Source of the DNA: Thermoanaerobaculia bacterium
GTDB lineage: Bacteria > Acidobacteriota > Thermoanaerobaculia > Multivoradales > JAGPDF01
NCBI GenBank assembly: GCA_031403995.1
Contig: JANNGS010000057.1
Coordinates: 12,173-76,172 of the forward strand
Length of the DNA: 64,000 nucleotides
Reading direction: 5' to 3'
Shown here: in pieces, positions 1 to 64,000 of the stretch
Position numbering within the stretch: position 1 is the stretch's first letter
Layout of the letters: the number at the start of each line of letters is the position of its first letter
Notes under the pieces: model-generated
Told to the model about the DNA's origin: nothing
Databases searched by the model: none
The model's input: only the letters and a program-made list of their open reading frames with translations
Position numbers and translations under genes: made by a program

Positions 1-254
1 GCCCGCGATCAGCGGCACCAACGCCCGAAACACTCCATGCCCTTGCTTCACCGGGTCCTTCTCTGCTTTCCTTCGCATCGTCGGCTCCTTTTCCCCGAAG
101 GGAACGGTTGCTTGACACAGTCATTCTCTGACTGGACAAGGGGCCGCCGCTACTTCACGTCAAATTCAACAGAGTTCGGGACATTGCCTGCCTCACCGGC
201 GTCTGTATCTTCCAAAACCCCGGCCGCAACGACCTGCTCGGGGAAGGAGACCGC

Positions 255-1100
255 TTGCTCTTGCAGCCAGCGCAGAGCGTCAGTGGCTTGAGCTGGGTAG
301 GGGAGAGCGGCGATTTCGTGCAAGTGTTCGAGGGCAGGTATGCGGTCGAAGAGACCTGGGGAATCTGGGGCGAGCTCTACGAATCAGACAGCTCGTTCGT
401 GAGTGGGCCGGTTCGTATCAGCGACCCCGCGGTCCGCGAGGCCCGTCACCCCGCAGTGTCTCGAGACGCGCAAGGCGAGTTTCTCGTGGTTTGGGAGGCC
501 GATGGAAATCAGGACGGCGTTCCCGAGATTCGTGGCCGCAGGCTGGATCGCAATGGCGTACCCGTTGGCCCCGAGTTCGCGGTGGGCCCGGGGGAAGCGG
601 GAGAGAGCCAACGTCCGAGCGTGGCGCTCGACGCCGGAGGCAACGCCATTGTCGCCTGGGAGAGCCTCGATGCGACCACGGGGCTCAAGCAGGTTTGGAT
701 TCAAAGGCTGGACCGTGCCAACCGACGCGATGGTGATCCGCAGAGGGTGGGCGAGCCGCAGGACGCTTGGCCCGGGCCGAGAGTCGCCGGCGATCCCGCC
801 GGAAACGCCCTGCTCGTGTGGATGGAGGCGGACGGGGCCGCTGGAAATCAGCTTGTCTCCTTGTTCATCGGAGAGTCGGGGCGATTGAGAAATCAAGTCG
901 TCGCTTCGAGCCTGGCGACCGAGTTTCTCGCGCTTTCAGCCGTCGTCGCGACGAAGGCCGGTCGTTTCCAGGTGGAGTGGGAAGCGCTCGACCAGGGAAG
1001 CCCGACGCGTCGAAGCGCGCGCGACTACTCCACGCAGGGAGTCGCGATCGGGGGCGAACGTGCCGCTCCTTCAACTCTTGCCGGCGGCCCGGCTCAATGA
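255..1100 (+). CDS. Repeat protein paralogous to the downstream gene. It has four copies of a 40-50 aa unit of the form G-x-(F/I)-x-V-x-W-E...DG...R-R-x-D-x-x-G. No signal peptide is visible. The start is uncertain: TTG at 255, and in-frame sequence stays open back to 132.
   Basis: The ORF shares the repeat motif GxxxVVWE/GNAIVAWE/GNALLVWME with ORF 1097..3079. Its stop TGA overlaps the ATG of the next gene (ATGA). Composition is protein-like. Confidence 0.5.
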   Translation: MLLQPAQSVSGLSWVGESGDFVQVFEGRYAVEETWGIWGELYESDSSFVSGPVRISDPAVREARHPAVSRDAQGEFLVVWEADGNQDGVPEIRGRRLDRNGVPVGPEFAVGPGEAGESQRPSVALDAGGNAIVAWESLDATTGLKQVWIQRLDRANRRDGDPQRVGEPQDAWPGPRVAGDPAGNALLVWMEADGAAGNQLVSLFIGESGRLRNQVVASSLATEFLALSAVVATKAGRFQVEWEALDQGSPTRRSARDYSTQGVAIGGERAAPSTLAGGPAQ

Positions 1101-3079
1101 GAGCTTGGAATTGCAGCGTTCTCCTCACGGTTCTCATAGTGCCCTCGGTCTGGGCGCAAGCCCCCGTGGGCGATGAGTTTCGTGTCCACGAGAATATCGA
1201 CCGGGCCCAGAGAAACTCAGCGTCCTGCATGGATGCTACGGGCAGAGTCTTCTTCGTATGGGAGCAGGATTTTCAGATCTGGGGAAGGAACTTTGGCTCT
1301 TCGGGAGTTCCTACCTCACCTTCGTCGGAACTGACTGTACCGTCTTCTCCTCCATATGGGCACCGCCCACGCTGCGAATCGAACGCCTGGGGGGAGGGTG
1401 CGGCGGTTTGGGCGGGGGGGCCGCCAGCGCTCGTCGCCTTGAGGCCGATTGAGCTCGGAGTCGGAGCGCTTCCGGAGACTTTCTCGCTCTGGTCCGATCT
1501 CGCGTTTTCACCCGGCAATGCCTCCGTCAGCGTTCGTGCTGACGGGACTCGGGCGGTCAGCTGGGTGACAAGCGGTTCAACCTTGAGTCTCACAGATGTT
1601 TGGGTGCGAACGATCGGTCTCGATGGCAGCCTCGGTCCAGGGCCGATCCGGGCACAGCAGGACGGCGGTTACAACTCGAGCTATCCCACCGAGACGGACG
1701 TGGCTTGGCTCGATTCCGGGCGTCTGGTGGTGGTGTGGAACGCGCCGGGCGCCGACCTCGATCAGGATGGGGTACTGGCGCGGATCTTCGACGCAAATGG
1801 AAATCCGGAGGGACCGGCCTTTCTGGTCAACACCTACGAGATCGACCTCCAGGTCGATCCCGAGGTCGATTCCGACTCGTACGGCAACTTCACCGTCGTC
1901 TGGGACAGCTTCTGGCAGGATGGCAGTGGCGAGGGGATCTTCGCCCAGCGCTTCGACCATCTGGGCCAGAAGTTGGGGAACGAGATGCAGGTGAGCTCCA
2001 ACGCATACTCGGGTCAATACGAGCCGTCGATCTCTATCGATTGGGCCGGGAATTCGGTGGTCTCCTTCTCGAGCATCCAAGAAGAAAACCATCTCCGCGA
2101 AGACACATTCGTGAAGGCGTATAGGGCCGACGGAAGCACGCTTGGAGAGCAGTTGATGGTCAACCAGCAGATCATCTACGAGCAGGACGTGCCGAGCGTC
2201 TCGCTTTCGGACTCCGGGACCTTCGTCGTCTCTTGGCATAGCCATCAGGTCAACGATCTGCCGCTGGGGGCGGACCCCGACGTCATGGAGCGTCGCTTCA
2301 CGCTCCCGTGTTTGCCAGGACCGACGACGCTCTGCCTACTGGGCGATCGCTTTCTAGTGCGGGCGCTCTACGAAACTGCCGCTGGAGGTCGCGGCTTCGG
2401 CGAGGCGATCCCGCTCACATCGGGATCCGGAGGCTTCTGGTTCTTCTGGCCCGACAACTTCGAGCTGCTGGTGAAGGTCGTCGATGGCTGCAACTTCAAC
2501 AGGAGATTCTGGCTCTTCGCTGCCGGGCTCACCGACGTCAAGGTCGATCTCATTGTTACCGACACCTGGACCGGAACCGTCCAAACCTGGAGGAGCACTC
2601 TCGGTGAACCGTTCGCGCCGGTGCAACAGATCGAGCGCTTCGCGACCTGCGATGCGCCACGGCCAGTGAGCTTTGCGGCGGGCGCGACGAGCATGGCAAG
2701 ACCGCTTGCCACCTCGATGGAAACCGATCTCTGCTCTCCCGACACGACCCATCTCTGCCTCAACGACGGGCGATTCCGCGTTGGCGCCAACTGGCGCGCC
2801 TTCGACGGTCGACAGGGCATCGCGACGGCCGCCCCCCTCGCCGGCGACAGTGGTCTCTTCTGGTTCTTCGCACCCGAGATACTGGAGTTGGCGATCAAGG
2901 TAATTGATGGCTGCCAGTTGAACGATAGATTCTGGGTCTACACTGCTGGACTGACAAACGTCGAGGTTGACCTGACGGTGGAAGACTTGTTGCGGAATCG
3001 GTCATGGTCCTTCCACAACCCGGCGGGGCAGGCTTTCCCTCCCATTCTCGATTCTTCCGCCCTGGACACCTGCCCCTAA
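1097..3079 (+). CDS. Secreted repeat protein. It has a signal peptide, six copies of the same 45-50 aa repeat, and then two tandem copies of a roughly 110 aa Cys-bounded domain (motif FWFFxP..EL..KV.DGC..N.RFW...AGLT.V.VDL.V.D).
   Basis: The Met at 1097 is followed by MRAWNCSVLLTVLIVPSVWAQAP, an n-h-c signal peptide; the ORF track starts further upstream at 767 in the same frame. The repeats and the C-terminal duplication were read directly from the translation. Confidence 0.7.
   Translation: MRAWNCSVLLTVLIVPSVWAQAPVGDEFRVHENIDRAQRNSASCMDATGRVFFVWEQDFQIWGRNFGSSGVPTSPSSELTVPSSPPYGHRPRCESNAWGEGAAVWAGGPPALVALRPIELGVGALPETFSLWSDLAFSPGNASVSVRADGTRAVSWVTSGSTLSLTDVWVRTIGLDGSLGPGPIRAQQDGGYNSSYPTETDVAWLDSGRLVVVWNAPGADLDQDGVLARIFDANGNPEGPAFLVNTYEIDLQVDPEVDSDSYGNFTVVWDSFWQDGSGEGIFAQRFDHLGQKLGNEMQVSSNAYSGQYEPSISIDWAGNSVVSFSSIQEENHLREDTFVKAYRADGSTLGEQLMVNQQIIYEQDVPSVSLSDSGTFVVSWHSHQVNDLPLGADPDVMERRFTLPCLPGPTTLCLLGDRFLVRALYETAAGGRGFGEAIPLTSGSGGFWFFWPDNFELLVKVVDGCNFNRRFWLFAAGLTDVKVDLIVTDTWTGTVQTWRSTLGEPFAPVQQIERFATCDAPRPVSFAAGATSMARPLATSMETDLCSPDTTHLCLNDGRFRVGANWRAFDGRQGIATAAPLAGDSGLFWFFAPEILELAIKVIDGCQLNDRFWVYTAGLTNVEVDLTVEDLLRNRSWSFHNPAGQAFPPILDSSALDTCP
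2290..3079 (+). repeat. Internal tandem duplication encoding two roughly 110-aa domains (TLCLLGDRF...RFATC and HLCLNDGRF...LDTC) at the C-terminus of the 1097..3079 protein.
   Basis: The two segments align motif-for-motif: FWFF, ELxxKVxDGC, RFWxxxAGLTxVxVDL. Confidence 0.6.
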
Positions 3080-3185
3080 GTTCGCGTTGTCTGGGGAAGC
3101 ACCCGCACGCAGGATCCGAGTCCGCCCACCCAGGCTAGCTGGTTTCGCGCTGTCGCACGGATGCTAGGCTCGTCCGGGCCTCGCC
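3080..3185 (+). promoter_or_regulatory. 5' leader/promoter region of the Ni/Co ECF-transporter operon. It may hold a metal- or B12-responsive element, but no riboswitch consensus was recognised by eye.
   Basis: A 106-nt non-coding gap lies directly upstream of cbiM. cbiM/nikM operons are usually controlled by B12 riboswitches or NikR; this element is inferred, not observed. Confidence 0.2.
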
Positions 3186-4286
3186 ATGCACATTCCGGAC
3201 GGTTATCTCAGTCCCTCGACCTGCGCGGCGCTCTATGCCGCGGCGCTGCCGTTCTGGACGGTGGCGCTGCGCCGGGTGCGGACGCTGCTGGCAACGCGCT
3301 TCGTGCCTTTGATCTCGCTCTTCGCGGCTTTCTCCTTCGTCATCATGATGTTCAATCTGCCGCTGCCCGGTGGAACGACGGGGCATGCGGTGGGGATCGC
3401 GATGGCGGCGATCGTGCTCGGGCCGTGGGGGGCGACTATCGCGATCTCGGTGGCGCTCGCGATCCAGGCGTTGCTCTTCGGCGACGGCGGAATCCTCACC
3501 CTGGGCGCCAACTGCTTCAACATCGCCATCGCCGGCTCGTGGGTCGCGGCGGCGGTCTACCGGTTGGCCGCGGCAGGGGCACCCCTGCTCGCGCCGCGGC
3601 GCGTCTTCGCCGCTGGGCTGGCCGGATACTGTGCGATCAACGCCGCGGCATTCCTGACCGCGCTCGAGCTGGGTGTGCAGCCGATGCTCTTTCACGACGC
3701 GACCGGCGCGGCGCTCTACGCTCCCTACCCGTTGAAGGTCGCGGTGCCGGCGATGATGCTCGGGCATCTGACCTTCGCCGGACTGGCAGAGGCTCTGCTC
3801 ACCGCCGGTGTCGTGCGCTACCTGCAGCAGAGCGAGCGTGAGCTCCTGGGCGGGGGCGCCCGAACCTCCGTCGGCATGTCGCCATTGGGTGGCATCGCGC
3901 CTGCCGGGGGCGGCTCCACGCGCCGGCTCTGGGCGTGGCTCGGCCTGCTCCTGGTGCTCTCGCCGCTCGGTCTGCTCGCCGCCGGCAGCGCCTGGGCGGA
4001 GTGGAGCCCGGAAGATCTCGCTGACCCGGTTGCACGAGCGGCGATCGCGGCGGTGAGTGGCGGAGCGGAGCTGCCCGCGGTAGCTCCGAGCGGTCTCGGC
4101 CGCCTAGCGACTCTTTGGACGGCGCCGGTGCCGGACTACGCTCCGGCTTTCCTGCGCAGCGCAGCGATGGGCTATCTAATCTCGGCCCTCGTCGGGGTCG
4201 GGATCATCGTGCTCACGGTCGTCGGACTGCAACTCCTCGTCGACCGGACGCGACGCGGCGGGCCGCAAGCCGCGCCCTCCCTCTGA
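3186..4286 (+). CDS. cbiM: ECF-transporter substrate-capture component CbiM/NikM (Ni2+/Co2+) with a fused C-terminal CbiN/NikN-like two-TM extension.
   Basis: The N-terminus MHIPDGYLS is the hallmark metal-binding start of CbiM/NikM. The body is polytopic and hydrophobic. An extra roughly 120 aa with two TM segments resembles the small N component. Confidence 0.8.
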   Translation: MHIPDGYLSPSTCAALYAAALPFWTVALRRVRTLLATRFVPLISLFAAFSFVIMMFNLPLPGGTTGHAVGIAMAAIVLGPWGATIAISVALAIQALLFGDGGILTLGANCFNIAIAGSWVAAAVYRLAAAGAPLLAPRRVFAAGLAGYCAINAAAFLTALELGVQPMLFHDATGAALYAPYPLKVAVPAMMLGHLTFAGLAEALLTAGVVRYLQQSERELLGGGARTSVGMSPLGGIAPAGGGSTRRLWAWLGLLLVLSPLGLLAAGSAWAEWSPEDLADPVARAAIAAVSGGAELPAVAPSGLGRLATLWTAPVPDYAPAFLRSAAMGYLISALVGVGIIVLTVVGLQLLVDRTRRGGPQAAPSL

Positions 4287-5167
4287 TGTCTCGCGAGCGA
4301 CCGAAGGCGACAGCGGCGGCGATCGCCTCGCCGGGTTTTCGCCTGGCCGGCAGGTCGCCGGTGGAACGAACGCTGGAGGAGCTGTTGCGGGTCGCCGAGC
4401 GCTCCCTGCACGCCGAAGAGACGGCGAGGCGCGGTGGACTTCTGCAGAAGCTCGACGCGCGCGCCAAGTGGATCGGCCTCGGCGGTCTCGTCCTGGCGGC
4501 GGGACTGGCGCGCAGCTTCGCGGTGCTCGGAGCGCTGTTCAGCCTCGCGCTGCTGCTCGCCCTGCTCTCTCGCCTGCGCTTGCGCGAGCTCGCACTGCGG
4601 GCCTGGTTGCCGGCGCTGCTCTTCACGGGGTTGGTCGCCGGCCCGGCGCTCTTTCTCACCCCGGGGCCGGCACTCGCCGGGTTCGCGGGTTTGCCCGAGG
4701 CGCTGGGGGTAAGTACCACCGGGGCGCGCGCTGTCGGCTTCCTCCTGCTGCGCGTCGAGGCGATCACCTCGTTCACGCTGCTCCTCGTGTTGACCACTCC
4801 GTGGGCGCGCCTGCTCGCGGCGCTGCGCGGCCTGCGCGTGCCGGCGACGGTGGTGGTCATCCTCGGCATGACCTATCGCTTCCTCTTTCTGCTTCTTTCG
4901 AGCACCCACGATCTCTTCCTCGCCCGGCGCAGCCGGTCGGTCGGCCGCCTCGCGCCGCGCGCGTCACGGCAGCTCTTCGCGCGTACGACCGGCGTTTTGC
5001 TCTCGCGAACCGTCGCCACCAGCCAGCAGGTCTACCTCGCGATGATCTCGCGCGGTTCCTCCGGCGACGTGCGGCTGCTCGATCCGCTGGCGATGCAGGG
5101 GCGGGATTGGGGCGCCGTCGCGACGAGTCTCGGGCTCGCTGCCGTGGCTATCTGGGTGGGTCGATGA
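4286..5167 (+). CDS. cbiQ: ECF transporter transmembrane (T) component CbiQ.
   Basis: The segment VLTTPWARLLAALRGLRVP...ILGMTYRFLF is typical of CbiQ/EcfT. Its ATG overlaps the cbiM stop (TGATG). The track ORF 4115..5167 is in the same frame. Confidence 0.75.
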   Translation: MSRERPKATAAAIASPGFRLAGRSPVERTLEELLRVAERSLHAEETARRGGLLQKLDARAKWIGLGGLVLAAGLARSFAVLGALFSLALLLALLSRLRLRELALRAWLPALLFTGLVAGPALFLTPGPALAGFAGLPEALGVSTTGARAVGFLLLRVEAITSFTLLLVLTTPWARLLAALRGLRVPATVVVILGMTYRFLFLLLSSTHDLFLARRSRSVGRLAPRASRQLFARTTGVLLSRTVATSQQVYLAMISRGSSGDVRLLDPLAMQGRDWGAVATSLGLAAVAIWVGR

Positions 5168-5985
5168 GCTCTGCACAGGTACCGCTCTACGAGCTGCGCG
5201 AGGTGAGCTATCGCTACGAGGAGATCGTCGCGATCGACGCCTGCTCGCTGACCATCGAGCGCGGCTCGCGTGTCGCGCTGCTCGGCGCCAACGGTTCAGG
5301 CAAGTCGACGCTGCTCATGCTGCTCGATGCCCTGCAGCCGCCGAGCGCGGGGTCGATCCACTTCGACGGCCGCGAGCTCTCGCCCGCGGCGCTGCTCGAC
5401 GAACGCGTGAACCACGACTTCCGGCGCCGTGTCGGTTTCGTCTTCCAGAACCCGGAGGTGCAGCTCTTCAATCCGACGGTGCGCGACGAGATTGCCTTCG
5501 CCCCGCTGCAGCTCGGCTGGCCGGCGGAGAAGATCCGCGACGAAGTGGAGCGGATGGTCGACCGGATGCAGCTGCGCCAGGTCGTCGAGCGCCCGACCTT
5601 CCGGCTCTCGATGGGCGAGAAGAAGCGGGTTGCGATCGCCTCTGTACTCATCCTCGACCCGGAGGTGATGCTCCTCGACGAGCCGACCGCCGGCCTCGAC
5701 CCGCGCAGCCAGAGCGGGGTCATCGACCTGCTCGAGGAGTGGCAGGGGAGCGGACGGACGGTAGTGCTGGCGACCCACGACCTCGGCGTGATCGAGGAGG
5801 TCGCCGACCGCTGCCTGGTCTTCCAGGAAGGCCGGCTGGTCGCCGACCACACCCCGAAAGAGACCGTCACCGACCTCGACCTTCTCGCCCGCACCGGCCT
5901 CGTCCACAGCCATCGGCATTCGCACCGCTCGGGTCTGCACCACGCGCATCCTCATCTCCACCGCCACGAGCACGGCGAGTCGTAG
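5164..5985 (+). CDS. cbiO: ECF transporter ATPase CbiO with a His-rich C-terminal tail (HSHRHSHRSGLHHAHPHLHRHEHGES).
   Basis: It has Walker A GANGSGKST, the ABC signature LSMGEKKRVAIA and Walker B LLDEPTAGLD. The ATGA overlap with cbiQ was seen in the sequence. Confidence 0.85.
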   Translation: MSSAQVPLYELREVSYRYEEIVAIDACSLTIERGSRVALLGANGSGKSTLLMLLDALQPPSAGSIHFDGRELSPAALLDERVNHDFRRRVGFVFQNPEVQLFNPTVRDEIAFAPLQLGWPAEKIRDEVERMVDRMQLRQVVERPTFRLSMGEKKRVAIASVLILDPEVMLLDEPTAGLDPRSQSGVIDLLEEWQGSGRTVVLATHDLGVIEEVADRCLVFQEGRLVADHTPKETVTDLDLLARTGLVHSHRHSHRSGLHHAHPHLHRHEHGES

Positions 5986-6008
5986 CCCGACAATAGGCGC
6001 GGCGGCAG

Positions 6009-9000
6009 TCAGCCCAGGCGCTCGAGCTCGGCGGCGAGGACGTCGACGTGTGGTGGCTCGAGCATTGAGAGATGGTCGCCCGGCACCGGCACAATCGCGA
6101 GCTCGCAGCCGGTTCGCCGCATGAACTCCGCATAGAGTCCGCCGGAACGCACGGTGGCGGCTAGAAAGGTCACCCTGCCGTCCCAGGCGCCGGGAAGGTA
6201 GCGCGCCAAGGCGGCTTCGTTGGCTCGCAAGACGCGGGTGAAGTGGCGGTATTCGTTCGCCTTGATCACCTCGTCGCGGCCATCCTTGAAGCGGCGAAGG
6301 CGGCGCCGCAGGCGCCCCAGGAGATCGCCCGCGGAGCGCCGCAGCCGGTCGTGAATCCACGCCCTTGCGGAGAGGGGCTCAGGGCGAACCCCGGGCAGGA
6401 CCTCGGCCAGCTCGGTGTCGAACATAGCGATCCAGGAGATTTCGTTGGGCCTCGCGAGGCGCGCCATCTCGTAGGCCACGACGCCTCCGAACGACATGCC
6501 GGCGATGCGGTAGGGCGGCGGGATCGGATGCGCCCGAACCTCCGCCAGAAGAATCTCCGCGAGCTCCTCGATCGTCTGCGGGATCGGTCGGTGGTCGTCG
6601 AGGCCCGGACTCTGAAGGCCGATGAGGAGGCGCCCGGGTGCAAGGATTCGCGCCAACGCGACCAGGCGGAGCAAGTGCCCACCGAGCCCGTGAACGCAGA
6701 AGATAACCGACGCCGCCCGCGCCGCCGGCGACGTCGGCGGGACGATCGTCACCAGGTTCGAGGCTTCTCCGAGACCAGACTCCGGCGCCATCTTGGAGCG
6801 CAATTCGGCCACGAGACCCGCGAGCGTCGGCGAGCGCAGGAGCTCGGCCACGCGGAGTGGAGCTCCGAACGCGGCTTCGATCCCGACGAGCAGCGAGACC
6901 GCGGCGAGAGAATCGCCGCCCGAAGCGAAGAAATCGGCGTCGCGAGAGATCGGCGTCACGTCGCCACGGCCGAGGGCGAGCTGCCAGATCTTCGCCAGCC
7001 GCTGTTCCAGAGGATCGCCGACCGACCCGAGCGCTTTCTCCCCGCACGCAGCCTCCGGCTTCGCGGGCGGAGGCGACGAGCTCTCACCCACCAGGCGATC
7101 GAAGTCGACCTTGCCGGCGAGGGTGAGTGGCAGGAAGGCGACGGCGAGGAGCGGGCTTGGGCGCAAGTACGCGGGCAGCCGCCGTTCGCACTCGCCCGCG
7201 ACCGCGGCGAGGTCTGCCCCGGTCGCGAGCACGACCCATCCGCTCAGGCGGAAGCCGCCCGCGGCCAGCGGTGCTGGCGCGACTGCGGCTGCGGAGACGC
7301 CGGCAATCGCGCGCAGCGTCGCCTCGACCTCTCCCGGCTCGACCCGTCGTCCAGCGATCTTGACTTGCCGATCGAGCCGGCCGAGAAACTCCAGCTCGCC
7401 GTCGCCGCGCCGGCGCACCCGGTCGCCGGTGGCATAGAAGCGATCAGAGCCACGACCTTGCTCGTCGCCGCCATCGCCGTCGGCGTTGCCGGAGGGGTCG
7501 AAGCGGGCGAATCGCGCCGCGGTCAGGTCGGGCCGCAGGTGATAGCCCCGCGCCAAGCCGCGGCCGCCGAGCCAGAGCTCCCCGGACTCGCCGGCAGCGA
7601 CTTGCCGGCGTTCGGTATCGAGGACGACGGCCCGCACTCCCTCGACCGGGTGCCCGATCGGCAGGCCGTTTCTCTCTGTGAGGTCGGAGGCGCGACGCGG
7701 CGCGTTCCACCATGTCGCCACGATCGTCGTTTCGGTCGGACCGTAGGTGTTGATGAGGCGCTTGCCGGCGGTGGCCTCGAGCCAGACGCGCGCGGCGCGC
7801 CCGCTCGCCAGCTCGCCGCCGAGAACCAGCAGGCGCAGGCTCGGCGGGAGCTCGAGGCCGTGAGCATCGACTTCCGTCGCGGCCTGCTCCCAGACCGCGG
7901 TCGGCAGGTCGAGGATGGTGACATCGAGCTCGCCGCAGCGCGCCAGGAGCTCGCGTGGCGCCGGCAGTGCAGGCTCGTCGAAGGCTACCAGCGTGGCGCC
8001 GTGGCAGAGCGCTCCGAAGATCTGTTCGAGGGCGAGATCGAACGCCGGCGAGGCAAGCTGAAGAATCCGGTCGCTGGGGGAAATCTCGAACTCGCGGCCC
8101 GCGGCTGCGATGTAGTGGGCGAACGCATGGTGCTCGACCGCGACTCCCTTGGGCGCGCCGGTCGAGCCCGAGGTCGCGGCGACGTAGGCGAGATCCCAAG
8201 GTTGCGCCGCCTGCCGCGGTTCGGCGCCGCTGCTCAAGGGCGAGTGCTCGCAGCCGTCCGCGAGACCGACCGGATGCATCGGAAGGTGCTGCAGAAGCGG
8301 CAGTAATGCAGCGGGGCGGTGCGGTGCGGATTCTCCGACTGCCAGCAGCGGGCGGTTCTCGGCGAGGATCCGAGCCACGCGATCCGGCGAGTCGAGGGCA
8401 TCGAGGACGAGAAAAGCGCCGCCGGCCTCGTGCACGGCGAGCATGGCCGTGACCAGATCGGGAAGGCGCCGGAGGCGCAGCGCCACTAGTCTCCCAGGCC
8501 CGACGCCGCGCCGCGCGAGGGCCGCAGCGAGGCGGCTCGCCCGCTCATTCAATTGCCGATAGCTCCAGCGCTCGTCACCCCACTCGACGGCGAGCGCGTC
8601 CGGCCTCCTTTCGGCGTGGGCCCGAAAGCGCTCGCCCACCGTGGGGATGCGTTCCGCAGGGAGGAGCGTCCCTGGCGTCGGACGACCGGCGACGTGCCTG
8701 CGGAGCCGGCGAGCGAAGCGGTGTGCAAAGTCTGTGAGGGAATCGCTCTCCGGAGGCAAGCGGGTGCGCAACGTCACCTTGCGGAGTCCGGGATCGACGG
8801 CGATCGTGAGGCGTATCGCACCTTCGGCAGGGAGGCCCGGGGGCGTCTCTCCGACGGTCAGCAGGTCGAGTGCCACGGCTGGACCGCATGGAAGACCGGA
8901 TCCGGTGGCGGCCGCCGTCAGCCGACGGCTGCGCAGGGGGAGATCCGTCGGGAACGTGCCGCGTGTCCGCAGGCGCGTGCGCTGTTCAGTCAAGTCGCGC

Positions 9001-10307
9001 GCCACCTCATCGAGCTCGATGCTCTCCCGAAAGGGTACGTGAATCGGCAGGCGCGCCACGAGAAAGCCCTGCCAGCCGTGCGCGGCGATCTCGGCGCGCA
9101 GCTCGGGTTCGCCGAAAGCGACGTCGAACGGTTGGCCGATCTCACCGCCCACCGCGAGGAGTATGGCGGCGACCAGGGTCTCGGTCTCGACTGGAGTATT
9201 CGGCGGCAGATCGAGCTCGATGCTGGCATCGGTAGTCGCCGAGCCGTGGCAAACGGTTTCGAACTCGGGCGGCAGGAGCGGTGCAAGCTCGACGAGCCTG
9301 CTGATCCACTCTGCCTCGTGGCGTTGGCACTCCCGTTCCCGGGCGACGAGGGGCTCGGGGTCGGGAGCGGTCGCGGCGAGGCGTTCGCCGATGGCCGCTC
9401 CGAGGCGGTCGAGGGCTGCCTGCGGAGCGATCGCGACGCCGTCGAGCGCCGTGAGCTGGGCGATGCGCAAGTCCGAGGTAGCTGTCGCGATCTCGAGGCC
9501 ATGGGCTCCGGCGCGCAGGATCGTGCCGGGCGGGGCTCCGCTGCGCGTGCCGAGGATCGTGACCTGCGGCGCCAGGAAGACTCCGCCAGGGACGACGAGC
9601 TTCGGGATGCCCATCGGGTTGTCGGCCGCGCCGAAGTCGAGCCCGCGCACGAAGGCCGATATGCGCTCCGCGGATTCGTTCCACGGCACGACGCAGCCGG
9701 GCGACGGGCGGCGCCAGCCCGGGAAGTAGGTGCGCGCGGCGCGCGTCTGCGGGCGAGAACTGAGCGTGCCGCTCGCCAGCCCGGCGAGGAGCTCTCCGAA
9801 GCTCTCGATCGCTGCCTCGGTGCAGCGCAGGTTGAGCGTCCAGGCGGTCTCGTCGGGAGCGAGCGCGAGTGCGCGTTCGACGAGGAGCTCGCCCATGTCG
9901 AGCTCTGGTGTCATGCGGTGCCAGACGATGCCGTGCCGATGCTCTCCCTGGTCGATCGCCCACGAGGTGGCGTGGAGCCCGGCGTACCGCGGCAGCGGCG
10001 CATCGTGGTAGTTGATCGCCATCCAGCGCGCCAAAGCGAGGAGCGCCGGCGGCAGAAGGCGCAGGTTGTGAACGGAGAGCAGGAGATCGAAGGGCGCGCC
10101 AGCAATTAGGGCTTCGACGTCGCCGTGGGTGAGGGGCGCCTGCGCTGACAGGAAGCAGCAGGCAATCCGGTTCTCGGCTGCCCAGCTGGCGACCCGGCCG
10201 TCACCCGTGACGACTCCGAGCACGGAATGACCGCCTTCGAGGAGCATCTGCCCACAGCGCACCGTCACTGCAGCGTCGCCTACGAGGACAGAAGAGAGGC
10301 GGCGCAT
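6009..10307 (-). CDS. Single-module NRPS-like megasynthase. The domain order is N-terminal methionyl-tRNA-formyltransferase-like domain, a vestigial linker with no HHxxxDG, an adenylation domain, a peptidyl carrier protein, and a thioesterase (F-A-T-TE).
   Basis: The formyltransferase-like N-terminus (HNLRLLPP...NYHDAPLPRYAG...SWAIDQGEHRHGIVWH) is followed by A-domain cores LAYVAATSGSTGAPKGV, NTYGPTET, YATGD and KIAGRRVEPGEVE. The carrier motif is FFASGGDSLAAV. The thioesterase has VHGLGG and the GMSFGG nucleophile elbow. The track ORF runs to 10403, but the Fmt-like domain begins at the Met at 10307. Confidence 0.85.
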   Translation of the reverse strand: MRRLSSVLVGDAAVTVRCGQMLLEGGHSVLGVVTGDGRVASWAAENRIACCFLSAQAPLTHGDVEALIAGAPFDLLLSVHNLRLLPPALLALARWMAINYHDAPLPRYAGLHATSWAIDQGEHRHGIVWHRMTPELDMGELLVERALALAPDETAWTLNLRCTEAAIESFGELLAGLASGTLSSRPQTRAARTYFPGWRRPSPGCVVPWNESAERISAFVRGLDFGAADNPMGIPKLVVPGGVFLAPQVTILGTRSGAPPGTILRAGAHGLEIATATSDLRIAQLTALDGVAIAPQAALDRLGAAIGERLAATAPDPEPLVARERECQRHEAEWISRLVELAPLLPPEFETVCHGSATTDASIELDLPPNTPVETETLVAAILLAVGGEIGQPFDVAFGEPELRAEIAAHGWQGFLVARLPIHVPFRESIELDEVARDLTEQRTRLRTRGTFPTDLPLRSRRLTAAATGSGLPCGPAVALDLLTVGETPPGLPAEGAIRLTIAVDPGLRKVTLRTRLPPESDSLTDFAHRFARRLRRHVAGRPTPGTLLPAERIPTVGERFRAHAERRPDALAVEWGDERWSYRQLNERASRLAAALARRGVGPGRLVALRLRRLPDLVTAMLAVHEAGGAFLVLDALDSPDRVARILAENRPLLAVGESAPHRPAALLPLLQHLPMHPVGLADGCEHSPLSSGAEPRQAAQPWDLAYVAATSGSTGAPKGVAVEHHAFAHYIAAAGREFEISPSDRILQLASPAFDLALEQIFGALCHGATLVAFDEPALPAPRELLARCGELDVTILDLPTAVWEQAATEVDAHGLELPPSLRLLVLGGELASGRAARVWLEATAGKRLINTYGPTETTIVATWWNAPRRASDLTERNGLPIGHPVEGVRAVVLDTERRQVAAGESGELWLGGRGLARGYHLRPDLTAARFARFDPSGNADGDGGDEQGRGSDRFYATGDRVRRRGDGELEFLGRLDRQVKIAGRRVEPGEVEATLRAIAGVSAAAVAPAPLAAGGFRLSGWVVLATGADLAAVAGECERRLPAYLRPSPLLAVAFLPLTLAGKVDFDRLVGESSSPPPAKPEAACGEKALGSVGDPLEQRLAKIWQLALGRGDVTPISRDADFFASGGDSLAAVSLLVGIEAAFGAPLRVAELLRSPTLAGLVAELRSKMAPESGLGEASNLVTIVPPTSPAARAASVIFCVHGLGGHLLRLVALARILAPGRLLIGLQSPGLDDHRPIPQTIEELAEILLAEVRAHPIPPPYRIAGMSFGGVVAYEMARLARPNEISWIAMFDTELAEVLPGVRPEPLSARAWIHDRLRRSAGDLLGRLRRRLRRFKDGRDEVIKANEYRHFTRVLRANEAALARYLPGAWDGRVTFLAATVRSGGLYAEFMRRTGCELAIVPVPGDHLSMLEPPHVDVLAAELERLG

Positions 10308-10401
10308 GGACAGGCCAAGCGTATAGCGAGAGGAGTCGTTGAAACCCCATCGACGGGAGCTGGCTTCGCGCCGGCACGCGAGGGAGTAGACTCCCCGCCG
10401 C

Positions 10402-11070
10402 ATGGGCGGCCGACACCTGTTTCCGCGCTTGCGCTGGTTGGGGCTCGCCTGGCTGGTGGTCTACCTGCCGTCGTATGCGATCGCCTACGGTTTCACCAAC
10501 TTCCTCTTTCTCTGCAACCTCGGCGTGATGCTCACCGCGGCGGCGCTGCTGGGCGAGAGCCGCCTGGTGCTCTCGAGCCAGGCGGTGGCGGCGCCGGTGA
10601 TCGGCCTCGCCTGGGCAACCGATGCCGGCTGGCGGGTGGTGACCGGGGCGCACCTGTTCGGCGGCACCGAGTACATGTGGGATCCGCAGTACCCGCTGTT
10701 CACCCGGCTGCTCTCGCTCTACCACCTCGCCTGGCCGGTGATCGTCGTCGTGCTCGTGCGGCGGGTCGGTTACGACCGTCGCGGCTGGGCGCTCCAGGCC
10801 ACCATCGCCGCCGCCGCGCTGGTCGTCTGCCGCCTGTTCACGGCGCCGGCGGAGAACATCAACTTCGCCTTCGTCGATCCGGTCTTCGGCCGGGCGTTCA
10901 CGCCGCCGGCGCTGCACCTCGCGATCGTCTTCGTCGCCCTCGCGGGCGTCGCCTACGGCGCGACCCACCTCGCGCTGCTGCGGTTCGCGGCGCGCCGGAG
11001 CGACGGCGGAACCGCAACGGCTCCGGACGCCGCCAGCGACGCCCTCCTCGACCGGGCTACCGCAGGCTGA
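10402..11070 (+). CDS. Hypothetical polytopic membrane protein, divergent from the NRPS-like gene.
   Basis: It has at least five hydrophobic helices and protein-like composition. The opposite-strand ORF 10201..10968 is Arg/Asp-rich junk. Confidence 0.55.
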   Translation: MGGRHLFPRLRWLGLAWLVVYLPSYAIAYGFTNFLFLCNLGVMLTAAALLGESRLVLSSQAVAAPVIGLAWATDAGWRVVTGAHLFGGTEYMWDPQYPLFTRLLSLYHLAWPVIVVVLVRRVGYDRRGWALQATIAAAALVVCRLFTAPAENINFAFVDPVFGRAFTPPALHLAIVFVALAGVAYGATHLALLRFAARRSDGGTATAPDAASDALLDRATAG

Positions 11071-11776
11071 AGAGGACGTTCCAGCGGTAGTAGACCGCTA
11101 CCGGGCGCTCGCCGTAGCGCGCCGGAGCGAACTTCCAGCTGCGAATGGCGTCGAGCGCGCTCTGTTCGAGGCCGAAACCGAGCGGGGCGCTCACGACCCG
11201 TGCCGACTTCAAGGTGCCGTCCGTGGCGATCTCCGCTTCGACGACGACGGCCCCCTGGCGGTGGGCGGTGCGAGCGCTCTCGGGATATCTCGGATCGACC
11301 CGGAAGAGCACCTGCGGTGCGACGATCCCCGCTCCCGGCTGCCAGACGATGGTCCCCGCGGCGGCGGGAACACCACTGCCGGGTCCGACTCCACCCACGT
11401 CGGTGAGGAGCGCTCCCGGACTCGTCGGTCCGCCGGCGCCGATCTCCGCGCTGAGCGGCGCGATCGGATCGTCGGTGAGGGTCGCGGCCGCTGGCGGGCC
11501 GTCCGGCACCACCTCGGGCTGGACGGTCACGGGCACCTTGGCGACCGGCCGGGCCGGCGCCTTCGTCGCTTTGACCAGCGGCGCGCTCCATTCGGAGGGG
11601 AGGAATGCGATCGGCAGATAGATCGTCGTGAAGGTCGGTGCTTCGACGGCATCGATGCGCCACGCGAGCCCGACGACGAGGACGGTGGCCACCGAGAGGT
11701 GGAGCAGCGCCGCCATCGTAGCCAACTGCTTCTTCGACGAAGCCGGTCCCTGAAGAACGCTCTGCATCTCGAACAT
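11057..11776 (-). CDS. tonB: Energy transducer TonB: N-terminal membrane anchor, Pro-rich spacer and a C-terminal TonB domain.
   Basis: The anchor is MAALLHLSVATVLVVGLAW, followed by a PxVxP-rich linker. The C-terminus ...GAVVVEAEIATDGTLKSARVVSAPLGFGLEQSALDAIRSWKFAPA matches the TonB_C fold. The start was chosen at MFEM (11776); an alternative GTG start lies at 11839. Confidence 0.7.
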   Translation of the reverse strand: MFEMQSVLQGPASSKKQLATMAALLHLSVATVLVVGLAWRIDAVEAPTFTTIYLPIAFLPSEWSAPLVKATKAPARPVAKVPVTVQPEVVPDGPPAAATLTDDPIAPLSAEIGAGGPTSPGALLTDVGGVGPGSGVPAAAGTIVWQPGAGIVAPQVLFRVDPRYPESARTAHRQGAVVVEAEIATDGTLKSARVVSAPLGFGLEQSALDAIRSWKFAPARYGERPVAVYYRWNVLFSLR

Positions 11777-11925
11777 CGCGACCTCCCGCCCGCTGGGGGC
11801 ATTGCCCTGCAGAGAGTCAGACACGCGACCTCCCATGCAAGAAACCGACCGGGCCTCCCGGCGAGCCGACGCCGGGCCTCCAGCGGCCGAAGGTCGGGCG
11901 GAACACGGACGGGATCGCCGATAGA

Positions 11926-13512
11926 ATGCCTGGCGTGCTGCGCCTCGACTACCTCTCGCCGCTGCCGCCGGTGCGCTCCGGCATTTCGGACTACAGTCTC
12001 GAGCTCCTGCCGCACCTCGCCGAGCGCGCCGACGTGCGGGTGCTGCATCTGCCGGACCTGCCTCTCGACCCCGAGATCGCGGCGCGCTTCCGGCCGGTCG
12101 AGGCCGCGCGGGTCGGCGAGGACGGGCGCCTGCCGCTCTACCAGATGGGCAACAACAGCTATCACGCGGCGGTCTGGGAGCTCGCCATGGCGCGGCCGGG
12201 CGTCCTCGTGCTGCACGACCTCGTCCTGCATCACTTTCTGCTCGATCGCACAGTGGGAAAGGGGGAGTTCGAGCCCTATCGCGAGGCGCTCGAGCGCGAT
12301 CACGGCTGGGTCGGCGACGCTGCGGCGCGGCCGGTGCGTTGGGGTGCCTTCGGGCGCGCGGCACAGTTCTTCCTGCCGGCGAACCGGACCCTCTTGCGCC
12401 GTCAGCGCGGCGTGCTGGTGCACGGCCAGTGGGCAGCGTCGGTCTTGCGGGAAGAGGACCCGGAGCTCGCCGTGCGGGTGGTCTCGATGGGCATTCCACT
12501 GCCGCCGCCGGCGAGTCGCGCCGTCGGCCTGGCGTTCCGCAAACAGTGGCATATACCGCCCGCGGCGCTTCTCCTCGGCTCGTTCGGCTTCCAGACGCCG
12601 ATCAAACGCACCGACGTGGCGATCTGCGCGCTCGCTTCGCGCGGCCTCGAAGGCGTGCACCTTCTGATTGCCGGCGAGCTTTCGCCGTACTCGAACTACG
12701 CCGCGCTCGCCGCCGAGCTCGGCGTCTCGGACCGCGTGCACGTCACCGGCTTCCTGCCGTTCGAGCAGCTCGACGCAGCGATTTCGGCCACCGATCTCTG
12801 TCTCAACCTGCGCTACCCGACCGCCGGCGAAACCTCGGCCTCGCTCCTGCGCATCCTCGCTGTCGGGCGCCCGGTGGTGGTGTCGGATTACGCCGATTTC
12901 GGCGATCTGCCCGAGGAGCTCGCGGTCCATATCCCTCCCGGCGAGGGCGAGATGGAGAAGCTCGCCGCGGCGCTGGCGCAGCTGCTCGACGACCGCGCCG
13001 GGCTCGACCGGATGGGCGAGGCGGCGCGTCGCTACGTCGCCGATGTGCACGCCCCCGAGCGCGCAGCGGACGAACTGGTGGCCGCCGCCACGGAGCTCGC
13101 GAAGCTCGCGCCGCTGGCCGAGCGCCCGCCGCAGCCGGGTCCGCGCACCACGGCGGTTCAAAGACGTGTGCCGGGCCGGATCGTCGTCTACGGCTGCGAA
13201 GACTGGCCCCCCGGCGAGCGTCGCAAGCTCGAGGTCGAGGTCGTCAACGACAGCCGCATCCGCTGGTTGCCGAGCCAGGCACTGCCGGGCGGGGTCATCT
13301 TCGAGGTGCAGTTCCTCTCCGAAGGGCGTGACCTCTATCGCGGACGGCGCTGGCTCTCGTTGCCGGAGGCGCTCGAACCGGGCGCGTCGCGGCGTTTCGT
13401 CCTCGAGCTGCGCCGTCCCGAAGCGGCGGCCCGCCTGCTGATCAAGCCGACGTTGCAGATCGTCGAGGGGCACCGGCCGCTCGGCGCCTGGGAGTGGGAC
13501 CGGTGGGTCTGA
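11926..13512 (+). CDS. Glycosyltransferase family 1 (GT4-like) with an extra roughly 120-aa C-terminal domain.
   Basis: The GT1 C-terminal Rossmann motifs GFLPFEQLDAAISATDLCL and GETSASLLRILAVGRPVVVSDYADF are present. The extension carries an RRFVLELRRPE beta-rich tail. Confidence 0.8.
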   Translation: MPGVLRLDYLSPLPPVRSGISDYSLELLPHLAERADVRVLHLPDLPLDPEIAARFRPVEAARVGEDGRLPLYQMGNNSYHAAVWELAMARPGVLVLHDLVLHHFLLDRTVGKGEFEPYREALERDHGWVGDAAARPVRWGAFGRAAQFFLPANRTLLRRQRGVLVHGQWAASVLREEDPELAVRVVSMGIPLPPPASRAVGLAFRKQWHIPPAALLLGSFGFQTPIKRTDVAICALASRGLEGVHLLIAGELSPYSNYAALAAELGVSDRVHVTGFLPFEQLDAAISATDLCLNLRYPTAGETSASLLRILAVGRPVVVSDYADFGDLPEELAVHIPPGEGEMEKLAAALAQLLDDRAGLDRMGEAARRYVADVHAPERAADELVAAATELAKLAPLAERPPQPGPRTTAVQRRVPGRIVVYGCEDWPPGERRKLEVEVVNDSRIRWLPSQALPGGVIFEVQFLSEGRDLYRGRRWLSLPEALEPGASRRFVLELRRPEAAARLLIKPTLQIVEGHRPLGAWEWDRWV

Positions 13513-15167
13513 AGACCGTCGGCGTTCTGCTGCTCGCGGTCCTGCTGGGGGGAATACTCTGGCTGGCGGCGACGGTGGCGCCGGAGCGTCCGCCGGCGCC
13601 GGGAGCCGAAACGACGAACTGGCTGGCGGCGCACAGCCTGGCCATCGACCACGATGAGGTTTTCGTCGATGCCGATGCCGTGCGCTTCCGCGCCGCTTTC
13701 GCAGAGAGCCCGCGCGGAGTGCGTACCGATCCGCACGGCGGCAGATTGGAGGCGCCTTATCTCGCGACCCGCCTGTGGAGCTGGTCGATCCTTCTCGCGG
13801 GCGAGCGCGGACCGTTTCTTCTCAATGCCCTGGCGCTCGTGCTGGCGGCCGCTGCGGGGAGCTGGGCGCTGCGCGCGCCGCTCGGCGCGGCCGCGCCGGT
13901 CTGGGTGGCGCTCTTTCTGTTCGGCTCGGTCGCCTTCACTGCGGTCTTCCGTTGGCAGAGCGAAGTCCTCGTGTTCGCCGCTGTCGTTCTCGCCGGTGCG
14001 CTGGTTTGGGGACGCGAGGCGCCGGCGATCCTCGACCGCGGAGCGGACCAGATCTACGGTGGTGACCTCGAGAGGCCCGCGGCAGTCTGGCCCTGGCCGC
14101 TCGCCGGACTGCTGGTCGGTGCCGCGGCCGTGCGCCACCCGGCCTACGCCCTGATCGCCCTGCCGATGCTCCTCGACATGCCGCGCATGCAGGAGTTGGG
14201 CGGCAAAGTCCGGGCAGGTCTGCTCTTCGTGCTCCCTCTGCTGTTGCCGGTCGCTTTCGTCCTGGCCGCGCAGGGAGCTCCCTGGGAGGCGCTGCCAACG
14301 GTCTTTCATCCGGCACTGCTGGGCTGGAACGCTCTCTACCTGGCGATCGGCAGAAACGCCGGGCTGGTGGTGGGCTTCCTGCCGATCCTGGTGTTGCTGC
14401 TCTCGCCGCGCAAGTCCGGCGGCCGGCGCCTCCTGCCGCTGGTGGTCGCGCTGGCGGCGATCGCTCAGCTGGTGCTCGCGCCGTTCGATTGGGCCGGGGA
14501 TCTCTCTGCAGTGGGTAATCCCTGGTTCCTGCCGCTTTACGGTGCCCTCTTTTTCTGCGCCGGACCGGCGCTTCGGTTGCGTTCGGCGCTCCTGGTCGCG
14601 CTCGCGGTCGTGCCGTTTCTGCTGCCCTTCTGGATCTCGCCGCTGTCGGACAGTACCCGGCCTCCGGCGGCACTGGAGGCGTTCACTTCGCGACTCCGGC
14701 AGCGGCTGCCGTTCGAAACCTCGCTGCGGGTCCTCCCCGGGAGCACCGAGCTGGCCCGGGCCGGCGTCCGGCTCCGCAGCACCGGGCCCTCGATCCGGCC
14801 TCTCGGCGGCCGGCTGGCGCTCGACGGCGGGCACGCGACGCTGCTCGTCGCGAGCGATCGCGCCCTCTCTTCGGTGCGCCTCGACTTCAGCGCCAACGCG
14901 CCGGGGACGCTCGCGGTCGAAGGCGGCACGACCGGCAGCACGACCTTCCGGCCGAGCGGCGAGGTGGCGTTCGAGATCGCGCTGGGCCGTCCGGCACGCC
15001 GGCATCCGCTGTGGTGGAGCCGCGCCCCGGTGTCGATCTATGTTCTCCGGTTGGAGCTTCCAGGGGCGAGTAGGATGGGCTCGCAGGGCCCAGCTGCTGC
15101 GACGGATCCGGTGACCTTCGACCTGGGACTGGCGCGCGTGGCCGGGCCGGAGGCCGCCAGACCATGA
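13494..15167 (+). CDS. Polytopic membrane protein (at least 11 TM) with a C-terminal soluble extension. It may be a GT-C/ArnT-like glycosyltransferase or a DUF2079-like protein.
   Basis: Hydrophobic helices run throughout. Its start overlaps the GT1 stop and its stop overlaps the NUDIX start (ATGA), suggesting one operon. Confidence 0.55.
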   Translation: MGPVGLKTVGVLLLAVLLGGILWLAATVAPERPPAPGAETTNWLAAHSLAIDHDEVFVDADAVRFRAAFAESPRGVRTDPHGGRLEAPYLATRLWSWSILLAGERGPFLLNALALVLAAAAGSWALRAPLGAAAPVWVALFLFGSVAFTAVFRWQSEVLVFAAVVLAGALVWGREAPAILDRGADQIYGGDLERPAAVWPWPLAGLLVGAAAVRHPAYALIALPMLLDMPRMQELGGKVRAGLLFVLPLLLPVAFVLAAQGAPWEALPTVFHPALLGWNALYLAIGRNAGLVVGFLPILVLLLSPRKSGGRRLLPLVVALAAIAQLVLAPFDWAGDLSAVGNPWFLPLYGALFFCAGPALRLRSALLVALAVVPFLLPFWISPLSDSTRPPAALEAFTSRLRQRLPFETSLRVLPGSTELARAGVRLRSTGPSIRPLGGRLALDGGHATLLVASDRALSSVRLDFSANAPGTLAVEGGTTGSTTFRPSGEVAFEIALGRPARRHPLWWSRAPVSIYVLRLELPGASRMGSQGPAAATDPVTFDLGLARVAGPEAARP

Positions 15168-15757
15168 GTCAGACACTCCCCTGGATTCTCGCAATGCGCG
15201 CCCGCCTCGAGGCGCCGGCGCCGCGCCGGCTGGTGCCGGGCGAGGCCCGGCAGGCGGCGGTCCTGGTACCGCTCTACGTCGACGCCGGGATGCTCTGGAC
15301 GCTGCTCACCAAGCGCACCGACAGTCTGCCGCAACACCGGGGGCAGGTCGCCTTCCCGGGCGGCGGCAAAGAGATGGGGGAGGACTCCTGGGGCGCCGCG
15401 CTGCGCGAGGCCGACGAGGAGATCGGCCTGCCGCCGAAGCGGGTTCTGCGCCTCGGCGAGCTCGACGAGGTCGCGACGCCTTCGGGTTTCCGCATCGTTC
15501 CCTGTGTTGGCGCGATTCCCTTCCCGTTCGAGCTCAAGCCGAATCCCGGCGAGATCGACGAGACTTTCGCCGCGCCGTTGGGCGAGCTGGCGAACCCGAA
15601 GTTGATCGAGGACCGCGAAGTGCTGATCAACGGTCAGCGCCGGACGCTGCGCATCTACCACGTCGGCCGCTTCCTCATCTGGGGCGTCACCGCCCGCATC
15701 CTGCAGAACCTCCTCGAACGTGTCGGCATCTCGAGCAGCTACGAGCTCGAGCCTTGA
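15164..15757 (+). CDS. NUDIX hydrolase, CoA pyrophosphatase subfamily (NudL-like).
   Basis: The Nudix box is GGGKEMGEDSWGAALREADEEIGL, and the preceding LLTKR...HRGQVAFPGG motif is typical of CoA pyrophosphatases. Confidence 0.8.
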   Translation: MSQTLPWILAMRARLEAPAPRRLVPGEARQAAVLVPLYVDAGMLWTLLTKRTDSLPQHRGQVAFPGGGKEMGEDSWGAALREADEEIGLPPKRVLRLGELDEVATPSGFRIVPCVGAIPFPFELKPNPGEIDETFAAPLGELANPKLIEDREVLINGQRRTLRIYHVGRFLIWGVTARILQNLLERVGISSSYELEP

Positions 15758-15867
15758 GCTCCAGCGCCGGCGGCAGCCGGCGCGAAGAGTGACAACCTCT
15801 GGGATGCGCAGCTGGAGCGTGATGGTGTCAAGCAGAGGGCTCGACCTTCGTTGTCCTGGGTGAAGAT

Positions 15868-16626
15868 GTGAAACTACACAGGCAAAAGCTTTCGGTAAAT
15901 GGGGGTGCACGACGCATCGCCCTCGCCTTCGGAGTGGCGCTTGTTCTCTCTACTGGAGCTTTTCTCCTCTGGCCGTCGACGGCGTCGCGGTGGGTCGGCG
16001 GCCGGGTAGCCAACGGTGGCGCTGGGTCAAAGGATGCCGCCGGTGGTGCCAATTTCGGCTCGGTCATCGACCGTTTTTCTCCCGACGGTTTGACGCCCTT
16101 GATGACCGCGGCGCGAGAAGACGACGTGGTCGCGATCGAGGGCTTGGTGCGCGCCGGCGCTGCGATCGACCGGGTCGACCGCAGGCAGGGCTGGACGGCG
16201 CTCCTGCATGCTATTCACAAGGGCTCGGCTGCGGCTGCCGCGGCCCTCCTCGCCGCTGGCGCCGATCCGGACTTCGCTGGCGATGGCGAGGTTCCGCCGC
16301 TCTTCTTCGCGGTCATGAACGGCGATTTCGCCCTCGTCCGCCTGCTGCTCGACCGCGGGGCAAACCCGCGCGCAACGATCTCCGGCGGCACGAACGCGCT
16401 TCTCCTCGCGGTCGAAGGTGGCTTCCTCGCCGACGTCGACCGGAGCGGTCACCTCTTTGGCAGCTGCCAGGACGAGATCGTCGCCCTGCTGCTCGAGCGC
16501 GCCCCCGACTTGCGGCTGCCGCGAGGTTTCGAGAGCCGACTCGCGCTGGGCCTGGCGCGCCTGCACGGCTGCAAGACGACGCTCTCGATTCTCGCCGGGC
16601 TGCGGCCGGCGAGTGCGGGCGGATAG
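15868..16626 (+). CDS. Ankyrin-repeat protein with an N-terminal membrane anchor or signal sequence.
   Basis: It has at least four ankyrin units (G-TPLM-AA, GWTALLHAIHKG, PPLFFAVMNGD...LLLDRGANP, GTNALLLAVEGG). The start is GTG. Confidence 0.75.
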   Translation: MKLHRQKLSVNGGARRIALAFGVALVLSTGAFLLWPSTASRWVGGRVANGGAGSKDAAGGANFGSVIDRFSPDGLTPLMTAAREDDVVAIEGLVRAGAAIDRVDRRQGWTALLHAIHKGSAAAAAALLAAGADPDFAGDGEVPPLFFAVMNGDFALVRLLLDRGANPRATISGGTNALLLAVEGGFLADVDRSGHLFGSCQDEIVALLLERAPDLRLPRGFESRLALGLARLHGCKTTLSILAGLRPASAGG

Positions 16627-16801
16627 CCCGGACTGCGGCCCTGACGCCACTCATCCACCTGCACAGCCTGCTGTTCACGGCCTGGGTGGTGCTGTTCCTG
16701 GTGCATGTCCGGCTGGTGGGCTTGGCGAAGTAGCTCCGCCGGCCTGCCCCTTCGGGTGTCGGCGGCCGGGCGGGTGCGTGGTACCGTCCGTCGCCGAGCG
16801 C

Positions 16802-18142
16802 ATGGGCACAGATCTCGACGCGATAGAACTCTCCGGCGTTCTGTTCGACTCCTCTGCCGACGCTATCGTCGTGGTGGATGCCGACGGGACGATCGTGATG
16901 GCCAACGCGGCCTGCGAGCGGCTGCTCGGCTACCCTGCGGACGCGTTGCGGCGGAGGCCTCTCGAGCTTCTCGTCCCCGAGCGCTGCGCGCTTCACGAGA
17001 GTCTTCGCACCGAGTACCTGCGGAATCCACGCCCCAGACCGATGGGCCTCGGGTTCTCGCTCAGTGCCCGCCACGCAGAAGGTCACGAGATTCCGGTCGA
17101 CATCTCCCTCAGTCCGCTCGAGGTCGGGGGGCGGAGATTCGCTGCCGCCGCCATGCGCGACATGCGCGGTCGCGCCGAAGGCCCGGACGCCTTGCGCATC
17201 CAGGCGACGACACTGCGCTCGGCCGCCAACGGGATCGTCATCACCGATCGCTCGGGCACGATCGTCTGGGTGAATCCGGCGGCCTGCGCGATCACTGGCT
17301 ATGCCGCCGACGAGCTCGTTGGCTCGCACACGCGGCTCCTCAAGTCGGGTGAGCACGGTCCGGACTTCTATGCCGAGCTCTGGCAGTGCGTCACCGGCGG
17401 CGAGACCTGGTCGGGGACGATCGTGAACCGGCGCAAGGACGGTTCGCTCTACCACGAGGAGCAGACGATCGCTCCCGTCCAGGACGCGTCCGGGAACGTC
17501 ACCCACTTCGTCGCGATCAAGGCCGACGTCAGTGCGCGACGGCAGGCCGAAGAGGAGCTCGCCGTCGCCCACCAGGAGCTCGGTTCGCGGGTCGCCGAGA
17601 TCGAGTCGCTCAACCGGCGCCTGCGCGAACAGGCGGTCCGCGACCCTTTGACCGGTCTCCACAACCGCCGCTACTTCGACGAGTCCGCCGGACGCGACCT
17701 CGCCAGGGCGCGGCGGACCGGCCAGCCGGTGTCGATCGTCGTCTTCGATGTCGACCATTTCAAGGTGGTCAACGACATCCACGGGCATGCCGCCGGCGAT
17801 CTCGTGCTGAAGGCTCTGGCGGAGATCCTCTCCGCCGGAGTGCGCGGTTCGGACCTCGTCTGTCGCGTCGGGGGCGAAGAGTTCGTCGCGCTGCTCCCCG
17901 ATGCCTCGATGGCGGTGGCTGTCGAGCGTGCCGAGGCGGTCCGGAGGCAGTTCGCTGTGACACAGATCGACCTCGGCGACGGTCGCGTCATCGGCGCCAC
18001 CGTTTCCGCCGGCGTTGCGCTTTTTCATGCCGACGGTGAGCTGCCCGAAACCGCGCTTCGCCGTGCCGACGCCGCGCTCTACCAAGCGAAGCGCGCCGGG
18101 CGGAACCGCGTCGTCGCTGCTGCAATCCAGTCGCCTACCTGA
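16802..18142 (+). CDS. PAS/PAC sensor diguanylate cyclase (tandem PAS plus GGDEF).
   Basis: The PAS motifs include GTIVMANAA...LLGY. The GGDEF domain contains RYFDE...DVDHFKVVND..GH.AGD and the active-site RVGGEEF. The track ORF begins at 16418, but that stretch overlaps the ankyrin gene and is low-complexity. Confidence 0.85.
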   Translation: MGTDLDAIELSGVLFDSSADAIVVVDADGTIVMANAACERLLGYPADALRRRPLELLVPERCALHESLRTEYLRNPRPRPMGLGFSLSARHAEGHEIPVDISLSPLEVGGRRFAAAAMRDMRGRAEGPDALRIQATTLRSAANGIVITDRSGTIVWVNPAACAITGYAADELVGSHTRLLKSGEHGPDFYAELWQCVTGGETWSGTIVNRRKDGSLYHEEQTIAPVQDASGNVTHFVAIKADVSARRQAEEELAVAHQELGSRVAEIESLNRRLREQAVRDPLTGLHNRRYFDESAGRDLARARRTGQPVSIVVFDVDHFKVVNDIHGHAAGDLVLKALAEILSAGVRGSDLVCRVGGEEFVALLPDASMAVAVERAEAVRRQFAVTQIDLGDGRVIGATVSAGVALFHADGELPETALRRADAALYQAKRAGRNRVVAAAIQSPT

Positions 18143-18276
18143 TCGAAGCGGCGACGGATTCCGGCCACCCCCCCCGATCGGGTGATGGCAGAGAAACCCG
18201 GACAGGATGAGTTTTAAACTTTTCAGGTCCGCGGCCTTTTTGCGGAGGGTGGACGTCGCAAGTGGAGGAGTGTGCA

Positions 18277-19292
18277 ATGAGAGTCTGTGTCTTGGATTCG
18301 ATCGGTTTGCTCGCCGGAGTCGTTCCGCTGTCGGCGCAGTTCCTGCCCTGTGCGGCGGATACCCACCTCACCCGCAAGGGGGACTATCTCAACGGCACGA
18401 CCGCAGTCGTCGACAGCGGGGTCTGGGAGTGGGAGATCGGCTCCGGCGACACCTACACCAGCATCCAGGGCATTTCTGCCGTCGGCATGTTCTATGCCAC
18501 CGTGCCGACCTCGATCCCGGCGCCTACGGTCTCGCCGCCGGTGCTGCGCTGCAACCGGAAAATTCCGCCTACTGCACCCTTGGCACCCAGTTCTATGCAC
18601 GGTGGATGGCGCAGTTCCCGGATCCACACGACCTCGTCGACTACTACGTAACGAATCGCCTGTCCCTCTCTGGATGGGATATTTCGGCCCACATCCGCGC
18701 CGCGCGGCTGGCCGGATTCGACGTCTATTCGGTCGGGATCGCCGAGCGGATTCTCGCGCGCCGCCCCGACTGGGAGCATGTCCTCTACGGTGGCTGGGAC
18801 TACACCGAGTTGTCCTGGGGCGCGCTGCTGCGGGCGATGCTCGAGCTCGAGGCGGCGGGTGACCTGCCGCCGGCAATGTATACCGAGGTGCTCGTGATCG
18901 CCGACCTGTTGATCGCCGCCCAAGCCGTGGACGGATCCTGGGGCGGGGGCGACTTCCAGGCCACCGCCTACGCCCTGCTCGGACTGCGCGCCGATCCGTG
19001 GAACTTCACCCTGCCGTGGCAGCAGGCGATCATTGAAGGGGTCGACTTCCTGCACGCCACGGTGAGTGCCGAACCGACCTGCGGCTGGAGCTATCCGCCC
19101 GAATACGGTGAGATGAACAGCGAGATCCTCGCCGCGCTGGCGGTCGTGCAGTCGCTGCCGTTCGTGGACGGTTTCGAGACCGCGGATACTTCGGCCTGGA
19201 GCTCCGAGGTTCCGACAGCGCTCGCGGCCCGGGGCAGCCAGGTCGTCGTGCAAGCCCCGGCGCCTCGACCCGCGGCGCAGCCCTTCGACTGA
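18277..19292 (+). pseudogene. Secreted protein interrupted by a frameshift near 18505-18530. It carries a signal peptide, then an alpha/alpha-toroid-like region with a DGSWGGG motif and a conserved C-terminal DGFETADTSAWSSEVP motif. This is either a genuine pseudogene or a sequencing indel.
   Basis: GGAGGAG lies 8 nt upstream of the ATG at 18277. The signal peptide MRVCVLDSIGLLAGVVPLSAQ is read in frame +1 of the track (ORF 18262..18651). The body continues only in the frame of ORF 18207..19292, and no single frame spans both parts. Confidence 0.5.
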
Positions 19293-19307
19293 TCCGGACC
19301 GGTCCTT

Positions 19308-19517
19308 TCAGCGCTTTTTCATCGGGCAGGTGGAGAGCCCGAACAGGGTGTACGCCGGGCACGAACCGAGCAGCCCGGTGACGATCGGGACGATTCCGAC
19401 GAAGCCCCACGGGCTCTTCGGACCGATGAAGGCGAGGGAGAGGATCGCGATCCCGGCGATCACCCGGACGGCGCGATCGACGGTACCTTCGTTGCGGGGC
19501 AAGAGCTTGCTCAACAT
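19308..19517 (-). CDS. Small inner-membrane protein, DUF2892/YgaP-like (69 aa).
   Basis: The C-terminal two-helix motif GPKSPWGFVGIVPIVTGLLGSCPAYTLFGLSTC is present. GGAGA lies 6 nt upstream of the ATG at 19517. Confidence 0.65.
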   Translation of the reverse strand: MLSKLLPRNEGTVDRAVRVIAGIAILSLAFIGPKSPWGFVGIVPIVTGLLGSCPAYTLFGLSTCPMKKR

Positions 19518-19584
19518 GGCGTCTCCTTGGATGGCTCGGATGGCTTCGAATTGTACGACCGATTGCGGTCGCCATCCGGAAAGA

Positions 19585-19977
19585 GCCAGGTCGGAGCAGA
19601 AAGGTTTCATCCGGCCTGGTGCCGGCGCCACCGCCAGGTCCTCCTTGAGTCAGCGGGCGAGCCAGGCGAGCATGGCGATGGCCGCGGCGAGCCGGGTGGA
19701 CCCGCGCCAGGCGCTCTCCGATGGCGCCGTAGAGGCCCGACATCTGGTACTGCGCCGAGAGCAGCATCATGCTGAAGAGCAGCGTCAGCGTGGGCGCGTC
19801 GACCTCGGCTTTTGCCTCCTCGAGCGAGATGCCGCCGGTCGCCAGATACGCCAGAGCGCCGAGCACCGCGAAGCCGGTCCGGTCGAGCGCCAGGCCAGGA
19901 ATGCGGCCGATGGCCAGCAGCAGGTAGGTGGCTCCGAAGAGGGCCAGGGGGAGAGTCGCTGGAGTCGTCGTAAGATG
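19585..19977 (-). pseudogene. Remnant of an ArsB/NhaD-superfamily anion permease: the first 95 aa are preserved with no start codon, and the frame then decays.
   Basis: The minus-strand translation TLPLALFGATYLLLAIGRIPGLALDRTGFAVLGALAYLATGGISLEEAKAEVDAPTLTLLFSMMLLSAQYQMSGLYGAIGERLARV looks like TM1-TM3 of an ArsB/YbiR-type permease. In frame it is preceded by TAG and followed by Arg/His-rich nonsense. Confidence 0.4.
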
Positions 19978-20073
19978 TTGATTCTAAGGCCTTTGATGAG
20001 CGCCGTGCAACATCGGATTGGAGCCCTCTGAAACGCCCGGCTCGGGCAGGGCGTGCTAGTGTCCAACCCCGTC

Positions 20074-22023
20074 ATGTCCAAACCCGAGTCGACGACGGGA
20101 GTCGACCTCAACCCCACCTCCCACGCTCCGATCATCCGCTCGAAGAAGGATCTGGCGCGCCTCAGCCTTGGTGCGCTGGGGGTCGTGTATGGCGACATCG
20201 GCACCTCGCCGCTCTACGCGATCAAGGAGTGCTTCGCACTGCCCCACGGTGTCGCGATCAACCTCGGCAACGTCCTCGGCATCCTCTCGCTCGTCTTCTG
20301 GGCGCTGACGCTCATCGTGGTCGTCAAGTACATCGGCTACGTGATGCGCGCCGACAACCACGGTGACGGCGGCATCCTCGCTCTCCTTGCGTTGGTCACC
20401 GAGCAGCGCAGCCACCCAAAGCGCGGCGAGTCCGGCCACCGGCGATGGATCACGCTCGTTGCGCTGGCGCTCTTTGGCGCGGCGCTGCTGTGGGCCGACG
20501 GGATGATCACGCCGGTCATCTCCGTCCTCGGCGCGCTCGAGGGGCTCGACGTCGCGACGCCGTTCTTCCGCCCGTGGATCGTGCCCATCGCCTTGGGGAT
20601 CCTCGTCGCCCTCTTTCTCGTGCAGCGACGGGGAACCGCCGGTATCGGCGCCGTTTTCGGCCCGCTCATGCTCGTCTGGTTCGCGTCGATCGCCGCTCTG
20701 GGAATCCCGGCGATCGTGCGTCATCCGGAGGTGCTGGCGGCGGTCAATCCGATGCACGCCTTTCACTTCTTCCGCGCCAACGGGTTGCACGGCTTCCTGA
20801 TTCTCGGCGCGGTCGTTCTCTGCGTCACCGGCAGCGAGGCTCTGTACGCCGATATGGGGCATTTCGGACGCCGCCCGATCCGCGTCGCCTGGTTCTGGCT
20901 GGTCTTCCCGGCGCTGCTCGCGAACTACTTCGGACAGGGAGCGCTGCTGCTCGCCCGCGGACAGGAGGTGGTCGCGAATCCGTTCTACGGCCTCGCGCCG
21001 GACTGGTTCCTCTATCCGCTGGTGGCGATCGCCACCGCGGCCGCGGTGATCGCCTCGCAGGCCCTCATCTCCGGCGCTTTCTCCCTCGCCCAGCAGGCCA
21101 TCCAGCTGGGCTTCTCGCCCCGCATGACGATCGTCCACACTTCGGGAGAGGCCAGCGGCCAGATCTACGTTCCGGAAGTGAATACGATCCTCATGGTCTC
21201 CTGCGTCGCCCTGACCCTGATGTTCCAGAAGTCCGGCAACCTGGCGGCGGCCTACGGCATCGCGGTGATGGGGACGATGGTGATCACCACGATCCTGCTC
21301 TTCTCCGTCGAGCTCCGGATATGGAAGTGGCCGCTCTGGCAGGCGCTCGCGCTGAGCGCGGCCTTCATGGTCATCGACATCCCTTTCCTCGCCGCCAACG
21401 TGGTCAAGATCGTGAGCGGCGGCTGGGTGCCGCTCGCCGTCGCCCTTGCGATCTATGTCCTGATGACGACCTGGAAGCGCGGCCGCCGAGCCGTCCGCAA
21501 GACCCTCGAGGCCGGCAGCTTGCCGATCGATCTCTTCCTCGCCGGGCTCTCGACCTACGAGCCCTTCAGGGTGAAAGGTACGGCGGTGTTCATGACATCG
21601 TCTATGAACGTCACGCCGCCCATCCTGCTGCACCATTTCAAGCACAACAAGGTGCTGCACGAGAAGGTCATCCTGTTCACCATCGTGACCGAGGGCATTC
21701 CGGAGGTCCCGAAACGGGACCGCATCGGGATGCGCGAGCTCGACCACGGGTTCGCCGAGGTCATAGCGCACTATGGCTTCATGCAGACCCCGAACGTGCC
21801 GCTGGCGTTGCGCCGGGCAGCGGAACTGGGTCTCCAGTTCGATGCCAATTCGGTGAGCTACTTCCTCGGCCGCGAGACGATTCTCACGACCGGCAAGTCG
21901 GCCATGGCCGGCTGGCGCAAGAGCCTGTTCGTCTACCTCGCCCGCAACGCGCGGCCCGCCAACGCCTTCTTCCGCATTCCCCCGAATCGCGTCATCGAGC
22001 TCGGCGCCCAGGTCGAGATCTAG
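20074..22023 (+). CDS. kup: KUP/HAK/KT potassium uptake transporter.
   Basis: The KUP signature GALGVVYGDIGTSPLYA is present, with 12 TM segments and the conserved C-terminal cytosolic domain. Confidence 0.9.
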   Translation: MSKPESTTGVDLNPTSHAPIIRSKKDLARLSLGALGVVYGDIGTSPLYAIKECFALPHGVAINLGNVLGILSLVFWALTLIVVVKYIGYVMRADNHGDGGILALLALVTEQRSHPKRGESGHRRWITLVALALFGAALLWADGMITPVISVLGALEGLDVATPFFRPWIVPIALGILVALFLVQRRGTAGIGAVFGPLMLVWFASIAALGIPAIVRHPEVLAAVNPMHAFHFFRANGLHGFLILGAVVLCVTGSEALYADMGHFGRRPIRVAWFWLVFPALLANYFGQGALLLARGQEVVANPFYGLAPDWFLYPLVAIATAAAVIASQALISGAFSLAQQAIQLGFSPRMTIVHTSGEASGQIYVPEVNTILMVSCVALTLMFQKSGNLAAAYGIAVMGTMVITTILLFSVELRIWKWPLWQALALSAAFMVIDIPFLAANVVKIVSGGWVPLAVALAIYVLMTTWKRGRRAVRKTLEAGSLPIDLFLAGLSTYEPFRVKGTAVFMTSSMNVTPPILLHHFKHNKVLHEKVILFTIVTEGIPEVPKRDRIGMRELDHGFAEVIAHYGFMQTPNVPLALRRAAELGLQFDANSVSYFLGRETILTTGKSAMAGWRKSLFVYLARNARPANAFFRIPPNRVIELGAQVEI

Positions 22024-22125
22024 TCGGCGCGCGATTTGTTGCGCGGCAAGTCACTGATTCTGCTGCAGTTGCCTGCCTGAACCCGGGCGGTGGCCGGGGC
22101 TCGCGTGCTACGCTCCCCACCCGCC

Positions 22126-24075
22126 ATGGCCAAGACAGACTCGTCGACCGGCGTCGACGTCCATCTGACCTCCCACGCACCGATCATCCGCTCGCCGAAG
22201 GACCTGGCGCGGTTGGGGTTGGGTGCATTGGGAGTGGTCTACGGCGACATCGGAACCTCGCCGCTCTATGCCATGAAGGAGTGCTTCAACTCCGCGCACG
22301 GTGTCGCGCCGCTGCTCGGCAATGTGCTGGGGGTCCTCTCGCTGGTCTTCTGGGCGCTCACGCTGATCATCTCCGTCAAGTACATCTCTTTCGTGCTGCG
22401 GGCCGACAACCATGGCGACGGCGGCATCCTCGCGCTCCTCGCTCTGGTTACCGAACAGCGCAGTCACCCCGGCAAAGGCGAGACGGGCAGGAAGCGCTGG
22501 ACAGTCCTGGTCAGTCTCGCTCTGGTCGGCACGTCGCTGCTCCTCGCCGAGGGCATGATCACCCCGGCCATCTCCGTCCTCTCCGCGCTCGAAGGGCTCG
22601 ACATGGCGACCCCGATCTTCCGCCCCTTTATCTTGCCGCTGGCGGTCGGAATTCTCCTCGCCCTGTTTCTCGTCCAGCGCAAGGGCACGGCCGGGATCGG
22701 TGCGGTCTTCGGCAAGGTGATGCTCGTCTGGTTCGCGGCGATCGCGGCCCTGGGACTCCCGGCCATCCTCCGCCATCCGGAGGTGCTGGGAGCGATCAAC
22801 CCGGCGCACGCCGTGCGCTTCTTCGCCGAGAACGGGCTGCACGGATTCCTCATCCTGGGGTCGGTCGTTCTCTGCGTCACGGGAGGAGAGGCGCTCTACG
22901 CGGACATGGGACATTTCGGGCGCGGCCCGATCCGCATCTCCTGGTTCTCGCTCGTCTTCCCGGCCCTTCTGATCAACTACTTCGGCCAGGGGAGCCTGCT
23001 GCTCGAGCGCGGCACGAGTGCGGTGGCGAATCCGTTCTTCGGTCTCGCACCCTCGATACTCCTCTATCCGCTGGTGATCCTGGCGACCGCCGCGGCGGTG
23101 ATCGCTTCCCAGGCGATGATCTCGGGCGCCTTCTCGCTCGCCCAGCAGGCGGTGCAACTGGGCTATCTTCCACGGCTCTCGATCATCCACACCTCGGGCG
23201 AGGCGAGCGGCCAGATCTACGTGCCGGAGATTAACCGGCTCCTGATGGTCGCCTGCATCGCGCTCACGCTCGGTTTCCGCGACTCCTCCAAGCTCGCCGG
23301 CGCCTATGGCATCTCGGTCATGGGCGCGATGATCTGCACCTCCGTCCTGCTCTCCGCGGTCGCCATCCGGCGCTGGAAGTGGTCCCCCGCGCTGGCCTTC
23401 GGGCTCGTGGCCCTATTCCTCGCGGTGGAAGTTCCGCTCCTCCTCGCCAACATCCCGAAGATCGTCCATGGCGGGTGGTTTCCACTCCTGGTGGGGTCGG
23501 TCTTCTTCTTCGCCATGACCACCTGGAACATCGGCCGGCGCGCAGTGCGGAGCTTTCTCGAGCTCGGAAGCCTGCCGATCGACCCCTTTCTGGCCCGTCT
23601 CGAGTCGTACAACGCGCACCGGGTGAAAGGAACGGCGGTTTTCATGACCTCGGCGATGGGGGTGACGCCGCCGATCCTGCTGCACCACTTCAAGCACAAC
23701 AAGGTGCTGCACGAGAAGGTCATCCTGTTCACGATCGTGACCGAGGGTATCCCGGAGGTCCCGAAGCGGGACCGGATCCAGATGCGCGAGCTGGCACATG
23801 GCTTCAGCGAGGTCATCGCGCACTACGGTTTCATGCAGACGCCGAACGTGCCGCTCGCCCTGCGCCGCGCGGCGGAGCAGGGGCTCGAGTTCGACCCCGG
23901 GACGGTGAGCTACTTCCTCGGCCGCGAGACCATTCTCACCACCGGCAAGTCGCGGATGTCCGGCATGCGCAAGAGCCTGTTCGTCTACCTCGCCCGCAAC
24001 GCGCGGCCTGCCAACGCCTTCTTCCGCATTCCTCCGAACCGCGTCATCGAGCTCGGCGCGCAGGTCGAGCTTTAG
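22126..24075 (+). CDS. kup: Second KUP potassium transporter, a tandem paralogue of the preceding gene.
   Basis: It is about 80% identical at the protein level to the 20074..22023 product and carries the same GDIGTSPLYA signature. Confidence 0.9.
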   Translation: MAKTDSSTGVDVHLTSHAPIIRSPKDLARLGLGALGVVYGDIGTSPLYAMKECFNSAHGVAPLLGNVLGVLSLVFWALTLIISVKYISFVLRADNHGDGGILALLALVTEQRSHPGKGETGRKRWTVLVSLALVGTSLLLAEGMITPAISVLSALEGLDMATPIFRPFILPLAVGILLALFLVQRKGTAGIGAVFGKVMLVWFAAIAALGLPAILRHPEVLGAINPAHAVRFFAENGLHGFLILGSVVLCVTGGEALYADMGHFGRGPIRISWFSLVFPALLINYFGQGSLLLERGTSAVANPFFGLAPSILLYPLVILATAAAVIASQAMISGAFSLAQQAVQLGYLPRLSIIHTSGEASGQIYVPEINRLLMVACIALTLGFRDSSKLAGAYGISVMGAMICTSVLLSAVAIRRWKWSPALAFGLVALFLAVEVPLLLANIPKIVHGGWFPLLVGSVFFFAMTTWNIGRRAVRSFLELGSLPIDPFLARLESYNAHRVKGTAVFMTSAMGVTPPILLHHFKHNKVLHEKVILFTIVTEGIPEVPKRDRIQMRELAHGFSEVIAHYGFMQTPNVPLALRRAAEQGLEFDPGTVSYFLGRETILTTGKSRMSGMRKSLFVYLARNARPANAFFRIPPNRVIELGAQVEL

Positions 24076-24169
24076 TCCTCTCCAACTCCGTGGAGTGGGG
24101 AGCGCTCGCCGAGGGCGCCGCCGGGGTCATCCGTGACGGGAGCCCCGGCGAAAGTTGGGGTGAGAGACT

Positions 24170-25681
24170 GTGTTGATGGATTCCCCCGCAGAGTTTCGCG
24201 GAGTTCCTCCTGACCGTGTGCGGGTCGTCGTCGACCGCCCGCCGCGGCCCGCAGGCGAGTTCGTCCTCTACTGGATGATCGCCCAGCGGCGGCTCGGCTG
24301 GAATTTCGCTCTCGACCGGGCCATCGCCTGGGCAGAGGAGCTCGGCAAGCCGCTCGTCGTTCTCGAGGCGCTGCGCTGCGACTACCGCTGGGCGAGCGAC
24401 CGAATCCACCGGTTCGTGCTCGATGGCATGGCCGAAAACGCCCGGCGAGCGGTGGGCAAGCGCATTCTCTACATCCCCTACGTCGAGCCTGCGTCCGGCG
24501 CCGGCAAGGGGCTGCTGCGCGCGCTCTCGCAGCGCGCGGCGGTGATCGTCACCGACGACTTTCCTTGCTTCTTCCTGCCGCACATGGTCGACGGGGCCGC
24601 ACGCCAGGTCGAATGCCGTCTGGAAGCGATCGACGGCAACGGCCTTCTGCCGCTATCGGCGACAGATGCAGCTTCGCCGACCGCTTACGCCTTTCGCCGC
24701 ATTCTGCAAAAGAGGCTGCCCGAATTTCTGGAGTCGATGCCGGCGGCTGCGCCGCTGGATTCGCTCGCGGTCCCGGTGCTGGAAAAACTGCTGGTAAAGG
24801 GAGGTGCTCTGCCATGGGCCGGTGCCTCCGACGAACTGCTAGCCGGTTCGCCGGCAGCGCTGGCGGCATTGCCGATCGATCACTCCGTCCGGCCCGGCGT
24901 AGTGCGTGGCGGCAGCGCAGCCGCCGAGGCGCATCTCTCGACTTTCCTTTACCAGAAGCTTGTGCTTTACGCCGAGAATCGCAACCATCCTGACGAGGAG
25001 GGTGCGAGCGGCCTCTCGCCCTACCTGCACTTCGGACAGATCTCCGTGCACCAGGTCCTGCACGAGGTCGCGGCGGTGGAGAGGTGGTCGCCGGAAGACG
25101 TTGCCGCGGGCGCGTCCGGCGCACGCGCGGGCTGGTGGCGGATGTCGCCGCCGGCGGAGGGTTTTCTCGATCAGCTGGTGACCTGGCGCGAGGTCGGGTA
25201 TCACTTTTGTCACCACCGCCCCGACTACGACCGCTATGAGTCGCTGCCGCCCTGGGCGCTGGCGACTCTGGCGAAGCATTCGGGGGACTTGCGCTCGCCG
25301 CGCTACGAGCTCGACGACCTCGCCGCGGCGCAGAGCTACGACCCGCTCTGGAACGCCGCCCAGCGGCAGCTCGCCTTCGAGGGGCGGATTCACAACTACC
25401 TGCGGATGCTGTGGGCGAAGAAAGTGCTCGAGTGGTCGGCGACGCCGCAGGAAGCGCTGGCAGCGCTCATCGAGCTCAACAACCGCTACGCCCTCGACGG
25501 CCGGAATCCGAACTCGTACAGCGGCATCTTCTGGTGCTTCGGGCGCTTCGACCGGCCGTGGGGACCGGAGCGCCCGATCTTCGGCACGGTGCGCTACATG
25601 AGCTCCGCCAACACTGCGCGCAAGCTCCACCTGAAGGATTATCTGGCGCGCCACGCAGAGCAGGCTTCGCTGCCTAGCTGA
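24170..25681 (+). CDS. phr: Class II CPD deoxyribodipyrimidine photolyase.
   Basis: The N-terminal class II motif FVLYWMIAQRRLGWNFAL is present, and the C-terminal FAD-binding region has SPYLHFGQIS and NYLRMLWAK. The ATG at 24176 is an alternative start. Confidence 0.8.
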   Translation: MLMDSPAEFRGVPPDRVRVVVDRPPRPAGEFVLYWMIAQRRLGWNFALDRAIAWAEELGKPLVVLEALRCDYRWASDRIHRFVLDGMAENARRAVGKRILYIPYVEPASGAGKGLLRALSQRAAVIVTDDFPCFFLPHMVDGAARQVECRLEAIDGNGLLPLSATDAASPTAYAFRRILQKRLPEFLESMPAAAPLDSLAVPVLEKLLVKGGALPWAGASDELLAGSPAALAALPIDHSVRPGVVRGGSAAAEAHLSTFLYQKLVLYAENRNHPDEEGASGLSPYLHFGQISVHQVLHEVAAVERWSPEDVAAGASGARAGWWRMSPPAEGFLDQLVTWREVGYHFCHHRPDYDRYESLPPWALATLAKHSGDLRSPRYELDDLAAAQSYDPLWNAAQRQLAFEGRIHNYLRMLWAKKVLEWSATPQEALAALIELNNRYALDGRNPNSYSGIFWCFGRFDRPWGPERPIFGTVRYMSSANTARKLHLKDYLARHAEQASLPS

Positions 25682-25735
25682 GGTGGCCGATGGCGTCCGG
25701 AGCCGGGCTGCGAGGCCCCGGACAGGCCGTCTCTC

Positions 25736-25757
25736 GGTGAGAATGTAATATCATCAA
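25736..25757 (+). promoter_or_regulatory. Isolated AT-rich 17-20-mer (gagaatgtaatatcatcaac) immediately upstream of the metal ABC ATPase gene. It is a candidate Zur/Fur-family operator overlapping the promoter.
   Basis: The genome is otherwise very GC-rich. The imperfect inverted repeat ATGtaATAtcAT sits 4-25 nt before the start codon. Zur boxes are AT-rich palindromes placed like this before znu operons. Confidence 0.35.
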
Positions 25758-25760
25758 CGC

Positions 25761-26462
25761 GTGAGCGACTCCGCCGCACTCGTTCGCCTGTGCCGTGTCT
25801 CCTACCGCTTCGGCGCCGACGTCGTCCTCGACGAGATCGACCTCGAGGTCGTGGCAGGCGAGCGCCTCGCCCTTCTGGGGCCGAACGGCGGCGGCAAGAG
25901 CACGCTGGTGCGACTCCTCCTCGGCCTCCTGCGTCAGGCGACCGGAACGATCGACCGCCGCGCCGGCTTGCGCCTCGGATACGTTCCGCAGTTTCCCGCC
26001 TTCGACCGGCACTTCCCGGTGCGGGTGGAGGAGATGATTCTTCAGGGCCGCCTGCGCGATCGCAGCCGGCTCCGGCCGTTCGCCGCGACCGGTCCGCGCG
26101 ACCGCGGGCTGGTGGACGAGGTGATCGCGCGTCTCGACCTCGGAGCTCTGCGCCGCGCCTACCTGGACGAGCTGTCGGGCGGCGAGATGAAGCGGGCCCT
26201 GGTCGCGCGTGCTCTGGTAGCCGAGCCGGACCTGCTGATCCTCGACGAACCGACGGCGGCGCTCGACGAGCCTTCCCGCCGCGCCTTCTGGGCGCTGCTC
26301 GCCGGACTGCCGCAGAAGACCGCGATCGTTCTCGCCACCCACGACCTCGCGCCCGAGACCTTCGCGGCGAAGCGCGCCGCGCTCGTCGACCGCCGGCTCG
26401 AGCCGCTCGCGCTCAGCGGTCTGCACGTTCAGTCGCTGGTCTGCGGCCATGGACATGGCTGA
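25761..26462 (+). CDS. Metal (Zn/Mn-type) ABC transporter ATP-binding protein, ZnuC-like.
   Basis: It has Walker A GPNGGGKST, the signature LSGGEMKRALVARAL and Walker B LLILDEPTAALD. It is short (233 aa), as is typical of ZnuC/MntB. Confidence 0.8.
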   Translation: MSDSAALVRLCRVSYRFGADVVLDEIDLEVVAGERLALLGPNGGGKSTLVRLLLGLLRQATGTIDRRAGLRLGYVPQFPAFDRHFPVRVEEMILQGRLRDRSRLRPFAATGPRDRGLVDEVIARLDLGALRRAYLDELSGGEMKRALVARALVAEPDLLILDEPTAALDEPSRRAFWALLAGLPQKTAIVLATHDLAPETFAAKRAALVDRRLEPLALSGLHVQSLVCGHGHG

Positions 26463-27321
26463 GGCAGGGTCGCTCTTCGGCGCGGTGGCGGCGGCCTTCG
26501 GCGTGCCGCCGGCGGCGCTCGCGGCGGCGCTTCTCGCCAGCCTCCTCTGTGGCTTCGTGGGGACCGTCGTGGTGCTCCGGCGCCTGGTGGCGCTCGGTGG
26601 CGGAATCGCGCACGCCGCCTTTGGCGGGGTCGGTCTCGCTCTGCTGCTCGGTTTCGATCCGCGGATCGGCGCCGCGGGTGTCGCTGCCCTGGCCGCCGCC
26701 GCGCTCTCCCCCTTGCGGAGCGAGCGCCTGGCGCGTCTGGATGCGGCGATCGGCGTGCTCTGGGCGGTCGGCATGGCGACCGGGATGCTGCTGCTCTCCG
26801 GAGCTGCGCACAGCGACGTTGAGGTCGAATCGATCCTGTTCGGCGATCTCATGAAGGTGCGGCCGGCTGATCTCGCTCTGCTCGGCGGATTCGTCCTGGG
26901 GATGATCGCTCTGCTGCTTCTCTTCGGCCGCGAGCTCGTCGCGACTGCGTTCGACGACGAGCACGCCCGCTTGCAGGGCCTGCCGGTCGGCAGGCTTTCC
27001 TTCCTCCTGCTCCTCGTCGTGGCGCTCGCGGTGGTGGCGCTGCTCTCGCTGGTGGGCGTGGTGCTCGCGATCGCGCTGCTCGCCATCCCGCCGCTGGTCG
27101 CCCTGCGCCTTTTCCGCAGCCTGCCGGCGATCGTCGCCGGCGGCTGCGCGGTCGGCTCGGGAATCACCCTGGGTGGCCTGGCGCTCGCCGCGCGGATCGG
27201 CACACCGGCCGGCCCGACCATCATCCTGCTCGGAGGCGTTGCGCTGGGCCTGGTGCAACTCGTGCCTCACCGGGCCTTGCGCTCTTCGCGTCCCGCGCTA
27301 CCGGCGCGACCTTCGACCTGA
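26449..27321 (+). CDS. Metal ABC transporter permease, ZnuB-like (ABC-3 family).
   Basis: It has eight hydrophobic helices, and the ABC-3 permease motif ESILFGDL...D is present. It overlaps the ATPase gene. No substrate-binding-protein gene is adjacent. Confidence 0.8.
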   Translation: MDMAEAGSLFGAVAAAFGVPPAALAAALLASLLCGFVGTVVVLRRLVALGGGIAHAAFGGVGLALLLGFDPRIGAAGVAALAAAALSPLRSERLARLDAAIGVLWAVGMATGMLLLSGAAHSDVEVESILFGDLMKVRPADLALLGGFVLGMIALLLLFGRELVATAFDDEHARLQGLPVGRLSFLLLLVVALAVVALLSLVGVVLAIALLAIPPLVALRLFRSLPAIVAGGCAVGSGITLGGLALAARIGTPAGPTIILLGGVALGLVQLVPHRALRSSRPALPARPST

Positions 27322-27328
27322 CCCCCGC

Positions 27329-28063
27329 TCAGGGCAGCAGTCGGGCAAGCGCGCGTTCGACGCGCTGGTGGAGGTCGGGCGGGGCGCCGTAGAAAACTTC
27401 GCGGGTGTGGCCCGCAGTGTCGAACAGGAAGAGCGTCGGGACGGCGGAGAGATCGCCGAACTGGCGGGCGAGGTCCGGCGAGCCCATCGCCCAATGGAGC
27501 GGCAGGCCGAGGCCGGCGACGACTTTCTGCACGTCGGCCCGGTCGGACTCGATAGCCAGGGCGACCACCTCGAGCCGGTTGCCGTAGCGCTTCTCGAGCT
27601 CCCCGAGCCAGACCAGCGTCCCGCGGCACGGCGGGCACCAGGTGGCCCAGAACTCGACCAGCACGGGCCTCCCGGAGAGCTTGGCACTCGCCAGCAGGCT
27701 GCCGTCGAGCGCCGGAATCGAGAACTCGGGCAGCGTCACGAGAGCGAGCGCCCGGGACTCGGCTGCGGCGATGGACCCAGCATGGTCTGAGCGCAGCACG
27801 TCGCGCTTGCCGTCCAACACTTCCTGCAGCATCCGGGCGAGATCGTTGCGGAACCGCTCGTGGCTGCGGGCGTCGCGCCAGGGGGCGTAGCGTCCGGCGT
27901 TCTCGCCCTCGCCCTTGCCGTAGAAGCCGAAGTCCTTCGGCGTCGCGACCAGGATGTCGTCGACGAAGATCGCCGGATAGCGGGTCACGCCGAACCGCGT
28001 GGCGAGCTCCGAGTCGCCGTAGTTCTCGACCACGAAGCGCACTCGCCCCTCGAACCCCCTCAC
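27329..28063 (-). CDS. TlpA/ResA-like thiol:disulfide oxidoreductase (thioredoxin fold, WCPPC).
   Basis: The motif VEFWATWCPPCRG was seen in the C-terminal half, and the N-terminal half is also thioredoxin-like. Confidence 0.75.
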   Translation of the reverse strand: MRGFEGRVRFVVENYGDSELATRFGVTRYPAIFVDDILVATPKDFGFYGKGEGENAGRYAPWRDARSHERFRNDLARMLQEVLDGKRDVLRSDHAGSIAAAESRALALVTLPEFSIPALDGSLLASAKLSGRPVLVEFWATWCPPCRGTLVWLGELEKRYGNRLEVVALAIESDRADVQKVVAGLGLPLHWAMGSPDLARQFGDLSAVPTLFLFDTAGHTREVFYGAPPDLHQRVERALARLLP

Positions 28064-28102
28064 GACGCTTTGTGCCAGCAGACCTGCTGGATCAGAGATG
28101 TT

Positions 28103-29239
28103 TCAGGTGTAGGGCCACCGGACGAGTGTCACGGTGGCCTCGGCGCGGCGGTCTGGCGAGCGGGGAGGAGCCGGACCGAGCACGACCGGGAAGTACGGCA
28201 GCACGTCGTCGAGGATCGCCGCAGCGATCTCGCCGCCGCGCGCCGCCGGGTCGGGATCGGCCGCCGAGAACAGGGCGGTGTCGAGAAACAGGCGCTGCAG
28301 GCTGGCGTCGCGAGGGCTTTCGTCGAGCCGGGCAGCGATCACGCTGCTGCGCCTGGCGGCCTCCTCCGCGGAGAGCGTGCGGCCAGGATGGGTGAGCCGG
28401 GAGAGCCGCGCCTTGGCGTCGAGGAGGCGCAGAAGCGCGCCGTAGCGCGCGCCTGCGTTGGCGAGCTCATCGGCCTCCTTGAGCAACGCACTGATACGAA
28501 TGAAGACGGCATGGCTGTCGATCGAGCGCGGCGGCGTGTAGGCCGTCAGGAGCTCGTCGCGCAGCGCTGAGATCGCGCCGCTGACGTCCCCGGGGGCGAG
28601 CGCCGGGAGGTCCACCGGCCGGCGGGGCAGACCGACGGCGAGGGCGATGAAGTCGCGCTGCGCCCGCGCGGCTCCGAGATAGAACAGGCCGTACTCGGGG
28701 GCGGTATTCCTGCCGTAGTCGAGGCTGGCGTCGTAGTAGGTCGGCATCTGGGCCAACGCCGCCTCGGCGAGCGCGCGCGCCGCCGCCGGCAGGAATTCGA
28801 AGGCGGGCCTCGGCCCCGGCGCCCGGTTGTTCCCCAGCTCGGGTCCCAGGCGCAGCCACTCACGTTCGAGCTCGGACATCTGGACGCGCAGGTCGCCGGC
28901 GATGCCACTGCGATACTCGGCGGCCTCGAGGTCGGTCCAGACCCTCTCGAGCCGCGCCAACGCCAGCCATCGCTGGCCCTGCGCGAGCGCCTGTTCGGCT
29001 TGGGCGAGCAACGGTGCGGAAGCAGCGCGAATGGCCTTCGCCTCGTCGTCGACCTCGTCTCCGACGGACGGGGTCGAGCGGACCCGCTCCTGCCAGCGCG
29101 CAATCGCATCGGCGAGCGGATCCTGGGCAGCCTGCGCTCGCAAGGGAGCTCCTGCGCAGAGCGTCAGCAGGCAGAGTACGGCGACCGGCGGAACCCGGGA
29201 GCCCGCGAGGTTCGCAGGGAAGGGTCGACGGCGACTCAT
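28103..29239 (-). CDS. Secreted hypothetical protein (Ala/Leu-rich, helical), co-oriented with the tlpA-like gene.
   Basis: The ATG at 29239 gives MSRRRPFPANLAGSRVPPVAVLCLLTLCAGAPLRAQAA, a signal peptide. The track ORF starts 15 nt upstream at TTG. Confidence 0.55.
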   Translation of the reverse strand: MSRRRPFPANLAGSRVPPVAVLCLLTLCAGAPLRAQAAQDPLADAIARWQERVRSTPSVGDEVDDEAKAIRAASAPLLAQAEQALAQGQRWLALARLERVWTDLEAAEYRSGIAGDLRVQMSELEREWLRLGPELGNNRAPGPRPAFEFLPAAARALAEAALAQMPTYYDASLDYGRNTAPEYGLFYLGAARAQRDFIALAVGLPRRPVDLPALAPGDVSGAISALRDELLTAYTPPRSIDSHAVFIRISALLKEADELANAGARYGALLRLLDAKARLSRLTHPGRTLSAEEAARRSSVIAARLDESPRDASLQRLFLDTALFSAADPDPAARGGEIAAAILDDVLPYFPVVLGPAPPRSPDRRAEATVTLVRWPYT

Positions 29240-29296
29240 AAAAGAACTACGCAAATCGGAGGGAAGAGTTTTTCCGCGGTGCGGGCAGTCTGACTG

Positions 29297-31480
29297 CTAG
29301 TGAATGTAGCCGAGCGCGCGGAGCTTCTGGCGCTCTTCGTCCTCTTCGAGCTGGCTGCGTGCGGCGCGCATGGCGTGGTTGCGCCAGACGAAGAGAGAGG
29401 CGCAGTTCGGATCGAGCGCGAAGCGCGGCACGCCTTCCACAATCCGTTCGATGTCGCGGCTCTCACCGGAAGGGATCGGTGCTCCGTTCCACCGTGCACA
29501 GCCGCCGGTCACGGTGATCCGCGCGCGGGCCGCCTTCGACTCCGGGAAGAAGACGCCGTCGACGTCGCCGGGCGGCAGTTCGAGGTCGAGCTCGACGGCG
29601 CCCGCCTCTCCCCGCAGCATGTCCTCGGGCTCGAGGGCGAACCGTTCGGCCCGGGGCTCGCCGGCCGCGAACGTGAGCCGCAATCGCCCTGCCGTGGCGC
29701 CGCCGAGAACCCGCACTTCGAGACCGCGGCGAGTGTGCGCCAGCGACGTCTCGATGGCGCGCCAATCGGCGCCCATGTCGTGCGCCGGCGCTGCGAGCAA
29801 CGCGCGCTCGAGCGGATCGGTAGCGAGGTCGAACCAGCCGAGCGCCGGCAGGAAGGACCGCAGGTGCAGCGCGACGCGGTTTCCCTTCGGGTCCGCCTGC
29901 GGGTCGGGGAGGCCGCGCGTGCCGAAGCGGTCGAAGAAGTGGAGCTTGGTGCTCTTGCGGACGACGACCGCGCGGGCGCTCCCTCCGGTCAGCATGTGAA
30001 TCGGCGGCAAGACCTCTCTCGTCCAGTTCTTCGGCTCGAGGAGATCGACCCCGTCGACCTTGCGACGCCGCGGTATCTCGAGCTGGTGCTCGATCGTCGG
30101 CAGGAAGTCGGCGAGGGAGAGGAGCGTGTCGGGCGGCACCGGAGGAAAGCGTCGCGCGTTGCCGGGACGGAGGAGGAAAGGCACCCGCAAGACCTCGTCA
30201 TAGAGCGACGGGCCGTGTTTCCAACCCCCATGCTCGAGGAACTCCTCGCCGTGGTCGGACAGGAAGACGAGGGTGGCGCGGTCGCGCAGCGCGGCGTCGA
30301 GGCCGTCCCAGAACTGCCCGATGAGGAGGTCGCCGTAGCGGACGTCGTCGTCGTACAGCGCGCGGAGGTGCTCGACATCGCGGGGCTGGAGCGTCGCGTC
30401 GAAGCTGAGGTCGAAGTGACTCTCGTCGCCGCGATAGCTGCCGGTGTATTCCGGGTCGAACGGAGTCACCCCCTTCGGCTGGTCCGGTCTCCCGTAGGGC
30501 TCGTGCGGCTCGATGAGCTGGAGGTAGAGCAGGAAGCGCTCCCCTTCATGGGCGCGGATCCACCCGGGAAGGCGCGCCAGCATGTCGCTCCCCGGCAGCG
30601 CCATCGAGGCCATCTCGTAGGGAGGCGTATAGAAAGTCGTGAATCCGCGGTGAAAACCGTTGTCGACGTTGAGCGCCGGGTTGGCGTTGAAATGGGCGGT
30701 CGACCAGCCGGCGAAGGCGAAGTCGTGCCCCAGCGTCGGAACGCCGGGGGCGACACCGACCGACGCTCCGGAATCGTCTTCCTGCCCCGCTGGCAGCATC
30801 CCGGTCAGCAGGGCGGCGACGGATGGGGTGGTCCAGGAGGCGAGCGCCCAGGCGCGCTCGGCCTTCCACGCGCCGGCAAAGATGCGATCGAGATGGGGAG
30901 TCGTCGGCCGCCGGCTGCCGTAGAGCCCGACCGCGTCGCGGCGCGTGGTGTCGAGGAGGAGGATGATCAGGGCGTCGTTTCGCGGGCTGGGCTGGACGAT
31001 CCGCAGATCCGAGATCACGATGCCGGCGGGGGAGTCGGAGCGGAAGCTCAGGACGGAGGGCGCGTCGGTGTCGATCTCCAGGTCCTCGTAGAAGAGCCCG
31101 GCTGCGGCGTCGAACGTCCGCTGCAGGGGGGGAAAGAGCGGCCGGCCGGGAGTTGGCGCCGGTGCCGCCGTCGCCACTGTCAGGGTGGCTGTCCCGGGCA
31201 CTTGCGCGGCCCACGCGAAACGCAAACGTCCTGTGGCCGCCCGCCCGAGCGGCCAGGTGAGCGACTCTCCGGCCGGAATCAGGACCCCTTCGTGGCGCAC
31301 CCGCGACGGCTCGATGACGGTGGCGGAGGCGGCGGTCGAGAGGTCGGGACGGAGCGCCGCCGCCTGTCGGCGTTCGCCGCAGGCGGTCAGGGCGAGCGAC
31401 GCCACAAGGCCGACGACCGCCCAGGCCGCGCGCGGCGGCAGGCGAACCGGCAGGCGGCGACCGGGCTCAGCCGCGGACAC
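29297..31480 (-). CDS. Sulfatase-fold (alkaline-phosphatase superfamily) lipoprotein with a long C-terminal extension. The formylglycine Cys is replaced by Thr, and the conserved Arg of the C-x-P-x-R motif by Val.
   Basis: The GTG start at 31480 gives the lipoprotein signal ...AAWAVVGLVASLALTAC. The metal-binding LLDTTRRD motif is followed by SWTTPSVAALLTGMLP in place of CTPSRAALLTG. The upstream 260 aa of track ORF 29297..32155 overlap fur and are low-complexity. Confidence 0.75.
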   Translation of the reverse strand: MSAAEPGRRLPVRLPPRAAWAVVGLVASLALTACGERRQAAALRPDLSTAASATVIEPSRVRHEGVLIPAGESLTWPLGRAATGRLRFAWAAQVPGTATLTVATAAPAPTPGRPLFPPLQRTFDAAAGLFYEDLEIDTDAPSVLSFRSDSPAGIVISDLRIVQPSPRNDALIILLLDTTRRDAVGLYGSRRPTTPHLDRIFAGAWKAERAWALASWTTPSVAALLTGMLPAGQEDDSGASVGVAPGVPTLGHDFAFAGWSTAHFNANPALNVDNGFHRGFTTFYTPPYEMASMALPGSDMLARLPGWIRAHEGERFLLYLQLIEPHEPYGRPDQPKGVTPFDPEYTGSYRGDESHFDLSFDATLQPRDVEHLRALYDDDVRYGDLLIGQFWDGLDAALRDRATLVFLSDHGEEFLEHGGWKHGPSLYDEVLRVPFLLRPGNARRFPPVPPDTLLSLADFLPTIEHQLEIPRRRKVDGVDLLEPKNWTREVLPPIHMLTGGSARAVVVRKSTKLHFFDRFGTRGLPDPQADPKGNRVALHLRSFLPALGWFDLATDPLERALLAAPAHDMGADWRAIETSLAHTRRGLEVRVLGGATAGRLRLTFAAGEPRAERFALEPEDMLRGEAGAVELDLELPPGDVDGVFFPESKAARARITVTGGCARWNGAPIPSGESRDIERIVEGVPRFALDPNCASLFVWRNHAMRAARSQLEEDEERQKLRALGYIH

Positions 31481-31841
31481 AGGTCGCGCAGCGTCCGAAG
31501 AGAGTGATGTCGTGGCTCTCGAGCTTGAATCCGCGGGGGGTGAGCGCGCGCAGGTCGGGAGGACAGGCGTCGACGTCGAAGACCCGGTCGCAGACGCGGC
31601 AGCGGAAGTGATGATGATGGTGCTTCCCGGCCACTTCGTAGCGGCTCGGGGCTCCGGGCAACTGCACCTCGGAGAGCCAGTGCTCTTCGACCAGAGCCTT
31701 GACGTTGCGGTAGATCGTCGCGATTCCCAGGCCCGGGACGTTCTCCTGCGCGACCTCCAGAGCCTCGGCCGGCGACAGTGGGCGATCGGCGCGCTCGAAG
31801 GCTTCGCGGATCGCCGCCCGTTGCTGGGTGTTCCTCTGCAC
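31467..31841 (-). CDS. fur: Fur-family metal-responsive transcriptional regulator with an HHHHH run and CxxC pairs; possibly Zur-like.
   Basis: The winged-helix region reads LSPAEALEVAQENVPGLGIATIYRNVKALVE, followed by GKHHHHHFRCRVCD and a C-terminal CATC. Its 3' end overlaps the sulfatase-fold gene start by 14 nt. Confidence 0.85.
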   Translation of the reverse strand: MQRNTQQRAAIREAFERADRPLSPAEALEVAQENVPGLGIATIYRNVKALVEEHWLSEVQLPGAPSRYEVAGKHHHHHFRCRVCDRVFDVDACPPDLRALTPRGFKLESHDITLFGRCATCVRG

Positions 31842-31869
31842 AAGCTGATTCTAGCCGCGCGGCGGCGCG

Positions 31870-31895
31870 CCAGGGGGCGCGCTTTTTCGTAGGAT
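31870..31895 (+). terminator. GC-rich hairpin plus T5 (GGCGCGCC-AGG-GGCGCGC-TTTTT) in the divergent fur / BNR-protein intergenic region. It is terminator-like, but no upstream plus-strand gene precedes it, so it may be an attenuator or leader structure.
   Basis: A perfect 7-8 bp inverted repeat followed by a T-run was seen in the sequence. It lies about 20 nt upstream of the GGGAGAG RBS of gene 31917. Confidence 0.3.
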
Positions 31896-31916
31896 GCCTC
31901 AAACGGGAGAGAGAAC

Positions 31917-34900
31917 ATGCGCACGCATTCGATGTTGAATCTGTCCGGACGGCTCCTGCTGGCCGCAGCGATCGTGGGGATCGTGGCGATCTCGACCGCG
32001 CCCGCAGCGCTCGGGGCCGCGGTCTCGACTCCTGTGGCCTCGGCGGGCGGCTTCGATGCCGACCTGCTCGCGGGGCTCGTACCGCGGTCGATCGGCCCGG
32101 CCGGGATGAGCGGCCGGGTCGCGGCGATCGCCGCGGTCGAGTCGAATCCCGACATCGTCTACGCCGGGGCCGCGACCGGCGGCGTCTGGAAATCGCTCGA
32201 CGGCGGCATCACCTGGAAGCCGATCTTCGACGACCAGCCGGTCGCCGCGATCGGCGCGCTCGCCATCGACCGCCGCAATCCATCGATCGTCTGGGTCGGG
32301 ACCGGCGAGGGCAACGTGCGCAACAGCGCCTCGGTGGGCAACGGCATCTACCGCTCGGCGGATGGCGGCGAGAGCTGGACCCATCTCGGGCTCGAAGGCA
32401 CCGAGCGCATCCATCGCATCGTGCTGCATCCCGACAACTCCGACGTCGCCTGGGTGGCGGCGCTCGGACGCGAGTGGGGAGAGAACCCCGAGCGTGGCAT
32501 CTTCAAGACGACCGATGGCGGCAAGAGCTGGAAGAAAGTGCTCTACGTCGACGAGAAGACGGGTGGTGCGGACGTCGCGATGGTGGAGGGCAGCCCCAAT
32601 CGCCTGTTCGCCTCGATGTGGCAGTTCCGCCGCTGGCCCTACTACTTCAAGTCGGGCGGTCCGGGCTCGGGGCTCTACAGTTCCCTCGATGGCGGCGAAA
32701 GCTGGAAGCGCCTCGAATCGGAGGACGGGCTCCCCTCAGGCGAGCTCGGCCGCATCGGGCTCGGTCTTTCGCGGTCGCACCCGGAGATCGTCTACGCGAT
32801 GGTCGAGGCAAAGAAAAGCGCGCTGCTGCGCTCGGACGACGGCGGACGGAGCTTCAAGGCGGTGAACTCGGAGCCCAACGTGAATCCGCGGCCGTTCTAC
32901 TTCGGCGAGCTGCGGGTCGATCCGCTGGACCCGAACCGGATTTTCAGCGTCGACTACACGGTGCGCCTGTCGAGCGATGGCGGCAAGAGCTTCGCCACGC
33001 TCGTACGCTGGGACGAGATCCACGGCGATCACCACGCGCTGTGGATCGATCCTGCAAACCCGCGCCATCTGATCACCGGCAACGACGGCGGCATCTCGGT
33101 GAGTCACGACGGTGGCAAGAGCAACCGCTTCGTCTCGAACCTGCCGCTGGCGCAGTTCTACCACGTGGCCTACGACATGGATTCGCCGTACAACCTGTAC
33201 GGCGGCCTGCAGGATAACGGCTCCTGGCGCGGCCCCTCCTCGGTGCGCCAGAACGGTGGCATCCGCAACCACTTCTGGAAGGCTCTCGCCGGTGGAGACG
33301 GCTTCGAGACCCTCCCCGATCCGACCGACTCGCTGCAGGGCTACGCCCTCTGGCAGGGCGGCAACCTGATGCGCTGGAACTGGCGCACCGGCGAGACCAA
33401 GGACATCAAGCCGGCGCCCTCCGCGGGCGTCCGCCTGCGTTTCAACTGGAACGCCGGGCTGGCTGTCGATCCCTTCGAGCCCGGGACCGTCTATCTCGGC
33501 AGCCAATTCCTGCACCGGTCGGCCGACCGGGGCGAGAGCTGGACGACCGTCTCGCCCGATCTGACCTCGAACAACTCCGAGTGGCAGAAGGCCGACGAGA
33601 GCGGCGGTCTGACGCCAGACGTCACCAACGCCGAGACCTACACCACGATCGTCACCATCGAGCCGTCGAAGAAGGAGCGCGGACTGATCTGGGTTGGCAC
33701 CGACGACGGCCGGCTGCATCTGACGCGCGACGGCGGCGCCAGCTGGACGAGCGTCGAGGGCAACGTCCCTGGCGTCCCCGCGAACACCTGGATTCCGGCG
33801 GTGCAGGCTTCGACGCATGCGCCGGGAACGGCGTTCGTCGTCTTCGACAACCATCGGCGTTCGGACTGGACGCCCTACGTCTACCGCACCGACGATTTCG
33901 GCAAGCGCTGGCAGAGCCTCGCAACGCCGGCGCTGCGTGGCTATGCGCTCGCCATCGTTCAAGATCCGGTCGATCCGGATCTCCTCTTCCTCGGCACCGA
34001 GTTCGGCCTCTGGCTGTCGCTCGACGGCGGAGCGCAGTGGACGCGCTGGTCGAACGGTTTCCCGACCGTCTCGGTCATGGATCTCGCGATCCACCCGCGC
34101 GAATTCGACCTCATCATCGCGACGCATGGGCGGGCGCTCTGGGTCGTCGACGACATCTCTCCCCTGCGCGGTCTGGGGGCGAAGGCGCTGGAGGAGAAGC
34201 TGCGCCTCTTCCCGGTGGCGGATCGCGCGCAGCACTGGCTGCTCGCGGAGGATGGCGGTTTCGGTTTCGGCGCGACCGAGTTTCGCGGCGCCAACCGGCC
34301 CTACGGCGCCGCGATCACCTTCGTGGCCAACGGCGACGAGGTGCCGCTCGCCGACAAGGATCGCGATCGCGACCGGCGCATCGCCGAGCGCAAACGGGAG
34401 ACGGCGGCGGAGAGCGCGGCCGCGAAGGCCGAGTCCGCGGCCGAAGCCGACAGCGAGAAGTCTGAGAAAGAAGAGTCCGACAAGAAGGAGGCTGCCAAGG
34501 CGACGCTGGAGATCCGCGACGCGTCGGGTCAGCGTGTTCGCCGGCTGAAAGTCGAGACGAAGCGCGGACTCAATCGGGTGTACTGGGATCTCTCTCGCGA
34601 CGGCTTCAAGCGCCCGCCTGCCGGGACACCCGAGGAGCCCGGTTTCAACCCGAGCGGCCCGCAGGTCCCGCCCGGGCGCTACGAGGCCGTGCTCACTCTG
34701 GGGGGCGAAGAGCGCCGGACGTTCGTCCACGTGCTCGCCGACCCGACCTCCGGCAACAGCGCGGCGGACTGGCAGGCGCGCTGGGCGGCGATCCTCGACG
34801 CCGGCGCCTTGAACGACTCGGCGGTCGCGGCGATCGAGCGCATCGGCGCGACGCGCCGCGATCTCGATGCCGTAGCGGAGCGCATCCGGCTCGCCAACGC

Positions 34901-35264
34901 CGAAGCCCTGCGCGACGAAACGGTGAAGGAGGCCGACCTGCCGCTCGCCAAGGAGGCGAAGGGCGTGCGCGAGGGGCTGGACAGGCTCGAGAAGCGCTTC
35001 TGGTGGCCGCGCGACACGGTGGGCATCACTCCCGACAGCGACATCCTGTCGCGGCTCGCCTACGTCCGCGGCTACCTCGGCTCCTCGTGGGACCGCCCGA
35101 ACCCGACCCACCTCGAGTATCTCCGGCTGGCGCGCCAGGAGCTCGACTCGGCCCTCACCGACCTCAACGCCTTCTACGCCAAGGAGGTCGAGACCTACCG
35201 CACGAGCCTCGCTACCGAGAACCTCACCCTCGTCCCAGCGCTCCTCCCGCTCGAGATGCCCTGA
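31917..35264 (+). CDS. Large secreted BNR/Asp-box (sortilin-Vps10 / GH74-like) tandem beta-propeller protein (1115 aa).
   Basis: It has the signal peptide MRTHSMLNLSGRLLLAAAIVGIVAISTAPAALG and many S-x-D-G-G-x-S/T-W Asp-box repeats (SLDGGITW, SADGGESW, TTDGGKSW, SLDGGESW, SDDGGRSF, SSDGGKSF, SHDGGKS, TRDGGASW, SLDGGAQW). A charged KDRDRDRR...EKSEKEESDKKE linker lies near the C-terminus. Confidence 0.8.
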   Translation: MRTHSMLNLSGRLLLAAAIVGIVAISTAPAALGAAVSTPVASAGGFDADLLAGLVPRSIGPAGMSGRVAAIAAVESNPDIVYAGAATGGVWKSLDGGITWKPIFDDQPVAAIGALAIDRRNPSIVWVGTGEGNVRNSASVGNGIYRSADGGESWTHLGLEGTERIHRIVLHPDNSDVAWVAALGREWGENPERGIFKTTDGGKSWKKVLYVDEKTGGADVAMVEGSPNRLFASMWQFRRWPYYFKSGGPGSGLYSSLDGGESWKRLESEDGLPSGELGRIGLGLSRSHPEIVYAMVEAKKSALLRSDDGGRSFKAVNSEPNVNPRPFYFGELRVDPLDPNRIFSVDYTVRLSSDGGKSFATLVRWDEIHGDHHALWIDPANPRHLITGNDGGISVSHDGGKSNRFVSNLPLAQFYHVAYDMDSPYNLYGGLQDNGSWRGPSSVRQNGGIRNHFWKALAGGDGFETLPDPTDSLQGYALWQGGNLMRWNWRTGETKDIKPAPSAGVRLRFNWNAGLAVDPFEPGTVYLGSQFLHRSADRGESWTTVSPDLTSNNSEWQKADESGGLTPDVTNAETYTTIVTIEPSKKERGLIWVGTDDGRLHLTRDGGASWTSVEGNVPGVPANTWIPAVQASTHAPGTAFVVFDNHRRSDWTPYVYRTDDFGKRWQSLATPALRGYALAIVQDPVDPDLLFLGTEFGLWLSLDGGAQWTRWSNGFPTVSVMDLAIHPREFDLIIATHGRALWVVDDISPLRGLGAKALEEKLRLFPVADRAQHWLLAEDGGFGFGATEFRGANRPYGAAITFVANGDEVPLADKDRDRDRRIAERKRETAAESAAAKAESAAEADSEKSEKEESDKKEAAKATLEIRDASGQRVRRLKVETKRGLNRVYWDLSRDGFKRPPAGTPEEPGFNPSGPQVPPGRYEAVLTLGGEERRTFVHVLADPTSGNSAADWQARWAAILDAGALNDSAVAAIERIGATRRDLDAVAERIRLANAEALRDETVKEADLPLAKEAKGVREGLDRLEKRFWWPRDTVGITPDSDILSRLAYVRGYLGSSWDRPNPTHLEYLRLARQELDSALTDLNAFYAKEVETYRTSLATENLTLVPALLPLEMP

Positions 35265-35297
35265 TGATGTCCGACGAGCGCTGACGAGCGGCGCCGC

Positions 35298-36026
35298 TTG
35301 ACGACCCTTCCTGAGATCGAACTGGCAGATCCGGCCCCGAGAGTGCGGCAGTTGGCGCTCTCGGGGCTCGAGCTCGGCTTGATGACGGTGCTGCCTGCTG
35401 CGCTGCTGCTCGTGACAGCGTTGCGCTGGTGGCCGTTGTCTCTGACGGAGGCGTTGGGGTTCGCCACCGGCGGGACCTGCGTCTGGTTGTGCGTGCGAGA
35501 GCACATCTGGAACTGGCCGTTGGGTCTCGCCAACAACGTCGTCTTCTTCGTCCTGTTCTGGCAAAGCCGGCTGTTCGCCGACATGGGGCTGCAGGTCGTC
35601 TACTTCGCCTTCGGAGTCTACGGCTGGTGGAACTGGCTGTACGGCGGTCAGCGACATGGCGCCTTGGCGGTCTCGCGCACCTCGGCGAGCGAGTGGGTCG
35701 CGCTGGCGCTTCTCGCGCCGCTTGCGACCTGGGGACTCTGGGCCGTGCTCGTCGAAGTGCACGGCGCGTCGCCGTTCTGGGATGCGGCGACGACCGCGCT
35801 GAGCCTGGTCGCGCAGTATCTGCTCTGCCGCAAGCGGCTGGAGAACTGGATCGTCTGGATCGCCGTCGATGCGATCTATGTCCCGCTCTACCTGTCGCGC
35901 AACCTCCACCTCACGGCGCTGCTCTACGCGGTCTTCCTGGTGATGTGCATCGTCGGTTTGCGCGCCTGGCTGCCCGGCCGGAGAACGCTCCAGCGCGCAA
36001 GTGAGGCCGCTGCTGTGCGCGCCTAG
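35298..36026 (+). CDS. pnuC: Nicotinamide riboside transporter PnuC.
   Basis: The Trp-rich PnuC motifs WNWPLGLANN, FGVYGWWNW and LENWIVWIAVDAIYVPLY are present. Confidence 0.8.
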   Translation: MTTLPEIELADPAPRVRQLALSGLELGLMTVLPAALLLVTALRWWPLSLTEALGFATGGTCVWLCVREHIWNWPLGLANNVVFFVLFWQSRLFADMGLQVVYFAFGVYGWWNWLYGGQRHGALAVSRTSASEWVALALLAPLATWGLWAVLVEVHGASPFWDAATTALSLVAQYLLCRKRLENWIVWIAVDAIYVPLYLSRNLHLTALLYAVFLVMCIVGLRAWLPGRRTLQRASEAAAVRA

Positions 36027-36496
36027 CCGGCGAGCGCGGCGGCTTCGGAGAAATTCTCGGGCAGGAGAGCGGAGGCGCGGGCGAAGCCGGAGATCAGCCG
36101 GCCGCCTTCGACCCGCAGGCGATGGAAGAGGAAGTCGCCCAATCCGACGGTCATGGCGGCGCTCGGGAAGGCTTCGACCCAGGCGGAGGCGATCGCTTCG
36201 CGCTCCTCGGCAGGGACCGCCTCGACTTTTCCCTCGAGCACTACGCGTTGGGATTGCAGCGCGTCCACCCCCGGCGCGAGCGGGAGGTGGATCGCCGCCG
36301 AGAACCGCGCGCCGGGCGCGAGGCCCCGGCTGTGGCGGGCGAGAGTCAAGGTGTGAACGAGCAGGCTCTGCAGTCCGGCCTCGGCGCGAAACGGCAGGAC
36401 TCCGGCGACCGGAGCGTCGTCGACGACGACCGCCAGGGTGAGGAGCTTCTCGCCGGTGAGGAGATCGCGCAGCAGCTTCAGGTCAGTCTGTTCCAT
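36023..36496 (-). CDS. Pyridoxamine-5'-phosphate-oxidase-like FMN-binding split-barrel protein (CREG/HugZ-like).
   Basis: The PNPOx-like pattern LLTLAVVVDDAPVAGVLPFRAE...LLVHTLTLARHSRGL...RVVLEGKVEAVP is present. The track ORF starts further upstream in the same frame; the start was set at MEQTDL (36496). Confidence 0.65.
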   Translation of the reverse strand: MEQTDLKLLRDLLTGEKLLTLAVVVDDAPVAGVLPFRAEAGLQSLLVHTLTLARHSRGLAPGARFSAAIHLPLAPGVDALQSQRVVLEGKVEAVPAEEREAIASAWVEAFPSAAMTVGLGDFLFHRLRVEGGRLISGFARASALLPENFSEAAALAG

Positions 36497-36516
36497 AACG
36501 CCTCCAGGGCTTGAAG

Positions 36517-37452
36517 CTAGCTCTCGCCGCGGCGCTCCCGGTCTGGTGACTGGAAGAGGCTCTCGATCCGGCCGAGGAGGTCGCGGGCATCGCGTTGAAA
36601 GTAGACGTTCCATCGCAGCGGGCTCTCGGCCCGGGCGGGATCCTGCGCCAGCACCCACTCGAGATCCAGCCGGAAGGCCGCGCGGTCGCCGGTCTTCACA
36701 TGCAGGTACTTGGCCCGGCCCCAGGGCGCGAGCAGCGAAGTCGGCGCATCGGCGCGCGCTTCGGCGAAGAGCTCCGCCGAGCGGGCGAGGTCCCGGCCGG
36801 CGCTCGGTGGCAGTCCGATGAAGTAGATGGCGAGGGAGAACGGCACGGCGCCGTGCTCGTAGGTGGGATCGAGCGCCATCATCCGTTCCATCACCTGCCG
36901 GGTGCGGAGCATCCAGCGAAACTGCAGCAGATGACCGAGTCCGCCCAGGCACTCCTTGTAGTAGTACGAGACTCCGGTGACCCAGAAGAGCATCGGCCGG
37001 ATCTCGGCGCGGGTGAGCTCGGCGCTCGCCTCGGCGAGCGAGTCGCCCGCCTCGACCCGGCTGAGGAAGGCGCGATTCAGGGCCATCGCGCGCTCGGCAT
37101 AACGAATCCCGGTGGTGTACGAGAGCGCCTTTGCACGCTTGCCGTCGGCGTAAGCGGCGCCGTGCAGGATGTGCGCTTCCGACAGTCGGGCGAGTACCTC
37201 TCCCGGGTCGCTCGCGAGCGGCAGAGCGACCTCGAACTCGAGGATCGCTAGTTGGAGCCGGTCGACATCGCCGGCGTTTTCGAACAGCGTTTCGGCGCGC
37301 GCCAGAGCCGCCCCGGCCGCCTCGGCAGGCGCGAGTGCGCCGGCTCCCGCGCCGGCGCCGTTGCTCGCGGACGGAGTTTCCCAGCCGGGCGTCCAGGTCA
37401 TGCAGCCGCCAAGCACTAGAAGGAGAGCGAGCGATCGCCGCGGCGCGCTCAC
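36517..37452 (-). CDS. Helical lipoprotein with a TPR-like fold; function unknown (possibly TatT-like).
   Basis: The GTG start at 37452 gives VSAPRRSLALLLVLGGC, a lipobox. The upstream part of track ORF 36517..37956 is Arg-rich junk. Confidence 0.55.
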   Translation of the reverse strand: MSAPRRSLALLLVLGGCMTWTPGWETPSASNGAGAGAGALAPAEAAGAALARAETLFENAGDVDRLQLAILEFEVALPLASDPGEVLARLSEAHILHGAAYADGKRAKALSYTTGIRYAERAMALNRAFLSRVEAGDSLAEASAELTRAEIRPMLFWVTGVSYYYKECLGGLGHLLQFRWMLRTRQVMERMMALDPTYEHGAVPFSLAIYFIGLPPSAGRDLARSAELFAEARADAPTSLLAPWGRAKYLHVKTGDRAAFRLDLEWVLAQDPARAESPLRWNVYFQRDARDLLGRIESLFQSPDRERRGES

Positions 37453-37588
37453 GTGACCACCTTGCGGGTCGGTTCCTCGATCTCGGACCTGCGTGCCGTC
37501 ATGCCGTCTCCTCGACGAAACCTGCCTGAACAGGATAGCCGAGGTCGCCGGTTGTGGGAATCGACTGCGGGGATCGAATGCGGCCCGT

Positions 37589-38905
37589 TCAGCTCGGGGC
37601 GGCGTGGCGCGCGACGACCAGGAGAGTCCAGCCCAGCGCGCCGGCGAACGCCAGCAGGAGGGCGACCGGAAGCAGCGCGGCGTGCTCTGTGGGGTCGAAG
37701 ACCCGCAGCAGAATCGGGCTCGGGAGTACGCGCTCCGACGGGCTGGGGGCGGCGGGGTCGAGGAGCGACCCCGGATTCGAGTCGGCGCCAGGCAGCGCCG
37801 CCGCCGGCGCGAATGTCGACCGCACCCAGCCACCGAGCAGCGCGGCGTTGACCCGCGCGTGGTTCCAGGCGGGATCGAACTGCAGCGCGACCTCCGCCCC
37901 CTTCTGCGGCAGGCCGGGCAGGGCTGCGAGCGTCTCTTTCGGGACCGCGGTGCCAAGCGTGTTGACCGCGAGACCGAAGAGGACCGCGGCGATGATCCAG
38001 CGCCGGTGGCCGCCGCGGCGCGCGCGCTCGGTGCGCGAGAGCGCCAGGGCGAGAAGCGCCGGCGCGAAGGCCGCGAGCAGGTGGCGCGGTCCCCACGAGG
38101 AGTCGCTCACGGTGCTCCACTGGCGAATCGCCGCGTAGGGCACGATCAGGCTGGCGGCGGCGAAGAGGGCCAGTTGGCCCGTCCGGCGATCGCTGACCGC
38201 GCCGCGAAAGGCTCGCCAGAGGCCGAGCAGGACGAGCGGTGCGAAGAAGATCAGACCGTAGTTCAGCGACAGAAGAACGGTGTGGAGGTTCACCAGCCAG
38301 CCGACGGGAGAGGTGACCAGGTCGACCGCGCTGCGGTCGAAGGGCGTCGCGCGGAGGGCGAGCAGAGGGAGCAGGAGCGCGAGCATGAGGGTTGCCGTGC
38401 CGTAGAGGAGCGGCTTCGGGTCGGCACGCCGCTCGACGCCGCTGCGCTCGGCGCTCCACCACGCGAGCCAGAGGAGGAGCGGCAGCAGGAGGACGCCGCT
38501 CGCGTCCAGCGCGAGAACGCCCCCGGCGGCGAAGAGCATTCCGGCCTCCCGAGCCGGAAAACGCAGCCTCGTCGGCCCGATGGCGAAGAAGGCGGCGGCG
38601 AGCAACAGGAGCGCCTGGGTCGACTCGAACCCGGAGAAGGCGTAGGGCAGCAGCGGAGTGGTGAAGAGCGCCGCGAGGGCGATGGCGAGGCCGCGTCGCC
38701 GCGACCCCGAGGCGCGCGCGACCCAGACGGCTATCAGCGCGCCGAGCGCCGCGGTGACCGCCAGGGAGGCCAGCGGGGCGAGCGGAGCCGGCGCACGCAG
38801 GGCGGCCATGGAGCTGCCCGAAGCGAGCACCAGCCAGAGGCCGAGAAAGACGGCGGCCGTCCAGAGCCTCTCAGAGTCGCGCAGTCGGGCGACGAAGGAA
38901 CGCAT
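37589..38905 (-). CDS. Polytopic integral membrane protein (at least 10 TM), function unknown.
   Basis: Hydrophobic helices run throughout. The opposite-strand ORF 37493..39745 is Arg/Glu-rich junk. Confidence 0.6.
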   Translation of the reverse strand: MRSFVARLRDSERLWTAAVFLGLWLVLASGSSMAALRAPAPLAPLASLAVTAALGALIAVWVARASGSRRRGLAIALAALFTTPLLPYAFSGFESTQALLLLAAAFFAIGPTRLRFPAREAGMLFAAGGVLALDASGVLLLPLLLWLAWWSAERSGVERRADPKPLLYGTATLMLALLLPLLALRATPFDRSAVDLVTSPVGWLVNLHTVLLSLNYGLIFFAPLVLLGLWRAFRGAVSDRRTGQLALFAAASLIVPYAAIRQWSTVSDSSWGPRHLLAAFAPALLALALSRTERARRGGHRRWIIAAVLFGLAVNTLGTAVPKETLAALPGLPQKGAEVALQFDPAWNHARVNAALLGGWVRSTFAPAAALPGADSNPGSLLDPAAPSPSERVLPSPILLRVFDPTEHAALLPVALLLAFAGALGWTLLVVARHAAPS

Positions 38906-38918
38906 GACAGGGAGGAAT

Positions 38919-40082
38919 CTACTGCGATTCGTCGCCGGCGGGGAGGCGTTCGACGACGACGAGCGTCAGGTCGTCGGCCAGCGGCTCGGCGCCGACATGG
39001 CTCTCGAAGGCGGCGAGGATCTGTTCGTGCGTCCGCGCTGCCGCGCCGCCGGTCGCGAGCGCTGCGCGCAGGCGGTCGAATCCGAAAGCCCGGCCGCCGC
39101 GGTCGATACCCTCGAAGAGTCCGTCGGAGAACAGCAGCAGGAGATCGCCGGGTTCGAGGCGGAGGCGTCCGCTCGCCGGCTGGACCGTCTCGCGCATGCC
39201 GAGCGGGAACGAGCCGAGGGCGGGCTCTTCGATGGCGCCCGAGGCGCGCCGCAGCAACGGAAACGGGTGCCCGGCACAGACGTATTCGATTTCGCCACTG
39301 GCCGGGTCGAGCAGGGCGTAGAAGAGGGTCAGGAAGGAGCGCCGGTCGCCAGTCCGCCAGATGGCGCGGTGGAGGAGGTTCGAGACCGCGATCGGCGAAG
39401 GATCGAGCTCCAGAGCGAGGTACAGGGTCGCATTGGCGACCGCCATCAGCAGCCCCGCCGCCATGCCGTGGCCGCTGGCGTCGGCGACGACGATCGCCAT
39501 CCGGCCGTCCGCAAGGCGGTGGAACTGGTAGTAGTCCCCGCCGATGTCGTTGGCGGTGCGCGAGGAGTGGGCGAAGCCGTAGCCCGGCAGGACGGGGCTC
39601 GCTTTCGGCAGCAGCTCGCGCTGCAGCTGGCGGGCGATCTGGATCTCGTCGCGCACCAGCACGCGGTCGACCATCTCGAAGGCGAGGAGGAGGAGAAGCG
39701 CCACCACCGCGACGACCAGAGGCAGCTTCGAGCCCCCCAGCGTGACGCGTTCGTCACCCTCCATCCAGACGAGTTGGGGGTCGATGATGCCGACCACCGC
39801 CGCGACGATGGCCACCGCGAAAAGGAGCCGGCGGCGCGGCGAGAGCTTCTCGGAGAGGCTGAGAAAGAGGAGCTTGGCGGAGAGGAGGTAGCGCTTCAGG
39901 CCCGAGACCTTCTCCACCTGGGCTTCGCGGTCCCGCATCAGCACCGAGTAGGCGCCCTTGGCGTCGCGGTCGAAGAGCCGGCGCAACTCATCGCCGGAGA
40001 GGCCCCGGGTGTAGTCGAGGAGAAAGGCCTCCGTCCGCCTGAAGACCGACGGTTGCTTCGCCTGCGTCTTTTTCTGCTTCAC
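38919..40082 (-). CDS. Membrane-anchored PP2C-family Ser/Thr phosphatase (SpoIIE/RsbU-like).
   Basis: It has two N-terminal TM helices and then the PP2C motifs GGDYYQF, AIVVADASGHGMAAGLLMA and LLLFSDGLFE. Confidence 0.85.
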   Translation of the reverse strand: MKQKKTQAKQPSVFRRTEAFLLDYTRGLSGDELRRLFDRDAKGAYSVLMRDREAQVEKVSGLKRYLLSAKLLFLSLSEKLSPRRRLLFAVAIVAAVVGIIDPQLVWMEGDERVTLGGSKLPLVVAVVALLLLLAFEMVDRVLVRDEIQIARQLQRELLPKASPVLPGYGFAHSSRTANDIGGDYYQFHRLADGRMAIVVADASGHGMAAGLLMAVANATLYLALELDPSPIAVSNLLHRAIWRTGDRRSFLTLFYALLDPASGEIEYVCAGHPFPLLRRASGAIEEPALGSFPLGMRETVQPASGRLRLEPGDLLLLFSDGLFEGIDRGGRAFGFDRLRAALATGGAAARTHEQILAAFESHVGAEPLADDLTLVVVERLPAGDESQ

Positions 40083-40160
40083 AGCTTCATTTTACGTCCG
40101 CTGGGCCAAGGAGTTGCTCTTGCCGTTCGATAAGCTGGGCCTCGACAGAGGGAGAAGTTC

Positions 40161-42998
40161 ATGCATCGACGTTGCTCCTGGATCGCCTGTTCCGCACTTG
40201 CCTTCGGCTCCGTGATGGCTGGTGCCGGCGGACCGACCTCGCTCGAGCTGCTCGGCCAGACCGCGATACCCGGGGAACCCCCCAGCGGGAGCGTCCCTTT
40301 GGGCGGGCTCTCCGCCCTGACCCTGGAGGAGCGATCGGGGAGATACCTCGCCCTTACCGACGATCGCAGCGAGAACGGCCCGGCGCGCTTCTACCGCCTG
40401 GCGATTACTCTCCCGGCCGAGGGTCGGGGGGCGCCCGTCGTCGTTGTCGAGGGTGCGACGACGCTGCTCGCGCGGAATGGCGCACCGTTTCCCCGCCGCG
40501 GGCTCGATCCTGAAGGGATCGCTCTCGGCGGCGAGCGGATCTACGTCTCATCGGAGGGCGAGGCCAAGGTCGGGCTGGCGCCTTTCGTTCAGGAGTTCGA
40601 CCTCCAGGGTCGCTTCCTGCGCGAGCTGCCGCTGCCCAGGCGCTACCTTCCTCAGGCGGGCGCCGATCTGGGTGTGCGCGACAACCTGGGGTTCGAGTCT
40701 CTCGCCCTCTCTCCCGACTGCCGCTACCTCTTCTCCGGCGCAGAGAACGGATTGGCGCAGGAGAGCCCGGCGTCGGCACCCGGCGTCGCGAGCCTCTCCC
40801 GCCTCCTGCGCTGGGATCTCGAGCGGGGCGGAGCCCCCGTGGAGTACCTCTATCGTGTCGAAGCGGTGAGCCGCACGCCGCCGTCGCCAACCGACCTGAT
40901 CATGAACGGCCTGGTCGAGCTGATCGCCCTCGATCGCGACCGGCTGCTGGCACTCGAACGCCAGTGGGTGCCCGGCGTCGGGGTCGAGATCAAGCTCTAC
41001 GCGGTTTCGCTCGCCGGGATTCCTGACGCCGCCAAGGTCGATCCGCCGGCGAGCCTGGAGCTCGCGACGGCGCAGAAGACCCTGTTGCTCAACTTCGCCG
41101 ATCTCGGGCTGCCGCTGGACAACTTCGAGGGCATGGCGTTGGGGCCGCCGCTGCCCGACGGAAGGCGCCCGCTCTTCATCGTCAGCGACGACAACTTCAA
41201 TCCCGATCTGCAGAAGACCTTCGTTCTCGCCCTCGCTGCCGGGTTCGAGCCGCTCACGATCGCTGCGCTGCAGGGCGGCGCTCATCGTTCGCCGCTCGTC
41301 GGCCGCTGGGTTGCCGGTGTCGAAGGCGTCGTAACGGCGACCGAGGACAGCGCGCGATCCAAGGGCTTCTGGATGGAGAGTGCGCAGCCCGATGCGGACC
41401 CGGCAACCTCGGATGGCATCTATGTCGCCTGGGAGGGCGCCTTCACCTTGCACCCGGGAGACCGGGTGCGGATCGGCGGGCGGGTCGAAGAGGTGGCGCC
41501 GTCGCCGACCGGCCTGCCGGTCACGACCGTCAGGCTCGTCGCGCTCGAAGCTCTGTCGGCAGGCGAGCGAGCGCTGCCGCCGCCGGTGCGGCTGATCGAC
41601 GGGCTGCGGATCCCGGGGCAGGTCGACGACGACGGCCTGACGAAGTTCGAACCCGGGACGGATGCCATCGACTTCTGGGAGAGCCTCGAGGGGATGCGGG
41701 TCGAGGTTCCTCCGGGGACCGTTGTCGGCGCCACCCGCTCGTTCGGGGATGTCGTCCTGCTCGCCGACGGGGCCGATACGGCCGGCGCCTTGCGCACCCC
41801 TGCCGGCGGGCTGCGGCAGCCGGCAGCGGGCAAGCTCTTCGAGCGCATCTTCCTGAGCCGCAGGATCGCCAGCAAGATGCCCGACTTCCAGGTCGGTGAC
41901 CGGATCGACTCGACCCTCACCGGCATCGTCGACTACGGCTTCTCGAACTACCGGGTGCAGCTGCTCGCGCCACCGCCGCTGCCGTCGCCTCCGGCGCCAG
42001 CTCGCGGGGCGCGGCCGGAGTGCGGCGACCGCACGGAGCTCACACCGGCGGCGGGGAAGCTCACCCTCGCCACGTGGAACGTCGAGAACCTCTCGATCGC
42101 CAGGGACGCACCGCGGATCGCGCGACTGGGACAGGCGCTCGTCGAAGCCCTCGCGGCGCCGGCGATCGTCGCCCTGCAGGAGATCCAGGACGACAGTGGC
42201 CCGGCCGACGACGGCGTGGTCACCGCGCACGCATCGCTGGCCGCTCTCGTCGAGGCGATCGTCGCCGCCGGCGGGCCGCGCTACGAACCGGTCGCGATCG
42301 ATCCCGAGAACAATCGCGACGGCGGCCAGCCCGGCGGCAACATCCGCGTGGCGCTGCTCTTCGATCCGACCCGGGTGGAGTTGGTGAAGCGCGGCGTGGC
42401 GCGCCCCAACGATCCGGTGGAGATCGTCGGCCGCGGCCGCACGATGACACTGTCGCTCTCGCCGGGACGGCTCGCGCCGGTGTCGAACGCATTCGACCTG
42501 CGCGCCGGAGAAGGAGTCCGCAAGTCGCTGGTGGTGCAGTTCCGGGCCGCCGGCGACTCCCTTTTCGTCATCGCCAATCACTGGACCTCGAAGTGGGACG
42601 ACGATCGCGCGTTCGGTTCCCGCCAGCCCCCGCACGCCCCGACTGCCCCGAAGCGTTTCGCCCAGGCGAAGGTGGTGCGCGAGTTCGTCGATCGCCTGCT
42701 CGCCGCCGAGCCCATGGCGCGGGTCGTCGTCCTGGGCGACCTGAACGAGTCGGAGACCAGTCCGGGAGTGGCCGCGCTCGGCGCTCTACCGCTCGTCAAC
42801 CTGGTGAGCAAGGCGACGGATGAGGATCGCTACAGCTACAACTTCGAGGGTGCCTCCGAGATCATCGACCACATCGTCGTGAGCCCGGCGCTCGCAGGAG
42901 GCGCCGAGGTGGACATCGTCCACCTCAACTCGAACTGTCCAGATTCCGAACGGCTCAGCGACCACGATCCGGTGGTCGCGCGGGTATCGATCCGTTGA
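40161..42998 (+). CDS. Secreted two-domain enzyme: an N-terminal esterase-like/phytase-like beta-propeller domain and a C-terminal endonuclease/exonuclease/phosphatase (EEP) domain (ExeM/NucH-type extracellular nuclease-like architecture).
   Basis: It has a signal peptide. The phytase-like region reads GLSALT...DPEGIAL...YVSSEG...FESLALSPD. The EEP motifs are LATWNVENLS, ALQEIQDD, IANHWTSK, GDLNE and SDHDPVVARVSI. Confidence 0.75.
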   Translation: MHRRCSWIACSALAFGSVMAGAGGPTSLELLGQTAIPGEPPSGSVPLGGLSALTLEERSGRYLALTDDRSENGPARFYRLAITLPAEGRGAPVVVVEGATTLLARNGAPFPRRGLDPEGIALGGERIYVSSEGEAKVGLAPFVQEFDLQGRFLRELPLPRRYLPQAGADLGVRDNLGFESLALSPDCRYLFSGAENGLAQESPASAPGVASLSRLLRWDLERGGAPVEYLYRVEAVSRTPPSPTDLIMNGLVELIALDRDRLLALERQWVPGVGVEIKLYAVSLAGIPDAAKVDPPASLELATAQKTLLLNFADLGLPLDNFEGMALGPPLPDGRRPLFIVSDDNFNPDLQKTFVLALAAGFEPLTIAALQGGAHRSPLVGRWVAGVEGVVTATEDSARSKGFWMESAQPDADPATSDGIYVAWEGAFTLHPGDRVRIGGRVEEVAPSPTGLPVTTVRLVALEALSAGERALPPPVRLIDGLRIPGQVDDDGLTKFEPGTDAIDFWESLEGMRVEVPPGTVVGATRSFGDVVLLADGADTAGALRTPAGGLRQPAAGKLFERIFLSRRIASKMPDFQVGDRIDSTLTGIVDYGFSNYRVQLLAPPPLPSPPAPARGARPECGDRTELTPAAGKLTLATWNVENLSIARDAPRIARLGQALVEALAAPAIVALQEIQDDSGPADDGVVTAHASLAALVEAIVAAGGPRYEPVAIDPENNRDGGQPGGNIRVALLFDPTRVELVKRGVARPNDPVEIVGRGRTMTLSLSPGRLAPVSNAFDLRAGEGVRKSLVVQFRAAGDSLFVIANHWTSKWDDDRAFGSRQPPHAPTAPKRFAQAKVVREFVDRLLAAEPMARVVVLGDLNESETSPGVAALGALPLVNLVSKATDEDRYSYNFEGASEIIDHIVVSPALAGGAEVDIVHLNSNCPDSERLSDHDPVVARVSIR

Positions 42999-44595
42999 CC
43001 GCAGGGCGCACCGACGCCGGTCCGTCTTCAGATCGGATGGCGTCGTCCCGGAGCGGACTGCATTCCGCTCCGACGAGACGCTCATAGCGGACCGGGGCCG
43101 AGCAGCTCCATCCAGCGTCGCGCAAGCGCAGCAGGAGGCCGGCCGACCGGCGCGCGTCCATGAGCATGAGGTGCGGAATATTCTCCCGGGCGATCTCGGG
43201 GAGTGCCTCCTCGAGAAGCGCAGGTGGTTTGAAGAGGGGATAGGACGTTCTTCCCTCGCGCACCCAACGGAAGTGGGTAAAGCCGTAGAAGGAAAGTCCG
43301 TTGGCTTGCGCCGAAATAACGACCAGCGAGGTCGAGCCGGGGGAGTGGGTGGATGCCAGGGAGTTGGCCAGTCGGCGCGAGTCGCGAGCGCCGACTGGCA
43401 AGTATGCGGCCCCCGCCTTGATGGCGACGAGAAAGAGGACCCAAGCCGCCAGAGGCTTCAGGAGGCGCCGCGACAGCATGTGCGTGTTCTCGAGTCGGCG
43501 CGCCAGGACGAGCGCCAGCGGTGTCCAGATCGGGAGGATGTAGAGCGGGAGGCGCGAGCTCGCTGCCATGAACAGCGCGAGCGGGAAGAGGACCCCGGAG
43601 AGCAGGAGCCAGTCGACAGGATTCTTGCGCGCGCCAACAAGTCGCCGCCAGGTAGCATTGCGCCAGGATGACGTGCCCAGCGTGCCTGCGGCAGCGATGG
43701 GCCACCAGGGAAGGGCGCCGAGCAGGAGGGTGGGCAAATAGGTGGCGACCGCACCCGTGACGCCGGGATTGCGTTGGTAGGAAGAGGTGAGGAGTCGCCC
43801 GGTCACCTGGTTGTCCATCATGTAGCTCGCAGATTCGGGGATGGTCCGGAGGATCGGTACGTACCAGGCGGCAGCGATTCCAAGCGCGAGGAGCACGCCG
43901 ATCCAGGCCTGCGGAGCCCGGAGCGCGGCCCGCAGGCGCCCCGATCCGGCGAGGTAGAACAGCACTGGCGGCAACGAGACAAGGAGAGCCGGCCCTTTGG
44001 TGAGCATCGCGAGGCCAGCTGCGAGGCCGGCAACCAGCCACCAGCGCCAACGCTGTGCGGGCGTCGAGGCCCCAGCGGCCCGAACCACGCCGAGCCAGGT
44101 GAAGGCGGAGAAGCAGGCGAGGGCGAGATCCGGCGTCACCATGTTCGCGGCGAGGAACGGCAGCAGGCTCGTTCCCCAGATCCCCGCGGCGAGCCAGCCC
44201 GTCTTGCGATCCCAGAGTGCCCGGCCGATGCCGGCCAGGGCCACGGCCTGCGCGAGGAAGAGAAACGCCAGCGGCAGGCGCGCCCCCCACTCGTTCCTGC
44301 CGCCGAGCGCCATGCCTCCCGCTAGACTCCAGTAGAGCAGCGGCGGCTTGTCCAGATACGGTTCGCCGTTCAGCCTCGGCACAAGCCAGTCTCCGGACCG
44401 GAGCATCTGCGCTGCGATCGCGGCGTACCGCCCTTCGTCCGGCTCCCAGAGCCCCCTGGAACCTTGAAAGGAAAGCGCAAGGACGGCGAGCAGCGCAACA
44501 ATGCCGAGGGCGCTCGACCGGCCCTCGACGGCTTCCACGCCAGCGCGTAACTTGCTGCCCCAGCCGACGTCGAAACGAGTCCCTGCGACGGTCAC
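42955..44595 (-). CDS. ArnT/PMT-family (GT39/GT83-like) undecaprenyl-phosphate-sugar:lipid glycosyltransferase.
   Basis: The N-terminal signature LWEPDEGRYAAIAAQMLRSGDWLVPRLNGEPYLDKPPLLYW is present, followed by polytopic hydrophobic segments. Its stop overlaps the convergent gene 40161..42998 by 44 nt. Confidence 0.8.
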   Translation of the reverse strand: MTVAGTRFDVGWGSKLRAGVEAVEGRSSALGIVALLAVLALSFQGSRGLWEPDEGRYAAIAAQMLRSGDWLVPRLNGEPYLDKPPLLYWSLAGGMALGGRNEWGARLPLAFLFLAQAVALAGIGRALWDRKTGWLAAGIWGTSLLPFLAANMVTPDLALACFSAFTWLGVVRAAGASTPAQRWRWWLVAGLAAGLAMLTKGPALLVSLPPVLFYLAGSGRLRAALRAPQAWIGVLLALGIAAAWYVPILRTIPESASYMMDNQVTGRLLTSSYQRNPGVTGAVATYLPTLLLGALPWWPIAAAGTLGTSSWRNATWRRLVGARKNPVDWLLLSGVLFPLALFMAASSRLPLYILPIWTPLALVLARRLENTHMLSRRLLKPLAAWVLFLVAIKAGAAYLPVGARDSRRLANSLASTHSPGSTSLVVISAQANGLSFYGFTHFRWVREGRTSYPLFKPPALLEEALPEIARENIPHLMLMDARRSAGLLLRLRDAGWSCSAPVRYERLVGAECSPLRDDAIRSEDGPASVRPAVNGSIPARPPDRGR

Positions 44596-44699
44596 GACAT
44601 TTCCTCCACGACGGAAGAGTCTCTGCGCCCTGCATGAGAGTTCGATGAAGTTCGAGGCGGAATCCTTCGGACGAGCCGAATGAAGTTGCCAGCGCTAGG

Positions 44700-45380
44700 A
44701 TGGCGCCGATGAAGGTGCTCGTCGTCGAGGATTCCGAGAGTCTGCGCAGGTCCCTCGGAGAGGGCCTGCGGCGCAGTGGTTTCGCGGTGGATGTGGCAGC
44801 CGACGGCGACGCAGGTCTGTCGTTCGCCGAGCACGCTGGATACGACGCGATCGTGCTCGACCTCATGCTGCCGAAGCTCGACGGCCTGACCCTGCTGCGC
44901 CGCCTGCGGGCAATGAAGAAGAAGACGCACGTGCTGGTGCTTTCAGCCCGGGGGAAGGTGCGGGACCGCGTTGAGCTCTTGAACGCGGGAGCCGACGACT
45001 ACCTCGTCAAGCCGTTCGCGTTCGACGAGCTTTTCGCTCGGCTGCATGCCCTGGTTCGCCGCAGCTACGCCGAGAAGTTCCCAATCCTCGCGTTCGCGGG
45101 TCTGGAGATCGACACCACCTCGAAGTCAGTGCAGCTCCGCGGCCGGCCGGTCGAGCTTGTGGGCCTGGAATACGGTCTCCTCGAGGTCCTTGCCCTGCGG
45201 CGCGGACGCGTGACCAGCCGGGAGGAGATCCTCGACCGTCTCTATGCCTCCGGCTACGAGCCGACGAGCAACGTCGTCGAGGCCCTGGTCTATTCCCTGC
45301 GTAAGAAGATCCAGCCTCCAGGGACTCTACCGATCATTCTGAATCGGCGAGGCGTGGGCTATCTCATCGAGGCGGACTGA
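44700..45380 (+). CDS. OmpR-family response regulator.
   Basis: The receiver has D (VVEDSE), DAIVLDLMLP and K. The winged-helix C-terminus has the OmpR-type recognition helix. Confidence 0.85.
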   Translation: MAPMKVLVVEDSESLRRSLGEGLRRSGFAVDVAADGDAGLSFAEHAGYDAIVLDLMLPKLDGLTLLRRLRAMKKKTHVLVLSARGKVRDRVELLNAGADDYLVKPFAFDELFARLHALVRRSYAEKFPILAFAGLEIDTTSKSVQLRGRPVELVGLEYGLLEVLALRRGRVTSREEILDRLYASGYEPTSNVVEALVYSLRKKIQPPGTLPIILNRRGVGYLIEAD

Positions 45381-45381
45381 G

Positions 45382-46854
45382 TTGCGATCGATCCGGCGCG
45401 ACCTCGTGCTCGAGCTGTCGGTCGGCACCGCGGTGCTCGCCGCTCTGGCCGGTCTCGTTTCCGGACGGGCGATCGAGAATCGGATCCGGCGCGACTTCGA
45501 TGACGCACTCCACTCCAAGGCGCAGGCGCTCGTGACCCTGACCGAGCAGAAGTCCGGCGTGATCCAGCTCGAGTTCGCCGACGAAGCGATGCCCGAGTTC
45601 TCCGTGCGTCAGCCACTCGAGTACTTCGAGATCTGGGCTTCGACCGGAGAGGTCGTCGAACGTTCGAGGTCGCTGCAGGATGGACACCTGCCGCGGAGGA
45701 TGGGTTCGAATGGCGAACCGCGCTTCAGCGACGCGCTCCTGCCGGACGGCAGACGAGGGCACCTCATATCGCTCGCCTTCGTCCCGCAGCTGGAGGACGA
45801 CAGGGATCCTTGGGCCGAGCATGCCGCCAATCAGCATCCAGAGTCGAGCAACGAGCTCCGGGAAGCCTCGCTCACGCTCGCGCGCGGCACCGAAGAGCTC
45901 GAGGGTCTGGTGCGATCGATCTACGCCGCCGACCTCGCCGTAGCGGGCGGGCTCGCGTGCGCTCTTGCGTTGCTGGTCGGATGGGTCGTGCGCAGGGGCT
46001 TCGCGCCGCTAAGCGAAGTCGCGCGGCGCGTCGGCACTCTCGACGAGCACAGCCTCGCATCGCGTCTCGAGGTGAATCCGCCGGTGCTCGAGCTCGAGCC
46101 GATCGTCCGCCGCCTGAACCTCCTGCTCGAGCGACTGGAAGGCGCCTTCGAGCGCGAGCGTCGCTTCTCCGGCGATGTCGCCCACGAGCTGCGGACCCCG
46201 GTGGCCGAGCTGCGGACGCTCTCCGAGGTGGGGGAGCGGTGGTCGGGCGATGCCGACCTGGCGCGTGACCTGTTTCGCGATGCCGCGAAGGTTGCCGGGC
46301 GGATGGAGCGCTCGGTCGAACAGATGCTCGCCATGGCGAGGGCGGAGGCCGGACGCGACGTGGGATTGGAGGAGGCGATCTACCTCGAAGCCCTGATCGA
46401 CGAATGCCTCTCCGCTCAGGGCGTGGTGAGCGAGAGCGCAGGGACGCGGGTGACCAGGAATCTGGATCGGTCGCTGGTCGTCTGCACCCATCGTGAAATG
46501 TTCGTTCTGGTGCTGCGGAACCTCCTCGACAACGCATTCGACTACAGCCCCGCTGAGAGCAGCATCGAGATCGTGTCGCGAGCGCTGCCCGACGGGCAGT
46601 TCGTGCTCGAGATCTCGAATCTGGCGCCGAATCTCGAAGCTCGAGATGTCGCGCACCTGTTCGAACGCTTTTGGCGCAAGGACGCCGCGCGGAGCGATTC
46701 TCGGCACTCGGGTCTGGGCCTCGCTCTTGTTCGCAGTCTCTGCGGTCTGCTCGGCTTCGGCGTCGAGGCCAGCCTCGACGAAACGGATCGACGATTGACC
46801 GTAGTAGTCAAGGGTGCGACTGGCGCGGGGAAGCAGTCTCCTTCAGCGGTTTGA
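45382..46854 (+). CDS. Sensor histidine kinase (two TM, HAMP, HisKA, HATPase_c), partner of the preceding regulator.
   Basis: The H-box is FSGDVAHELRTPVAEL, and the N/G-boxes are LLDNAFDYS and GLGLALVRSL. The TTG start abuts the regulator gene's stop codon. Confidence 0.8.
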   Translation: MRSIRRDLVLELSVGTAVLAALAGLVSGRAIENRIRRDFDDALHSKAQALVTLTEQKSGVIQLEFADEAMPEFSVRQPLEYFEIWASTGEVVERSRSLQDGHLPRRMGSNGEPRFSDALLPDGRRGHLISLAFVPQLEDDRDPWAEHAANQHPESSNELREASLTLARGTEELEGLVRSIYAADLAVAGGLACALALLVGWVVRRGFAPLSEVARRVGTLDEHSLASRLEVNPPVLELEPIVRRLNLLLERLEGAFERERRFSGDVAHELRTPVAELRTLSEVGERWSGDADLARDLFRDAAKVAGRMERSVEQMLAMARAEAGRDVGLEEAIYLEALIDECLSAQGVVSESAGTRVTRNLDRSLVVCTHREMFVLVLRNLLDNAFDYSPAESSIEIVSRALPDGQFVLEISNLAPNLEARDVAHLFERFWRKDAARSDSRHSGLGLALVRSLCGLLGFGVEASLDETDRRLTVVVKGATGAGKQSPSAV

Positions 46855-46889
46855 CCCTGCTTCAGGCCAAAGATATCCTCGCCGCTCCC

Positions 46890-48188
46890 ATGCCCCGTCG
46901 CCTGCCGTTGCACACCCGGATGCTGATCGGTTTCGCGATCGGCATCGTCGCCGGGCTTGTCGCGCACCGCTACTTCGCGGGCGATCCGCGGCTGGTCTGG
47001 TTCCTCTCCCATGTCTCTCAGCCGGTGGGGAAGGTCTTCCTCCGCCTGCTCTTCATGCTGGTCGTGCCGCTCATCTTTTCGGCCCTGGTGCTCGGGATCA
47101 CCGGCCTCGGCGACCTGAAGAGCCTCGGGCGGATCGGCCTGAAGACTCTCGCCTACACAGTCGTGGTGTCGTCGATCGCGGTCCTTCTCGGGCTTGTGCT
47201 GGTGAACGTCCTCAAACCCGGCGAGGGGCTCTCCGAAGAAACCCGGGCGCGCATGATGGCCGGCGCCGCTGAGCGCTCCGCGGTGCTCGCCAAGGCGCAG
47301 GCGCCGAAATCGGGGATGGACCTGGTGACCGAGATCGTGCCGGCGAATCCGCTCAAGGCGGCGGCCGACGGCGACCTCCTGGCCTGGATGTTCTTCGCCC
47401 TGCTCTTCGGCATCGGTCTCTCGCTCACCCGCACCGAGGCCGCGCGGCGCCTCGAGGAGATGATCGAAGGGCTCTACAACGTCACCATGCGGCTCATCGC
47501 CATCGTCATCGGGCTCGCTCCGATCGGGGTGGCGGCGCTGCTGTTCTCGATCACCGCCGATCTCGGCCTCGAGATCGTGGTCCAGCTGGCGCGCTACGTC
47601 GGCGTCGTGGTGCTGGCGCTCGCCATCCACCAGTTCGTCGTCTACTCGGCGGTGGTCAAGCTCTTCGGCGGCATGAGCCCGCGCTTCTTCTTCAGCAGCA
47701 TCCAGGAGGCGATGATCACGGCTTTCTCGACCGCCTCTTCGAACGCCACCCTGCCGACGGCGTTGCGCGTCGCCGAGGAGAAGCTGAAGCTCCCGTCGCA
47801 CGTCAGCCGCTTCGTCCTCACCCTCGGCTCGACCGCCAACCAGAACGGCACCGCGCTTTTCGAAGGCGTCACGGTGCTCTTCCTGGCGCAGTTCTACGGC
47901 ATCGAGCTCGCGCTCTCGCAACAGGTTCTGGTGCTGTTCATCTGCATTCTCGGCGGCATCGGGACGGCGGGCGTCCCGGCGGGTTCGATCCCGGTGGTGG
48001 CGATGATCCTCGGGCAGGTCAACGTGCCGATCGAGGGGATCGGCATCATCCTCGGCGTCGACCGCTTCCTCGACATGTGCCGCACCACCCTGAACGTCTC
48101 GGGCGACCTCGCCGCGGCGGTCGTCGTGTCGCGCGGCGAGGCCCACCCCGCGCCGCCGCTGGTACCGCCAGCGCCGCTGGGCGCGTAG
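46890..48188 (+). CDS. Dicarboxylate/amino-acid:cation symporter (DAACS; GltP/DctA family).
   Basis: The family motifs LGITGLGDLKSLGRIGLKTL, FFSSIQEAMITAFSTASSNATLP and IPVVAMILGQVNVPIEGIGIILGVDRFLDM are present. The track ORF starts at 46671 in the same frame. Confidence 0.85.
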   Translation: MPRRLPLHTRMLIGFAIGIVAGLVAHRYFAGDPRLVWFLSHVSQPVGKVFLRLLFMLVVPLIFSALVLGITGLGDLKSLGRIGLKTLAYTVVVSSIAVLLGLVLVNVLKPGEGLSEETRARMMAGAAERSAVLAKAQAPKSGMDLVTEIVPANPLKAAADGDLLAWMFFALLFGIGLSLTRTEAARRLEEMIEGLYNVTMRLIAIVIGLAPIGVAALLFSITADLGLEIVVQLARYVGVVVLALAIHQFVVYSAVVKLFGGMSPRFFFSSIQEAMITAFSTASSNATLPTALRVAEEKLKLPSHVSRFVLTLGSTANQNGTALFEGVTVLFLAQFYGIELALSQQVLVLFICILGGIGTAGVPAGSIPVVAMILGQVNVPIEGIGIILGVDRFLDMCRTTLNVSGDLAAAVVVSRGEAHPAPPLVPPAPLGA

Positions 48189-48277
48189 TTCGGCCGGTTC
48201 CGGGATTCTCCGCGAATGGCACCGCCGCGCGCTGCGGCCGCGTTCGGAGTATGCTGCGGCGCGTTCGCTGACAGTAC

Positions 48278-51200
48278 TTGGGGGAAGCCATTTTGACAGG
48301 TTCTGCCTGCCTCAAACAATGCTCTCTATGGTTGGGCCGGGTGGCGCTTTTCCTGTTGGCTGTAGCGGCAGGGGCAGATCAGCTCTGGTTGGTGTCGCGG
48401 GGCCTGCCCAGCGACACGCCGGCGGGATGGTCGCAGCCGCACACGATGACTCCGGACGGACGCTACGTCCTCATGAGCTCGGCGGCCACGGGTTGGGTGA
48501 GCGGCATCGTGGACTCGAACGGCGGCCCGGACGTCTACCTGTGGGACCGGGATACGGGCGAGCACACCCTCGTCTCGCACACCGTCGGGGATCCGGCGAC
48601 GGCGGCGAACGACGAGTCGTTTCCCGGTTCGATCAGCGACGACGGCCGATTCGTGACCTTCAGCTCCTACGGTTCGGACCTGGTCGACGGCGCAACCGAC
48701 ATCAACTTCGTCGCCGACGTCTTTCTCTGGGACGGCGCCACCGGCTCGATCCAGCTCGTCTCGCACATGGGGGTCGCCGTAGCGATGACCGCGAACGAGC
48801 GCTCGACGCCGAACGCCATGAGCGCCGACGGCCGCTACGTCGTCTTCCAGTCCGTGGCCGACGATCTCGTCGCTGGCGGAGTCGACGACAACCAGACCTG
48901 GGACGTTTTCGTCTGGGACCGCGACACCTCCGAGGTGGTCCTGGTCTCGCACGATGCGGTCGATCCGGCGAGCGCGGCAGATGGACTGTCCGAGCCTGCC
49001 GCGATGAGCACCGACGGGCGCTACATCGCCTTCACTTCGTCGGCGACCAATCTGGTCGCCGGGACCACCGATGCCAATGCCGTCGAGGACGCCTTCGTCT
49101 GGGATCGGGTCGCGGGCGCTTCGACCCTGGTCTCGCACGCGGCGCCCTCGGCGACGACGGCGGCGAACAACTTCTCCGTCGCCCGGGCCATCAGTGCCGA
49201 CGGCCGCTATGTCGCTTACGACTCCAACGCCACCAACCTGATCACCGGCTGGTCGGGCTCGGCCGCCAACGTCTTTCTCTGGGATCGCGACACCGGCGGA
49301 GCGACCCTGGTCTCCCATCGCGCGACCGGTCTCGCCGCGGGAGCCGGCGGCTCCGAGCTCGGCGCGCTCAGTCCGGACGGCCAGAGCGTCGCCTTCGTGT
49401 CGAAGGCGGAAACGCTCATCGCCGGCGGCAGCGACGCCAATGCGGAGGACGACACCTTTCACTGGCGGGCCGACAGCGGCGCGGTGGCGCTGGTTTCCCA
49501 CACGGCTTCGTCGACGACCACGGCGGGAGATCGCGCGGCGCTGCCGGTGGCGATCAGCGCCGACGGTCAGTTCGTGCTCTATCGCTCGGCGTCGAGCGAT
49601 CACATCGCCGGGGGGAGCGACGCGAACGGCGTCGAAGACGCCTTTTTCTGGGACCGCGACAGCGGCGCGATCGAGCTCGTCTCGCGAACTCCTGCCAGCG
49701 CGACGACTCCGGGCGGCGCGGCTTCGACGCCGCGCGCGATGAGCGCCGACGGGCTGTGGGTCGCCCTCGCCTCCAAAGCCAGCGACCTGCTCTCGGGAGG
49801 CGTGGACGGCAACGGTGCCCAGGACGCCTTTCTCTGGGACCGCACGAGCGGCGCCCACAGTTTGATCTCAAGCGCCACTGTGGCGGAGGTAACCGGCGCG
49901 AACGGCCTGGTCAGCCCGCTGGCGCTGAGCTCCGATGGGCGGTTCGTCCTGTTCAGCTCGGAGGCGACCAATCTGCTGGCCGGTGGGACCGCAACCAGCG
50001 ACCTCTGGGACCTTCTGCAGTGGGATCGCACGACCGAAGCCTTGACCCTGGTCGCCCACGTCGCCGGCGAGCGGCCGACCGCGACGAACGAGGCCGGCAG
50101 CATGAGCTCCGACGGCCGCTACGTGGCGTTCTACTCCTTCGCCGCCGACCTGATCGCCGGCGGCAGCGATGCCAACGGCGAGGCCGACGCTTTTCTCTGG
50201 GATCAGACGAGCGGGCTGCGGATCCTCATTTCCGGCGCAGCCGGTTCGGGCACGGTGGCGGCGAACGGGCGCTCGATCCCGGCGGCGATGAGCCTGGACG
50301 GCCGCTACGTGACGTTCTGGTCGCTCTCCACCGACCTCGACGCGGGCCTAACCGACCTCAACGATGCCAGGGACGTCTTCCAATGGGATCGTGACACCGG
50401 CGTCGTGACCCTGATCTCGCACGTCGGCGGACAACCGCAGGTCGCGGCGGACTCCGAATCCGTTCCTACGGCGACGAGCGCCGACGGCCGTTACGTCGCT
50501 TTCTACTCGCAGGCGATGAGCCTGGTCGACGTCGCCAACGATCTCAACGGCACCGTCGAGGACGCCTTCCTTTGGGACCGCATCACCGGTGCGGTCACCC
50601 TCGTCTCGCACATTCCCGGGGCCCCGACGACCACCGGAAACGGCAAGTCGATACCTCTCGGGGTGAGCGCCGACGGCGAGTTCGTCGCCTTTGCCTCCAA
50701 ATCGAGCGACCTGATCGTCGGCAACGACGACGGGAACGGGCAGTTCGACCTTTTCCTCTGGGCGCGATCGAGCGGCGCGGTGACCCTCATCTCGCACTCC
50801 ACCATCGCGTCGACGAGCACCGGCGACGAGTTCAGTGCCTTCAAGGCGCTTTCCGCCGACGGCAATTTCGTCGCCTTCGTGTCGGCGGCGACCGACCTGA
50901 TCGTCGGGGGCATCGACTCCAACGGGCCGGGCGCCGACGCTTATCTGTGGAGTCGCCTGACTGGGGAGGTGCAACTGATCGCGCACGCCCCTGGCGATCC
51001 GGCGGCGACGGCGAACGGTGCCTCCGAGCCCGTGTCGTTGAGCGCCGATGGCCGCTATGTCGTGTTCTCGTCTTCCGCTTCCGACCTGGTCGCGGGTGCG
51101 CTCGACACCAACGAGCTCGCCGACGTCTACCTCTGGGATCGGTTGAGCGACAGCTCGATCCTGGCGTCGCACACGCTGGATGACGCGACCGTTTCGGCGT

Positions 51201-52984
51201 TCGGTCCCTCGACGGCGCGGGCGATGAGCGCGAACGGGAGCTACGTCCTGTTCTCTTCCGCCGCCCGGGACCTCGCGCCGGCAAACACCTCTGCGATCCA
51301 GGTCTACCTCTGGTCGGCCAACACCCTGGACGCGACTCCTCCGCTCAATCCGGCGATTGACTCGACGCTGCCACCGGTGTCGATCTGGTCGAACAGCCCT
51401 TGGGTCGAGATCAGCTGGTCGGGGGCGAGCGACGAGCTCGGCGGCTCGGGGATGCACGGCTATTCGACGCTCTGGGACACCTCAGCGGACACGGTTCCGG
51501 ACGCGGTCGTCGATGAACCGCACGCCACGGACCCCAATTCGGTGACCAGCCCGCCGCTCACCGACGGCGACTCGCACTACTTCCATCTCTCGACTTGCGA
51601 CTCGGCCGGCAACTGCGCTGCGACCGTGCATGCCGGACCGTTCTGGGTGGACACCACGCCGCCCGCTGCAGCCACCGCGCTGGCGAGCTCCAGTCATGCG
51701 GTGGGCGTGCCGTCGAACGACCCGACCGTCGACGTCCAATGGCAGGCGGCGCTCGACCAGGCCGGACTCTCCGGCATCGACGGTTACGCGGTGGAGTTCG
51801 AGGCGAACAGCGGCTGGACCTGTGACGAGGTGCTGGACCTCGAGGAGGGCACACTCTCGACGACGAGCCCGGTGCTCGCCGACGGCGAGTGGTACTTCCA
51901 CCTCTGCGCGCGCGACAACGCCGGCAACTGGGGGCCGGTGGCGTCGCTCGGGCCGTTCGTGATCGAGACCCTGCCGCCGGGCGCGGCCTCCGGGCTCGCG
52001 AGCTCGAGTCACGCGGTGGGCGTGCTGTCGAACGACCCGACCGTCGACGTCTCCTGGCAGGCGGCTCCCGACCTCGAGGTTCCCTCCGGCATCGATGGCT
52101 ACGCGATCCAGTTCGATGGGAACAGCAGTTGGACCTGCGATGAGGTCAAGGACGTCGAGGAGGACACGCTCGCGGCGACGAGCCCGGCGCTCGCCGACGG
52201 CGACAGGTACTTCCACCTCTGCGCGCGCGACAACGCCGGCAACTGGGGGCCGGTGGCGTCGCTCGGGCCGTTCGTGATCGACGCCTCACCGCCGGGCGCG
52301 GCCTCCGCACTCGCGAGCTCGAGTCACTCAGTGGGCGTGCCGTCGAACGACCCGACGGTCGACGTCTCCTGGCAGGCGGCTCCCGACCAGGCGGGTCCCT
52401 CCGGCATCGACGGCTACGCGCTTCAGTTCGATGCGAACAGCAGCTGGACCTGTGACGAGGTGCTGGACGTCGAGGAGGGCACACTCGCAACGACGAGCCC
52501 GGTGCTCGCCGACGGCGACGGGTACTTCCACCTCTGCGCGCGCGACAACGCCGGCAACTGGGGGCCGGTGGCGTCGCTCGGCCCGTTCTTGATCGACGCC
52601 TCCCCGCCGGGCGCGGCCTCCGGGCTCGCGAGCTCGAGCCACGTGGTGGGCGTGCCGTCGAACGACCCGACGGTCGACGTTCAATGGCAGGCGGCTCCCG
52701 ACCAGGCGGAGTCCTCCGGCATCGACGGCTACGCGCTGCAGTTCGATGCGAACAGCGGCTGGGCCTGCGACGAAGTGCAGGACGTCGAGGAGGTCACGCT
52801 CGCGGCGACGAGCCCGGCGCTCGCCGACGGCGACTGGTATTTCCACCTCTGCGCGCGCGACAACGCCGGCAACTGGGGACCGGTAGCGTCGATCGGGCCG
52901 TTCGTGATCGAAATCTCCGCGACCGTTTTCATCGACGGGTTCGAGCTCGGCGATATGTCGCGATGGTCCAGCAATGTGCCTTGA
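48278..52984 (+). CDS. Giant secreted protein (about 1570 aa). It has a signal peptide, about 19 tandem PD40/TolB-like beta-propeller repeats (...SxDGRYVaF.S.A.dLvaG.tD.N...DVFLWDR.TG...LVSH), one diverged and four near-identical roughly 105-aa Fn3/Ig-like modules, and a terminal DGFELGDMSRWSSNVP motif.
   Basis: The repeat architecture was read directly from the translation. The start is approximate; TTG at 48278 or 48293 gives ...CLKQCSLWLGRVALFLLAVAAGADQ. Confidence 0.8.
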   Translation: MGEAILTGSACLKQCSLWLGRVALFLLAVAAGADQLWLVSRGLPSDTPAGWSQPHTMTPDGRYVLMSSAATGWVSGIVDSNGGPDVYLWDRDTGEHTLVSHTVGDPATAANDESFPGSISDDGRFVTFSSYGSDLVDGATDINFVADVFLWDGATGSIQLVSHMGVAVAMTANERSTPNAMSADGRYVVFQSVADDLVAGGVDDNQTWDVFVWDRDTSEVVLVSHDAVDPASAADGLSEPAAMSTDGRYIAFTSSATNLVAGTTDANAVEDAFVWDRVAGASTLVSHAAPSATTAANNFSVARAISADGRYVAYDSNATNLITGWSGSAANVFLWDRDTGGATLVSHRATGLAAGAGGSELGALSPDGQSVAFVSKAETLIAGGSDANAEDDTFHWRADSGAVALVSHTASSTTTAGDRAALPVAISADGQFVLYRSASSDHIAGGSDANGVEDAFFWDRDSGAIELVSRTPASATTPGGAASTPRAMSADGLWVALASKASDLLSGGVDGNGAQDAFLWDRTSGAHSLISSATVAEVTGANGLVSPLALSSDGRFVLFSSEATNLLAGGTATSDLWDLLQWDRTTEALTLVAHVAGERPTATNEAGSMSSDGRYVAFYSFAADLIAGGSDANGEADAFLWDQTSGLRILISGAAGSGTVAANGRSIPAAMSLDGRYVTFWSLSTDLDAGLTDLNDARDVFQWDRDTGVVTLISHVGGQPQVAADSESVPTATSADGRYVAFYSQAMSLVDVANDLNGTVEDAFLWDRITGAVTLVSHIPGAPTTTGNGKSIPLGVSADGEFVAFASKSSDLIVGNDDGNGQFDLFLWARSSGAVTLISHSTIASTSTGDEFSAFKALSADGNFVAFVSAATDLIVGGIDSNGPGADAYLWSRLTGEVQLIAHAPGDPAATANGASEPVSLSADGRYVVFSSSASDLVAGALDTNELADVYLWDRLSDSSILASHTLDDATVSAFGPSTARAMSANGSYVLFSSAARDLAPANTSAIQVYLWSANTLDATPPLNPAIDSTLPPVSIWSNSPWVEISWSGASDELGGSGMHGYSTLWDTSADTVPDAVVDEPHATDPNSVTSPPLTDGDSHYFHLSTCDSAGNCAATVHAGPFWVDTTPPAAATALASSSHAVGVPSNDPTVDVQWQAALDQAGLSGIDGYAVEFEANSGWTCDEVLDLEEGTLSTTSPVLADGEWYFHLCARDNAGNWGPVASLGPFVIETLPPGAASGLASSSHAVGVLSNDPTVDVSWQAAPDLEVPSGIDGYAIQFDGNSSWTCDEVKDVEEDTLAATSPALADGDRYFHLCARDNAGNWGPVASLGPFVIDASPPGAASALASSSHSVGVPSNDPTVDVSWQAAPDQAGPSGIDGYALQFDANSSWTCDEVLDVEEGTLATTSPVLADGDGYFHLCARDNAGNWGPVASLGPFLIDASPPGAASGLASSSHVVGVPSNDPTVDVQWQAAPDQAESSGIDGYALQFDANSGWACDEVQDVEEVTLAATSPALADGDWYFHLCARDNAGNWGPVASIGPFVIEISATVFIDGFELGDMSRWSSNVP
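51653..52915 (+). repeat. Four tandem, nearly identical 315-bp DNA repeats (units starting near 51653, 51969, 52284 and 52593) that encode the Fn3/Ig-like modules, plus one older diverged copy near 51340-51652.
   Basis: Long identical strings recur every 315 bp, for example gacaacgccggcaactgggggccggtggcgtcgctcgggccgttcgtgatcga and tcgaacgacccgac.gtcgacgtc. They produce a stack of phantom overlapping ORFs in the track (51595..52490). Confidence 0.85.
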
Positions 52985-53027
52985 GAGCCTGGGCGGCAGA
53001 GCTTTCGCAAACGACAAGGAGTCTCCG

Positions 53028-53915
53028 ATGGCATCGAAGCGCAGGACGGGTGCAAGGGTCGGGCTGCTCTTGCTGGCAGGCGCGTTGACGTCGTCTGCCT
53101 GGCTGATGGCGGGTGAGAGCGGAGAGCGCGAGACCCTGGCCTCTGCCCGCGTCTCCCGCTGCACGCCGGTCGAGGTCCGGGCGGTCCACGGCGGCGAGCT
53201 GCCGGCCAACGCGCGGCTGGCGCGAATCGAGAACGGCAAGGTGCCGTGCATGCACGTCGAGGAGATGACGATCGCCAGCTGTGAGTTTTCGACCTCGAGC
53301 GAGGCGTTGAGCGGCAAGTGGCTCGAGGGCCCGGAAGGGCAGTTCGCGCTCGTCGGTCAGGCGGTGTCGCGCGACGGCAAGCCGGGCGGGGATTGGATCG
53401 TCGCCGCGCGGGTCGAAGGTGGAGAGTCCGCGTATTGCAGCGAGCCGACCGGTATGGACACCGCCGGGCGTGTCTCACCGGGCGTCGAGCTCGCCAACAT
53501 CTGCGTCATCGAAGATGTTCTCCAGCAATGGAACGCAATGTCGATCTACGGCTCGGGGACGTTGGTGAACGTTGCGACGATGGAGGTCTGCAGCCTCAAC
53601 AACCCCGCGACGCGGCCCCACCCGGACGGCGCAGAGCTCGTCCGCAGCTACTCGTCCAACGGCGGTGACGTCGACGACATCTTCTGCTACACCGGCTGGG
53701 GCGCCGGGCTCAACGACATCAACGGTACCGAGCGCGACGAAACCACCAACTATCTGACTGGCGAACGGTACTGCCACTGGATCGTCAGCTCTGGATTCGA
53801 GGTTCCGGGAGCCAAGCGCCCGGCCACCAAGAGCCTGCCGGCGCCGGGCATCGTCAACGTCAAATCCCTCGTCGTCTGGCGGCCGGTGAATCCCAACGTC
53901 AATATCGCCAACTGA
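53028..53915 (+). CDS. Secreted Cys-containing hypothetical protein (about 295 aa). Its local composition looks less GC-rich than the neighbouring genes.
   Basis: It has the signal peptide MASKRRTGARVGLLLLAGALTSSAWLMA and eight Cys residues. The track ORF starts at 52974 in the same frame. Confidence 0.55.
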   Translation: MASKRRTGARVGLLLLAGALTSSAWLMAGESGERETLASARVSRCTPVEVRAVHGGELPANARLARIENGKVPCMHVEEMTIASCEFSTSSEALSGKWLEGPEGQFALVGQAVSRDGKPGGDWIVAARVEGGESAYCSEPTGMDTAGRVSPGVELANICVIEDVLQQWNAMSIYGSGTLVNVATMEVCSLNNPATRPHPDGAELVRSYSSNGGDVDDIFCYTGWGAGLNDINGTERDETTNYLTGERYCHWIVSSGFEVPGAKRPATKSLPAPGIVNVKSLVVWRPVNPNVNIAN

Positions 53916-53924
53916 AGGTCGAAA

Positions 53925-55094
53925 GTGAACGTGGAGCTCTTCTCGATGGTAGCCCTCCTTCTGGGGTGTCTGCCGTGGGCAGAAGCGGCCTCGCCGCCGA
54001 CTCCGGTCGCGCCGGCGAGGGCGACGGGGGCGGCGCTCCTTGCCAGCCGTTTGCCGCGGGTGGAGTATCGCGGCGGGCTGTTCCTCAGGAAGATCCGCGT
54101 CGTTACCATCACCTTCGCTGGCGACGATCCGGCGCTCGTGGCGCGGCTCGAGCGCTTCGGCGACACGATCGTCCGCTCGCCCTGGTGGCGGGACTCGGTC
54201 GAGGGGTATTGCGCGACCGCGGGCGACTGCATCGGCGCGGGCCGCCCGGGGCTTGCGGTCCGCCTGGACGAGCAGCTGCCCTCGCGGGTCCATGGCGTCG
54301 ACATCTCGGCCCTCCTGCGCCGCGAAGCGCGCGCCGGACGCTTCGGGGCGTACGATCCGGAGAGCGTCTACGTCGTCTATCTGCCCGCCGGAGTCACCCT
54401 GTTCGACGCCTACCAGGAGCATTACTGCGCCGGCGGGCCGCGCGCCTTTCACCGCGCGCTGCGCGACGGCGAGCGGTTGAACGGCTTCTCGGTCATCCCG
54501 CGCTGCGGCGACGAGAGCGAGCTCACCGGGACCGCGAGCCACGAGCTCGTCGAGCTCGCGACCAACCCCGACACACAACAGCGGGGCTTCGCCTTCGAGC
54601 AGAGCTCGAACCAGCTGGCTTTCCTCGCCGCGGGCGTCGAGCCGATGGATCCCTGTGGACTCCTCACCCGGGATAGCCACCGCCTGCAGGAGAGCGGTTT
54701 CACGGTGCAGGGGGCGTGGTCCAACCGCGCCGCCGCGCTGGGACAGGATCCGTGCGCGCCGCTTCCCGCGCCCCAGGCCTATGTGGCGGGCATCCCGCGC
54801 GCGCCTTCGCTGCGGCTGCGACAGGTCGGCGACCGCGCCACCGTCGTCCTGGACGCGACCGCGGACCGCCCGGGCGTCGAATGGCAGCTGTCGGTCGTCG
54901 ACCTGAGCGGCGAGCAGGAGGGCGTGCGCTATGTGGAAGCGGCGCTCGAGAAGTCGACGGTGACCGCCGGCGAGTCCGTCACGCTCACGCTCGAGCTGCG
55001 CCGGCGCCACCCGCAGGAGACGGTCGTCGTGGCCATACTTTCGACCCTCGGCGACCAGACCCGGATGTGGCCGCTGGCGGTGAACACGCGCTGA
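53925..55094 (+). CDS. Secreted hypothetical protein (389 aa) with several Cys pairs and an HELVELATNPD motif.
   Basis: It has the signal peptide MNVELFSMVALLLGCLPWAEA and protein-like composition. The opposite-strand ORF 53475..55265 is junk. Confidence 0.55.
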   Translation: MNVELFSMVALLLGCLPWAEAASPPTPVAPARATGAALLASRLPRVEYRGGLFLRKIRVVTITFAGDDPALVARLERFGDTIVRSPWWRDSVEGYCATAGDCIGAGRPGLAVRLDEQLPSRVHGVDISALLRREARAGRFGAYDPESVYVVYLPAGVTLFDAYQEHYCAGGPRAFHRALRDGERLNGFSVIPRCGDESELTGTASHELVELATNPDTQQRGFAFEQSSNQLAFLAAGVEPMDPCGLLTRDSHRLQESGFTVQGAWSNRAAALGQDPCAPLPAPQAYVAGIPRAPSLRLRQVGDRATVVLDATADRPGVEWQLSVVDLSGEQEGVRYVEAALEKSTVTAGESVTLTLELRRRHPQETVVVAILSTLGDQTRMWPLAVNTR

Positions 55095-55239
55095 AATCGG
55101 CCTTCTGCGCCGAGAGCGCTCGAGGGATTCGGCATGATCCTCGGAGTCGCCTCCGTCCGACCGGTTCCAGAAGGGGCCGGAAGTGTCACCGCCGCGCGAC
55201 TGACTTCGAAACCACCCCTCGCGTAGCCTCCAGACCGGG

Positions 55240-57042
55240 ATGTCGATCCGGCTGGAACAGCTCACGAAGCGCTACGACGGCCGCGCAGTCGTCTCCAACG
55301 TCTCCTTCGAAGTCGCCACAGGCGAGCTCTGCGTGCTCCTCGGCCCATCGGGGAGCGGCAAGAGCACGATCCTGCGGCTCGTCGCCGGTCTCGCTCCCTG
55401 TGACGGCGGGCGGATCCTGCTCGACGGGCAGGACCTCGCCCCGGTGCCGGCGCGCGAGCGCGGGCTCGGCTTCGTATTCCAGAGTTACGCCCTCTTTCGC
55501 CACCTGACGGTCTCGGAGAACGTCGAGTTCGCGCTGCGGGTGCGCGGCGACTCTGCGCCGTCGCGTCGGCAGCGCCGCGAGGAGCTCCTGGAGCTCGTCG
55601 GCCTTGCCGGGCTGGGGCAGCGTTTTCCGGCACAGCTCTCGGGCGGCCAGCAGCAGCGCGTCGCCCTGGCGCGGGCGCTGGCGCATCGCCCGCGGGTGCT
55701 GCTGCTCGACGAACCCTTCGGGGCCCTCGATGCCCGCATCCGGCTGGAGCTGCGCCGCTCGCTGTCGCGGATCCAGCGCGAGCTCGCGGTGACGACGCTC
55801 TTCGTCACCCACGACCAGGAGGAGGCCTTCGAGCTCGCCGATCGACTGGCGGTGATGTCCCAGGGCCGGCTCATCGAGGACGGTCCGCCGCGCGAGCTCT
55901 ACCTGCGCCCGCAGACCGAGTTCGCGGCGACTTTCCTCGGCGGCGCCAACCTCCTGGTCGGCAGGAGCGACGAGCACGGCATCCGTTTCGGTGCCGTCGA
56001 AGTGCCGCTCAAGGGGGGGATCGCGGCGGAGGGGCTGGAGCGGCGTGTCCAGCTCCTCGTGCGCCCAGAAGACGTCGAGCTCGTGGCCCCCGGCGAAGAG
56101 CTCGCTTCGACACCGCTCGGCGAAGGTCTGGTCGAAGAAGTAGCGTTCGTTGGCGCGCAAGAGCGCCTGCGCCTGAAGCTCCCGACGCCTCCCGGAGTGC
56201 GGGTGATCCATCCGCCGCGCCGTTTCGGAGATCCCGACCTGCCGGTCGAGGCGGTGCGCTCGCAGCATGACGCTCGCCGGCTCACACTCCTTCCCGGGGA
56301 TCGCGTTCGGGTCGGCATCCGTCGTTTTCACGTTCTGCTGCATCCCGGACTCTCGTTGCTCCTCGCCGAGAGCGCCGGTCCGGCGGGGGAGGCGGCGCTG
56401 CACGCTGCAACGGAGATTGCGCGGCTCGCGCAGGCGCGCTTGCAGCGCAGCAGCCTCGAAGCGACCTTCGCTGGCCGCGGCTCGGACGAGGGCGTCGAGC
56501 ATCCCGACCTGCTGGTGGTGGGGGCGCGCGCCGGAGCGGTTGCGGCTTCCTCGGAGAAGCTGCTCGCGGCGACCTCGGCGAACCTCTTGCTGGTGCGCGG
56601 CGCGACGCCGATGCCGCCCACCCGCTTCCTGATCGCGGTCGCGGTCGGCGAGCCGGGCAAGGAGGACGTCGCTTTCGCCGGCCGTCTGGCGCGCCACCTG
56701 GGCGCTTCGGCGACGGTCCTCTCGGTCCTCGCTCCGGATGCCGCAGAGAGCGAGCAGCGCGCCGCAGAGCGCTTTCTCGCCGCTTGCGTGCGCACGCTCG
56801 CGGCGCTCGGCGTGCCGGCAGAGATCGATGTGAGGCGCGGCGAGCTCCGTGCTGTCCTCGGCGGGCGAATCGACGAGGCGCGCGACCTTCTCGTTCTGGG
56901 CGCGCCGCCTCCAGACGACGAAGGTCGCTACTCCTGGGGGCGGACGCTGCGCGGTCTGCTCGATGCAGGTGGGTCGGTGCCCATTCTCGTCGTGCGCGCG
57001 GCGCGCGGCCAGGGCCTCGAGCCGGCGGGGGACGTGGAATGA
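55240..57042 (+). CDS. cysA: Sulfate/thiosulfate ABC importer ATPase CysA fused to a TOBE-like domain and two tandem universal-stress-protein (UspA) domains.
   Basis: The ABC domain has [24 protein letters not shown] and [11 protein letters not shown]. The C-terminal 250 aa show USP-like beta-alpha units ([10 protein letters not shown]...[10 protein letters not shown]...LLLVRG, and [12 protein letters not shown]...DLLVLGAPP...VPILVVRA). Confidence 0.75.
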
Positions 57043-57076
57043 GGTTCGAGAAACCGATCCGAGGAGAGGGAAATTC

Positions 57077-58087
57077 ATGAGACCCGCGAGAGCGCCGTTT
57101 GCGTCCGGTTTCGCTGTAGCGCTGGTCGGACTGTTGGCGACGACATCCCTTGCTGCCGCCGAGTCAATCACCCTGCTGAACGTCTCGTACGACCCGACCC
57201 GCGAGCTCTATGGTGAGGTCAACAGGGCCTTTGCCGCGCAGTGGAAGAGCCACACCGGGCAGGAGGTCACCCTCCAGCAGTCGCACGGCGGCTCCGGCAA
57301 GCAGGCGCGGTCGGTGATCGACGGCCTCGAAGCGGACGTCGTTACCCTGGCGCTTGCCGGGGACATCGATGCCATCGCGCGGACCGGCCTCCTGCCCTCG
57401 ACCTGGCAGCAGCGCCTGCCACACAACAGCACCCCGTACACCTCGACGATCGTCTTCCTGGTGCGCAAGGGCAATCCGAAGGCGATCCGCGACTGGGACG
57501 ACCTCGGCAAGGCCGGCGTCTCGGTCATCACGCCGAATCCGAAGACTTCGGGCGGCGCGCGCTGGAACTACCTCGCGGCCTGGGGCGCGGTACTGAAGCG
57601 CGGCGGCGACGAGGCGCAGGCGCGCGACCTCGTCGCACGCATCTTCCGCAACGTGCCGGTGCTCGACACCGGCGCCCGGGGCTCGACCGTGACCTTTGTC
57701 GAGCGCGGCATCGGCGACGTTCTGCTGGCCTGGGAGAACGAGGCCCTGCTCTCTCTGAAGGAGTTCGGAGCCGACAAGTTCGAGATCATCGCGCCGAAGT
57801 ACTCGATCCTCGCCGAGCCGCCGGTGGCGGTGGTCGACAAAGTCGCCGACCGACGGGGAACGCGCAAGGTCGCCGACGCTTATCTCGAGTTCCTCTACTC
57901 GGCGGTGGGCCAGGTCCTCGCGGCGAAGCACTTCTATCGTCCGCGTGATCCGGCGGCGCTCACGACAGCGAAGGTTCAGTTCCCGGTGATCGAGATGTTC
58001 ACCATCGACGAGCTGTTCGGGGGCTGGAAGGCGGCGCAGGAGAAGCACTTCGCCGAGGGCGGCGAGTTCGACCGGTTGCCGCGATGA
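57077..58087 (+). CDS. sbp: Sulfate/thiosulfate ABC transporter periplasmic binding protein (Sbp/CysP).
   Basis: It has a signal peptide. The Sbp-family motifs [58 protein letters not shown] and LLAWENEA are present. GAGGAGAGGG lies upstream of the ATG at 57077. Confidence 0.85.
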
Positions 58088-58103
58088 GCGCTCTCCCGGT
58101 CGG

Positions 58104-58964
58104 ATGAGGGAGCGGCGGGATCGCGGGCCGCTGCCCGGCTTCGGTCTGGCCGGCGGGACGACGCTGCTCTACCTGGGGCTGCTCGTCCTGCTGCCGCTCG
58201 CGGCGCTGGTGTGGAAGGCGACGGAGCTCTCGTGGGCCGACTTCGTGCGTCTCGTCGCCTCCGACCGCGCGCTCGCCTCCTATCGCCTGACGTTCGGCGC
58301 CGCCGCCGCGGCGGCGCTGGTGAATCTCGTCTTCGGCAGCATCGCGGCCTGGGTTCTCGAGCGCTACCGCTTCCCGGGACGGCGGTTGGTGGATGCGCTC
58401 ATCGACCTGCCGTTCGCGCTGCCGACGGCGGTGGCGGGGATCGCCCTTGCCGCGGCCTTCGCGCCGAACGGCTGGATCGGCAGCAGGATCGAACCGCTCG
58501 GCCTCAAAGTCGCCTACACACCGCTCGGGATCGGCGTGGCGCTCACGTTCATCGGACTGCCGTTTGTCGTGCGCACGCTGCAGCCGGTGCTGCGCAGCCT
58601 CGAGCCGGCGCTCGAAGAGGCCGCGGCCTCCCTTGGCGCGACACGGATGCAGACGATCCGCCGGGTCGTCCTGCCCGAAATCGTGCCCGCAGCGGCCACC
58701 GGCTTCGTTCTCGCCCTGGCGCGCGGCCTGGGAGAGTATGGTTCGGTCATCTTCATCGCCGGCAATCTGCCGATGAAATCCGAGATCACCGCGCTGCTGA
58801 TCATGGTCCGACTCGAGGAGTACGACTACGCCGGCGCCACGGCGATCGCCTCGGTCTTCCTGGCTGCGTCGTTCCTGCTCCTGCTGCTGCTCAATCGGCT
58901 CTCGGCAAGGCGCCGGCCGGCAGCGGAGACGGCTCGCGAGCGGCGCGAAAGAGGTGCGAAGTGA
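58104..58964 (+). CDS. cysT: Sulfate ABC transporter permease CysT.
   Basis: The CysT N-terminus is LPGFGLAGGTTLLYLGLLVLLPL, and the EAA loop is EEAAASLGATRMQTIRRVVLPE. Confidence 0.85.
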   Translation: MRERRDRGPLPGFGLAGGTTLLYLGLLVLLPLAALVWKATELSWADFVRLVASDRALASYRLTFGAAAAAALVNLVFGSIAAWVLERYRFPGRRLVDALIDLPFALPTAVAGIALAAAFAPNGWIGSRIEPLGLKVAYTPLGIGVALTFIGLPFVVRTLQPVLRSLEPALEEAAASLGATRMQTIRRVVLPEIVPAAATGFVLALARGLGEYGSVIFIAGNLPMKSEITALLIMVRLEEYDYAGATAIASVFLAASFLLLLLLNRLSARRRPAAETARERRERGAK

Positions 58965-59800
58965 GAGTGCGTTTCGAGGATCCCCGCGCCGACCCGGTCT
59001 GGCTGCGGATCTTCCTGATCGCACTCACGGTCGGATTCCTCGCCCTCTTCCTGGTGGTTCCGCTCACCGTCGTCTTCGCGCAGGCCTTCTCCAAGGGTTG
59101 GGCGGTCTACTTGGCAGCCGTCCGCGACCCGGTCGCCTTGCAGGCGGTGCGACTGACCCTGCTGGTCGCCGTCATCGTGGTACCGATCAACACGATCTTC
59201 GGGCTCGCCGCGGCATGGTGGCTGGCGAACTTCCGCTTCCGCGGCAAGGGTCTGGTGGTGACGCTCCTCGATCTGCCGTTTTCGGTCTCTCCCGTCGTCG
59301 CCGGGATGCTTTTCGTTCTGGTCTTCGGAGCGCAAGGGCTGCTCGGTCCCTGGCTCGCCGAACACGGCATCCGGATCCTGTTCGCGCTGCCAGGAATTGT
59401 CCTGGCGACGCTCTTCGTGACTTCGCCGTTCGTCGCGCGCCAGCTCCTGCCGCTGCTCGAAGCGCGTGGCAGCGCCGAGGAAGAGGCGGCGCTCACCCTG
59501 GGCGCCTCGGGATGGCAGCTCTTCCGCTGGATCACGCTGCCCAAGGTCGTCTGGGGACTGCTCTACGGCGTGATTCTCACCAACGCCAGGGCGATGGGGG
59601 AGTTCGGCGCGGTCTCCGTGGTCTCGGGGCATATCCGCGGGCGCACCAACACGATTCCCCTGCACGTCGAGATCCTCTACAACGAATACCAGTTCGCCGC
59701 CGCCTTCGCGGTGGCCTCGCTCCTCACCCTTCTCGCTCTCGTCACCCTGCTCGCTCAGGCCCTCCTGCGCCGCAAGGTCAGTGGCGGCTCCGTGCACTAG
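58961..59800 (+). CDS. cysW: Sulfate ABC transporter permease CysW.
   Basis: The GTG start overlaps the cysT stop (GTGA). The EAA loop is EEEAALTLGASGWQLFRWITLP, and the SGHIRGRTNTIPLHVE tail is typical of CysW. Confidence 0.85.
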   Translation: MRVRFEDPRADPVWLRIFLIALTVGFLALFLVVPLTVVFAQAFSKGWAVYLAAVRDPVALQAVRLTLLVAVIVVPINTIFGLAAAWWLANFRFRGKGLVVTLLDLPFSVSPVVAGMLFVLVFGAQGLLGPWLAEHGIRILFALPGIVLATLFVTSPFVARQLLPLLEARGSAEEEAALTLGASGWQLFRWITLPKVVWGLLYGVILTNARAMGEFGAVSVVSGHIRGRTNTIPLHVEILYNEYQFAAAFAVASLLTLLALVTLLAQALLRRKVSGGSVH

Positions 59801-61630
59801 GTGCGTTGCGGTAACCTCCACTCCATGCGGCCCTGGAGCTTTCGCGGCCTGCTCATCGTGCTGACGGTCGGCCTCGTGCTCGCGACCGTGGTCGCGCTCG
59901 AGCTTTCCACCTATGCGCAGCTTCGCCGGCTGAGCCGGGAGGAGGCGCGGGCGCGAGCAGCGAGAGAAGTGGCGCGGATCCTCGAGCGCTTCGAAGCCAC
60001 GGTCCTGCCCCTGACGCCAGCGCCGCCGGTCTCGCGTGCGGCCCTGCAAGCGGAGATCGCGCAGTGGAGCTCGACCTCCACGCGCTACCCGTTGGCCGCG
60101 CGACTCGTGCTGCCGCAGGAGGTCGAAAGCCGCTTTGCGGAGGAGCGCGCCGGTCTCTGGCGGGAGGCCCTTGCCGGAGCGGCCGTGGACGCCTTCCTGT
60201 CCGAGAGCGGCGACGCTCAGGCGGCGGCGCCGCTGCGCGGCGCGGACGGCGAGGTCATGGGGGTCGTCGAGGCGGCGATCCCGTCCGCGGAGGTGCACCA
60301 GCCGGTGAGGCGATTCCTGGCGCGCACCGTCCGTACCGCTGCGATCGTCGTCGGGCTGGCGCTCCTGCTCTCGGTCGTTTTCGGCAGAGAGCTGGCGCGG
60401 CCGCTCGCCGAGCTGGCGCGGCGCGCCACGGCGATGGGAGAGGGCGACCTCCGATCGCCGCTGCCCGTCGAGGGCGGACGCGAGGTTCGTGCGCTCGCCG
60501 CCAGTCTCGACCAGATGCGACGGGGGCGAGCCGCCGCCGAAGGCGAGCTCGGTCGCAAGCGCGACGAGCTTGCGGCCGTGCTCGGCGGGATCGCCGAAGG
60601 GGTTTACGCGGTCGATCGCGACCGGCGGGTGCTCTACCTCAACCCGCCGGCGGCGAAGCTGCTCGGTATCGCCGCGGACAAGGCGGTCGGGCAGTTCTGC
60701 GGCGACCTGCTGCAGCCGCGCAGCGAGAACGGTGTGCGGCCTTGCGACGAGCGCTGTCCGATCCTCGACGCCCGTTTTCGCGGCCCGACCCAGGTCGTCG
60801 AGCGCATCGGGCGGCGCAAGGACGCGACCGGTGATCGGGCGGTCGTGTTGCGCAGCTCGCCCCCCTCGGCGGGCATCCAGGTGCAGGTGATGCGCGACGA
60901 GACTGCGGTCGAAGCGGCTCACCGGGCGCGCGACCTCGTGGTCGCCGACCTGGCGCACGAGCTCAAGACGCCGCTCGCCGCCCAGGCGGCGGCGCTCGAG
61001 CTGCTGCGCGAGCGGCTCGGCGAATCGGACCCAGAGCTCGCGGGGCTCGCCGCCAGCGCCGAGGTGGGCACGATGCGCCTGCGCCGCCTGATCGAGAATC
61101 TCCTCGAGAGCATTCGGATCGAGTCCGGCCAACTCGCCATTCGCAAGCTCCAGATCGAGCTCGACGAGCTCGTCGAAGAGGCTTCGGAGATGACGCGCCC
61201 GCTGCTCGGCCAACGGCGCCAGGAGCTCGAGACGGAGCTGCCCTATCCGCTGCCGGCGCTCCACGGAGATCCGCAGCGCCTCGTCCAGGTCCTGGTGAAT
61301 CTACTTTCGAACGCCTCGAAGTTCGCTCCCGCGGGCACGACGATCCGGATCTCCGGCGAGATCGACGTGCCTCTCGTGCGGATCCGGGTGGAGGACGAGG
61401 GACCGGGCTTTCCCGAGACGGCGGAGCCCGGACGCACCGGACGCTTCGAGCGCTGGGCGCCGACCGAGCCGGCGGAGGCCGGCAGCGGACTCGGCCTCTG
61501 GATCTCGCGTTCGATCGTCGAGCGCCATGGCGGTGCGATGACGTTTGCGCGCCGCGGAAAGTGGACCACTGTCGCGGTGGAGCTGCCGATCGACCTGCCG
61601 CAGGAGATGCCGGCGGAGGTCTCGGGATGA
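59801..61630 (+). CDS. Sensor histidine kinase (TM, HAMP, PAS-like, HisKA, HATPase_c).
   Basis: The H-box is [20 protein letters not shown], and the N/G-boxes are [11 protein letters not shown] and [18 protein letters not shown]. The start is uncertain: GTG at 59801 abuts the cysW stop, and an ATG lies at 59825. Confidence 0.75.
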
Positions 61631-62307
61631 AGATCCTGGTGGTCGACGACGACCACGAGCTGCGCTCGATCGTCGGCTTCGCGCTGCGGCAGGGGGGCTT
61701 CCTGGCGCTAGAGGCCGGTGACGGCGGGGCAGCTCTGGCCGCGGTCGAGGCAGAGCAGCCGGCGCTCATCGTGCTCGATCTCAATCTTCCCGGTCGCGAC
61801 GGGTTGGCGCTCCTGCCCGAGCTGCGGGCGCGCACCGCTTCCCCGGTTCTGGTCCTCTCGGTGCGCTCGGCCGAGGAGGACGTCGTGCGCGCGCTCGACC
61901 TCGGCGCCGACGACTACCTGACGAAGCCGTTCAGCCCGCGAACCCTGCTGGCGCGGATTCGCGCGCTCCTCAGGCGCTCCGGCGTCGAGCGCCCGGAGCC
62001 GCTCGTCGCCGGCGATCTGGCGCTCGATCTCGAGCGCCGCACGGCGCGCATCGGCGGCGCCGCGCCGGTGCATCTCACCCCGCTCGAGCTCCGGCTCCTG
62101 CACCTCCTGGTGGCCTCGGCGGGCGAGACCGTCGCCATCGAGCGCCTGCTGGTCCACATCTGGGGCGCGCGCGGCGCCGGCGAGCGCCAGCTCCTCAAGC
62201 AGTTGGTGCACCGGCTGCGACAGAAGATCGAACCCGAACCGGCAGCACCGCGCTACATCGTCACCGTCTCCGGCGAGGGCTACCGCTTCGCTCCCCAGCC
62301 CCGCTGA
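61627..62307 (+). CDS. OmpR-family response regulator, partner of the preceding kinase.
   Basis: It begins MKILVVDDD, with the receiver Asp in [13 protein letters not shown]. The OmpR winged-helix C-terminus ends [12 protein letters not shown]. The ATGA overlap with the kinase gene was seen. Confidence 0.85.
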
Positions 62308-62432
62308 GCCGCGCCCCTGAGCCGGGGCCACTGCGCCTGCGCCGGACCGGGCGAGGCTTGGCCGGGCCGCGGCCGGCGTGAGAGACTTCGCCCCGTCTTC
62401 TCCTACAGGAACAGCCAGCGAGGGAGGCCCGA

Positions 62433-64000
<1,568 letters not shown>

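What the first reader, a model, noticed from the sequence alone, without database searches (positions are those of the whole stretch)
48278..52984. Giant PD40-propeller secreted protein with four near-identical 315-bp tandem DNA repeats encoding Fn3/Ig-like modules
About 19 PD40/TolB-type blades, enough for two or three propellers, are followed by five roughly 105-aa modules. The last four are almost identical at the nucleotide level, which indicates recent amplification by unequal recombination and a likely length-variable region, as in adhesins or S-layer proteins.

The repeats are strong enough to generate stacks of phantom ORFs on other frames. The protein ends in the DGFExGDxSxWSSxVP tag shared with the gene at 18277..19292.
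Basis: seen in the sequence. Interest (0 to 1): 0.65.

Follow-up and report, generated by a model that had tools for sequence, protein, structure and literature searches.

The report
Secreted propeller protein with portable tail tag
This is a real but fairly ordinary giant secreted protein of an uncultured acidobacterium (16 propeller blades on a stalk of five Fn3 modules), and its most interesting part is a 19-residue tail that thousands of unrelated secreted proteins in the same bacterial group also carry and that no curated database describes.

Summary
The ORF at 48278..52984 (+) is real. It encodes a signal peptide, 16 PD40 blades of about 62 aa (not about 19), five Fn3-fold modules (A, then B1-B4) and a 19-aa tail.

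The four B copies form a true 315-nt tandem array. However, they are only 85-90% identical in DNA (dS 0.21-0.34, longest identical run 76 nt). The amplification is therefore lineage-specific but old. It is neither near-identical nor an assembly hazard.

About 6,900 relatives share the PD40 core, mostly in Thermoanaerobaculia and other Acidobacteriota MAGs. The closest relatives carry A plus one B.

The tail ([LIV]-F-A-D-G-F-E-S-G-D-T-S-x-W-S-x-x-V-P-stop) is the notable part:
- In a sampled genome scan, 104 of 136 motif matches stop within 8 aa after the W, and 90 of those lie in Acidobacteriota.
- An exhaustive profile search found 4,138 protein clusters.
- Carriers are unrelated secreted proteins (subtilases, FG-GAP, BNR, carboxypeptidases), usually with signal peptides.
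- Nothing in Pfam, NCBIfam or the searched papers matches it.
- It has no membrane helix or basic cluster, so it is not a sortase- or exosortase-type signal.

I read the tail as an undescribed localisation or docking tag. This is inferred, not shown.

The parts
48293..48376 (+). Probable Sec signal peptide (…LWLGRVALFLLAVAAGA|DQ). The start codon is ambiguous: TTG 48293 (preceded by GGGGGA) or TTG 48332.
   Evidence: The sequence is. Homologues have signal peptides that end just before DQ(T)WLVS. The identical NCBI protein P0001 starts 51 aa later, at ATG 48446, and so lacks the signal peptide. A promoter-like TTGACA-16-AACAAT at 48293-48320 would favour 48332.
48377..51331 (+). PD40 beta-propeller region: 16 blades of about 62 aa, most simply two eight-bladed propellers.
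51332..51655 (+). Fn3-like module A (108 aa), the diverged first module.
   Evidence: An HMM built from the modules finds it at 160.6 bits in P0001. The same A+B pair occurs in relatives.
51656..51970 (+). Fn3-like module B1 (105 aa), tandem copy 1.
51971..52285 (+). Fn3-like module B2, tandem copy 2.
52286..52600 (+). Fn3-like module B3, tandem copy 3.
52601..52915 (+). Fn3-like module B4, tandem copy 4 (the copy that was modelled).
   Evidence: The AF2 model is a beta-sandwich with pLDDT about 95. Foldseek places it among Fn3 domains. The PDB profile search gives chitinase A1 Fn3 at E=3.6e-5.
52925..52981 (+). C-terminal 19-aa tag VFIDGFELGDMSRWSSNVP, followed by TGA at 52982-52984.
   Evidence: The tag is conserved at the C-termini of homologues. 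It is a portable tag on unrelated secreted proteins. The model shows it unstructured, pLDDT about 56. Pfam and NCBIfam give no match.
19158..19214 (+). Second copy of the tag (PFVDGFETADTSAWSSEVP), in the frameshifted gene 18277..19292. It is followed by a 26-aa family-specific tail.

Best explanation
The locus encodes a Sec-exported, non-enzymatic, modular protein of a Thermoanaerobaculia-like acidobacterium.

- Head: a rigid binding unit of 16 PD40 blades, most simply two eight-bladed propellers.
- Stalk: five Fn3-fold modules. This lineage lengthened the stalk by an old tandem duplication of module B, from one copy to four.
- Tail: a 19-residue, intrinsically unstructured tag, [LIV]-F-x-D-G-F-E-S-G-D-T-S-x-W-S-x-x-V-P-COOH.

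The tag is a discrete, portable unit that Acidobacteriota append to many unrelated secreted proteins. I infer that it is a localisation or docking signal. A partner outside the cytoplasm would read it, for export across the outer membrane or for non-covalent attachment at the cell surface, rather than an intramembrane sortase-type enzyme.

Its sequence equals the first beta-strand of concanavalin-like / CBM4_9-like jelly-roll domains. The most concrete mechanism is therefore docking by strand addition or calcium-dependent binding to a jelly-roll-type receptor.

Shown: the ORF, the domain architecture, the folds (predicted), the age of the repeats, and the distribution, position and cargo diversity of the tag.

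Inferred: export, the role of the tag, its partner, and the ligand of the propellers.
For: Architecture:
- ORF and repeats.
- PD40. The 16 blades. Propeller fold matches.
- Fn3 fold of the modules.

Export:
- Signal peptide and the conserved A-x-A|DQ junction.

Age and origin of the array:
- dS is 0.21-0.34 and dN/dS is 0.29-0.55.
- Relatives carry A plus one B.
- B copies are closer to each other than to the orthologous B.

The tag as a portable terminal unit:
- It ends homologues that have different C-terminal domain sets.
- Four unrelated genes on one 18-kb contig end in it.
- In the genome scan, 104 of 136 motif matches stop within 8 aa after the W. The mode is exactly 5 aa (69 of 104).
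- 90 of the 104 lie in Acidobacteriota-labelled MAGs.
- 59 of 78 complete carriers have a signal-peptide-like N-terminus.
- Cargo includes S8, M14, M28 and C1 peptidases, FG-GAP, BNR, beta-helix and GH8 proteins.
- The exhaustive profile search gives 4,138 clusters at E<=0.001. Of 62 single-copy hits among the best 150, 55 are terminal, and tandem double tags exist.
- The tag is unstructured in the model.

The tag sits in the anchor slot:
- Homologous PD40 cores and Fn3 arrays end instead in PEP-CTERM-like, dockerin-like, T9SS-CTD-like or PGF-CTERM-like tails.

Relation to jelly rolls:
- In other phyla the same motif opens domains of about 170-290 aa. These give weak matches to Polysacc_lyase, Laminin_G_3 and CBM_4_9, with the motif aligned to CBM_4_9 profile positions 1-48.
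Against: - No experiment or structure shows what the tag binds or whether it is cleaved.
- No conserved neighbouring gene for a sorting enzyme or receptor was found. The only recurrent neighbours are an ECF sigma factor plus a Ser/Thr kinase.
- The tag lacks the membrane helix and basic cluster that all established small C-terminal sorting domains have.
- In one family, including the window's second copy, the tag is not terminal. A conserved tail of about 21-28 aa follows it.
- The jelly-roll matches are below the Pfam thresholds.
- The 2x8 propeller arrangement rests on fold matches, not on inspected coordinates.
Confidence: 0.6

Rival explanations
1. One reading: the four B modules are a recent unequal-recombination amplification and form a hypervariable, length-polymorphic region of an adhesin or S-layer protein.
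For: The array is a perfect in-frame head-to-tail repeat with exact 315-nt spacing. The closest relatives have one B, so copy number has changed in this lineage. A 61-76-nt stretch is identical between B1, B2 and B3, which could reflect occasional gene conversion.
Against: Copies differ at 10-15% of bases, and dS is 0.21-0.34. dN/dS of 0.29-0.55 indicates purifying selection on each copy. No close strain is available to show polymorphism.
Confidence: 0.15
2. The repeat array is an assembly artefact: a collapsed or expanded repeat.
For: The source is a MAG-type contig. Another gene in the window (18277..19292) carries a frameshift or deletion that may be an assembly error.
Against: Each copy carries its own substitutions (31-48 differences per 315 nt), and the longest shared run is 76 nt. 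The reading frame is intact through all copies. An identical protein is on record at NCBI.
Confidence: 0.03
3. The tail is not a signal. It is a vestigial or structural leftover: the first strand of a lost jelly-roll domain, or a capping strand for the preceding domain.
For: In other phyla the motif is the start of full jelly-roll-like domains. Relatives P0003, P0004, P0007, P0014 and P0026 have a jelly-roll-like domain just before the tag.
Against: There is strong positional constraint: the stop falls exactly 5 aa after the W in 69 of 104 cases, with a conserved S-x-x-V-P end. The tag follows unrelated folds. Tandem double tags and a short ...FADGFE-stop form with a genuine stop codon exist. 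Stop codons are mixed, so this is not recoding. The tag is disordered next to the Fn3 module in the model.
Confidence: 0.17
4. The protein is a periplasmic TolB-like component, as sources annotate relatives ('Tol biopolymer transport system component'), and is not a surface or secreted protein.
For: PD40 repeats and TolB fold matches. The annotation of homologues. No proven route across the outer membrane.
Against: There is no TolB N-terminal domain, there are 16 blades rather than 6, and there is no tol-pal neighbourhood. Homologous cores carry surface-anchor-type tails such as PEP-CTERM-like and dockerin-like ones. The Fn3 stalk is typical of extracellular proteins.
Confidence: 0.1

Closest known systems
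Multi-propeller PD40 proteins of Acidobacteriota MAGs, annotated 'Tol biopolymer transport system component' or 'PD40 domain-containing protein' (e.g. P0002, P0007 on CXWL01002738.1, P0014)
   Same: They share the 16-repeat PD40 core at 35-57% identity, the signal peptide and the A+B Fn3-like pair. Several carry the same C-terminal tag.
   Different: This protein has four B modules instead of one. It lacks the roughly 350-aa Ig plus jelly-roll segment that P0003, P0004, P0007, P0014 and P0026 carry before the tag.
TolB and the tricorn protease beta-propellers (PDB 1c5k, 2hqs, 1k32)
   Same: PD40-type four-stranded blades; Foldseek probability 1.0.
   Different: TolB has six blades plus an N-terminal domain and sits in the tol-pal operon. 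Tricorn has 6+7 blades fused to a protease. Here there are 16 blades, no catalytic domain and global TM-scores of only 0.17-0.33.
Fibronectin type III domains of bacterial extracellular proteins (e.g. Bacillus circulans chitinase A1 Fn3, PDB 1k85) and Pfam Big_13 / Big_3_4
   Same: Same fold. The D-x-A-G-N stretch gives weak Big_13 and Big_3_4 matches. Related proteins use arrays of up to 15 modules.
   Different: A single module matches no Pfam model above threshold. The modules have their own signature: S-x-S-H, SG-x-x-GY, W-Y-F-H-L-C-A-x-D-x-A-G-N-W.
Small C-terminal protein-sorting domains (LPXTG, PEP-CTERM, GlyGly-CTERM, MYXO-CTERM), as defined in bioRxiv 10.1101/2023.06.07.544157
   Same: Located at the C-terminus, several per genome or contig, invariant signature residues, carriers otherwise unrelated and bearing signal peptides.
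   Different: There is no hydrophobic transmembrane segment and no Arg cluster, so an intramembrane sortase-like enzyme is unlikely. No cognate enzyme was identified.
Dockerin modules and T9SS C-terminal domains (non-membrane C-terminal targeting or docking modules)
   Same: They occupy the same C-terminal slot on homologous cores. Like the tag they have no transmembrane segment (recalled from knowledge). The tag is short, acidic and Gly-rich, and it can occur as a tandem pair like the two dockerin repeats (the resemblance to dockerin is recalled, not tested).
   Different: There is no sequence match to either. The T9SS CTD is a folded domain of 70-100 aa. Dockerin is an EF-hand-like pair of about 60-70 aa. 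The tag is 19 aa and predicted to be disordered.
Concanavalin-like / CBM4_9 jelly-roll domains
   Same: The tag sequence (F-x-DGFE-x-G-x-x-x-x-W) equals the opening strand of such domains in Chloroflexota, Actinomycetota, Armatimonadota and archaea.
   Different: In the target only that strand is present; the rest of the domain is absent.

Membership tests
PD40 / WD40-like beta-propeller repeat (Pfam PF07676) | Sequence match above the Pfam gathering score | tested here: met
   44.3 bits against a cut-off of 20.9.
PD40 / WD40-like beta-propeller repeat (Pfam PF07676) | Four-stranded blades arranged as a propeller | tested here: met
TolB proper (Tol-Pal system) | N-terminal alpha/beta domain plus a six-bladed propeller, encoded in a tol-pal gene cluster | tested here: not met
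   There are 16 blades starting right after the signal peptide. The neighbours are a two-component system, an SDF symporter and unknown genes.
Fibronectin type III domain | Seven-stranded beta-sandwich of Fn3 topology | tested here: met
   AF2 pLDDT is about 95. Foldseek probability is 1.0 to titin, chitinase A1 and integrin Fn3 domains, with target-normalised TM about 0.7.
Fibronectin type III domain | Sequence match to curated Fn3 or Big profiles | tested here: inconclusive
   No Pfam fn3 hit. Big_13 (35.9 bits) and Big_3_4 (33.9 bits) pass their cut-offs only when summed over the whole protein; single modules reach E about 0.01-0.1. A module profile hits the solved Fn3 1k85 at E=3.6e-5.
Length-variable (contingency-type) surface-protein repeats | Near-identical DNA copies | tested here: not met
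   Nucleotide identity is 84.8-90.2%, dS is 0.21-0.34, and the longest identical run is 76 nt.
Length-variable (contingency-type) surface-protein repeats | Copy number differs between close strains | not testable with these tools
   No relative closer than 57% identity was found. More distant relatives have one B.
Tripartite C-terminal sorting domains (LPXTG, PEP-CTERM and similar; criteria in 10.1101/2023.06.07.544157) | [quoted passage not shown] | tested here: met
   104 of 136 matches stop within 8 aa after the W. 55 of 62 single-copy hits in the exhaustive search are terminal. The exception is one family with a further tail of about 21-28 aa.
Tripartite C-terminal sorting domains (LPXTG, PEP-CTERM and similar; criteria in 10.1101/2023.06.07.544157) | Multiple occurrences in one genome on otherwise unrelated proteins that have N-terminal signal peptides | tested here: met
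   There are 2 in this window and 4 on an 18-kb contig. Several loci come from single MAGs. Cargo is diverse. 59 of 78 carriers have signal-peptide-like N-termini by a crude test. Whole-genome counts were not obtainable.
Tripartite C-terminal sorting domains (LPXTG, PEP-CTERM and similar; criteria in 10.1101/2023.06.07.544157) | Hydrophobic transmembrane segment followed by a basic cluster | tested here: not met
   The tag ends ...W-S-x-x-V-P-stop, with no hydrophobic stretch and no Arg or Lys.
Tripartite C-terminal sorting domains (LPXTG, PEP-CTERM and similar; criteria in 10.1101/2023.06.07.544157) | Co-occurring cognate processing enzyme | not testable with these tools
   Neighbour clustering found only an ECF sigma factor plus a Ser/Thr kinase.
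T9SS C-terminal domain / dockerin | Match to the curated models; a folded domain of about 60-100 aa | tested here: not met
   Tails of 30-52 aa gave no NCBIfam hit, and in Pfam only a chance-level DUF6954 match (E=0.2), at E<=10. The same approach did detect a 24-aa PEP-CTERM. The tag is 19 aa with pLDDT about 56.
Concanavalin-like / CBM4_9 jelly roll | A complete beta-sandwich domain of about 130-200 aa | tested here: not met
   The target has only the first-strand motif. The full domain follows the motif in other phyla, with sub-threshold Pfam matches.

The most novel reading that the evidence does not exclude
The 19-residue tail ([LIV]-F-A-D-G-F-E-S-G-D-T-S-x-W-S-x-x-V-P-COOH) may be the signature of a previously undescribed protein localisation system of Acidobacteriota, chiefly Thermoanaerobaculia and Holophagae. 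It would be a membrane-helix-free C-terminal tag derived from the first strand of a jelly-roll domain. It would dock hundreds of different secreted enzymes and binding proteins to a cognate receptor, by strand complementation or calcium-dependent binding, or route them across the outer membrane.
Probability: 0.4. Interest if true: 0.65.

Novelty: new variant of a known kind. Interest (0 to 1): 0.4.

Why it matters
The protein as a whole is one more member of a very large, uncharacterised family of acidobacterial PD40 proteins. Its repeat array is an ordinary, aged domain duplication.

What could matter is the tail. It satisfies most of the in-silico criteria that led to the discovery of the PEP-CTERM/exosortase, GlyGly-CTERM/rhombosortase and MYXO-CTERM systems. 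It lacks their membrane anchor, however, so it would point to a different mechanism.

Acidobacteriota are abundant in soils and sediments, and how they export and display their many hydrolases is poorly known. A recognisable tag would give three things:
- a way to predict their surface and secreted proteome from sequence;
- a handle for finding the machinery;
- a possible short docking tag for engineering.

Tried and rejected
- **Known-family search for the tag.** NCBIfam and Pfam scans of 30-52-aa tails at E<=10 gave nothing except a chance-level DUF6954 match (E=0.2). NCBIfam on the whole protein also gave nothing.
- **Literature.** Full-text searches for DGFESG, GFESGD, DTSAWS, FADGFE, GFETGD and SGDTSAW found only three unrelated papers. 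A search on Thermoanaerobaculia and sorting signals returned only general sorting-signal papers.
- **Conserved operon partner or sorting enzyme.** The neighbours of P0002, P0004, P0007 and P0125 differ from one another. All-against-all clustering of ORFs around 120 tag loci found only an ECF sigma factor plus a Ser/Thr kinase-TPR pair, in 14 loci. These are regulators, not a machine.
- **Stop-codon recoding or read-through into a downstream jelly-roll.** Rejected: stops are TGA 51, TAG 41 and TAA 12, and there is no consistent in-frame extension.
- **Recent DNA exchange of the tag between the two window genes.** Rejected: 35 of 60 bases are identical.
- **Close strains for copy-number comparison.** None found. 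The best protein identity is 57%, the best in metagenome contigs is 55%, and no locus gave a megablast hit. The exact protein was not in the contig index.
- **Assembly artefact.** Rejected because each copy carries its own substitutions.
- **Truncated '...FADGFE' endings as contig-end artefacts.** Rejected: a genuine TGA follows.
- **Not done.** I could not inspect model coordinates, so 2x8 blades is inferred from fold matches.
Full report

A single ORF runs from 48278 to the TGA at 52982-52984 on the + strand. It has the third-position G+C of real genes in this 69% G+C window: GC3 0.87 and GC2 0.54.

Tandem Repeats Finder reports a 315-nt period with 3.9 copies, 88% matches, no indels and score 1932 at 51671-52911. 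The repeat finder gives four copies spaced exactly 315 nt apart.

In frame, the C-terminal third of the protein is:
- module A, 108 aa, at 51332-51655;
- modules B1-B4, 105 aa each, at 51656-52915;
- a 22-aa tail, SATVFIDGFELGDMSRWSSNVP.

- Pairwise identity among B1-B4 is 84.8-90.2% in DNA and 75-86% in protein.
- Nei-Gojobori dS is 0.21-0.34 and dN/dS is 0.29-0.55.
- The longest run identical between two copies is 76 nt.

The blade count is also off. There are 16 anchors (S-x-D-G-hydrophobic) spaced 59-63 aa apart, not about 19.

The many overlapping ORFs are the normal by-product of high G+C. They are as dense over the non-repetitive PD40 part as over the repeats.

**2. Anatomy**

*Start and signal peptide.* The N-terminus reads …LWLGRVALFLLAVAAGA|DQLWLVS. 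Homologues have signal peptides that end just before DQ(T)WLVS or similar. The protein is therefore almost certainly exported.

The start codon is TTG 48293, six bases downstream of GGGGGA. Alternatively it is TTG 48332, if the promoter-like TTGACA-16-AACAAT at 48293-48320 is real. The identical protein on record at NCBI (P0001, 1512 aa) starts at ATG 48446 and so lacks the signal peptide.

*PD40 region.*
- Pfam PD40 scores 44.3 bits against a cut-off of 20.9.
- An AlphaFold2 model of residues about 28-1017, built on 65 aligned homologues, has pLDDT 93.2 and pTM 0.85. It shows 16 four-stranded blades.
- Foldseek matches tricorn protease, TolB and double-propeller proteins at probability 1.0. 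Global TM-scores are only 0.17-0.33, so no solved structure shares the whole arrangement.
- I recall those structures as eight-bladed. Two eight-bladed propellers is therefore the simplest reading, but I could not inspect coordinates.

*Modules.*
- A model of B4 plus the tail, built on 27 aligned modules, is a confident beta-sandwich with pLDDT about 95 over residues 1-105.
- Foldseek places it among Fn3 domains: titin I110, chitinase A1 Fn3 and integrin beta4 Fn3. Probability is 1.0 and target-normalised TM is about 0.7.
- A profile of the modules hits the chitinase A1 Fn3 (1k85) at E=3.6e-5.
- Single modules match no Pfam model above threshold. Big_13 and Big_3_4 pass their cut-offs only when summed over the whole protein.
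- The 22 tail residues have pLDDT about 56 and no secondary structure.

**3. Relatives and history of the array**

The PD40 core is extremely common. In the homology search 6,872 of the 8,000 candidates scored reached E<=1e-5. They come largely from Thermoanaerobaculia, Holophagae and other Acidobacteriota MAGs, where sources call them 'Tol biopolymer transport system component'. The source organism is therefore probably Thermoanaerobaculia-like. This is inferred, because no close DNA relative was found.

- The nearest relative, P0002, is 57% identical and consists of PD40 + A + one B + tag.
- P0121 (Thermoanaerobaculia) has the same layout.
- P0003, P0004, P0007, P0014 and P0026 have A + B (P0003 has one extra module), then an Ig plus jelly-roll-like segment of about 350 aa, then the same tag.
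- No relative in that set has more than three modules.

B1-B3 are 80-85% identical to B4, whereas the B modules of P0002 and P0121 are 63% and 62% identical to it. The fourfold expansion therefore arose in this lineage after it split from those relatives. With dS of 0.2-0.3 it is not recent.

Because every copy carries its own substitutions, assembler collapse or expansion is unlikely.

Long arrays of the same module type are common elsewhere. Metagenome loci L125 and L126 carry 15 and 13 modules. A five-module stalk is thus unremarkable.

**4. The tail tag**

This was the part that repaid attention. The tail recurs at the very C-terminus of homologues with different domain sets.

On one 18-kb metagenome contig (L004), four unrelated genes end in it:
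- a CAP-domain protein;
- two proteins without Pfam matches;
- the MAM-like + A + B protein P0125.

I back-translated F-x-D-G-F-E-x-G-D-x3-W and scanned 185,579 species-representative genomes. Within those loci:
- 104 of 136 motif matches have a stop codon within 8 aa after the W. In 69 of them the stop is exactly 5 aa after it.
- The consensus is [LIV]-F-A-D-G-F-E-S-G-D-T-S-A-W-S-x-T-V-P-stop.
- 90 of the 104 lie in MAGs labelled Acidobacteriota, Thermoanaerobaculia (including Multivoradales) or Holophagae.
- 59 of 78 complete carriers have a signal-peptide-like N-terminus by a crude test.

Pfam on 64 carriers shows unrelated cargo: five S8 subtilases, five FG-GAP proteins, four BNR proteins, three beta-helix proteins, two M14 peptidases, and single M28, C1, GH8, peptidyl-arginine deiminase and GSDH proteins, plus two cytochrome c7 proteins.

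An exhaustive HMMER search with a 32-column profile of the tail found 4,138 cluster representatives at E<=0.001. In the best 150:
- 55 of 62 single-copy hits are terminal;
- some proteins end in two tandem tags 20-25 aa apart;
- others carry the motif internally every 190-300 aa.

A short form, …F-A-D-G-F-E-stop, ends other PD40 homologues, and it has a genuine TGA.

**5. Where the motif comes from**

The matches that are not terminal lie mostly in Chloroflexota, Actinomycetota, Armatimonadota and archaea. There the motif sits right after a signal peptide or linker and opens a domain of about 170-290 aa.

Those domains give weak, sub-threshold matches to Polysacc_lyase, Laminin_G_3 and CBM_4_9. 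The motif aligns to profile positions 1-48 of CBM_4_9.

The acidobacterial tag is thus the first strand of a concanavalin-like jelly roll, used on its own.

**6. What the tag most likely does**

Haft's criteria for small C-terminal sorting domains are these:
- location near the C-terminus;
- several occurrences per genome;
- invariant signature residues;
- a transmembrane helix;
- a basic cluster;
- carriers with signal peptides.

The tag meets all of these except the transmembrane helix and the basic cluster. It is therefore not a member of the sortase, exosortase, rhombosortase or myxosortase class of signals.

Homologous PD40 cores and Fn3 arrays end in other devices in the same position. 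These are PEP-CTERM-like, dockerin-like, T9SS-CTD-like and PGF-CTERM-like tails. That 'choice of anchor' pattern argues that the tag fills a localisation or anchoring slot.

My best inference is a docking or export tag read outside the cytoplasm. The most concrete mechanism is strand addition, or calcium-dependent binding, to a jelly-roll-type receptor.

Several points count against this:
- No partner gene was found near tagged genes. The only recurrent neighbours are an ECF sigma factor with a Ser/Thr kinase-TPR protein, in 14 of 120 loci.
- In one family the tag is followed by a conserved tail of about 21-28 aa ending R-P-x-A-x-P-[FVM]-[RD].
- Nothing experimental exists.

Two alternatives were tested and rejected: recoding of the stop and recent DNA transfer of the tag between the two window genes.

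**7. The second tagged gene in the window**

The gene at 18277..19292 starts at ATG 18277 with a signal peptide. It changes reading frame near 18525. It also lacks about 34 residues that are present in intact 379-aa homologues (78-79% identical). It is a pseudogene or an assembly error. Its 28 codons after the tag are a feature of that whole family, not an accident.

**8. Context**

Upstream lie a response regulator, a histidine kinase and an SDF-family symporter. Downstream lie two secreted proteins without Pfam matches, then an ABC ATPase and a solute-binding protein. None of these neighbours is conserved next to relatives. No terminator-like site follows the stop codon.

**9. Verdict**

The gene, the tandem array, the Fn3-type modules and the shared tail are real. 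The blade count, the 'near-identical' description and the 'recent, length-variable' inference are not supported.

As a protein it is a new member of a very common but uncharacterised acidobacterial family. The tail is a widespread, stereotyped, portable tag that is absent from the Pfam and NCBIfam copies and from the literature I could search. If it is a sorting or docking signal, which I put at about 0.4, it is a new variant of that kind of system, one that works without a membrane anchor.

Overall interest is moderate, at 0.4.

Noticed in passing
window 18277-19292 (+): The second tag-bearing gene is disrupted. The frame changes near 18525, and about 34 residues are missing relative to intact 379-aa homologues (P0133-P0141, 72-79% identical). 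It is a pseudogene or an assembly error.
   Followed up: yes
P0133-P0170 (homologues of window 18277-19292); window 19215-19292: In this family of about 375 aa with no Pfam match, the tag is not terminal. A tail of about 21-28 aa follows it, with a conserved end R-P-x-A-x-P-[FVM]-[RD]-stop. Two members stop 4 aa after the W instead. This may be a second signal or a pro-peptide.
   Followed up: partly
loci L013, L030, L035, L048, L060, L070, L072, L076, L077, L083, L090, L102, L104, L108: An ECF sigma factor (PF07638) and a Ser/Thr protein kinase with TPR repeats (about 1000 aa) sit next to tagged genes in 14 of 120 loci. This may be a dedicated regulatory pair for tagged secreted proteins.
   Followed up: partly
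window 48293-48320 (+): A promoter-like TTGACA-16-AACAAT (10 of 12 matches) overlaps the candidate TTG start at 48293. If it is real, translation starts at TTG 48332 on a nearly leaderless mRNA. The NCBI copy of the protein starts at ATG 48446 and omits the signal peptide.
   Followed up: partly
window 52974-53915 and 53925-55094 (+): Two downstream ORFs have signal peptides and no Pfam match. The second contains H-E-L-V-E. The first overlaps the stop of the big gene by 11 nt if its ATG at 52974 is used. No terminator-like site lies between them. They are not conserved next to relatives.
   Followed up: partly
P0199, P0203-P0206, P0220: Some proteins end in two tandem copies of the tag, 20-25 aa apart. 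This is reminiscent of the duplicated segments of dockerins.
   Followed up: no
P0005-P0120; L192 4560-4700: Homologous PD40 cores end in at least five other ways. The commonest is ...VDV-x-G-Y-F-E-stop. The others are a short ...F-A-D-G-F-E-stop (genuine TGA), PEP-CTERM-like tails (P0009, P0075), dockerin-like tails (P0020, P0024, P0097) and ...F-T-I-E-stop.
   Followed up: partly
loci L125, L126, L127; L177, L179, L181: Arrays of up to 15 of the same Fn3-like module (W-Y-F-H-L-R-A-x-D-N-A-G-N-W) occur in metagenome proteins. Some end in T9SS-CTD-like tails (L125-L127) and others in PGF-CTERM-like tails (L177, L179, L181).
   Followed up: partly
window 20053-22023 and 22090-24075 (+): Two adjacent ORFs of similar size (656 and 661 aa), both with strong coding signal. 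They look like tandem paralogues but were not examined.
   Followed up: no
window 42955-44595 (-): A PMT_2 / dolichyl-phosphate-mannose-type glycosyltransferase lies 4 kb upstream. No link to the Ser/Thr-rich tag was tested.
   Followed up: no

What the first reader, a model, noticed from the sequence alone, without database searches (positions are those of the whole stretch)
53028..55094. Two Cys-rich secreted hypothetical proteins directly downstream of the giant protein, in a patch of apparently lower GC
Both have clean signal peptides, several conserved-looking Cys pairs, and no recognisable family. The second contains HELVELATNPD, a possible HExxE-type metal site. The gaps are 43 bp to the giant gene's stop and about 10 bp between the two, which suggests co-transcription.

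Codon usage in 53000-53900 looks noticeably less G/C-biased than in surrounding genes, which hints at horizontal acquisition. They could be partners, chaperones or substrates of the giant surface protein.
Basis: partly seen in the sequence, partly recalled or inferred. Interest (0 to 1): 0.5.

Follow-up and report, generated by a model that had tools for sequence, protein, structure and literature searches.

The report
Conserved secreted pair with odd metalloprotease
Two adjacent genes encode an exported protein whose predicted fold matches no solved structure and a metalloprotease-like partner with an unusual metal-binding motif. The pair travels together in soil bacteria of three phyla, its function has never been tested, and it is not a foreign low-GC island.

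Summary
The two genes are real. Gene A is 53028-53915 (295 aa). Gene B is 53925/53946-55094 (389/382 aa). Neither matches Pfam, NCBIfam, PADLOC, PHROGs or any PDB sequence.

The low-GC / horizontal-transfer idea fails. Gene A has 66% GC only because of its first codon positions. Its GC3 (0.861) and codon adaptation are average for the window, and gene B is above average.

An A-type gene lies upstream of B on the same strand in nearly every locus with enough DNA, across Acidobacteriota, Myxococcota and Actinomycetota. Elsewhere the A domain is fused to the C-terminus of giant PD40/Kelch/cadherin surface proteins, with B still next door.

Best reading: a dedicated extracytoplasmic module in which the HExxE metallohydrolase B acts on A-domain proteins. 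That mechanism is inferred, not shown.

The parts
48278..52984 (+). Giant exported protein (1568 aa). It has about 16 PD40-type repeats, then four ~105-aa Ig-like repeats starting at 51686, 52001, 52316 and 52631. It is a neighbour of the module, not part of the conserved A-B unit.
   Evidence: ORF list and translation. Pfam PD40 E = 1.6e-11, Big_13 and Big_3_4. Repeat coordinates. Its homologue is adjacent but divergent in L009, L010 and L023.
52985..53027 (+). 43-bp intergenic spacer with the ribosome-binding site AAGGAG at 53017-53022. It holds no terminator-like or promoter-like site.
   Evidence: Sequence; consensus scan.
53028..53915 (+). Gene A: a 295-aa exported protein and founding example of the 'A domain'.
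   Evidence: Translation. 64 homologues, none with a Pfam domain. 184 clusters among 1.84 billion representatives. AF2 model pLDDT 84.8, pTM 0.80. No PDB fold match.
53028..53108 (+). Signal peptide of A (about residues 1-27: MASKRRTGARVGLLLLAGALTSSAWLMA).
   Evidence: Read directly from the sequence. pLDDT is below 50 for residues 1-36. The cleavage site is inferred.
53148..53912 (+). A domain proper (residues ~41-295): mostly beta, with four co-varying Cys pairs. The C-terminal half (~140-295) is the most conserved part.
   Evidence: Alignment A1; model; Cys covariation. Partial-length matches to only residues 142-295 in L037 and L038.
53712..53738 (+). Invariant acidic loop N229-D-I-N-G-T-E-R-D237. 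It is a possible Ca2+/metal-binding loop, which is inference only.
   Evidence: N229, D230, G233 and E235 are invariant; N232, R236 and D237 are at least 90% conserved.
53877..53912 (+). Conserved C-terminal tail W-R-P-V-N-P-N-V-N-I-A-N.
   Evidence: The tail motif occurs in 133 of 200 family members. In 81 of those 133 the protein ends within 3 residues of the motif.
53925..55094 (+). Gene B: 389 aa from GTG 53925, or 382 aa from ATG 53946. An exported zincin-like protein with a C-terminal Ig-like domain.
54030..54770 (+). Zincin-like alpha/beta domain of B (residues ~36-282). It carries three invariant Cys pairs (C96/C102, C168/C194, C244/C277) and invariant H176, E239 and D242.
54540..54572 (+). 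H206-E-L-V-E210-L-A-T-N-P-D216: the HExxE(x5)D motif at the end of the predicted active-site helix (helix 197-213).
   Evidence: HExxE in 118/118 sequences where the motif was located. Asp at position +10 in 101/118. Helix boundaries.
54777..55091 (+). C-terminal Ig-like beta-sandwich domain of B (residues ~285-389).

Best explanation
Genes A and B form a conserved extracytoplasmic two-gene module.

A is an exported, disulfide-stabilised, mostly-beta domain whose predicted fold has no analogue among solved structures. It occurs in three forms: a free secreted protein, a lipoprotein, or the C-terminal module of giant surface proteins built from PD40 or Kelch propellers and cadherin/Ig repeats.

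B is an exported metallohydrolase-like protein. It has a zincin (metzincin-like) catalytic fold plus an Ig-like domain. The canonical HExxH is replaced by an invariant HExxE, usually followed by Asp at position +10.

The most likely mechanism is that B is the dedicated partner enzyme of A-domain proteins. It would process, trim or release them outside the cytoplasm, with one B serving one to three A paralogues. In this genome the free-standing A protein probably works with the neighbouring PD40 giant, as the split equivalent of the fused proteins seen elsewhere.

Shown here: gene structure, export features, folds, invariant motifs, the synteny and the domain fusions.

Inferred: metal binding, catalysis, that A is B's substrate, and any contact with the giant protein.
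For: SYNTENY
- An A-type gene lies upstream of B on the same strand in every locus reached through B that has enough upstream DNA. These are L001/L015 (Actinophytocola), L003 (three A paralogues), L009, L010 (two A paralogues), L012, L013, L014, L004/L005, and L006/L007 (A broken).
- Among loci reached through A, 13 of about 18 with more than 1.2 kb downstream have B.
- Start/stop spacing is tight. There are 4-bp overlaps in L003, L004 and L022 and a 4-bp gap in L001.

FUSIONS
- When A is fused to giant proteins, B still follows. P0193 is followed by a 434-aa protein 49% identical to B (E = 4e-135). P0196 is followed by B. P0243 is followed by a 380-aa protein with no Pfam domain.
- The fusion partners are PD40, Calx-beta, Big_9, cadherin-like, Kelch, DUF5122 and NHL domains.
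- The PD40 array of P0247 is homologous to the window's giant protein (E = 3e-33).

PROTEIN B
- pLDDT 92.5.
- The predicted helix 197-213 ends just before N-P-D216. In metzincins the chain turns at that point to bring in the third ligand (established knowledge of the HExxHxxGxxH/D motif).
- HExxE in 118/118 located motifs. H176, E239, D242 and six Cys are invariant.

PROTEOLYTIC THEME
- In Myxococcota the cassette is expanded to A, a trypsin-like protease, a 247-aa protein, a 541-aa protein, then B (L004, L013, L053).
Against: - No activity, metal content or interaction has been measured.
- The defining zincin motif HExxH is absent. A one-His, two-carboxylate site would be unusual for a zinc peptidase and could mean another metal, another chemistry or a pseudo-enzyme.
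- 9 of 118 homologues have Phe instead of Asp at position +10.
- A carries its own cluster of invariant polar residues (E162, H198, D200, N229, D230, E235, H250, E258, K263, R264). It may therefore be an enzyme or binding module in its own right rather than a mere substrate.
- At least one giant protein with a C-terminal A domain has no B within 10 kb (L026).
- Giant-A adjacency is seen only in the Thermoanaerobaculia-type clade, and there the orientation differs from the window.
Confidence: 0.45

Rival explanations
1. B is not a protease. It is a non-catalytic partner, either a chaperone/assembly factor or a pseudo-enzyme scaffold, that binds A-domain proteins. The degenerate zincin cleft and the Ig-like domain would hold or present A during export or surface assembly.
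Against: H206, E207 and E210, plus H176, E239 and D242, are invariant at 45-66% overall identity across three phyla. That pattern is typical of a working active or metal site. Ig-like similarity is generic. PapD chaperones use two Ig domains.
Confidence: 0.2
2. A is a regulator of B: an inhibitor, or a pro-domain supplied in trans, that keeps the secreted hydrolase B inactive until release. This would resemble secreted protease/inhibitor pairs.
For: Fixed gene order A then B with translational-coupling-like spacing. A's conserved, extended C-terminal tail could occupy a protease cleft.
Against: A is large and varies in architecture. It is present in 2-3 paralogues per single B. It is fused to the ends of 1000-2000-aa surface proteins. 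None of this is expected for a dedicated inhibitor.
Confidence: 0.1
3. A is a toxin or effector 'warhead' delivered on giant proteins, as in polymorphic toxins, and B is its exported immunity or neutralising protein.
For: The A domain sits at the extreme C-terminus of very large repeat proteins, with the partner gene immediately downstream.
Against: In polymorphic toxin systems the C-terminal domain varies while the N-terminal part stays constant. Here the A domain is the constant part and the N-terminal partners vary. B is 380 aa with enzyme-like invariant residues. Several A paralogues share one B. PADLOC gives no hit.
Confidence: 0.07
4. The two genes are a recently acquired foreign island and are functionally unrelated to their neighbours.
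For: The 1-kb bin 53001-54000 has GC 0.659 against a window mean of about 0.69. The family has a patchy distribution across three phyla at about 50% identity.
Against: GC3 and codon adaptation of both genes are average or above average. 17.6% of equal-sized windows are as GC-poor as gene A. There is no mobile-element gene, tRNA-type boundary or plasmid relative. The closest relatives are Thermoanaerobaculia contigs that keep the same neighbouring giant gene.
Confidence: 0.05

Closest known systems
Archaemetzincins / zincin metallopeptidases (MEROPS clan MA, family M54; PDB 3lmc, 2x7m, 3zvs)
   Different: The second zinc-binding His is an invariant Glu (HExxE). Position +7 is Thr, not Gly. The Met at 241 is not conserved, being Val in most sequences. 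There is no sequence-level match to any peptidase in Pfam, NCBIfam or the PDB. B also has three invariant disulfides and an added Ig-like domain.
Dedicated protease / giant-adhesin pairs such as LapG-LapA (from my own knowledge, as an analogy only)
   Same: An exported protease-like protein is genetically tied to very large repeat-rich surface proteins, and one conserved terminal module of the giant protein is the presumed recognition unit.
   Different: LapG is a Ca-dependent cysteine protease that acts on an N-terminal retention module and is controlled by LapD. None of these components or motifs is present here. No cleavage has been shown.
HExxE iron-binding motif of the periplasmic domain of Salmonella PmrB (as cited in PMC4358008)
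   Same: The same short motif in an extracytoplasmic protein. It shows that His plus two carboxylates on one helix can bind a hard metal ion such as Fe(III).
   Different: PmrB is a sensor-kinase loop, not a zincin fold. The resemblance is limited to five residues. Other 'HEXXE' mentions in the protease literature refer to HEXXH proteases: the CLCA1 text names His156/His160/Asp167 as the zinc ligands, and the M35 case is judged from my own knowledge of deuterolysins.
Ig-like / PapD-like and S-layer (SbsC, Sap) beta-sandwich domains
   Different: This is a generic fold resemblance at 9-13% identity. It is no evidence of chaperone or S-layer function.
C-terminal sorting or anchor domains of giant surface proteins (PEP-CTERM, T9SS CTD, LPXTG, 'choice-of-anchor' domains)
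   Same: The A domain is usually the last module of the polypeptide (81 of 133 tails end the protein) and comes with a dedicated neighbouring gene.
   Different: A is about 250 aa, not a short tag. It also occurs free, as a lipoprotein, in tandem and internally. It gives no NCBIfam or Pfam hit.

Membership tests
Zincin / metzincin metallopeptidases (clan MA) | HExxH zinc-binding and catalytic motif on the active-site helix | tested here: not met
   The motif is HExxE in 118 of 118 homologues where it could be located. None has HExxH.
Zincin / metzincin metallopeptidases (clan MA) | Zincin catalytic fold (mixed beta-sheet, backing helix, active-site helix) | tested here: met
Metzincins | Extended motif HExxHxxGxxH/D, with Gly at +7 and the third ligand at +10 | tested here: inconclusive
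   Asp at +10 in 101/118; Phe in 9, and Glu or Asn in 8. Position +7 is Thr in 100/118 and never Gly.
Metzincins | Conserved Met-turn beneath the metal site | tested here: inconclusive
   The only nearby Met (M241, in EPMDPCG) is Val in most homologues.
Any curated peptidase family (Pfam, NCBIfam) | Scores above the family HMM threshold | tested here: not met
   No peptidase family at E ≤ 1 for B or for any of 34 homologues. The profile search against PDB sequences gave only a chance hit at E = 0.66.
Metal-dependent hydrolase (functional class) | Bound metal ion and catalytic activity | not testable with these tools
   Needs protein chemistry (ICP-MS, activity assays, mutants).
Polymorphic toxin / immunity pair | Variable C-terminal toxin on a conserved N-terminal body, with a small cognate immunity gene downstream | tested here: not met
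   The A domain is the conserved part and the N-terminal architectures vary. B is 350-430 aa, uniform, with invariant enzyme-like residues. Up to three A paralogues share one B.
Known C-terminal protein-sorting domains (PEP-CTERM, T9SS CTD, LPXTG, etc.) | Match to the curated sorting-signal models; short C-terminal tag | tested here: not met
   No NCBIfam or Pfam hit. The domain is about 250 aa and is also internal, in tandem or free-standing.
PD40 beta-propeller repeat proteins (the neighbouring giant protein) | PD40 repeat HMM match | tested here: met
   PF07676 E = 1.6e-11, 44.3 bits against a cut-off of 20.9. Internal repeats seen by tblastn self-hits.
Horizontally acquired island | Deviant GC3 or codon usage relative to the host; mobility genes or tRNA boundary | tested here: not met
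   GC3 z = +0.24 for A and +1.0 for B. Codon-adaptation z = +0.24 and +1.04. The neighbours are a two-component system, an SDF transporter and an ABC transporter. No plasmid relatives.

The most novel reading that the evidence does not exclude
The A domain and B together define a previously unrecognised maturation or sorting system for giant surface proteins of soil Acidobacteriota, Myxococcota and Actinomycetota. A ~250-aa C-terminal module of a new fold would be recognised and cut or released by a non-canonical HExxE metalloprotease, possibly using iron or another hard metal instead of zinc. The window would show the 'split' state, in which the module is a separate secreted protein next to its PD40 giant.
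Probability: 0.2. Interest if true: 0.7.

Novelty: new variant of a known kind. Interest (0 to 1): 0.5.

Why it matters
Giant repeat-rich surface proteins are abundant in soil Acidobacteriota and Myxococcota, and how they are matured, anchored or shed is largely unknown.

This locus gives a concrete, testable handle on that question. It offers a small, conserved two-gene module, about 184 A clusters at 50% identity and about 159 B clusters at 90% identity, that is genetically welded to such giant proteins.

It also offers two structural novelties:
- a confidently predicted domain with no analogue among solved structures;
- a zincin-fold protein in which the textbook HExxH is universally HExxE, which bears on how far the zincin metal site can be remodelled.

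If B proves inactive, the family would instead be a clean example of a conserved pseudo-protease partner.

Tried and rejected
- Pfam, NCBIfam, PADLOC and PHROGs scans of A and B, plus Pfam scans of 37 A and 34 B homologues, gave nothing meaningful.
- Profile searches of both families against PDB sequences gave nothing for A and a chance hit at E = 0.66 for B.
- The AFDB50 fold library was not available, so predicted-structure relatives of A were not examined.
- A profile search with the B alignment found only the same tight family and no distant, annotated relatives.
- tblastn of A and B against plasmids gave no match.
- An Rfam scan of 47500-56000 gave no RNA family.
- The large antisense ORF 53475-55265 (-) was dismissed as a high-GC shadow ORF, because the GC3 pattern fits the + strand genes.
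- A literature search for an established 'HExxE' protease family found only HEXXH proteases written as HEXXE, plus the PmrB iron-binding motif.
- One lookup (P0073) was not on record.
- A-B read-through was considered, since the two genes share a reading frame and are separated by one TGA. I rejected it as general biology because the frames and spacings differ in other loci.
Full report
**What is there**

On the + strand a 1568-aa giant gene (48278-52984) is followed after 43 bp by gene A (53028-53915, 295 aa). AAGGAG sits at 53017-53022. Gene B follows after 9 bp if it starts at GTG 53925, or after 30 bp if it starts at ATG 53946. B ends at 55094. A public gene call uses the ATG.

No terminator-like hairpin and no sigma-70-like promoter separate the three genes, so co-transcription in this genome is plausible. 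Upstream lie a response regulator, a histidine kinase and an SDF transporter. Downstream lies an ABC transporter operon. No Rfam family is present in 47500-56000. The long antisense ORF 53475-55265 is a typical high-GC shadow ORF.

**Composition**

The window averages 69% GC. Gene A has 66.4-66.6% GC. That is 1.2 sd below the mean of 34 window genes, and 17.6% of equal-sized windows are as low or lower.

The deficit lies entirely in first codon positions (GC1 0.614, z = -1.8), which reflects amino-acid composition. GC3 is 0.861 (z = +0.24, rank 20 of 34) and a leave-one-out codon-adaptation index has z = +0.24. Gene B is above average on all measures. There are no plasmid relatives and no mobility genes nearby.

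**Protein B**

Neither B nor any of 34 homologues hits Pfam or NCBIfam. A profile search against PDB sequences finds nothing real.

The family is compact. It has 134-159 clusters, all 350-430 aa and 45-66% identical, all labelled hypothetical.

The alignment shows these invariant residues: W87, W88, C96, C102, C168, R173, H176, C194, T201, A204, S205, H206, E207, E210, E239, D242, C244 and C277. Among the 120 listed homologues the motif could be located in 118, and all 118 read HExxE; none reads HExxH. Asp is at position +10 in 101 of them.

The peptidase alignments are longer than the Ig domain. I therefore assign them to the N-terminal alpha/beta domain; that assignment is an inference.

The predicted helix 197-213 carries H206-E207-x-x-E210 and ends just before N-P-D216. 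This is where metzincins turn to supply their third ligand in HExxHxxGxxH/D (established knowledge of the family). B is thus zincin-like in fold and motif register but fails the defining HExxH test.

'HEXXE' in the protease literature refers to HEXXH proteases. The CLCA1 text itself lists His156, His160 and Asp167 as zinc ligands; the M35 case I judge from my own knowledge of that family. The one real HExxE metal site I found cited is the Fe(III)-binding motif of periplasmic PmrB. That leaves open a metal other than zinc.

B's N-terminus is a short hydrophobic segment with an AxA site and no positive n-region, so 'clean signal peptide' is an overstatement. Six invariant Cys and the ordinary signal or lipoprotein N-termini of homologues argue for export.

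**Protein A**

A has a canonical signal peptide. It has eight Cys whose presence or absence across 37 homologues pairs them as 188-220, 74-85, 159-249 and 45-137, with 0-2 discordant sequences.

Conservation is concentrated in the C-terminal half:
- E162, H198-P-D200, and the loop N229-D-I-N-G-T-E-R-D237;
- H250, E258, and A262-K-R-P265;
- the tail W-R-P-V-N-P-N-V-x-I-A-N.

An exhaustive profile search of 1.84 billion representatives finds only 184 clusters. Many of these are multi-domain. The A domain closes giants of 900-2000 aa built from Big_9/cadherin-like repeats, Kelch or DUF5122 propellers, PD40 repeats, Calx-beta, PKD or NHL domains. The tail motif occurs in 133 of 200 family members, and in 81 of those 133 the protein ends within 3 residues of the motif. 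Other members are lipoproteins, tandem A-A proteins, or carry unknown C-terminal extensions of about 30 or about 180 aa.

**Synteny**

Contigs found through B carry an A-type gene upstream on the same strand whenever enough DNA is present:
- Actinophytocola (L001/L015): 4-bp gap.
- L003: three A paralogues, then B with a 4-bp overlap.
- Thermoanaerobaculia L009 and L010: L010 has two A paralogues.
- Myxococcota L014 and Kofleriaceae L012.
- L006 and L007: A is frameshifted.
- A five-gene Myxococcota form: A, a trypsin-like protease, a 247-aa protein, a 541-aa protein, then B. It occurs in L004/L005, L013 and L053.

Among contigs found through A, 13 of about 18 with more than 1.2 kb downstream show B. 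B also follows A when A is fused to a giant protein. This holds for L020 (49% identity to B, E = 4e-135) and L022, and probably for the P0243 contig. One giant with a C-terminal A domain (L026) has no B within 10 kb. The conserved unit is therefore A-B, with rare exceptions.

**Relation to the PD40 giant**

A homologue of the giant protein (53% identity) is the direct neighbour of A-B in three Thermoanaerobaculia-type contigs. In all three it lies on the opposite strand, divergent from A (L009, L010, L023). It is absent from the actinobacterial and myxobacterial loci.

The fusion proteins P0243, P0244 and P0247 join PD40 repeats, Calx-beta, Big_9 and the A domain in one chain. The P0247 PD40 array aligns to the window giant at 32-35% identity (E = 3e-33). 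This is Rosetta-stone-type support for a functional link between A and such giants. It is not support for an obligatory operon.

**Interpretation**

Shown: an exported, disulfide-bonded, novel-fold A domain; an exported zincin-fold B with an invariant HExxE; strong A-to-B gene linkage across three phyla; and fusion of A to giant surface proteins.

Inferred (confidence about 0.45): B is a dedicated metallohydrolase that processes, trims or releases A-domain proteins outside the cytoplasm, and the window shows a split arrangement in which free A cooperates with the PD40 giant. The extra trypsin-like protease in the myxobacterial cassette fits a proteolytic theme.

The rivals are these:
- B as a non-catalytic chaperone or pseudo-enzyme (0.2).
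- A as an inhibitor or trans pro-domain of B (0.1).
- A toxin-immunity pair (0.07).
- A recently acquired island (0.05, largely refuted).

**Verdict**

The pair is not ordinary in the sense of belonging to known families. It is a small, uncharacterised, cross-phylum module with one fold that has no solved analogue and one non-canonical zincin. I rate it 'new variant of a known kind' with interest 0.5. The function remains untested, and conserved hypothetical pairs are common in metagenomes.

Noticed in passing
window 53913-53927: Genes A and B are in the same reading frame, separated only by the TGA stop of A and 9 nt before GTG 53925. Stop-codon read-through would give an A-B fusion. This is probably coincidence, because frames and spacings differ in other loci.
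   Followed up: partly
window 51686-52984: The giant protein ends with four near-identical ~105-aa repeats (SSSHxVGVxSNDPTVDV...YFHLCARDNAGNWGP) that hit Big_13 and Big_3_4 only weakly. The C-terminal motif is FIDGFELGDMSRWSSNVP. Neither element was identified.
   Followed up: no
L004 3211-9236; L013 5464-11164; L053 10001-16093: Myxococcota-type loci carry an expanded cassette: A (lipoprotein form), a trypsin-like serine protease, a 247-aa protein, a 541-aa protein, then B. It is followed by a TPR/PEGA gene, a Ser/Thr kinase and a sigma-54 activator. The 247-aa and 541-aa proteins have no Pfam family.
   Followed up: partly
L003 12519-15242; L007 9638-12845; P0243 contig: Ser/Thr kinases fused to PD40/Tricorn propellers, often with an ECF sigma factor, lie within a few kb of the A-B module in several acidobacterial-type contigs. 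This may be chance, since such kinases are abundant there, or it may be a regulatory link.
   Followed up: no
P0038, P0042, P0047, P0059 etc.: One A subfamily, with lipoprotein N-termini, carries a ~30-aa acidic Pro-rich C-terminal extension that ends in a conserved ...VPM. Another subfamily carries an unknown ~180-aa C-terminal domain (...FDxKxxFLxATG...). In extended proteins the residue after the ...I-A-N tail is mostly Asp (20) or Gly (14).
   Followed up: partly
P0185, P0187: Proteins with two A domains in tandem. The second begins right after the ...VAN-GG junction.
   Followed up: no
window 1-3000: The lowest-GC stretch of the window (0.607-0.638) is here, not at the flagged locus. It is a stronger compositional outlier than gene A.
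   Followed up: no
window 6009-10460 (-): A 1483-aa NRPS-like protein: formyltransferase, adenylation domain, carrier protein and thioesterase.
   Followed up: no
window 20032-24075 (+): Two tandem paralogous Kup-type K+ transporter genes (663 and 664 aa).
   Followed up: no
L006 7192-7717; L007 6714-7462; L053 13286-16093: A or B genes appear frameshifted or fragmented in several long-read, low-coverage metagenome contigs. These are probably assembly errors rather than pseudogenes.
   Followed up: no

Follow-up and report, generated by a model that had tools for sequence, protein, structure and literature searches.

A sulfate-type ABC importer ATPase carrying a fused tandem universal stress protein tail in uncultured Acidobacteriota and Chloroflexota

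The window, i.e., the whole 64,000-nt stretch of Thermoanaerobaculia DNA that was analysed, carries six closely packed genes, joined by overlaps or short gaps, that run from a gene here called cysA-USP to a response regulator (Table 1). The first four follow the order cysA*-sbp-cysT-cysW, with intergenic spacings of 34 nt and 16 nt and then a 4-nt overlap between the cysT stop and the GTG start of cysW. A first-pass annotation made from the sequence had given this order and its coordinates correctly, but its description of the order as non-canonical was overstated, as this is the conserved arrangement of the CysA-USP family. Gene order by itself carries little weight; it is conserved within the family, and a sister subfamily has another order. 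The operon runs on past the end of the annotated region, with a histidine kinase and then a response regulator, whose ATG start shares 4 nt with the end of the kinase gene. This kinase-regulator pair, which bears on the mechanism, had been missed.

Table 1. Genes and protein domains of the cysA-USP locus (window positions).
Feature	Position	Strand	Basis
cysA-USP, sulfate ABC importer ATPase subunit with tandem USP tail	55240..57042	+	single 600-aa ORF
ABC nucleotide-binding domain, residues 1-240	55240..55959	+	Pfam ABC_tran; Walker A, signature LSGGQQQR, Walker B LLLDEPF, H-loop THDQ
TOBE-like regulatory beta-barrel, residues about 241-368	55960..56343	+	TOBE_2; predicted all-beta; 1Z47 alignment
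USP1, shortened USP-like domain, residues 372-456	56353..56607	+	alignment A1, AF2 secondary structure, TTHA0350 N-terminal domain alignment
USP2, complete USP fold, residues 460-587	56617..57000	+	Foldseek, profile matches, column counts, weak Pfam Usp
sbp, periplasmic sulfate-binding protein	57077..58087	+	ATG start 57077, GGAGAGGG precedes; NF008022, TIGR00971
cysT, permease subunit	58104..58964	+	TIGR02139 377.5 bits vs cut-off 246
cysW, permease subunit	58961..59800	+	TIGR02140 378.8 bits vs cut-off 329; translation checked
Sensor histidine kinase	59825..61630	+	Pfam, alignment A4, motif scan
OmpR-family response regulator	61627..62307	+	Pfam Response_reg + Trans_reg_C

The N-terminal part of the CysA-USP protein has all the features of an ABC ATPase. 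Pfam ABC_tran (PF00005) matches residues 19-160 with an E-value of 1.7e-35, and Walker A (G35-S-G-S-G-K41), the LSGGQ signature (L133-S-G-G-Q), Walker B with its catalytic Glu (L154-L-L-D-E158) and the H-loop (H191) are invariant in a 56-sequence alignment (A3), so that the sulfate pump should, judging from these motifs, be active. The following barrel is recognized by TOBE_2 (residues 272-330, E 3.7e-5), is all beta between residues 237 and 367 of the AF2 model and aligns with the C-terminal domain of the solved CysA structure 1Z47. It ends in an invariant H-P-G-L junction that couples it directly to USP1. 1Z47 is also the top PDB match of the full-length model (pLDDT 84; Foldseek E 1.4e-35, 38% identity, TM-score 0.88 on the target), covering only about 367 columns, and in the same PDB search with the full-length model no solved ABC ATPase structure reached over the tail.

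The sequence of the ATPase is not sufficient to assign its substrate. Both NCBIfam CysA models stay below their cut-offs (TIGR00968, 300.4 versus 342.75 bits; NF008105, 292.4 versus 502), as does the top-scoring NCBIfam model, PhnT2 (337.4 bits, cut-off 457.7). The partner genes are clearly of the sulfate type: Sbp scores 498 bits with NF008022 (cut-off 288) and 468 bits with TIGR00971, CysT and CysW likewise exceed their cut-offs, and the arrangement is kept in related loci. Together with the ATP-binding domain and C-terminal barrel, which have the fold of solved CysA, these co-encoded partners identify the gene product as the ATP-hydrolysing subunit of an ABC importer for sulfate (or thiosulfate).

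Two UspA-like domains had been proposed to follow the TOBE domain. This is borne out by profile searches, the AlphaFold model and Pfam-positive homologues, which agree on a tandem USP, within slightly different limits: the tail occupies about residues 372-587 of the proposed range of 330-600, and residues 330-368 belong to the TOBE-like barrel. In a Pfam scan, ABC_tran and TOBE_2 are found, and Usp (PF00582) stays below threshold on the window protein, with a partial match to USP2 only (12.8 bits, E 0.17, cut-off 24; residues about 477-522); this simple check alone would thus look negative. Most homologues carry a precomputed PF00582 match, and one family member (L041) passes at 40.6 bits. A profile of the tail family matches both domains of TTHA0350, covering its residues 1-266 (E 3.6e-6), as well as MJ0577 (E 7e-5). 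The AlphaFold model of the tail has a pLDDT of 84, and its best PDB matches are tandem USPs (TTHA0350, Rv2623, PA1789 and UspE), all with a Foldseek probability of 1.0 over about 280 columns, the best of them spanning the two domains with TM-scores of 0.54-0.61 over about 255-300 columns; single USPs are matched as well. The same search retrieves USP-like modules that regulate transporters, namely TeaD (TeaABC) and the C-terminal domains of the cotransporters KCC/NKCC. The USP fold is complete in USP2, with five strands and four helices, and USP1 retains four strands and lacks, in the clade of the window protein, about 37 alignment columns relative to the wider family (alignment A1). Hence, by model, structural matches and profile homology to solved USPs, the tail is a pair of USP folds in one chain, as in tandem-type USPs, and is predicted to pack as an intramolecular pseudo-dimer.

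An artefactual joining of separate cysA and usp genes (frameshift, missed stop codon or chimeric assembly) can be dismissed, with a residual likelihood that is negligible. The window gene is one continuous ORF without internal stop, an identical protein is present in NCBI (P0090), and 75 of the 80 fetched independent genome loci encode ABC, TOBE and USP in a single ORF and in the gene order of the window. In the other five the gene is split in the assembly or a separate USP2 match is lacking. Among the best-scoring 120 listed clusters at 90% identity, more than 100 are full-length fusions of 585-675 aa, and the H-P-G-L junction between barrel and USP1 is invariant. A few long-read assemblies with a split gene (L001/L010, L002/L020) would fit separate genes, but in one of them (L001/L010) neighbouring genes are fragmented as well, which points to sequencing errors. 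The tail is encoded in 262 species genomes of Acidobacteriota, Chloroflexota and a few other groups, nearly all of them metagenome-assembled, and its profile recovers 97 clusters at 50% identity (E<=1e-30). The phyletic survey that had been suggested as a check finds the CysA-USP fusion conserved in uncultured bacteria of soil and water, several hundred in number. Among USP-tailed ATPases, a sister subfamily shows the order sbp-permease-ATPase(-USP) and no two-component system on the contig. A literature search revealed no characterised CysA-USP fusion, in line with the first-pass annotation, which was aware of none.

Conservation within the tail is concentrated in USP2. About 15 of its residues are invariant across phyla according to column counts, many of them charged and located at the usual USP ligand site. 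They include G470-E-P-G-K474-x-D476, F479, R482, R485-H486, G554-x-P556 and R586, and the first part can be summarized as VGEPGKxDVxF..R..RH. In the alignment columns, neither USP1 nor USP2 shows the canonical USP ATP motif, G-x2-G-x9-G-(S/T). At its position USP2 carries G554-A-P556-(L/P), followed by a Gly in about half of the sequences and by no conserved Ser/Thr, and the invariant G470 occupies the place after strand 1 that usually holds the ribose-contacting Asp. The missing motif is compatible with nucleotide binding because TTHA0350 binds ATP in its C-terminal domain, where the motif is also degenerate (PMC3673472). Two loci of a related tail subfamily (L087 and L088) encode tails without any GEPGK motif, so that a common ligand pocket is not universal; this would fit a mainly protein-protein role.

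The degenerate ATP motif in both domains, the partial deletion of USP1 in the clade of the window protein and the sub-threshold Pfam match could also indicate a ligand-free structural domain, i.e., a degenerate USP pair that has lost any sensing function and only stabilizes the ATPase dimer or the complex. We consider this unlikely, as the retention of the tail in 262 species and the invariant, largely charged residues at the ligand site of USP2 represent a level of conservation beyond the need of a passive spacer. The same absence of the ATP motif, sub-threshold Usp score and shortened USP1, as well as the GEPGK-less tails of L087 and L088, speak against the reading favored below, in which the tail is a regulatory module.

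The sensor kinase encoded after cysW has two transmembrane segments with a periplasmic domain, followed by HAMP, PAS, HisKA and HATPase domains (Pfam). Its PAS domain contains three invariant cysteines in the pattern FCG-x13-PC-x3-CP (from nt 60695; alignment A4 and motif scan). The response regulator reaches no equivalog in NCBIfam; it shares 59-80% identity with regulators downstream of cysW in the wider family in Acidobacteriota and Chloroflexota, and up to 94% in the closest relatives. Orthologues of both genes lie 3' of cysW in 44 of the 60 informative loci, across phyla, and the remaining 16 have the tail and lack the kinase. Conversely, nine of 14 metagenome kinase orthologues, i.e., every one with enough flanking sequence, adjoin sulfate-transporter genes, the other five being on short or uninformative contigs. 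Where cysA is covered beside such a kinase (L085-L089), it encodes a tail that is about 230 aa long. Kinases of at most 35% identity have neither sulfate-transporter neighbours nor a tailed cysA.

This association, the tight packing of the six genes in the window and the retention of the kinase beside the GEPGK-less tails of L087 and L088, which is compatible with a protein-protein role, would also suit a tail that serves as a signalling adaptor and reports the activity or occupancy of the transporter to the kinase. Contact would probably be made with the cytoplasmic cysteine-bearing PAS domain, the importer acting as a co-sensor for the response regulator, in a manner that would resemble the sensing of phosphate by PstB-PhoU-PhoR or the way in which KdpD is scaffolded by its USP domain. 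However, the tail occurs without the kinase in the 16 loci mentioned above and in the sister subfamily, the kinase could sense independently with its own periplasmic domain and PAS, and adjacency may merely reflect transcriptional control of the operon by the regulator. We therefore regard an adaptor role as possible but not the probable one. Somewhat more doubtful is a broader version, in which cysA-USP, sbp, cysT, cysW, kinase and regulator would together make up a single circuit for sulfur status, typical of Acidobacteriota and Chloroflexota. In it, the USP tail would act together with the three-cysteine PAS, which might sense a metal, Fe-S or thiol/persulfide, and the transporter would be both effector and co-sensor.

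Since the tail is found without the kinase in 16 of 60 loci and in the sister subfamily, its basic role seems to concern the transporter itself. We favor, with a probability of roughly 0.5, the interpretation of the tail as an intrinsic regulatory module of the transporter, one that would sense a cytoplasmic signal and tune sulfate uptake. A working ABC importer has two ATPase subunits, so that each complex would have four USP domains beneath the membrane. Tandem USPs that are free-standing form comparable four-domain dimers of tandems (PMC3673472). Contacts between the tails of the two subunits are proposed from a monomer model. The signal, most probably a small ligand in the strongly conserved USP2 pocket (GEPGK...R..RH), would alter the association of the two tails; adenine nucleotides and anionic metabolites of sulfur are candidates. 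The two ATP-binding domains would then close more or less readily, which would tune uptake in either direction. Such an action would be analogous to the trans-inhibiting C-terminal domains of ModBC and MetNI and to the USP regulators of other transporters. For the earlier suggestion of a nucleotide- or stress-gated control of sulfate uptake at the transporter itself, the placement of a tandem USP directly after the regulatory barrel, where other ABC importers have their accessory domains, holds; regulation by it is what we infer.

To our knowledge, what is understood of sulfate uptake control concerns almost exclusively transcription and comes from only a few model bacteria, and we know of no description of classical LysR-type CysB control in the lineages of the CysA-USP family (Acidobacteriota and Chloroflexota). 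Accessory domains of ABC ATPases such as TOBE, ACT-like or CBS domains are the known route to fast post-translational control, and the USP pair would be a new kind among them. The biochemical roles of USP domains are, as far as we know, mostly obscure, and the tail would give them a defined target. The CysA-USP family is common in abundant uncultured lineages of soil and wastewater (Thermoanaerobaculia, Anaerolineae, Caldilineales and filamentous Chloroflexota) and may shape sulfur acquisition in these communities. The adjacent, conserved cysteine-bearing kinase offers a specific candidate for two-component sulfur sensing in bacteria, and the six-gene circuit, if true, would represent a two-component sulfate equivalent of the Pho system.

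Compared with known CysA proteins from E. coli and Alicyclobacillus acidocaldarius (PDB 1Z47), with which it shares the ATP-binding domain and C-terminal beta-barrel, the cysA-USP product continues for a further 230 residues or so beyond the barrel, after which the known proteins stop (about 345-365 aa); moreover, its gene is first rather than last in the operon and it scores below the NCBIfam CysA cut-offs. The tail resembles the tandem USPs TTHA0350, Rv2623, UspE and PA1789 in having two USP folds per chain that form a pseudo-dimer, and it shares a degenerate first domain with PA1789 and a degenerate second motif with an 'LGAP' element with TTHA0350. In contrast to these free-standing proteins, the pair shares a chain with an ABC ATPase, its USP1 is shortened and its USP2 carries the invariant GEPGK..R..RH instead of the ATP motif.

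Regulation of transporters by USPs has precedents, as TeaD is reportedly linked, genetically or physically, to the TRAP transporter TeaABC, which it modulates in trans, and the tandem USP Rv2623 is said to regulate the ABC transporter Rv1747. Both are separate polypeptides with intact ATP-binding motifs, whereas the tail is covalently fused to an importer ATPase; furthermore, Rv1747 is an exporter contacted via its FHA domain. The KCC/NKCC C-terminal domains match the tail in structure and belong to a different transporter class. The trans-inhibition domains of ModC and MetN and the CBS domains of OpuA are C-terminal and cytoplasmic, are present twice per complex and control transport through their association. 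In the trans-inhibited importers of the ModBC and MetNI type, the domain inhibits the ATPase on binding the transported substrate or a product. All of them have another fold than the tail, and the likeness would be one of position only. In KdpD, an internal USP domain, which in S. aureus reportedly binds c-di-AMP, links the state of ion transport to two-component signalling from within the kinase, whereas here the USP pair resides in the transporter ATPase and the neighbouring kinase has a cysteine-bearing PAS domain instead.

Four co-directional genes on the plus strand occupy positions 55240-59800 of the window (see table). The order cysA-sbp-cysT-cysW and the coordinates proposed in the first-pass annotation are correct, as shown by the open reading frames, their NCBIfam matches and the tight spacing of the genes (34 nt, 16 nt and a 4-nt overlap). 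The ATPase reaches no curated NCBIfam cut-off, its top matches being PhnT2 with 337 bits and the CysA subfamily with 300 bits; its substrate is thus not fixed by its own sequence and is instead fixed by the matches of the binding protein and the two permeases. The operon extends past position 59800 into genes for a histidine kinase and an OmpR-type response regulator, neither of which reaches an NCBIfam equivalog. An Rfam scan of leader and gene detected no riboswitch and only a chance sub-threshold match to a CRISPR repeat, and a promoter and terminator scan of 54800-62700, which is uninformative at 70% G+C, found nothing resembling a promoter, and its terminator-like sites were as frequent as chance predicts. 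Immediately upstream of cysA-USP lies a 389-aa ORF (53925-55094, +) whose N-terminus resembles a signal peptide; Pfam gave no match to it. Further upstream, a 1568-aa ORF (48278-52984, +) encodes many ~55-residue repeats (DGRYVAF.S.A.NLV.GD.N...DVF.WD) followed by four ~100-residue modules near the C-terminus, and its product may be a large secreted protein made up of repeats.

Features of the sulfate importer operon and domains of the CysA-USP protein (nucleotide positions in the window; residues of the 600-aa protein)
Feature	Position	Strand	Remarks
cysA-USP	55240-57042	+	uninterrupted 600-codon ORF
ABC_tran	residues 19-160		Pfam E 1.7e-35
TOBE_2	residues 272-330		Pfam E 3.7e-5
ATP-binding domain	residues 1-240		
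all-beta barrel	residues about 241-368		terminates in invariant H-P-G-L
USP1	residues 372-456		four strands only
USP2	residues 460-587		canonical five strands and four helices
sulfate-binding protein (sbp)	57077-58087	+	498 bits, cut-off 288 (sulfate-binding NCBIfam model)
CysT	58104-58964	+	377 bits, cut-off 246 (NCBIfam)
CysW	58961-59800	+	379 bits, cut-off 329 (NCBIfam)
histidine kinase	59825-61630		TM, periplasmic domain, TM, HAMP, PAS, HisKA, HATPase; 24 nt after cysW
OmpR-type regulator	61627-62307		4-nt overlap with kinase stop

The N-terminal 367 residues of the ATPase correspond to CysA (best PDB match 1Z47, TM-score 0.88 on target), and in a PDB fold search with the full-length AlphaFold model (pLDDT 84, pTM 0.72), from which the domain limits were taken, no solved ABC ATPase reached over the remaining tail. 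The Pfam scan for Usp suggested by the first-pass annotation was negative both for the whole protein and for the isolated tail; the sub-threshold match (12.8 bits, E 0.17, cut-off 24) covers part of the last domain only, with none for the first domain. Nevertheless, the tail is of the tandem universal-stress-protein (USP) kind, as indicated by its homologs, a family profile and structure prediction. The 281-residue tail is matched by 89 database proteins, most of which have a precomputed PF00582 assignment, and one scanned family member passes Pfam Usp with 40.6 bits. Against PDB sequences, the family profile matched TTHA0350, a tandem USP, in both of its domains (E 3.6e-6) as well as MJ0577 (E 7e-5). 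When the tail was modelled by itself with AlphaFold (pLDDT 84, pTM 0.79), the top fold matches in the PDB were the tandem USPs TTHA0350, Rv2623, PA1789 and UspE, with probability 1.0 over ~255-300 columns, followed by single USPs, TeaD, the USP domain of KdpD and the USP-like C-terminal domains of KCC/NKCC. The USP folds had been expected in residues 330-600, which located the tail properly with limits slightly too wide, since the model places USP1 and USP2 together at 372-587. In the clade of the window USP1 lacks ~37 alignment columns found in the wider family, which explains why a Pfam Usp match is mostly absent from proteins of this clade (585-610 aa) and mostly present in relatives of 615-657 aa. 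The periplasmic sensor region of the kinase is also shortened in this clade by >100 columns compared to the wider family (alignments A1 and A4), so that USP1 and the sensor region are reduced in parallel.

A frameshift or missed stop codon separating a stand-alone usp gene was excluded as the source of the fusion. An identical 600-aa protein is present in NCBI, encoded on a 126-kb contig, and ABC, TOBE and USP regions lie in one stop-free ORF in 75 of the 80 best loci. In three of the exceptions (L010, L020 and L042) the gene is split in the assembly; the other two are single continuous ORFs without a separate USP2 or USP match in the ORF test. The splits in the metagenome-assembled genomes OY969426.1 (L001/L010), where the neighboring sbp and cysT/W are fragmented too, and CAWENH010000001.1 (L002/L020) look like uncorrected indel errors rather than true gene splits.

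Among the 120 best-scoring 90%-identity clusters listed, more than 100 contain the complete fusion, with lengths of 585-675 aa. A profile search of 1.84 billion representatives retrieved 571 clusters at E<=1e-10, of which 97 reached E<=1e-30, with the tail starting near residue 370 in every full-length match. The phyletic survey, based on one genome per species, found the tail encoded in 262 genomes, mainly of Acidobacteriota (mostly Thermoanaerobaculia, also Polarisedimenticolia and Holophagales) and Chloroflexota (Anaerolineae, Caldilineales, Roseiflexaceae, Herpetosiphonaceae, Kouleothrix and Ca. Amarolinea), with single records in Gemmatimonadales, Eisenbacteria and Cryosericum. Nearly all carriers listed are metagenome-assembled genomes, including the nearest relative of the window, a Thermoanaerobaculia genome with a 96% identical tail (L003). 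Matches of 260-290 aa were considered as stand-alone ancestors of the tail and rejected, as most of them start inside the barrel/USP junction and represent truncated gene calls. Genuine stand-alone tandem USPs (P0325 and P0335) are only distant relatives and carry canonical motifs.

The catalytic ABC motifs are invariant in an alignment of 56 full-length sequences, so the pump should be functional. The USP ATP motif G-x2-G-x9-G-(S/T) is kept neither in USP1 nor in USP2. At the motif site of USP2, the first glycine (G554) and P556 are invariant, the second glycine is replaced by Leu or Pro, about half of the sequences have the third, and no Ser/Thr is conserved; moreover, the aspartate after strand 1 is replaced by an invariant glycine (G470). 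The usual ligand site is instead occupied by the invariant block V-G470-E-P-G-K474-x-D476-V-x-F479-x-G-R482-L-x-R485-H486-L-G488, and G562-R563 and R586 are invariant as well. USP2 carries a conserved, non-canonical pocket as a putative ligand site. Its about 15 invariant residues make a purely structural role of the tail less likely. A profile alignment showed that the tail shares an 'LGAP' element with the C-terminal domain of TTHA0350, which binds ATP despite a motif described as 'completely degenerated' (PMC3673472), so that a degenerate motif is compatible with nucleotide binding. Tandem USPs pair up into four-domain dimers (PMC3673472), the same stoichiometry that the tails of an ABC ATPase dimer would be expected to have.

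Orthologs of the kinase and regulator follow cysW in Acidobacteriota, Chloroflexota and Eisenbacteria, with wider-family identities to the window proteins of 44-57% and 59-80%, respectively, and higher values in the closest relatives. The PAS domain of the kinase contains three invariant cysteines, FCG-x13-PC-x3-CP (15 kinases in alignment A4; from nt 60695 in the window), which every ortholog examined has and all of the generic kinases fetched lack. This suggests that the cytoplasmic PAS domain senses through a metal, an Fe-S center or thiols and that this sensor is specific to operons for sulfate transporters. Among 60 loci with enough flank, 44 have the cysteine motif downstream of cysW and 16 lack it; the latter are mostly from Chloroflexota, and some of them have a different two-component pair upstream. 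For the reverse test, all 14 clear kinase orthologs (42-52% identity) were fetched from metagenome contigs; the nine with enough informative flank all adjoin cysT/cysW or sbp, and a ~230-aa tail is found in each of the five loci where cysA is covered (L085-L089). Kinases of <=35% identity have neither the cysteine motif nor a sulfate-transporter context. Linkage of the tail to a dedicated kinase-regulator pair is frequent but not obligatory. In L087 (1046-2884) and L088 (3019-5091) the tail is of similar length and lacks the GEPGK block (GEPGK..R..RH), and the cysteine-bearing kinase is kept. In L087, as in L084, L089, L090, L092 and L093, sbp is encoded downstream of the regulator and in the opposite orientation. 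About a third of the loci (26/73) carry a gene-sized insert between cysA-USP and sbp, which is absent from the window; that of L006 (7843-9201) encodes a Porin_O_P outer-membrane anion porin (Pfam E 2.8e-34), and that of L041 (8270-9688) probably encodes a porin as well, judging by its similar sequence.

USP-tailed ATPases also occur in a sister subfamily represented by P0315 (643 aa, Pfam CysA_C_terminal and Usp). Its sulfate-like system comprises three genes in the order sbp, single permease, ATPase (L163, 2454-6334), and no two-component genes are present on its 9-kb contig. The substrate of this system is uncertain, since its binding protein does not reach the sulfate cut-offs. The position of the ATPase gene at the start of the window's operon had been regarded as noteworthy, which we do not uphold: the order is constant within the family, and the sister subfamily has the usual one.

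Taken together, the sulfate importer encoded in the window looks functional, and its ATPase has a conserved pair of USP domains as its C-terminal end. We infer that this tail regulates the transporter of which it is part. In the ATPase dimer, the two tails would come together or separate upon sensing a cytoplasmic ligand, and this would affect how the ATP-binding domains close. For a USP fold, adenine nucleotides are the default candidates, and anionic sulfur metabolites (for example APS and PAPS) are an attractive guess. In a bolder reading, the tail would couple the importer to the co-encoded kinase; this is a serious rival, because none of the available loci showed the kinase without a tailed CysA. 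As 16 of 60 loci and the sister subfamily have the tail but not the kinase, we prefer a module intrinsic to the transporter, and both readings can hold at once. The possible link of the USP tail to the cysteine-bearing kinase holds most promise.

The CysA-USP architecture is already visible in databases, where some members have been annotated automatically as 'sulfate transport system ATP-binding protein' or 'ATPase subunit/nucleotide-binding universal stress UspA'. The first-pass annotation knew of no characterised fusion of this type, and our literature search likewise found no study of an ABC ATPase with a USP tail. Regulatory C-terminal domains of other folds are well established on ABC importers. 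USPs reportedly regulate transporters in trans, TeaD acting on TeaABC and Rv2623 on Rv1747, and USP-like domains are built into the KCC/NKCC carriers and KdpD.
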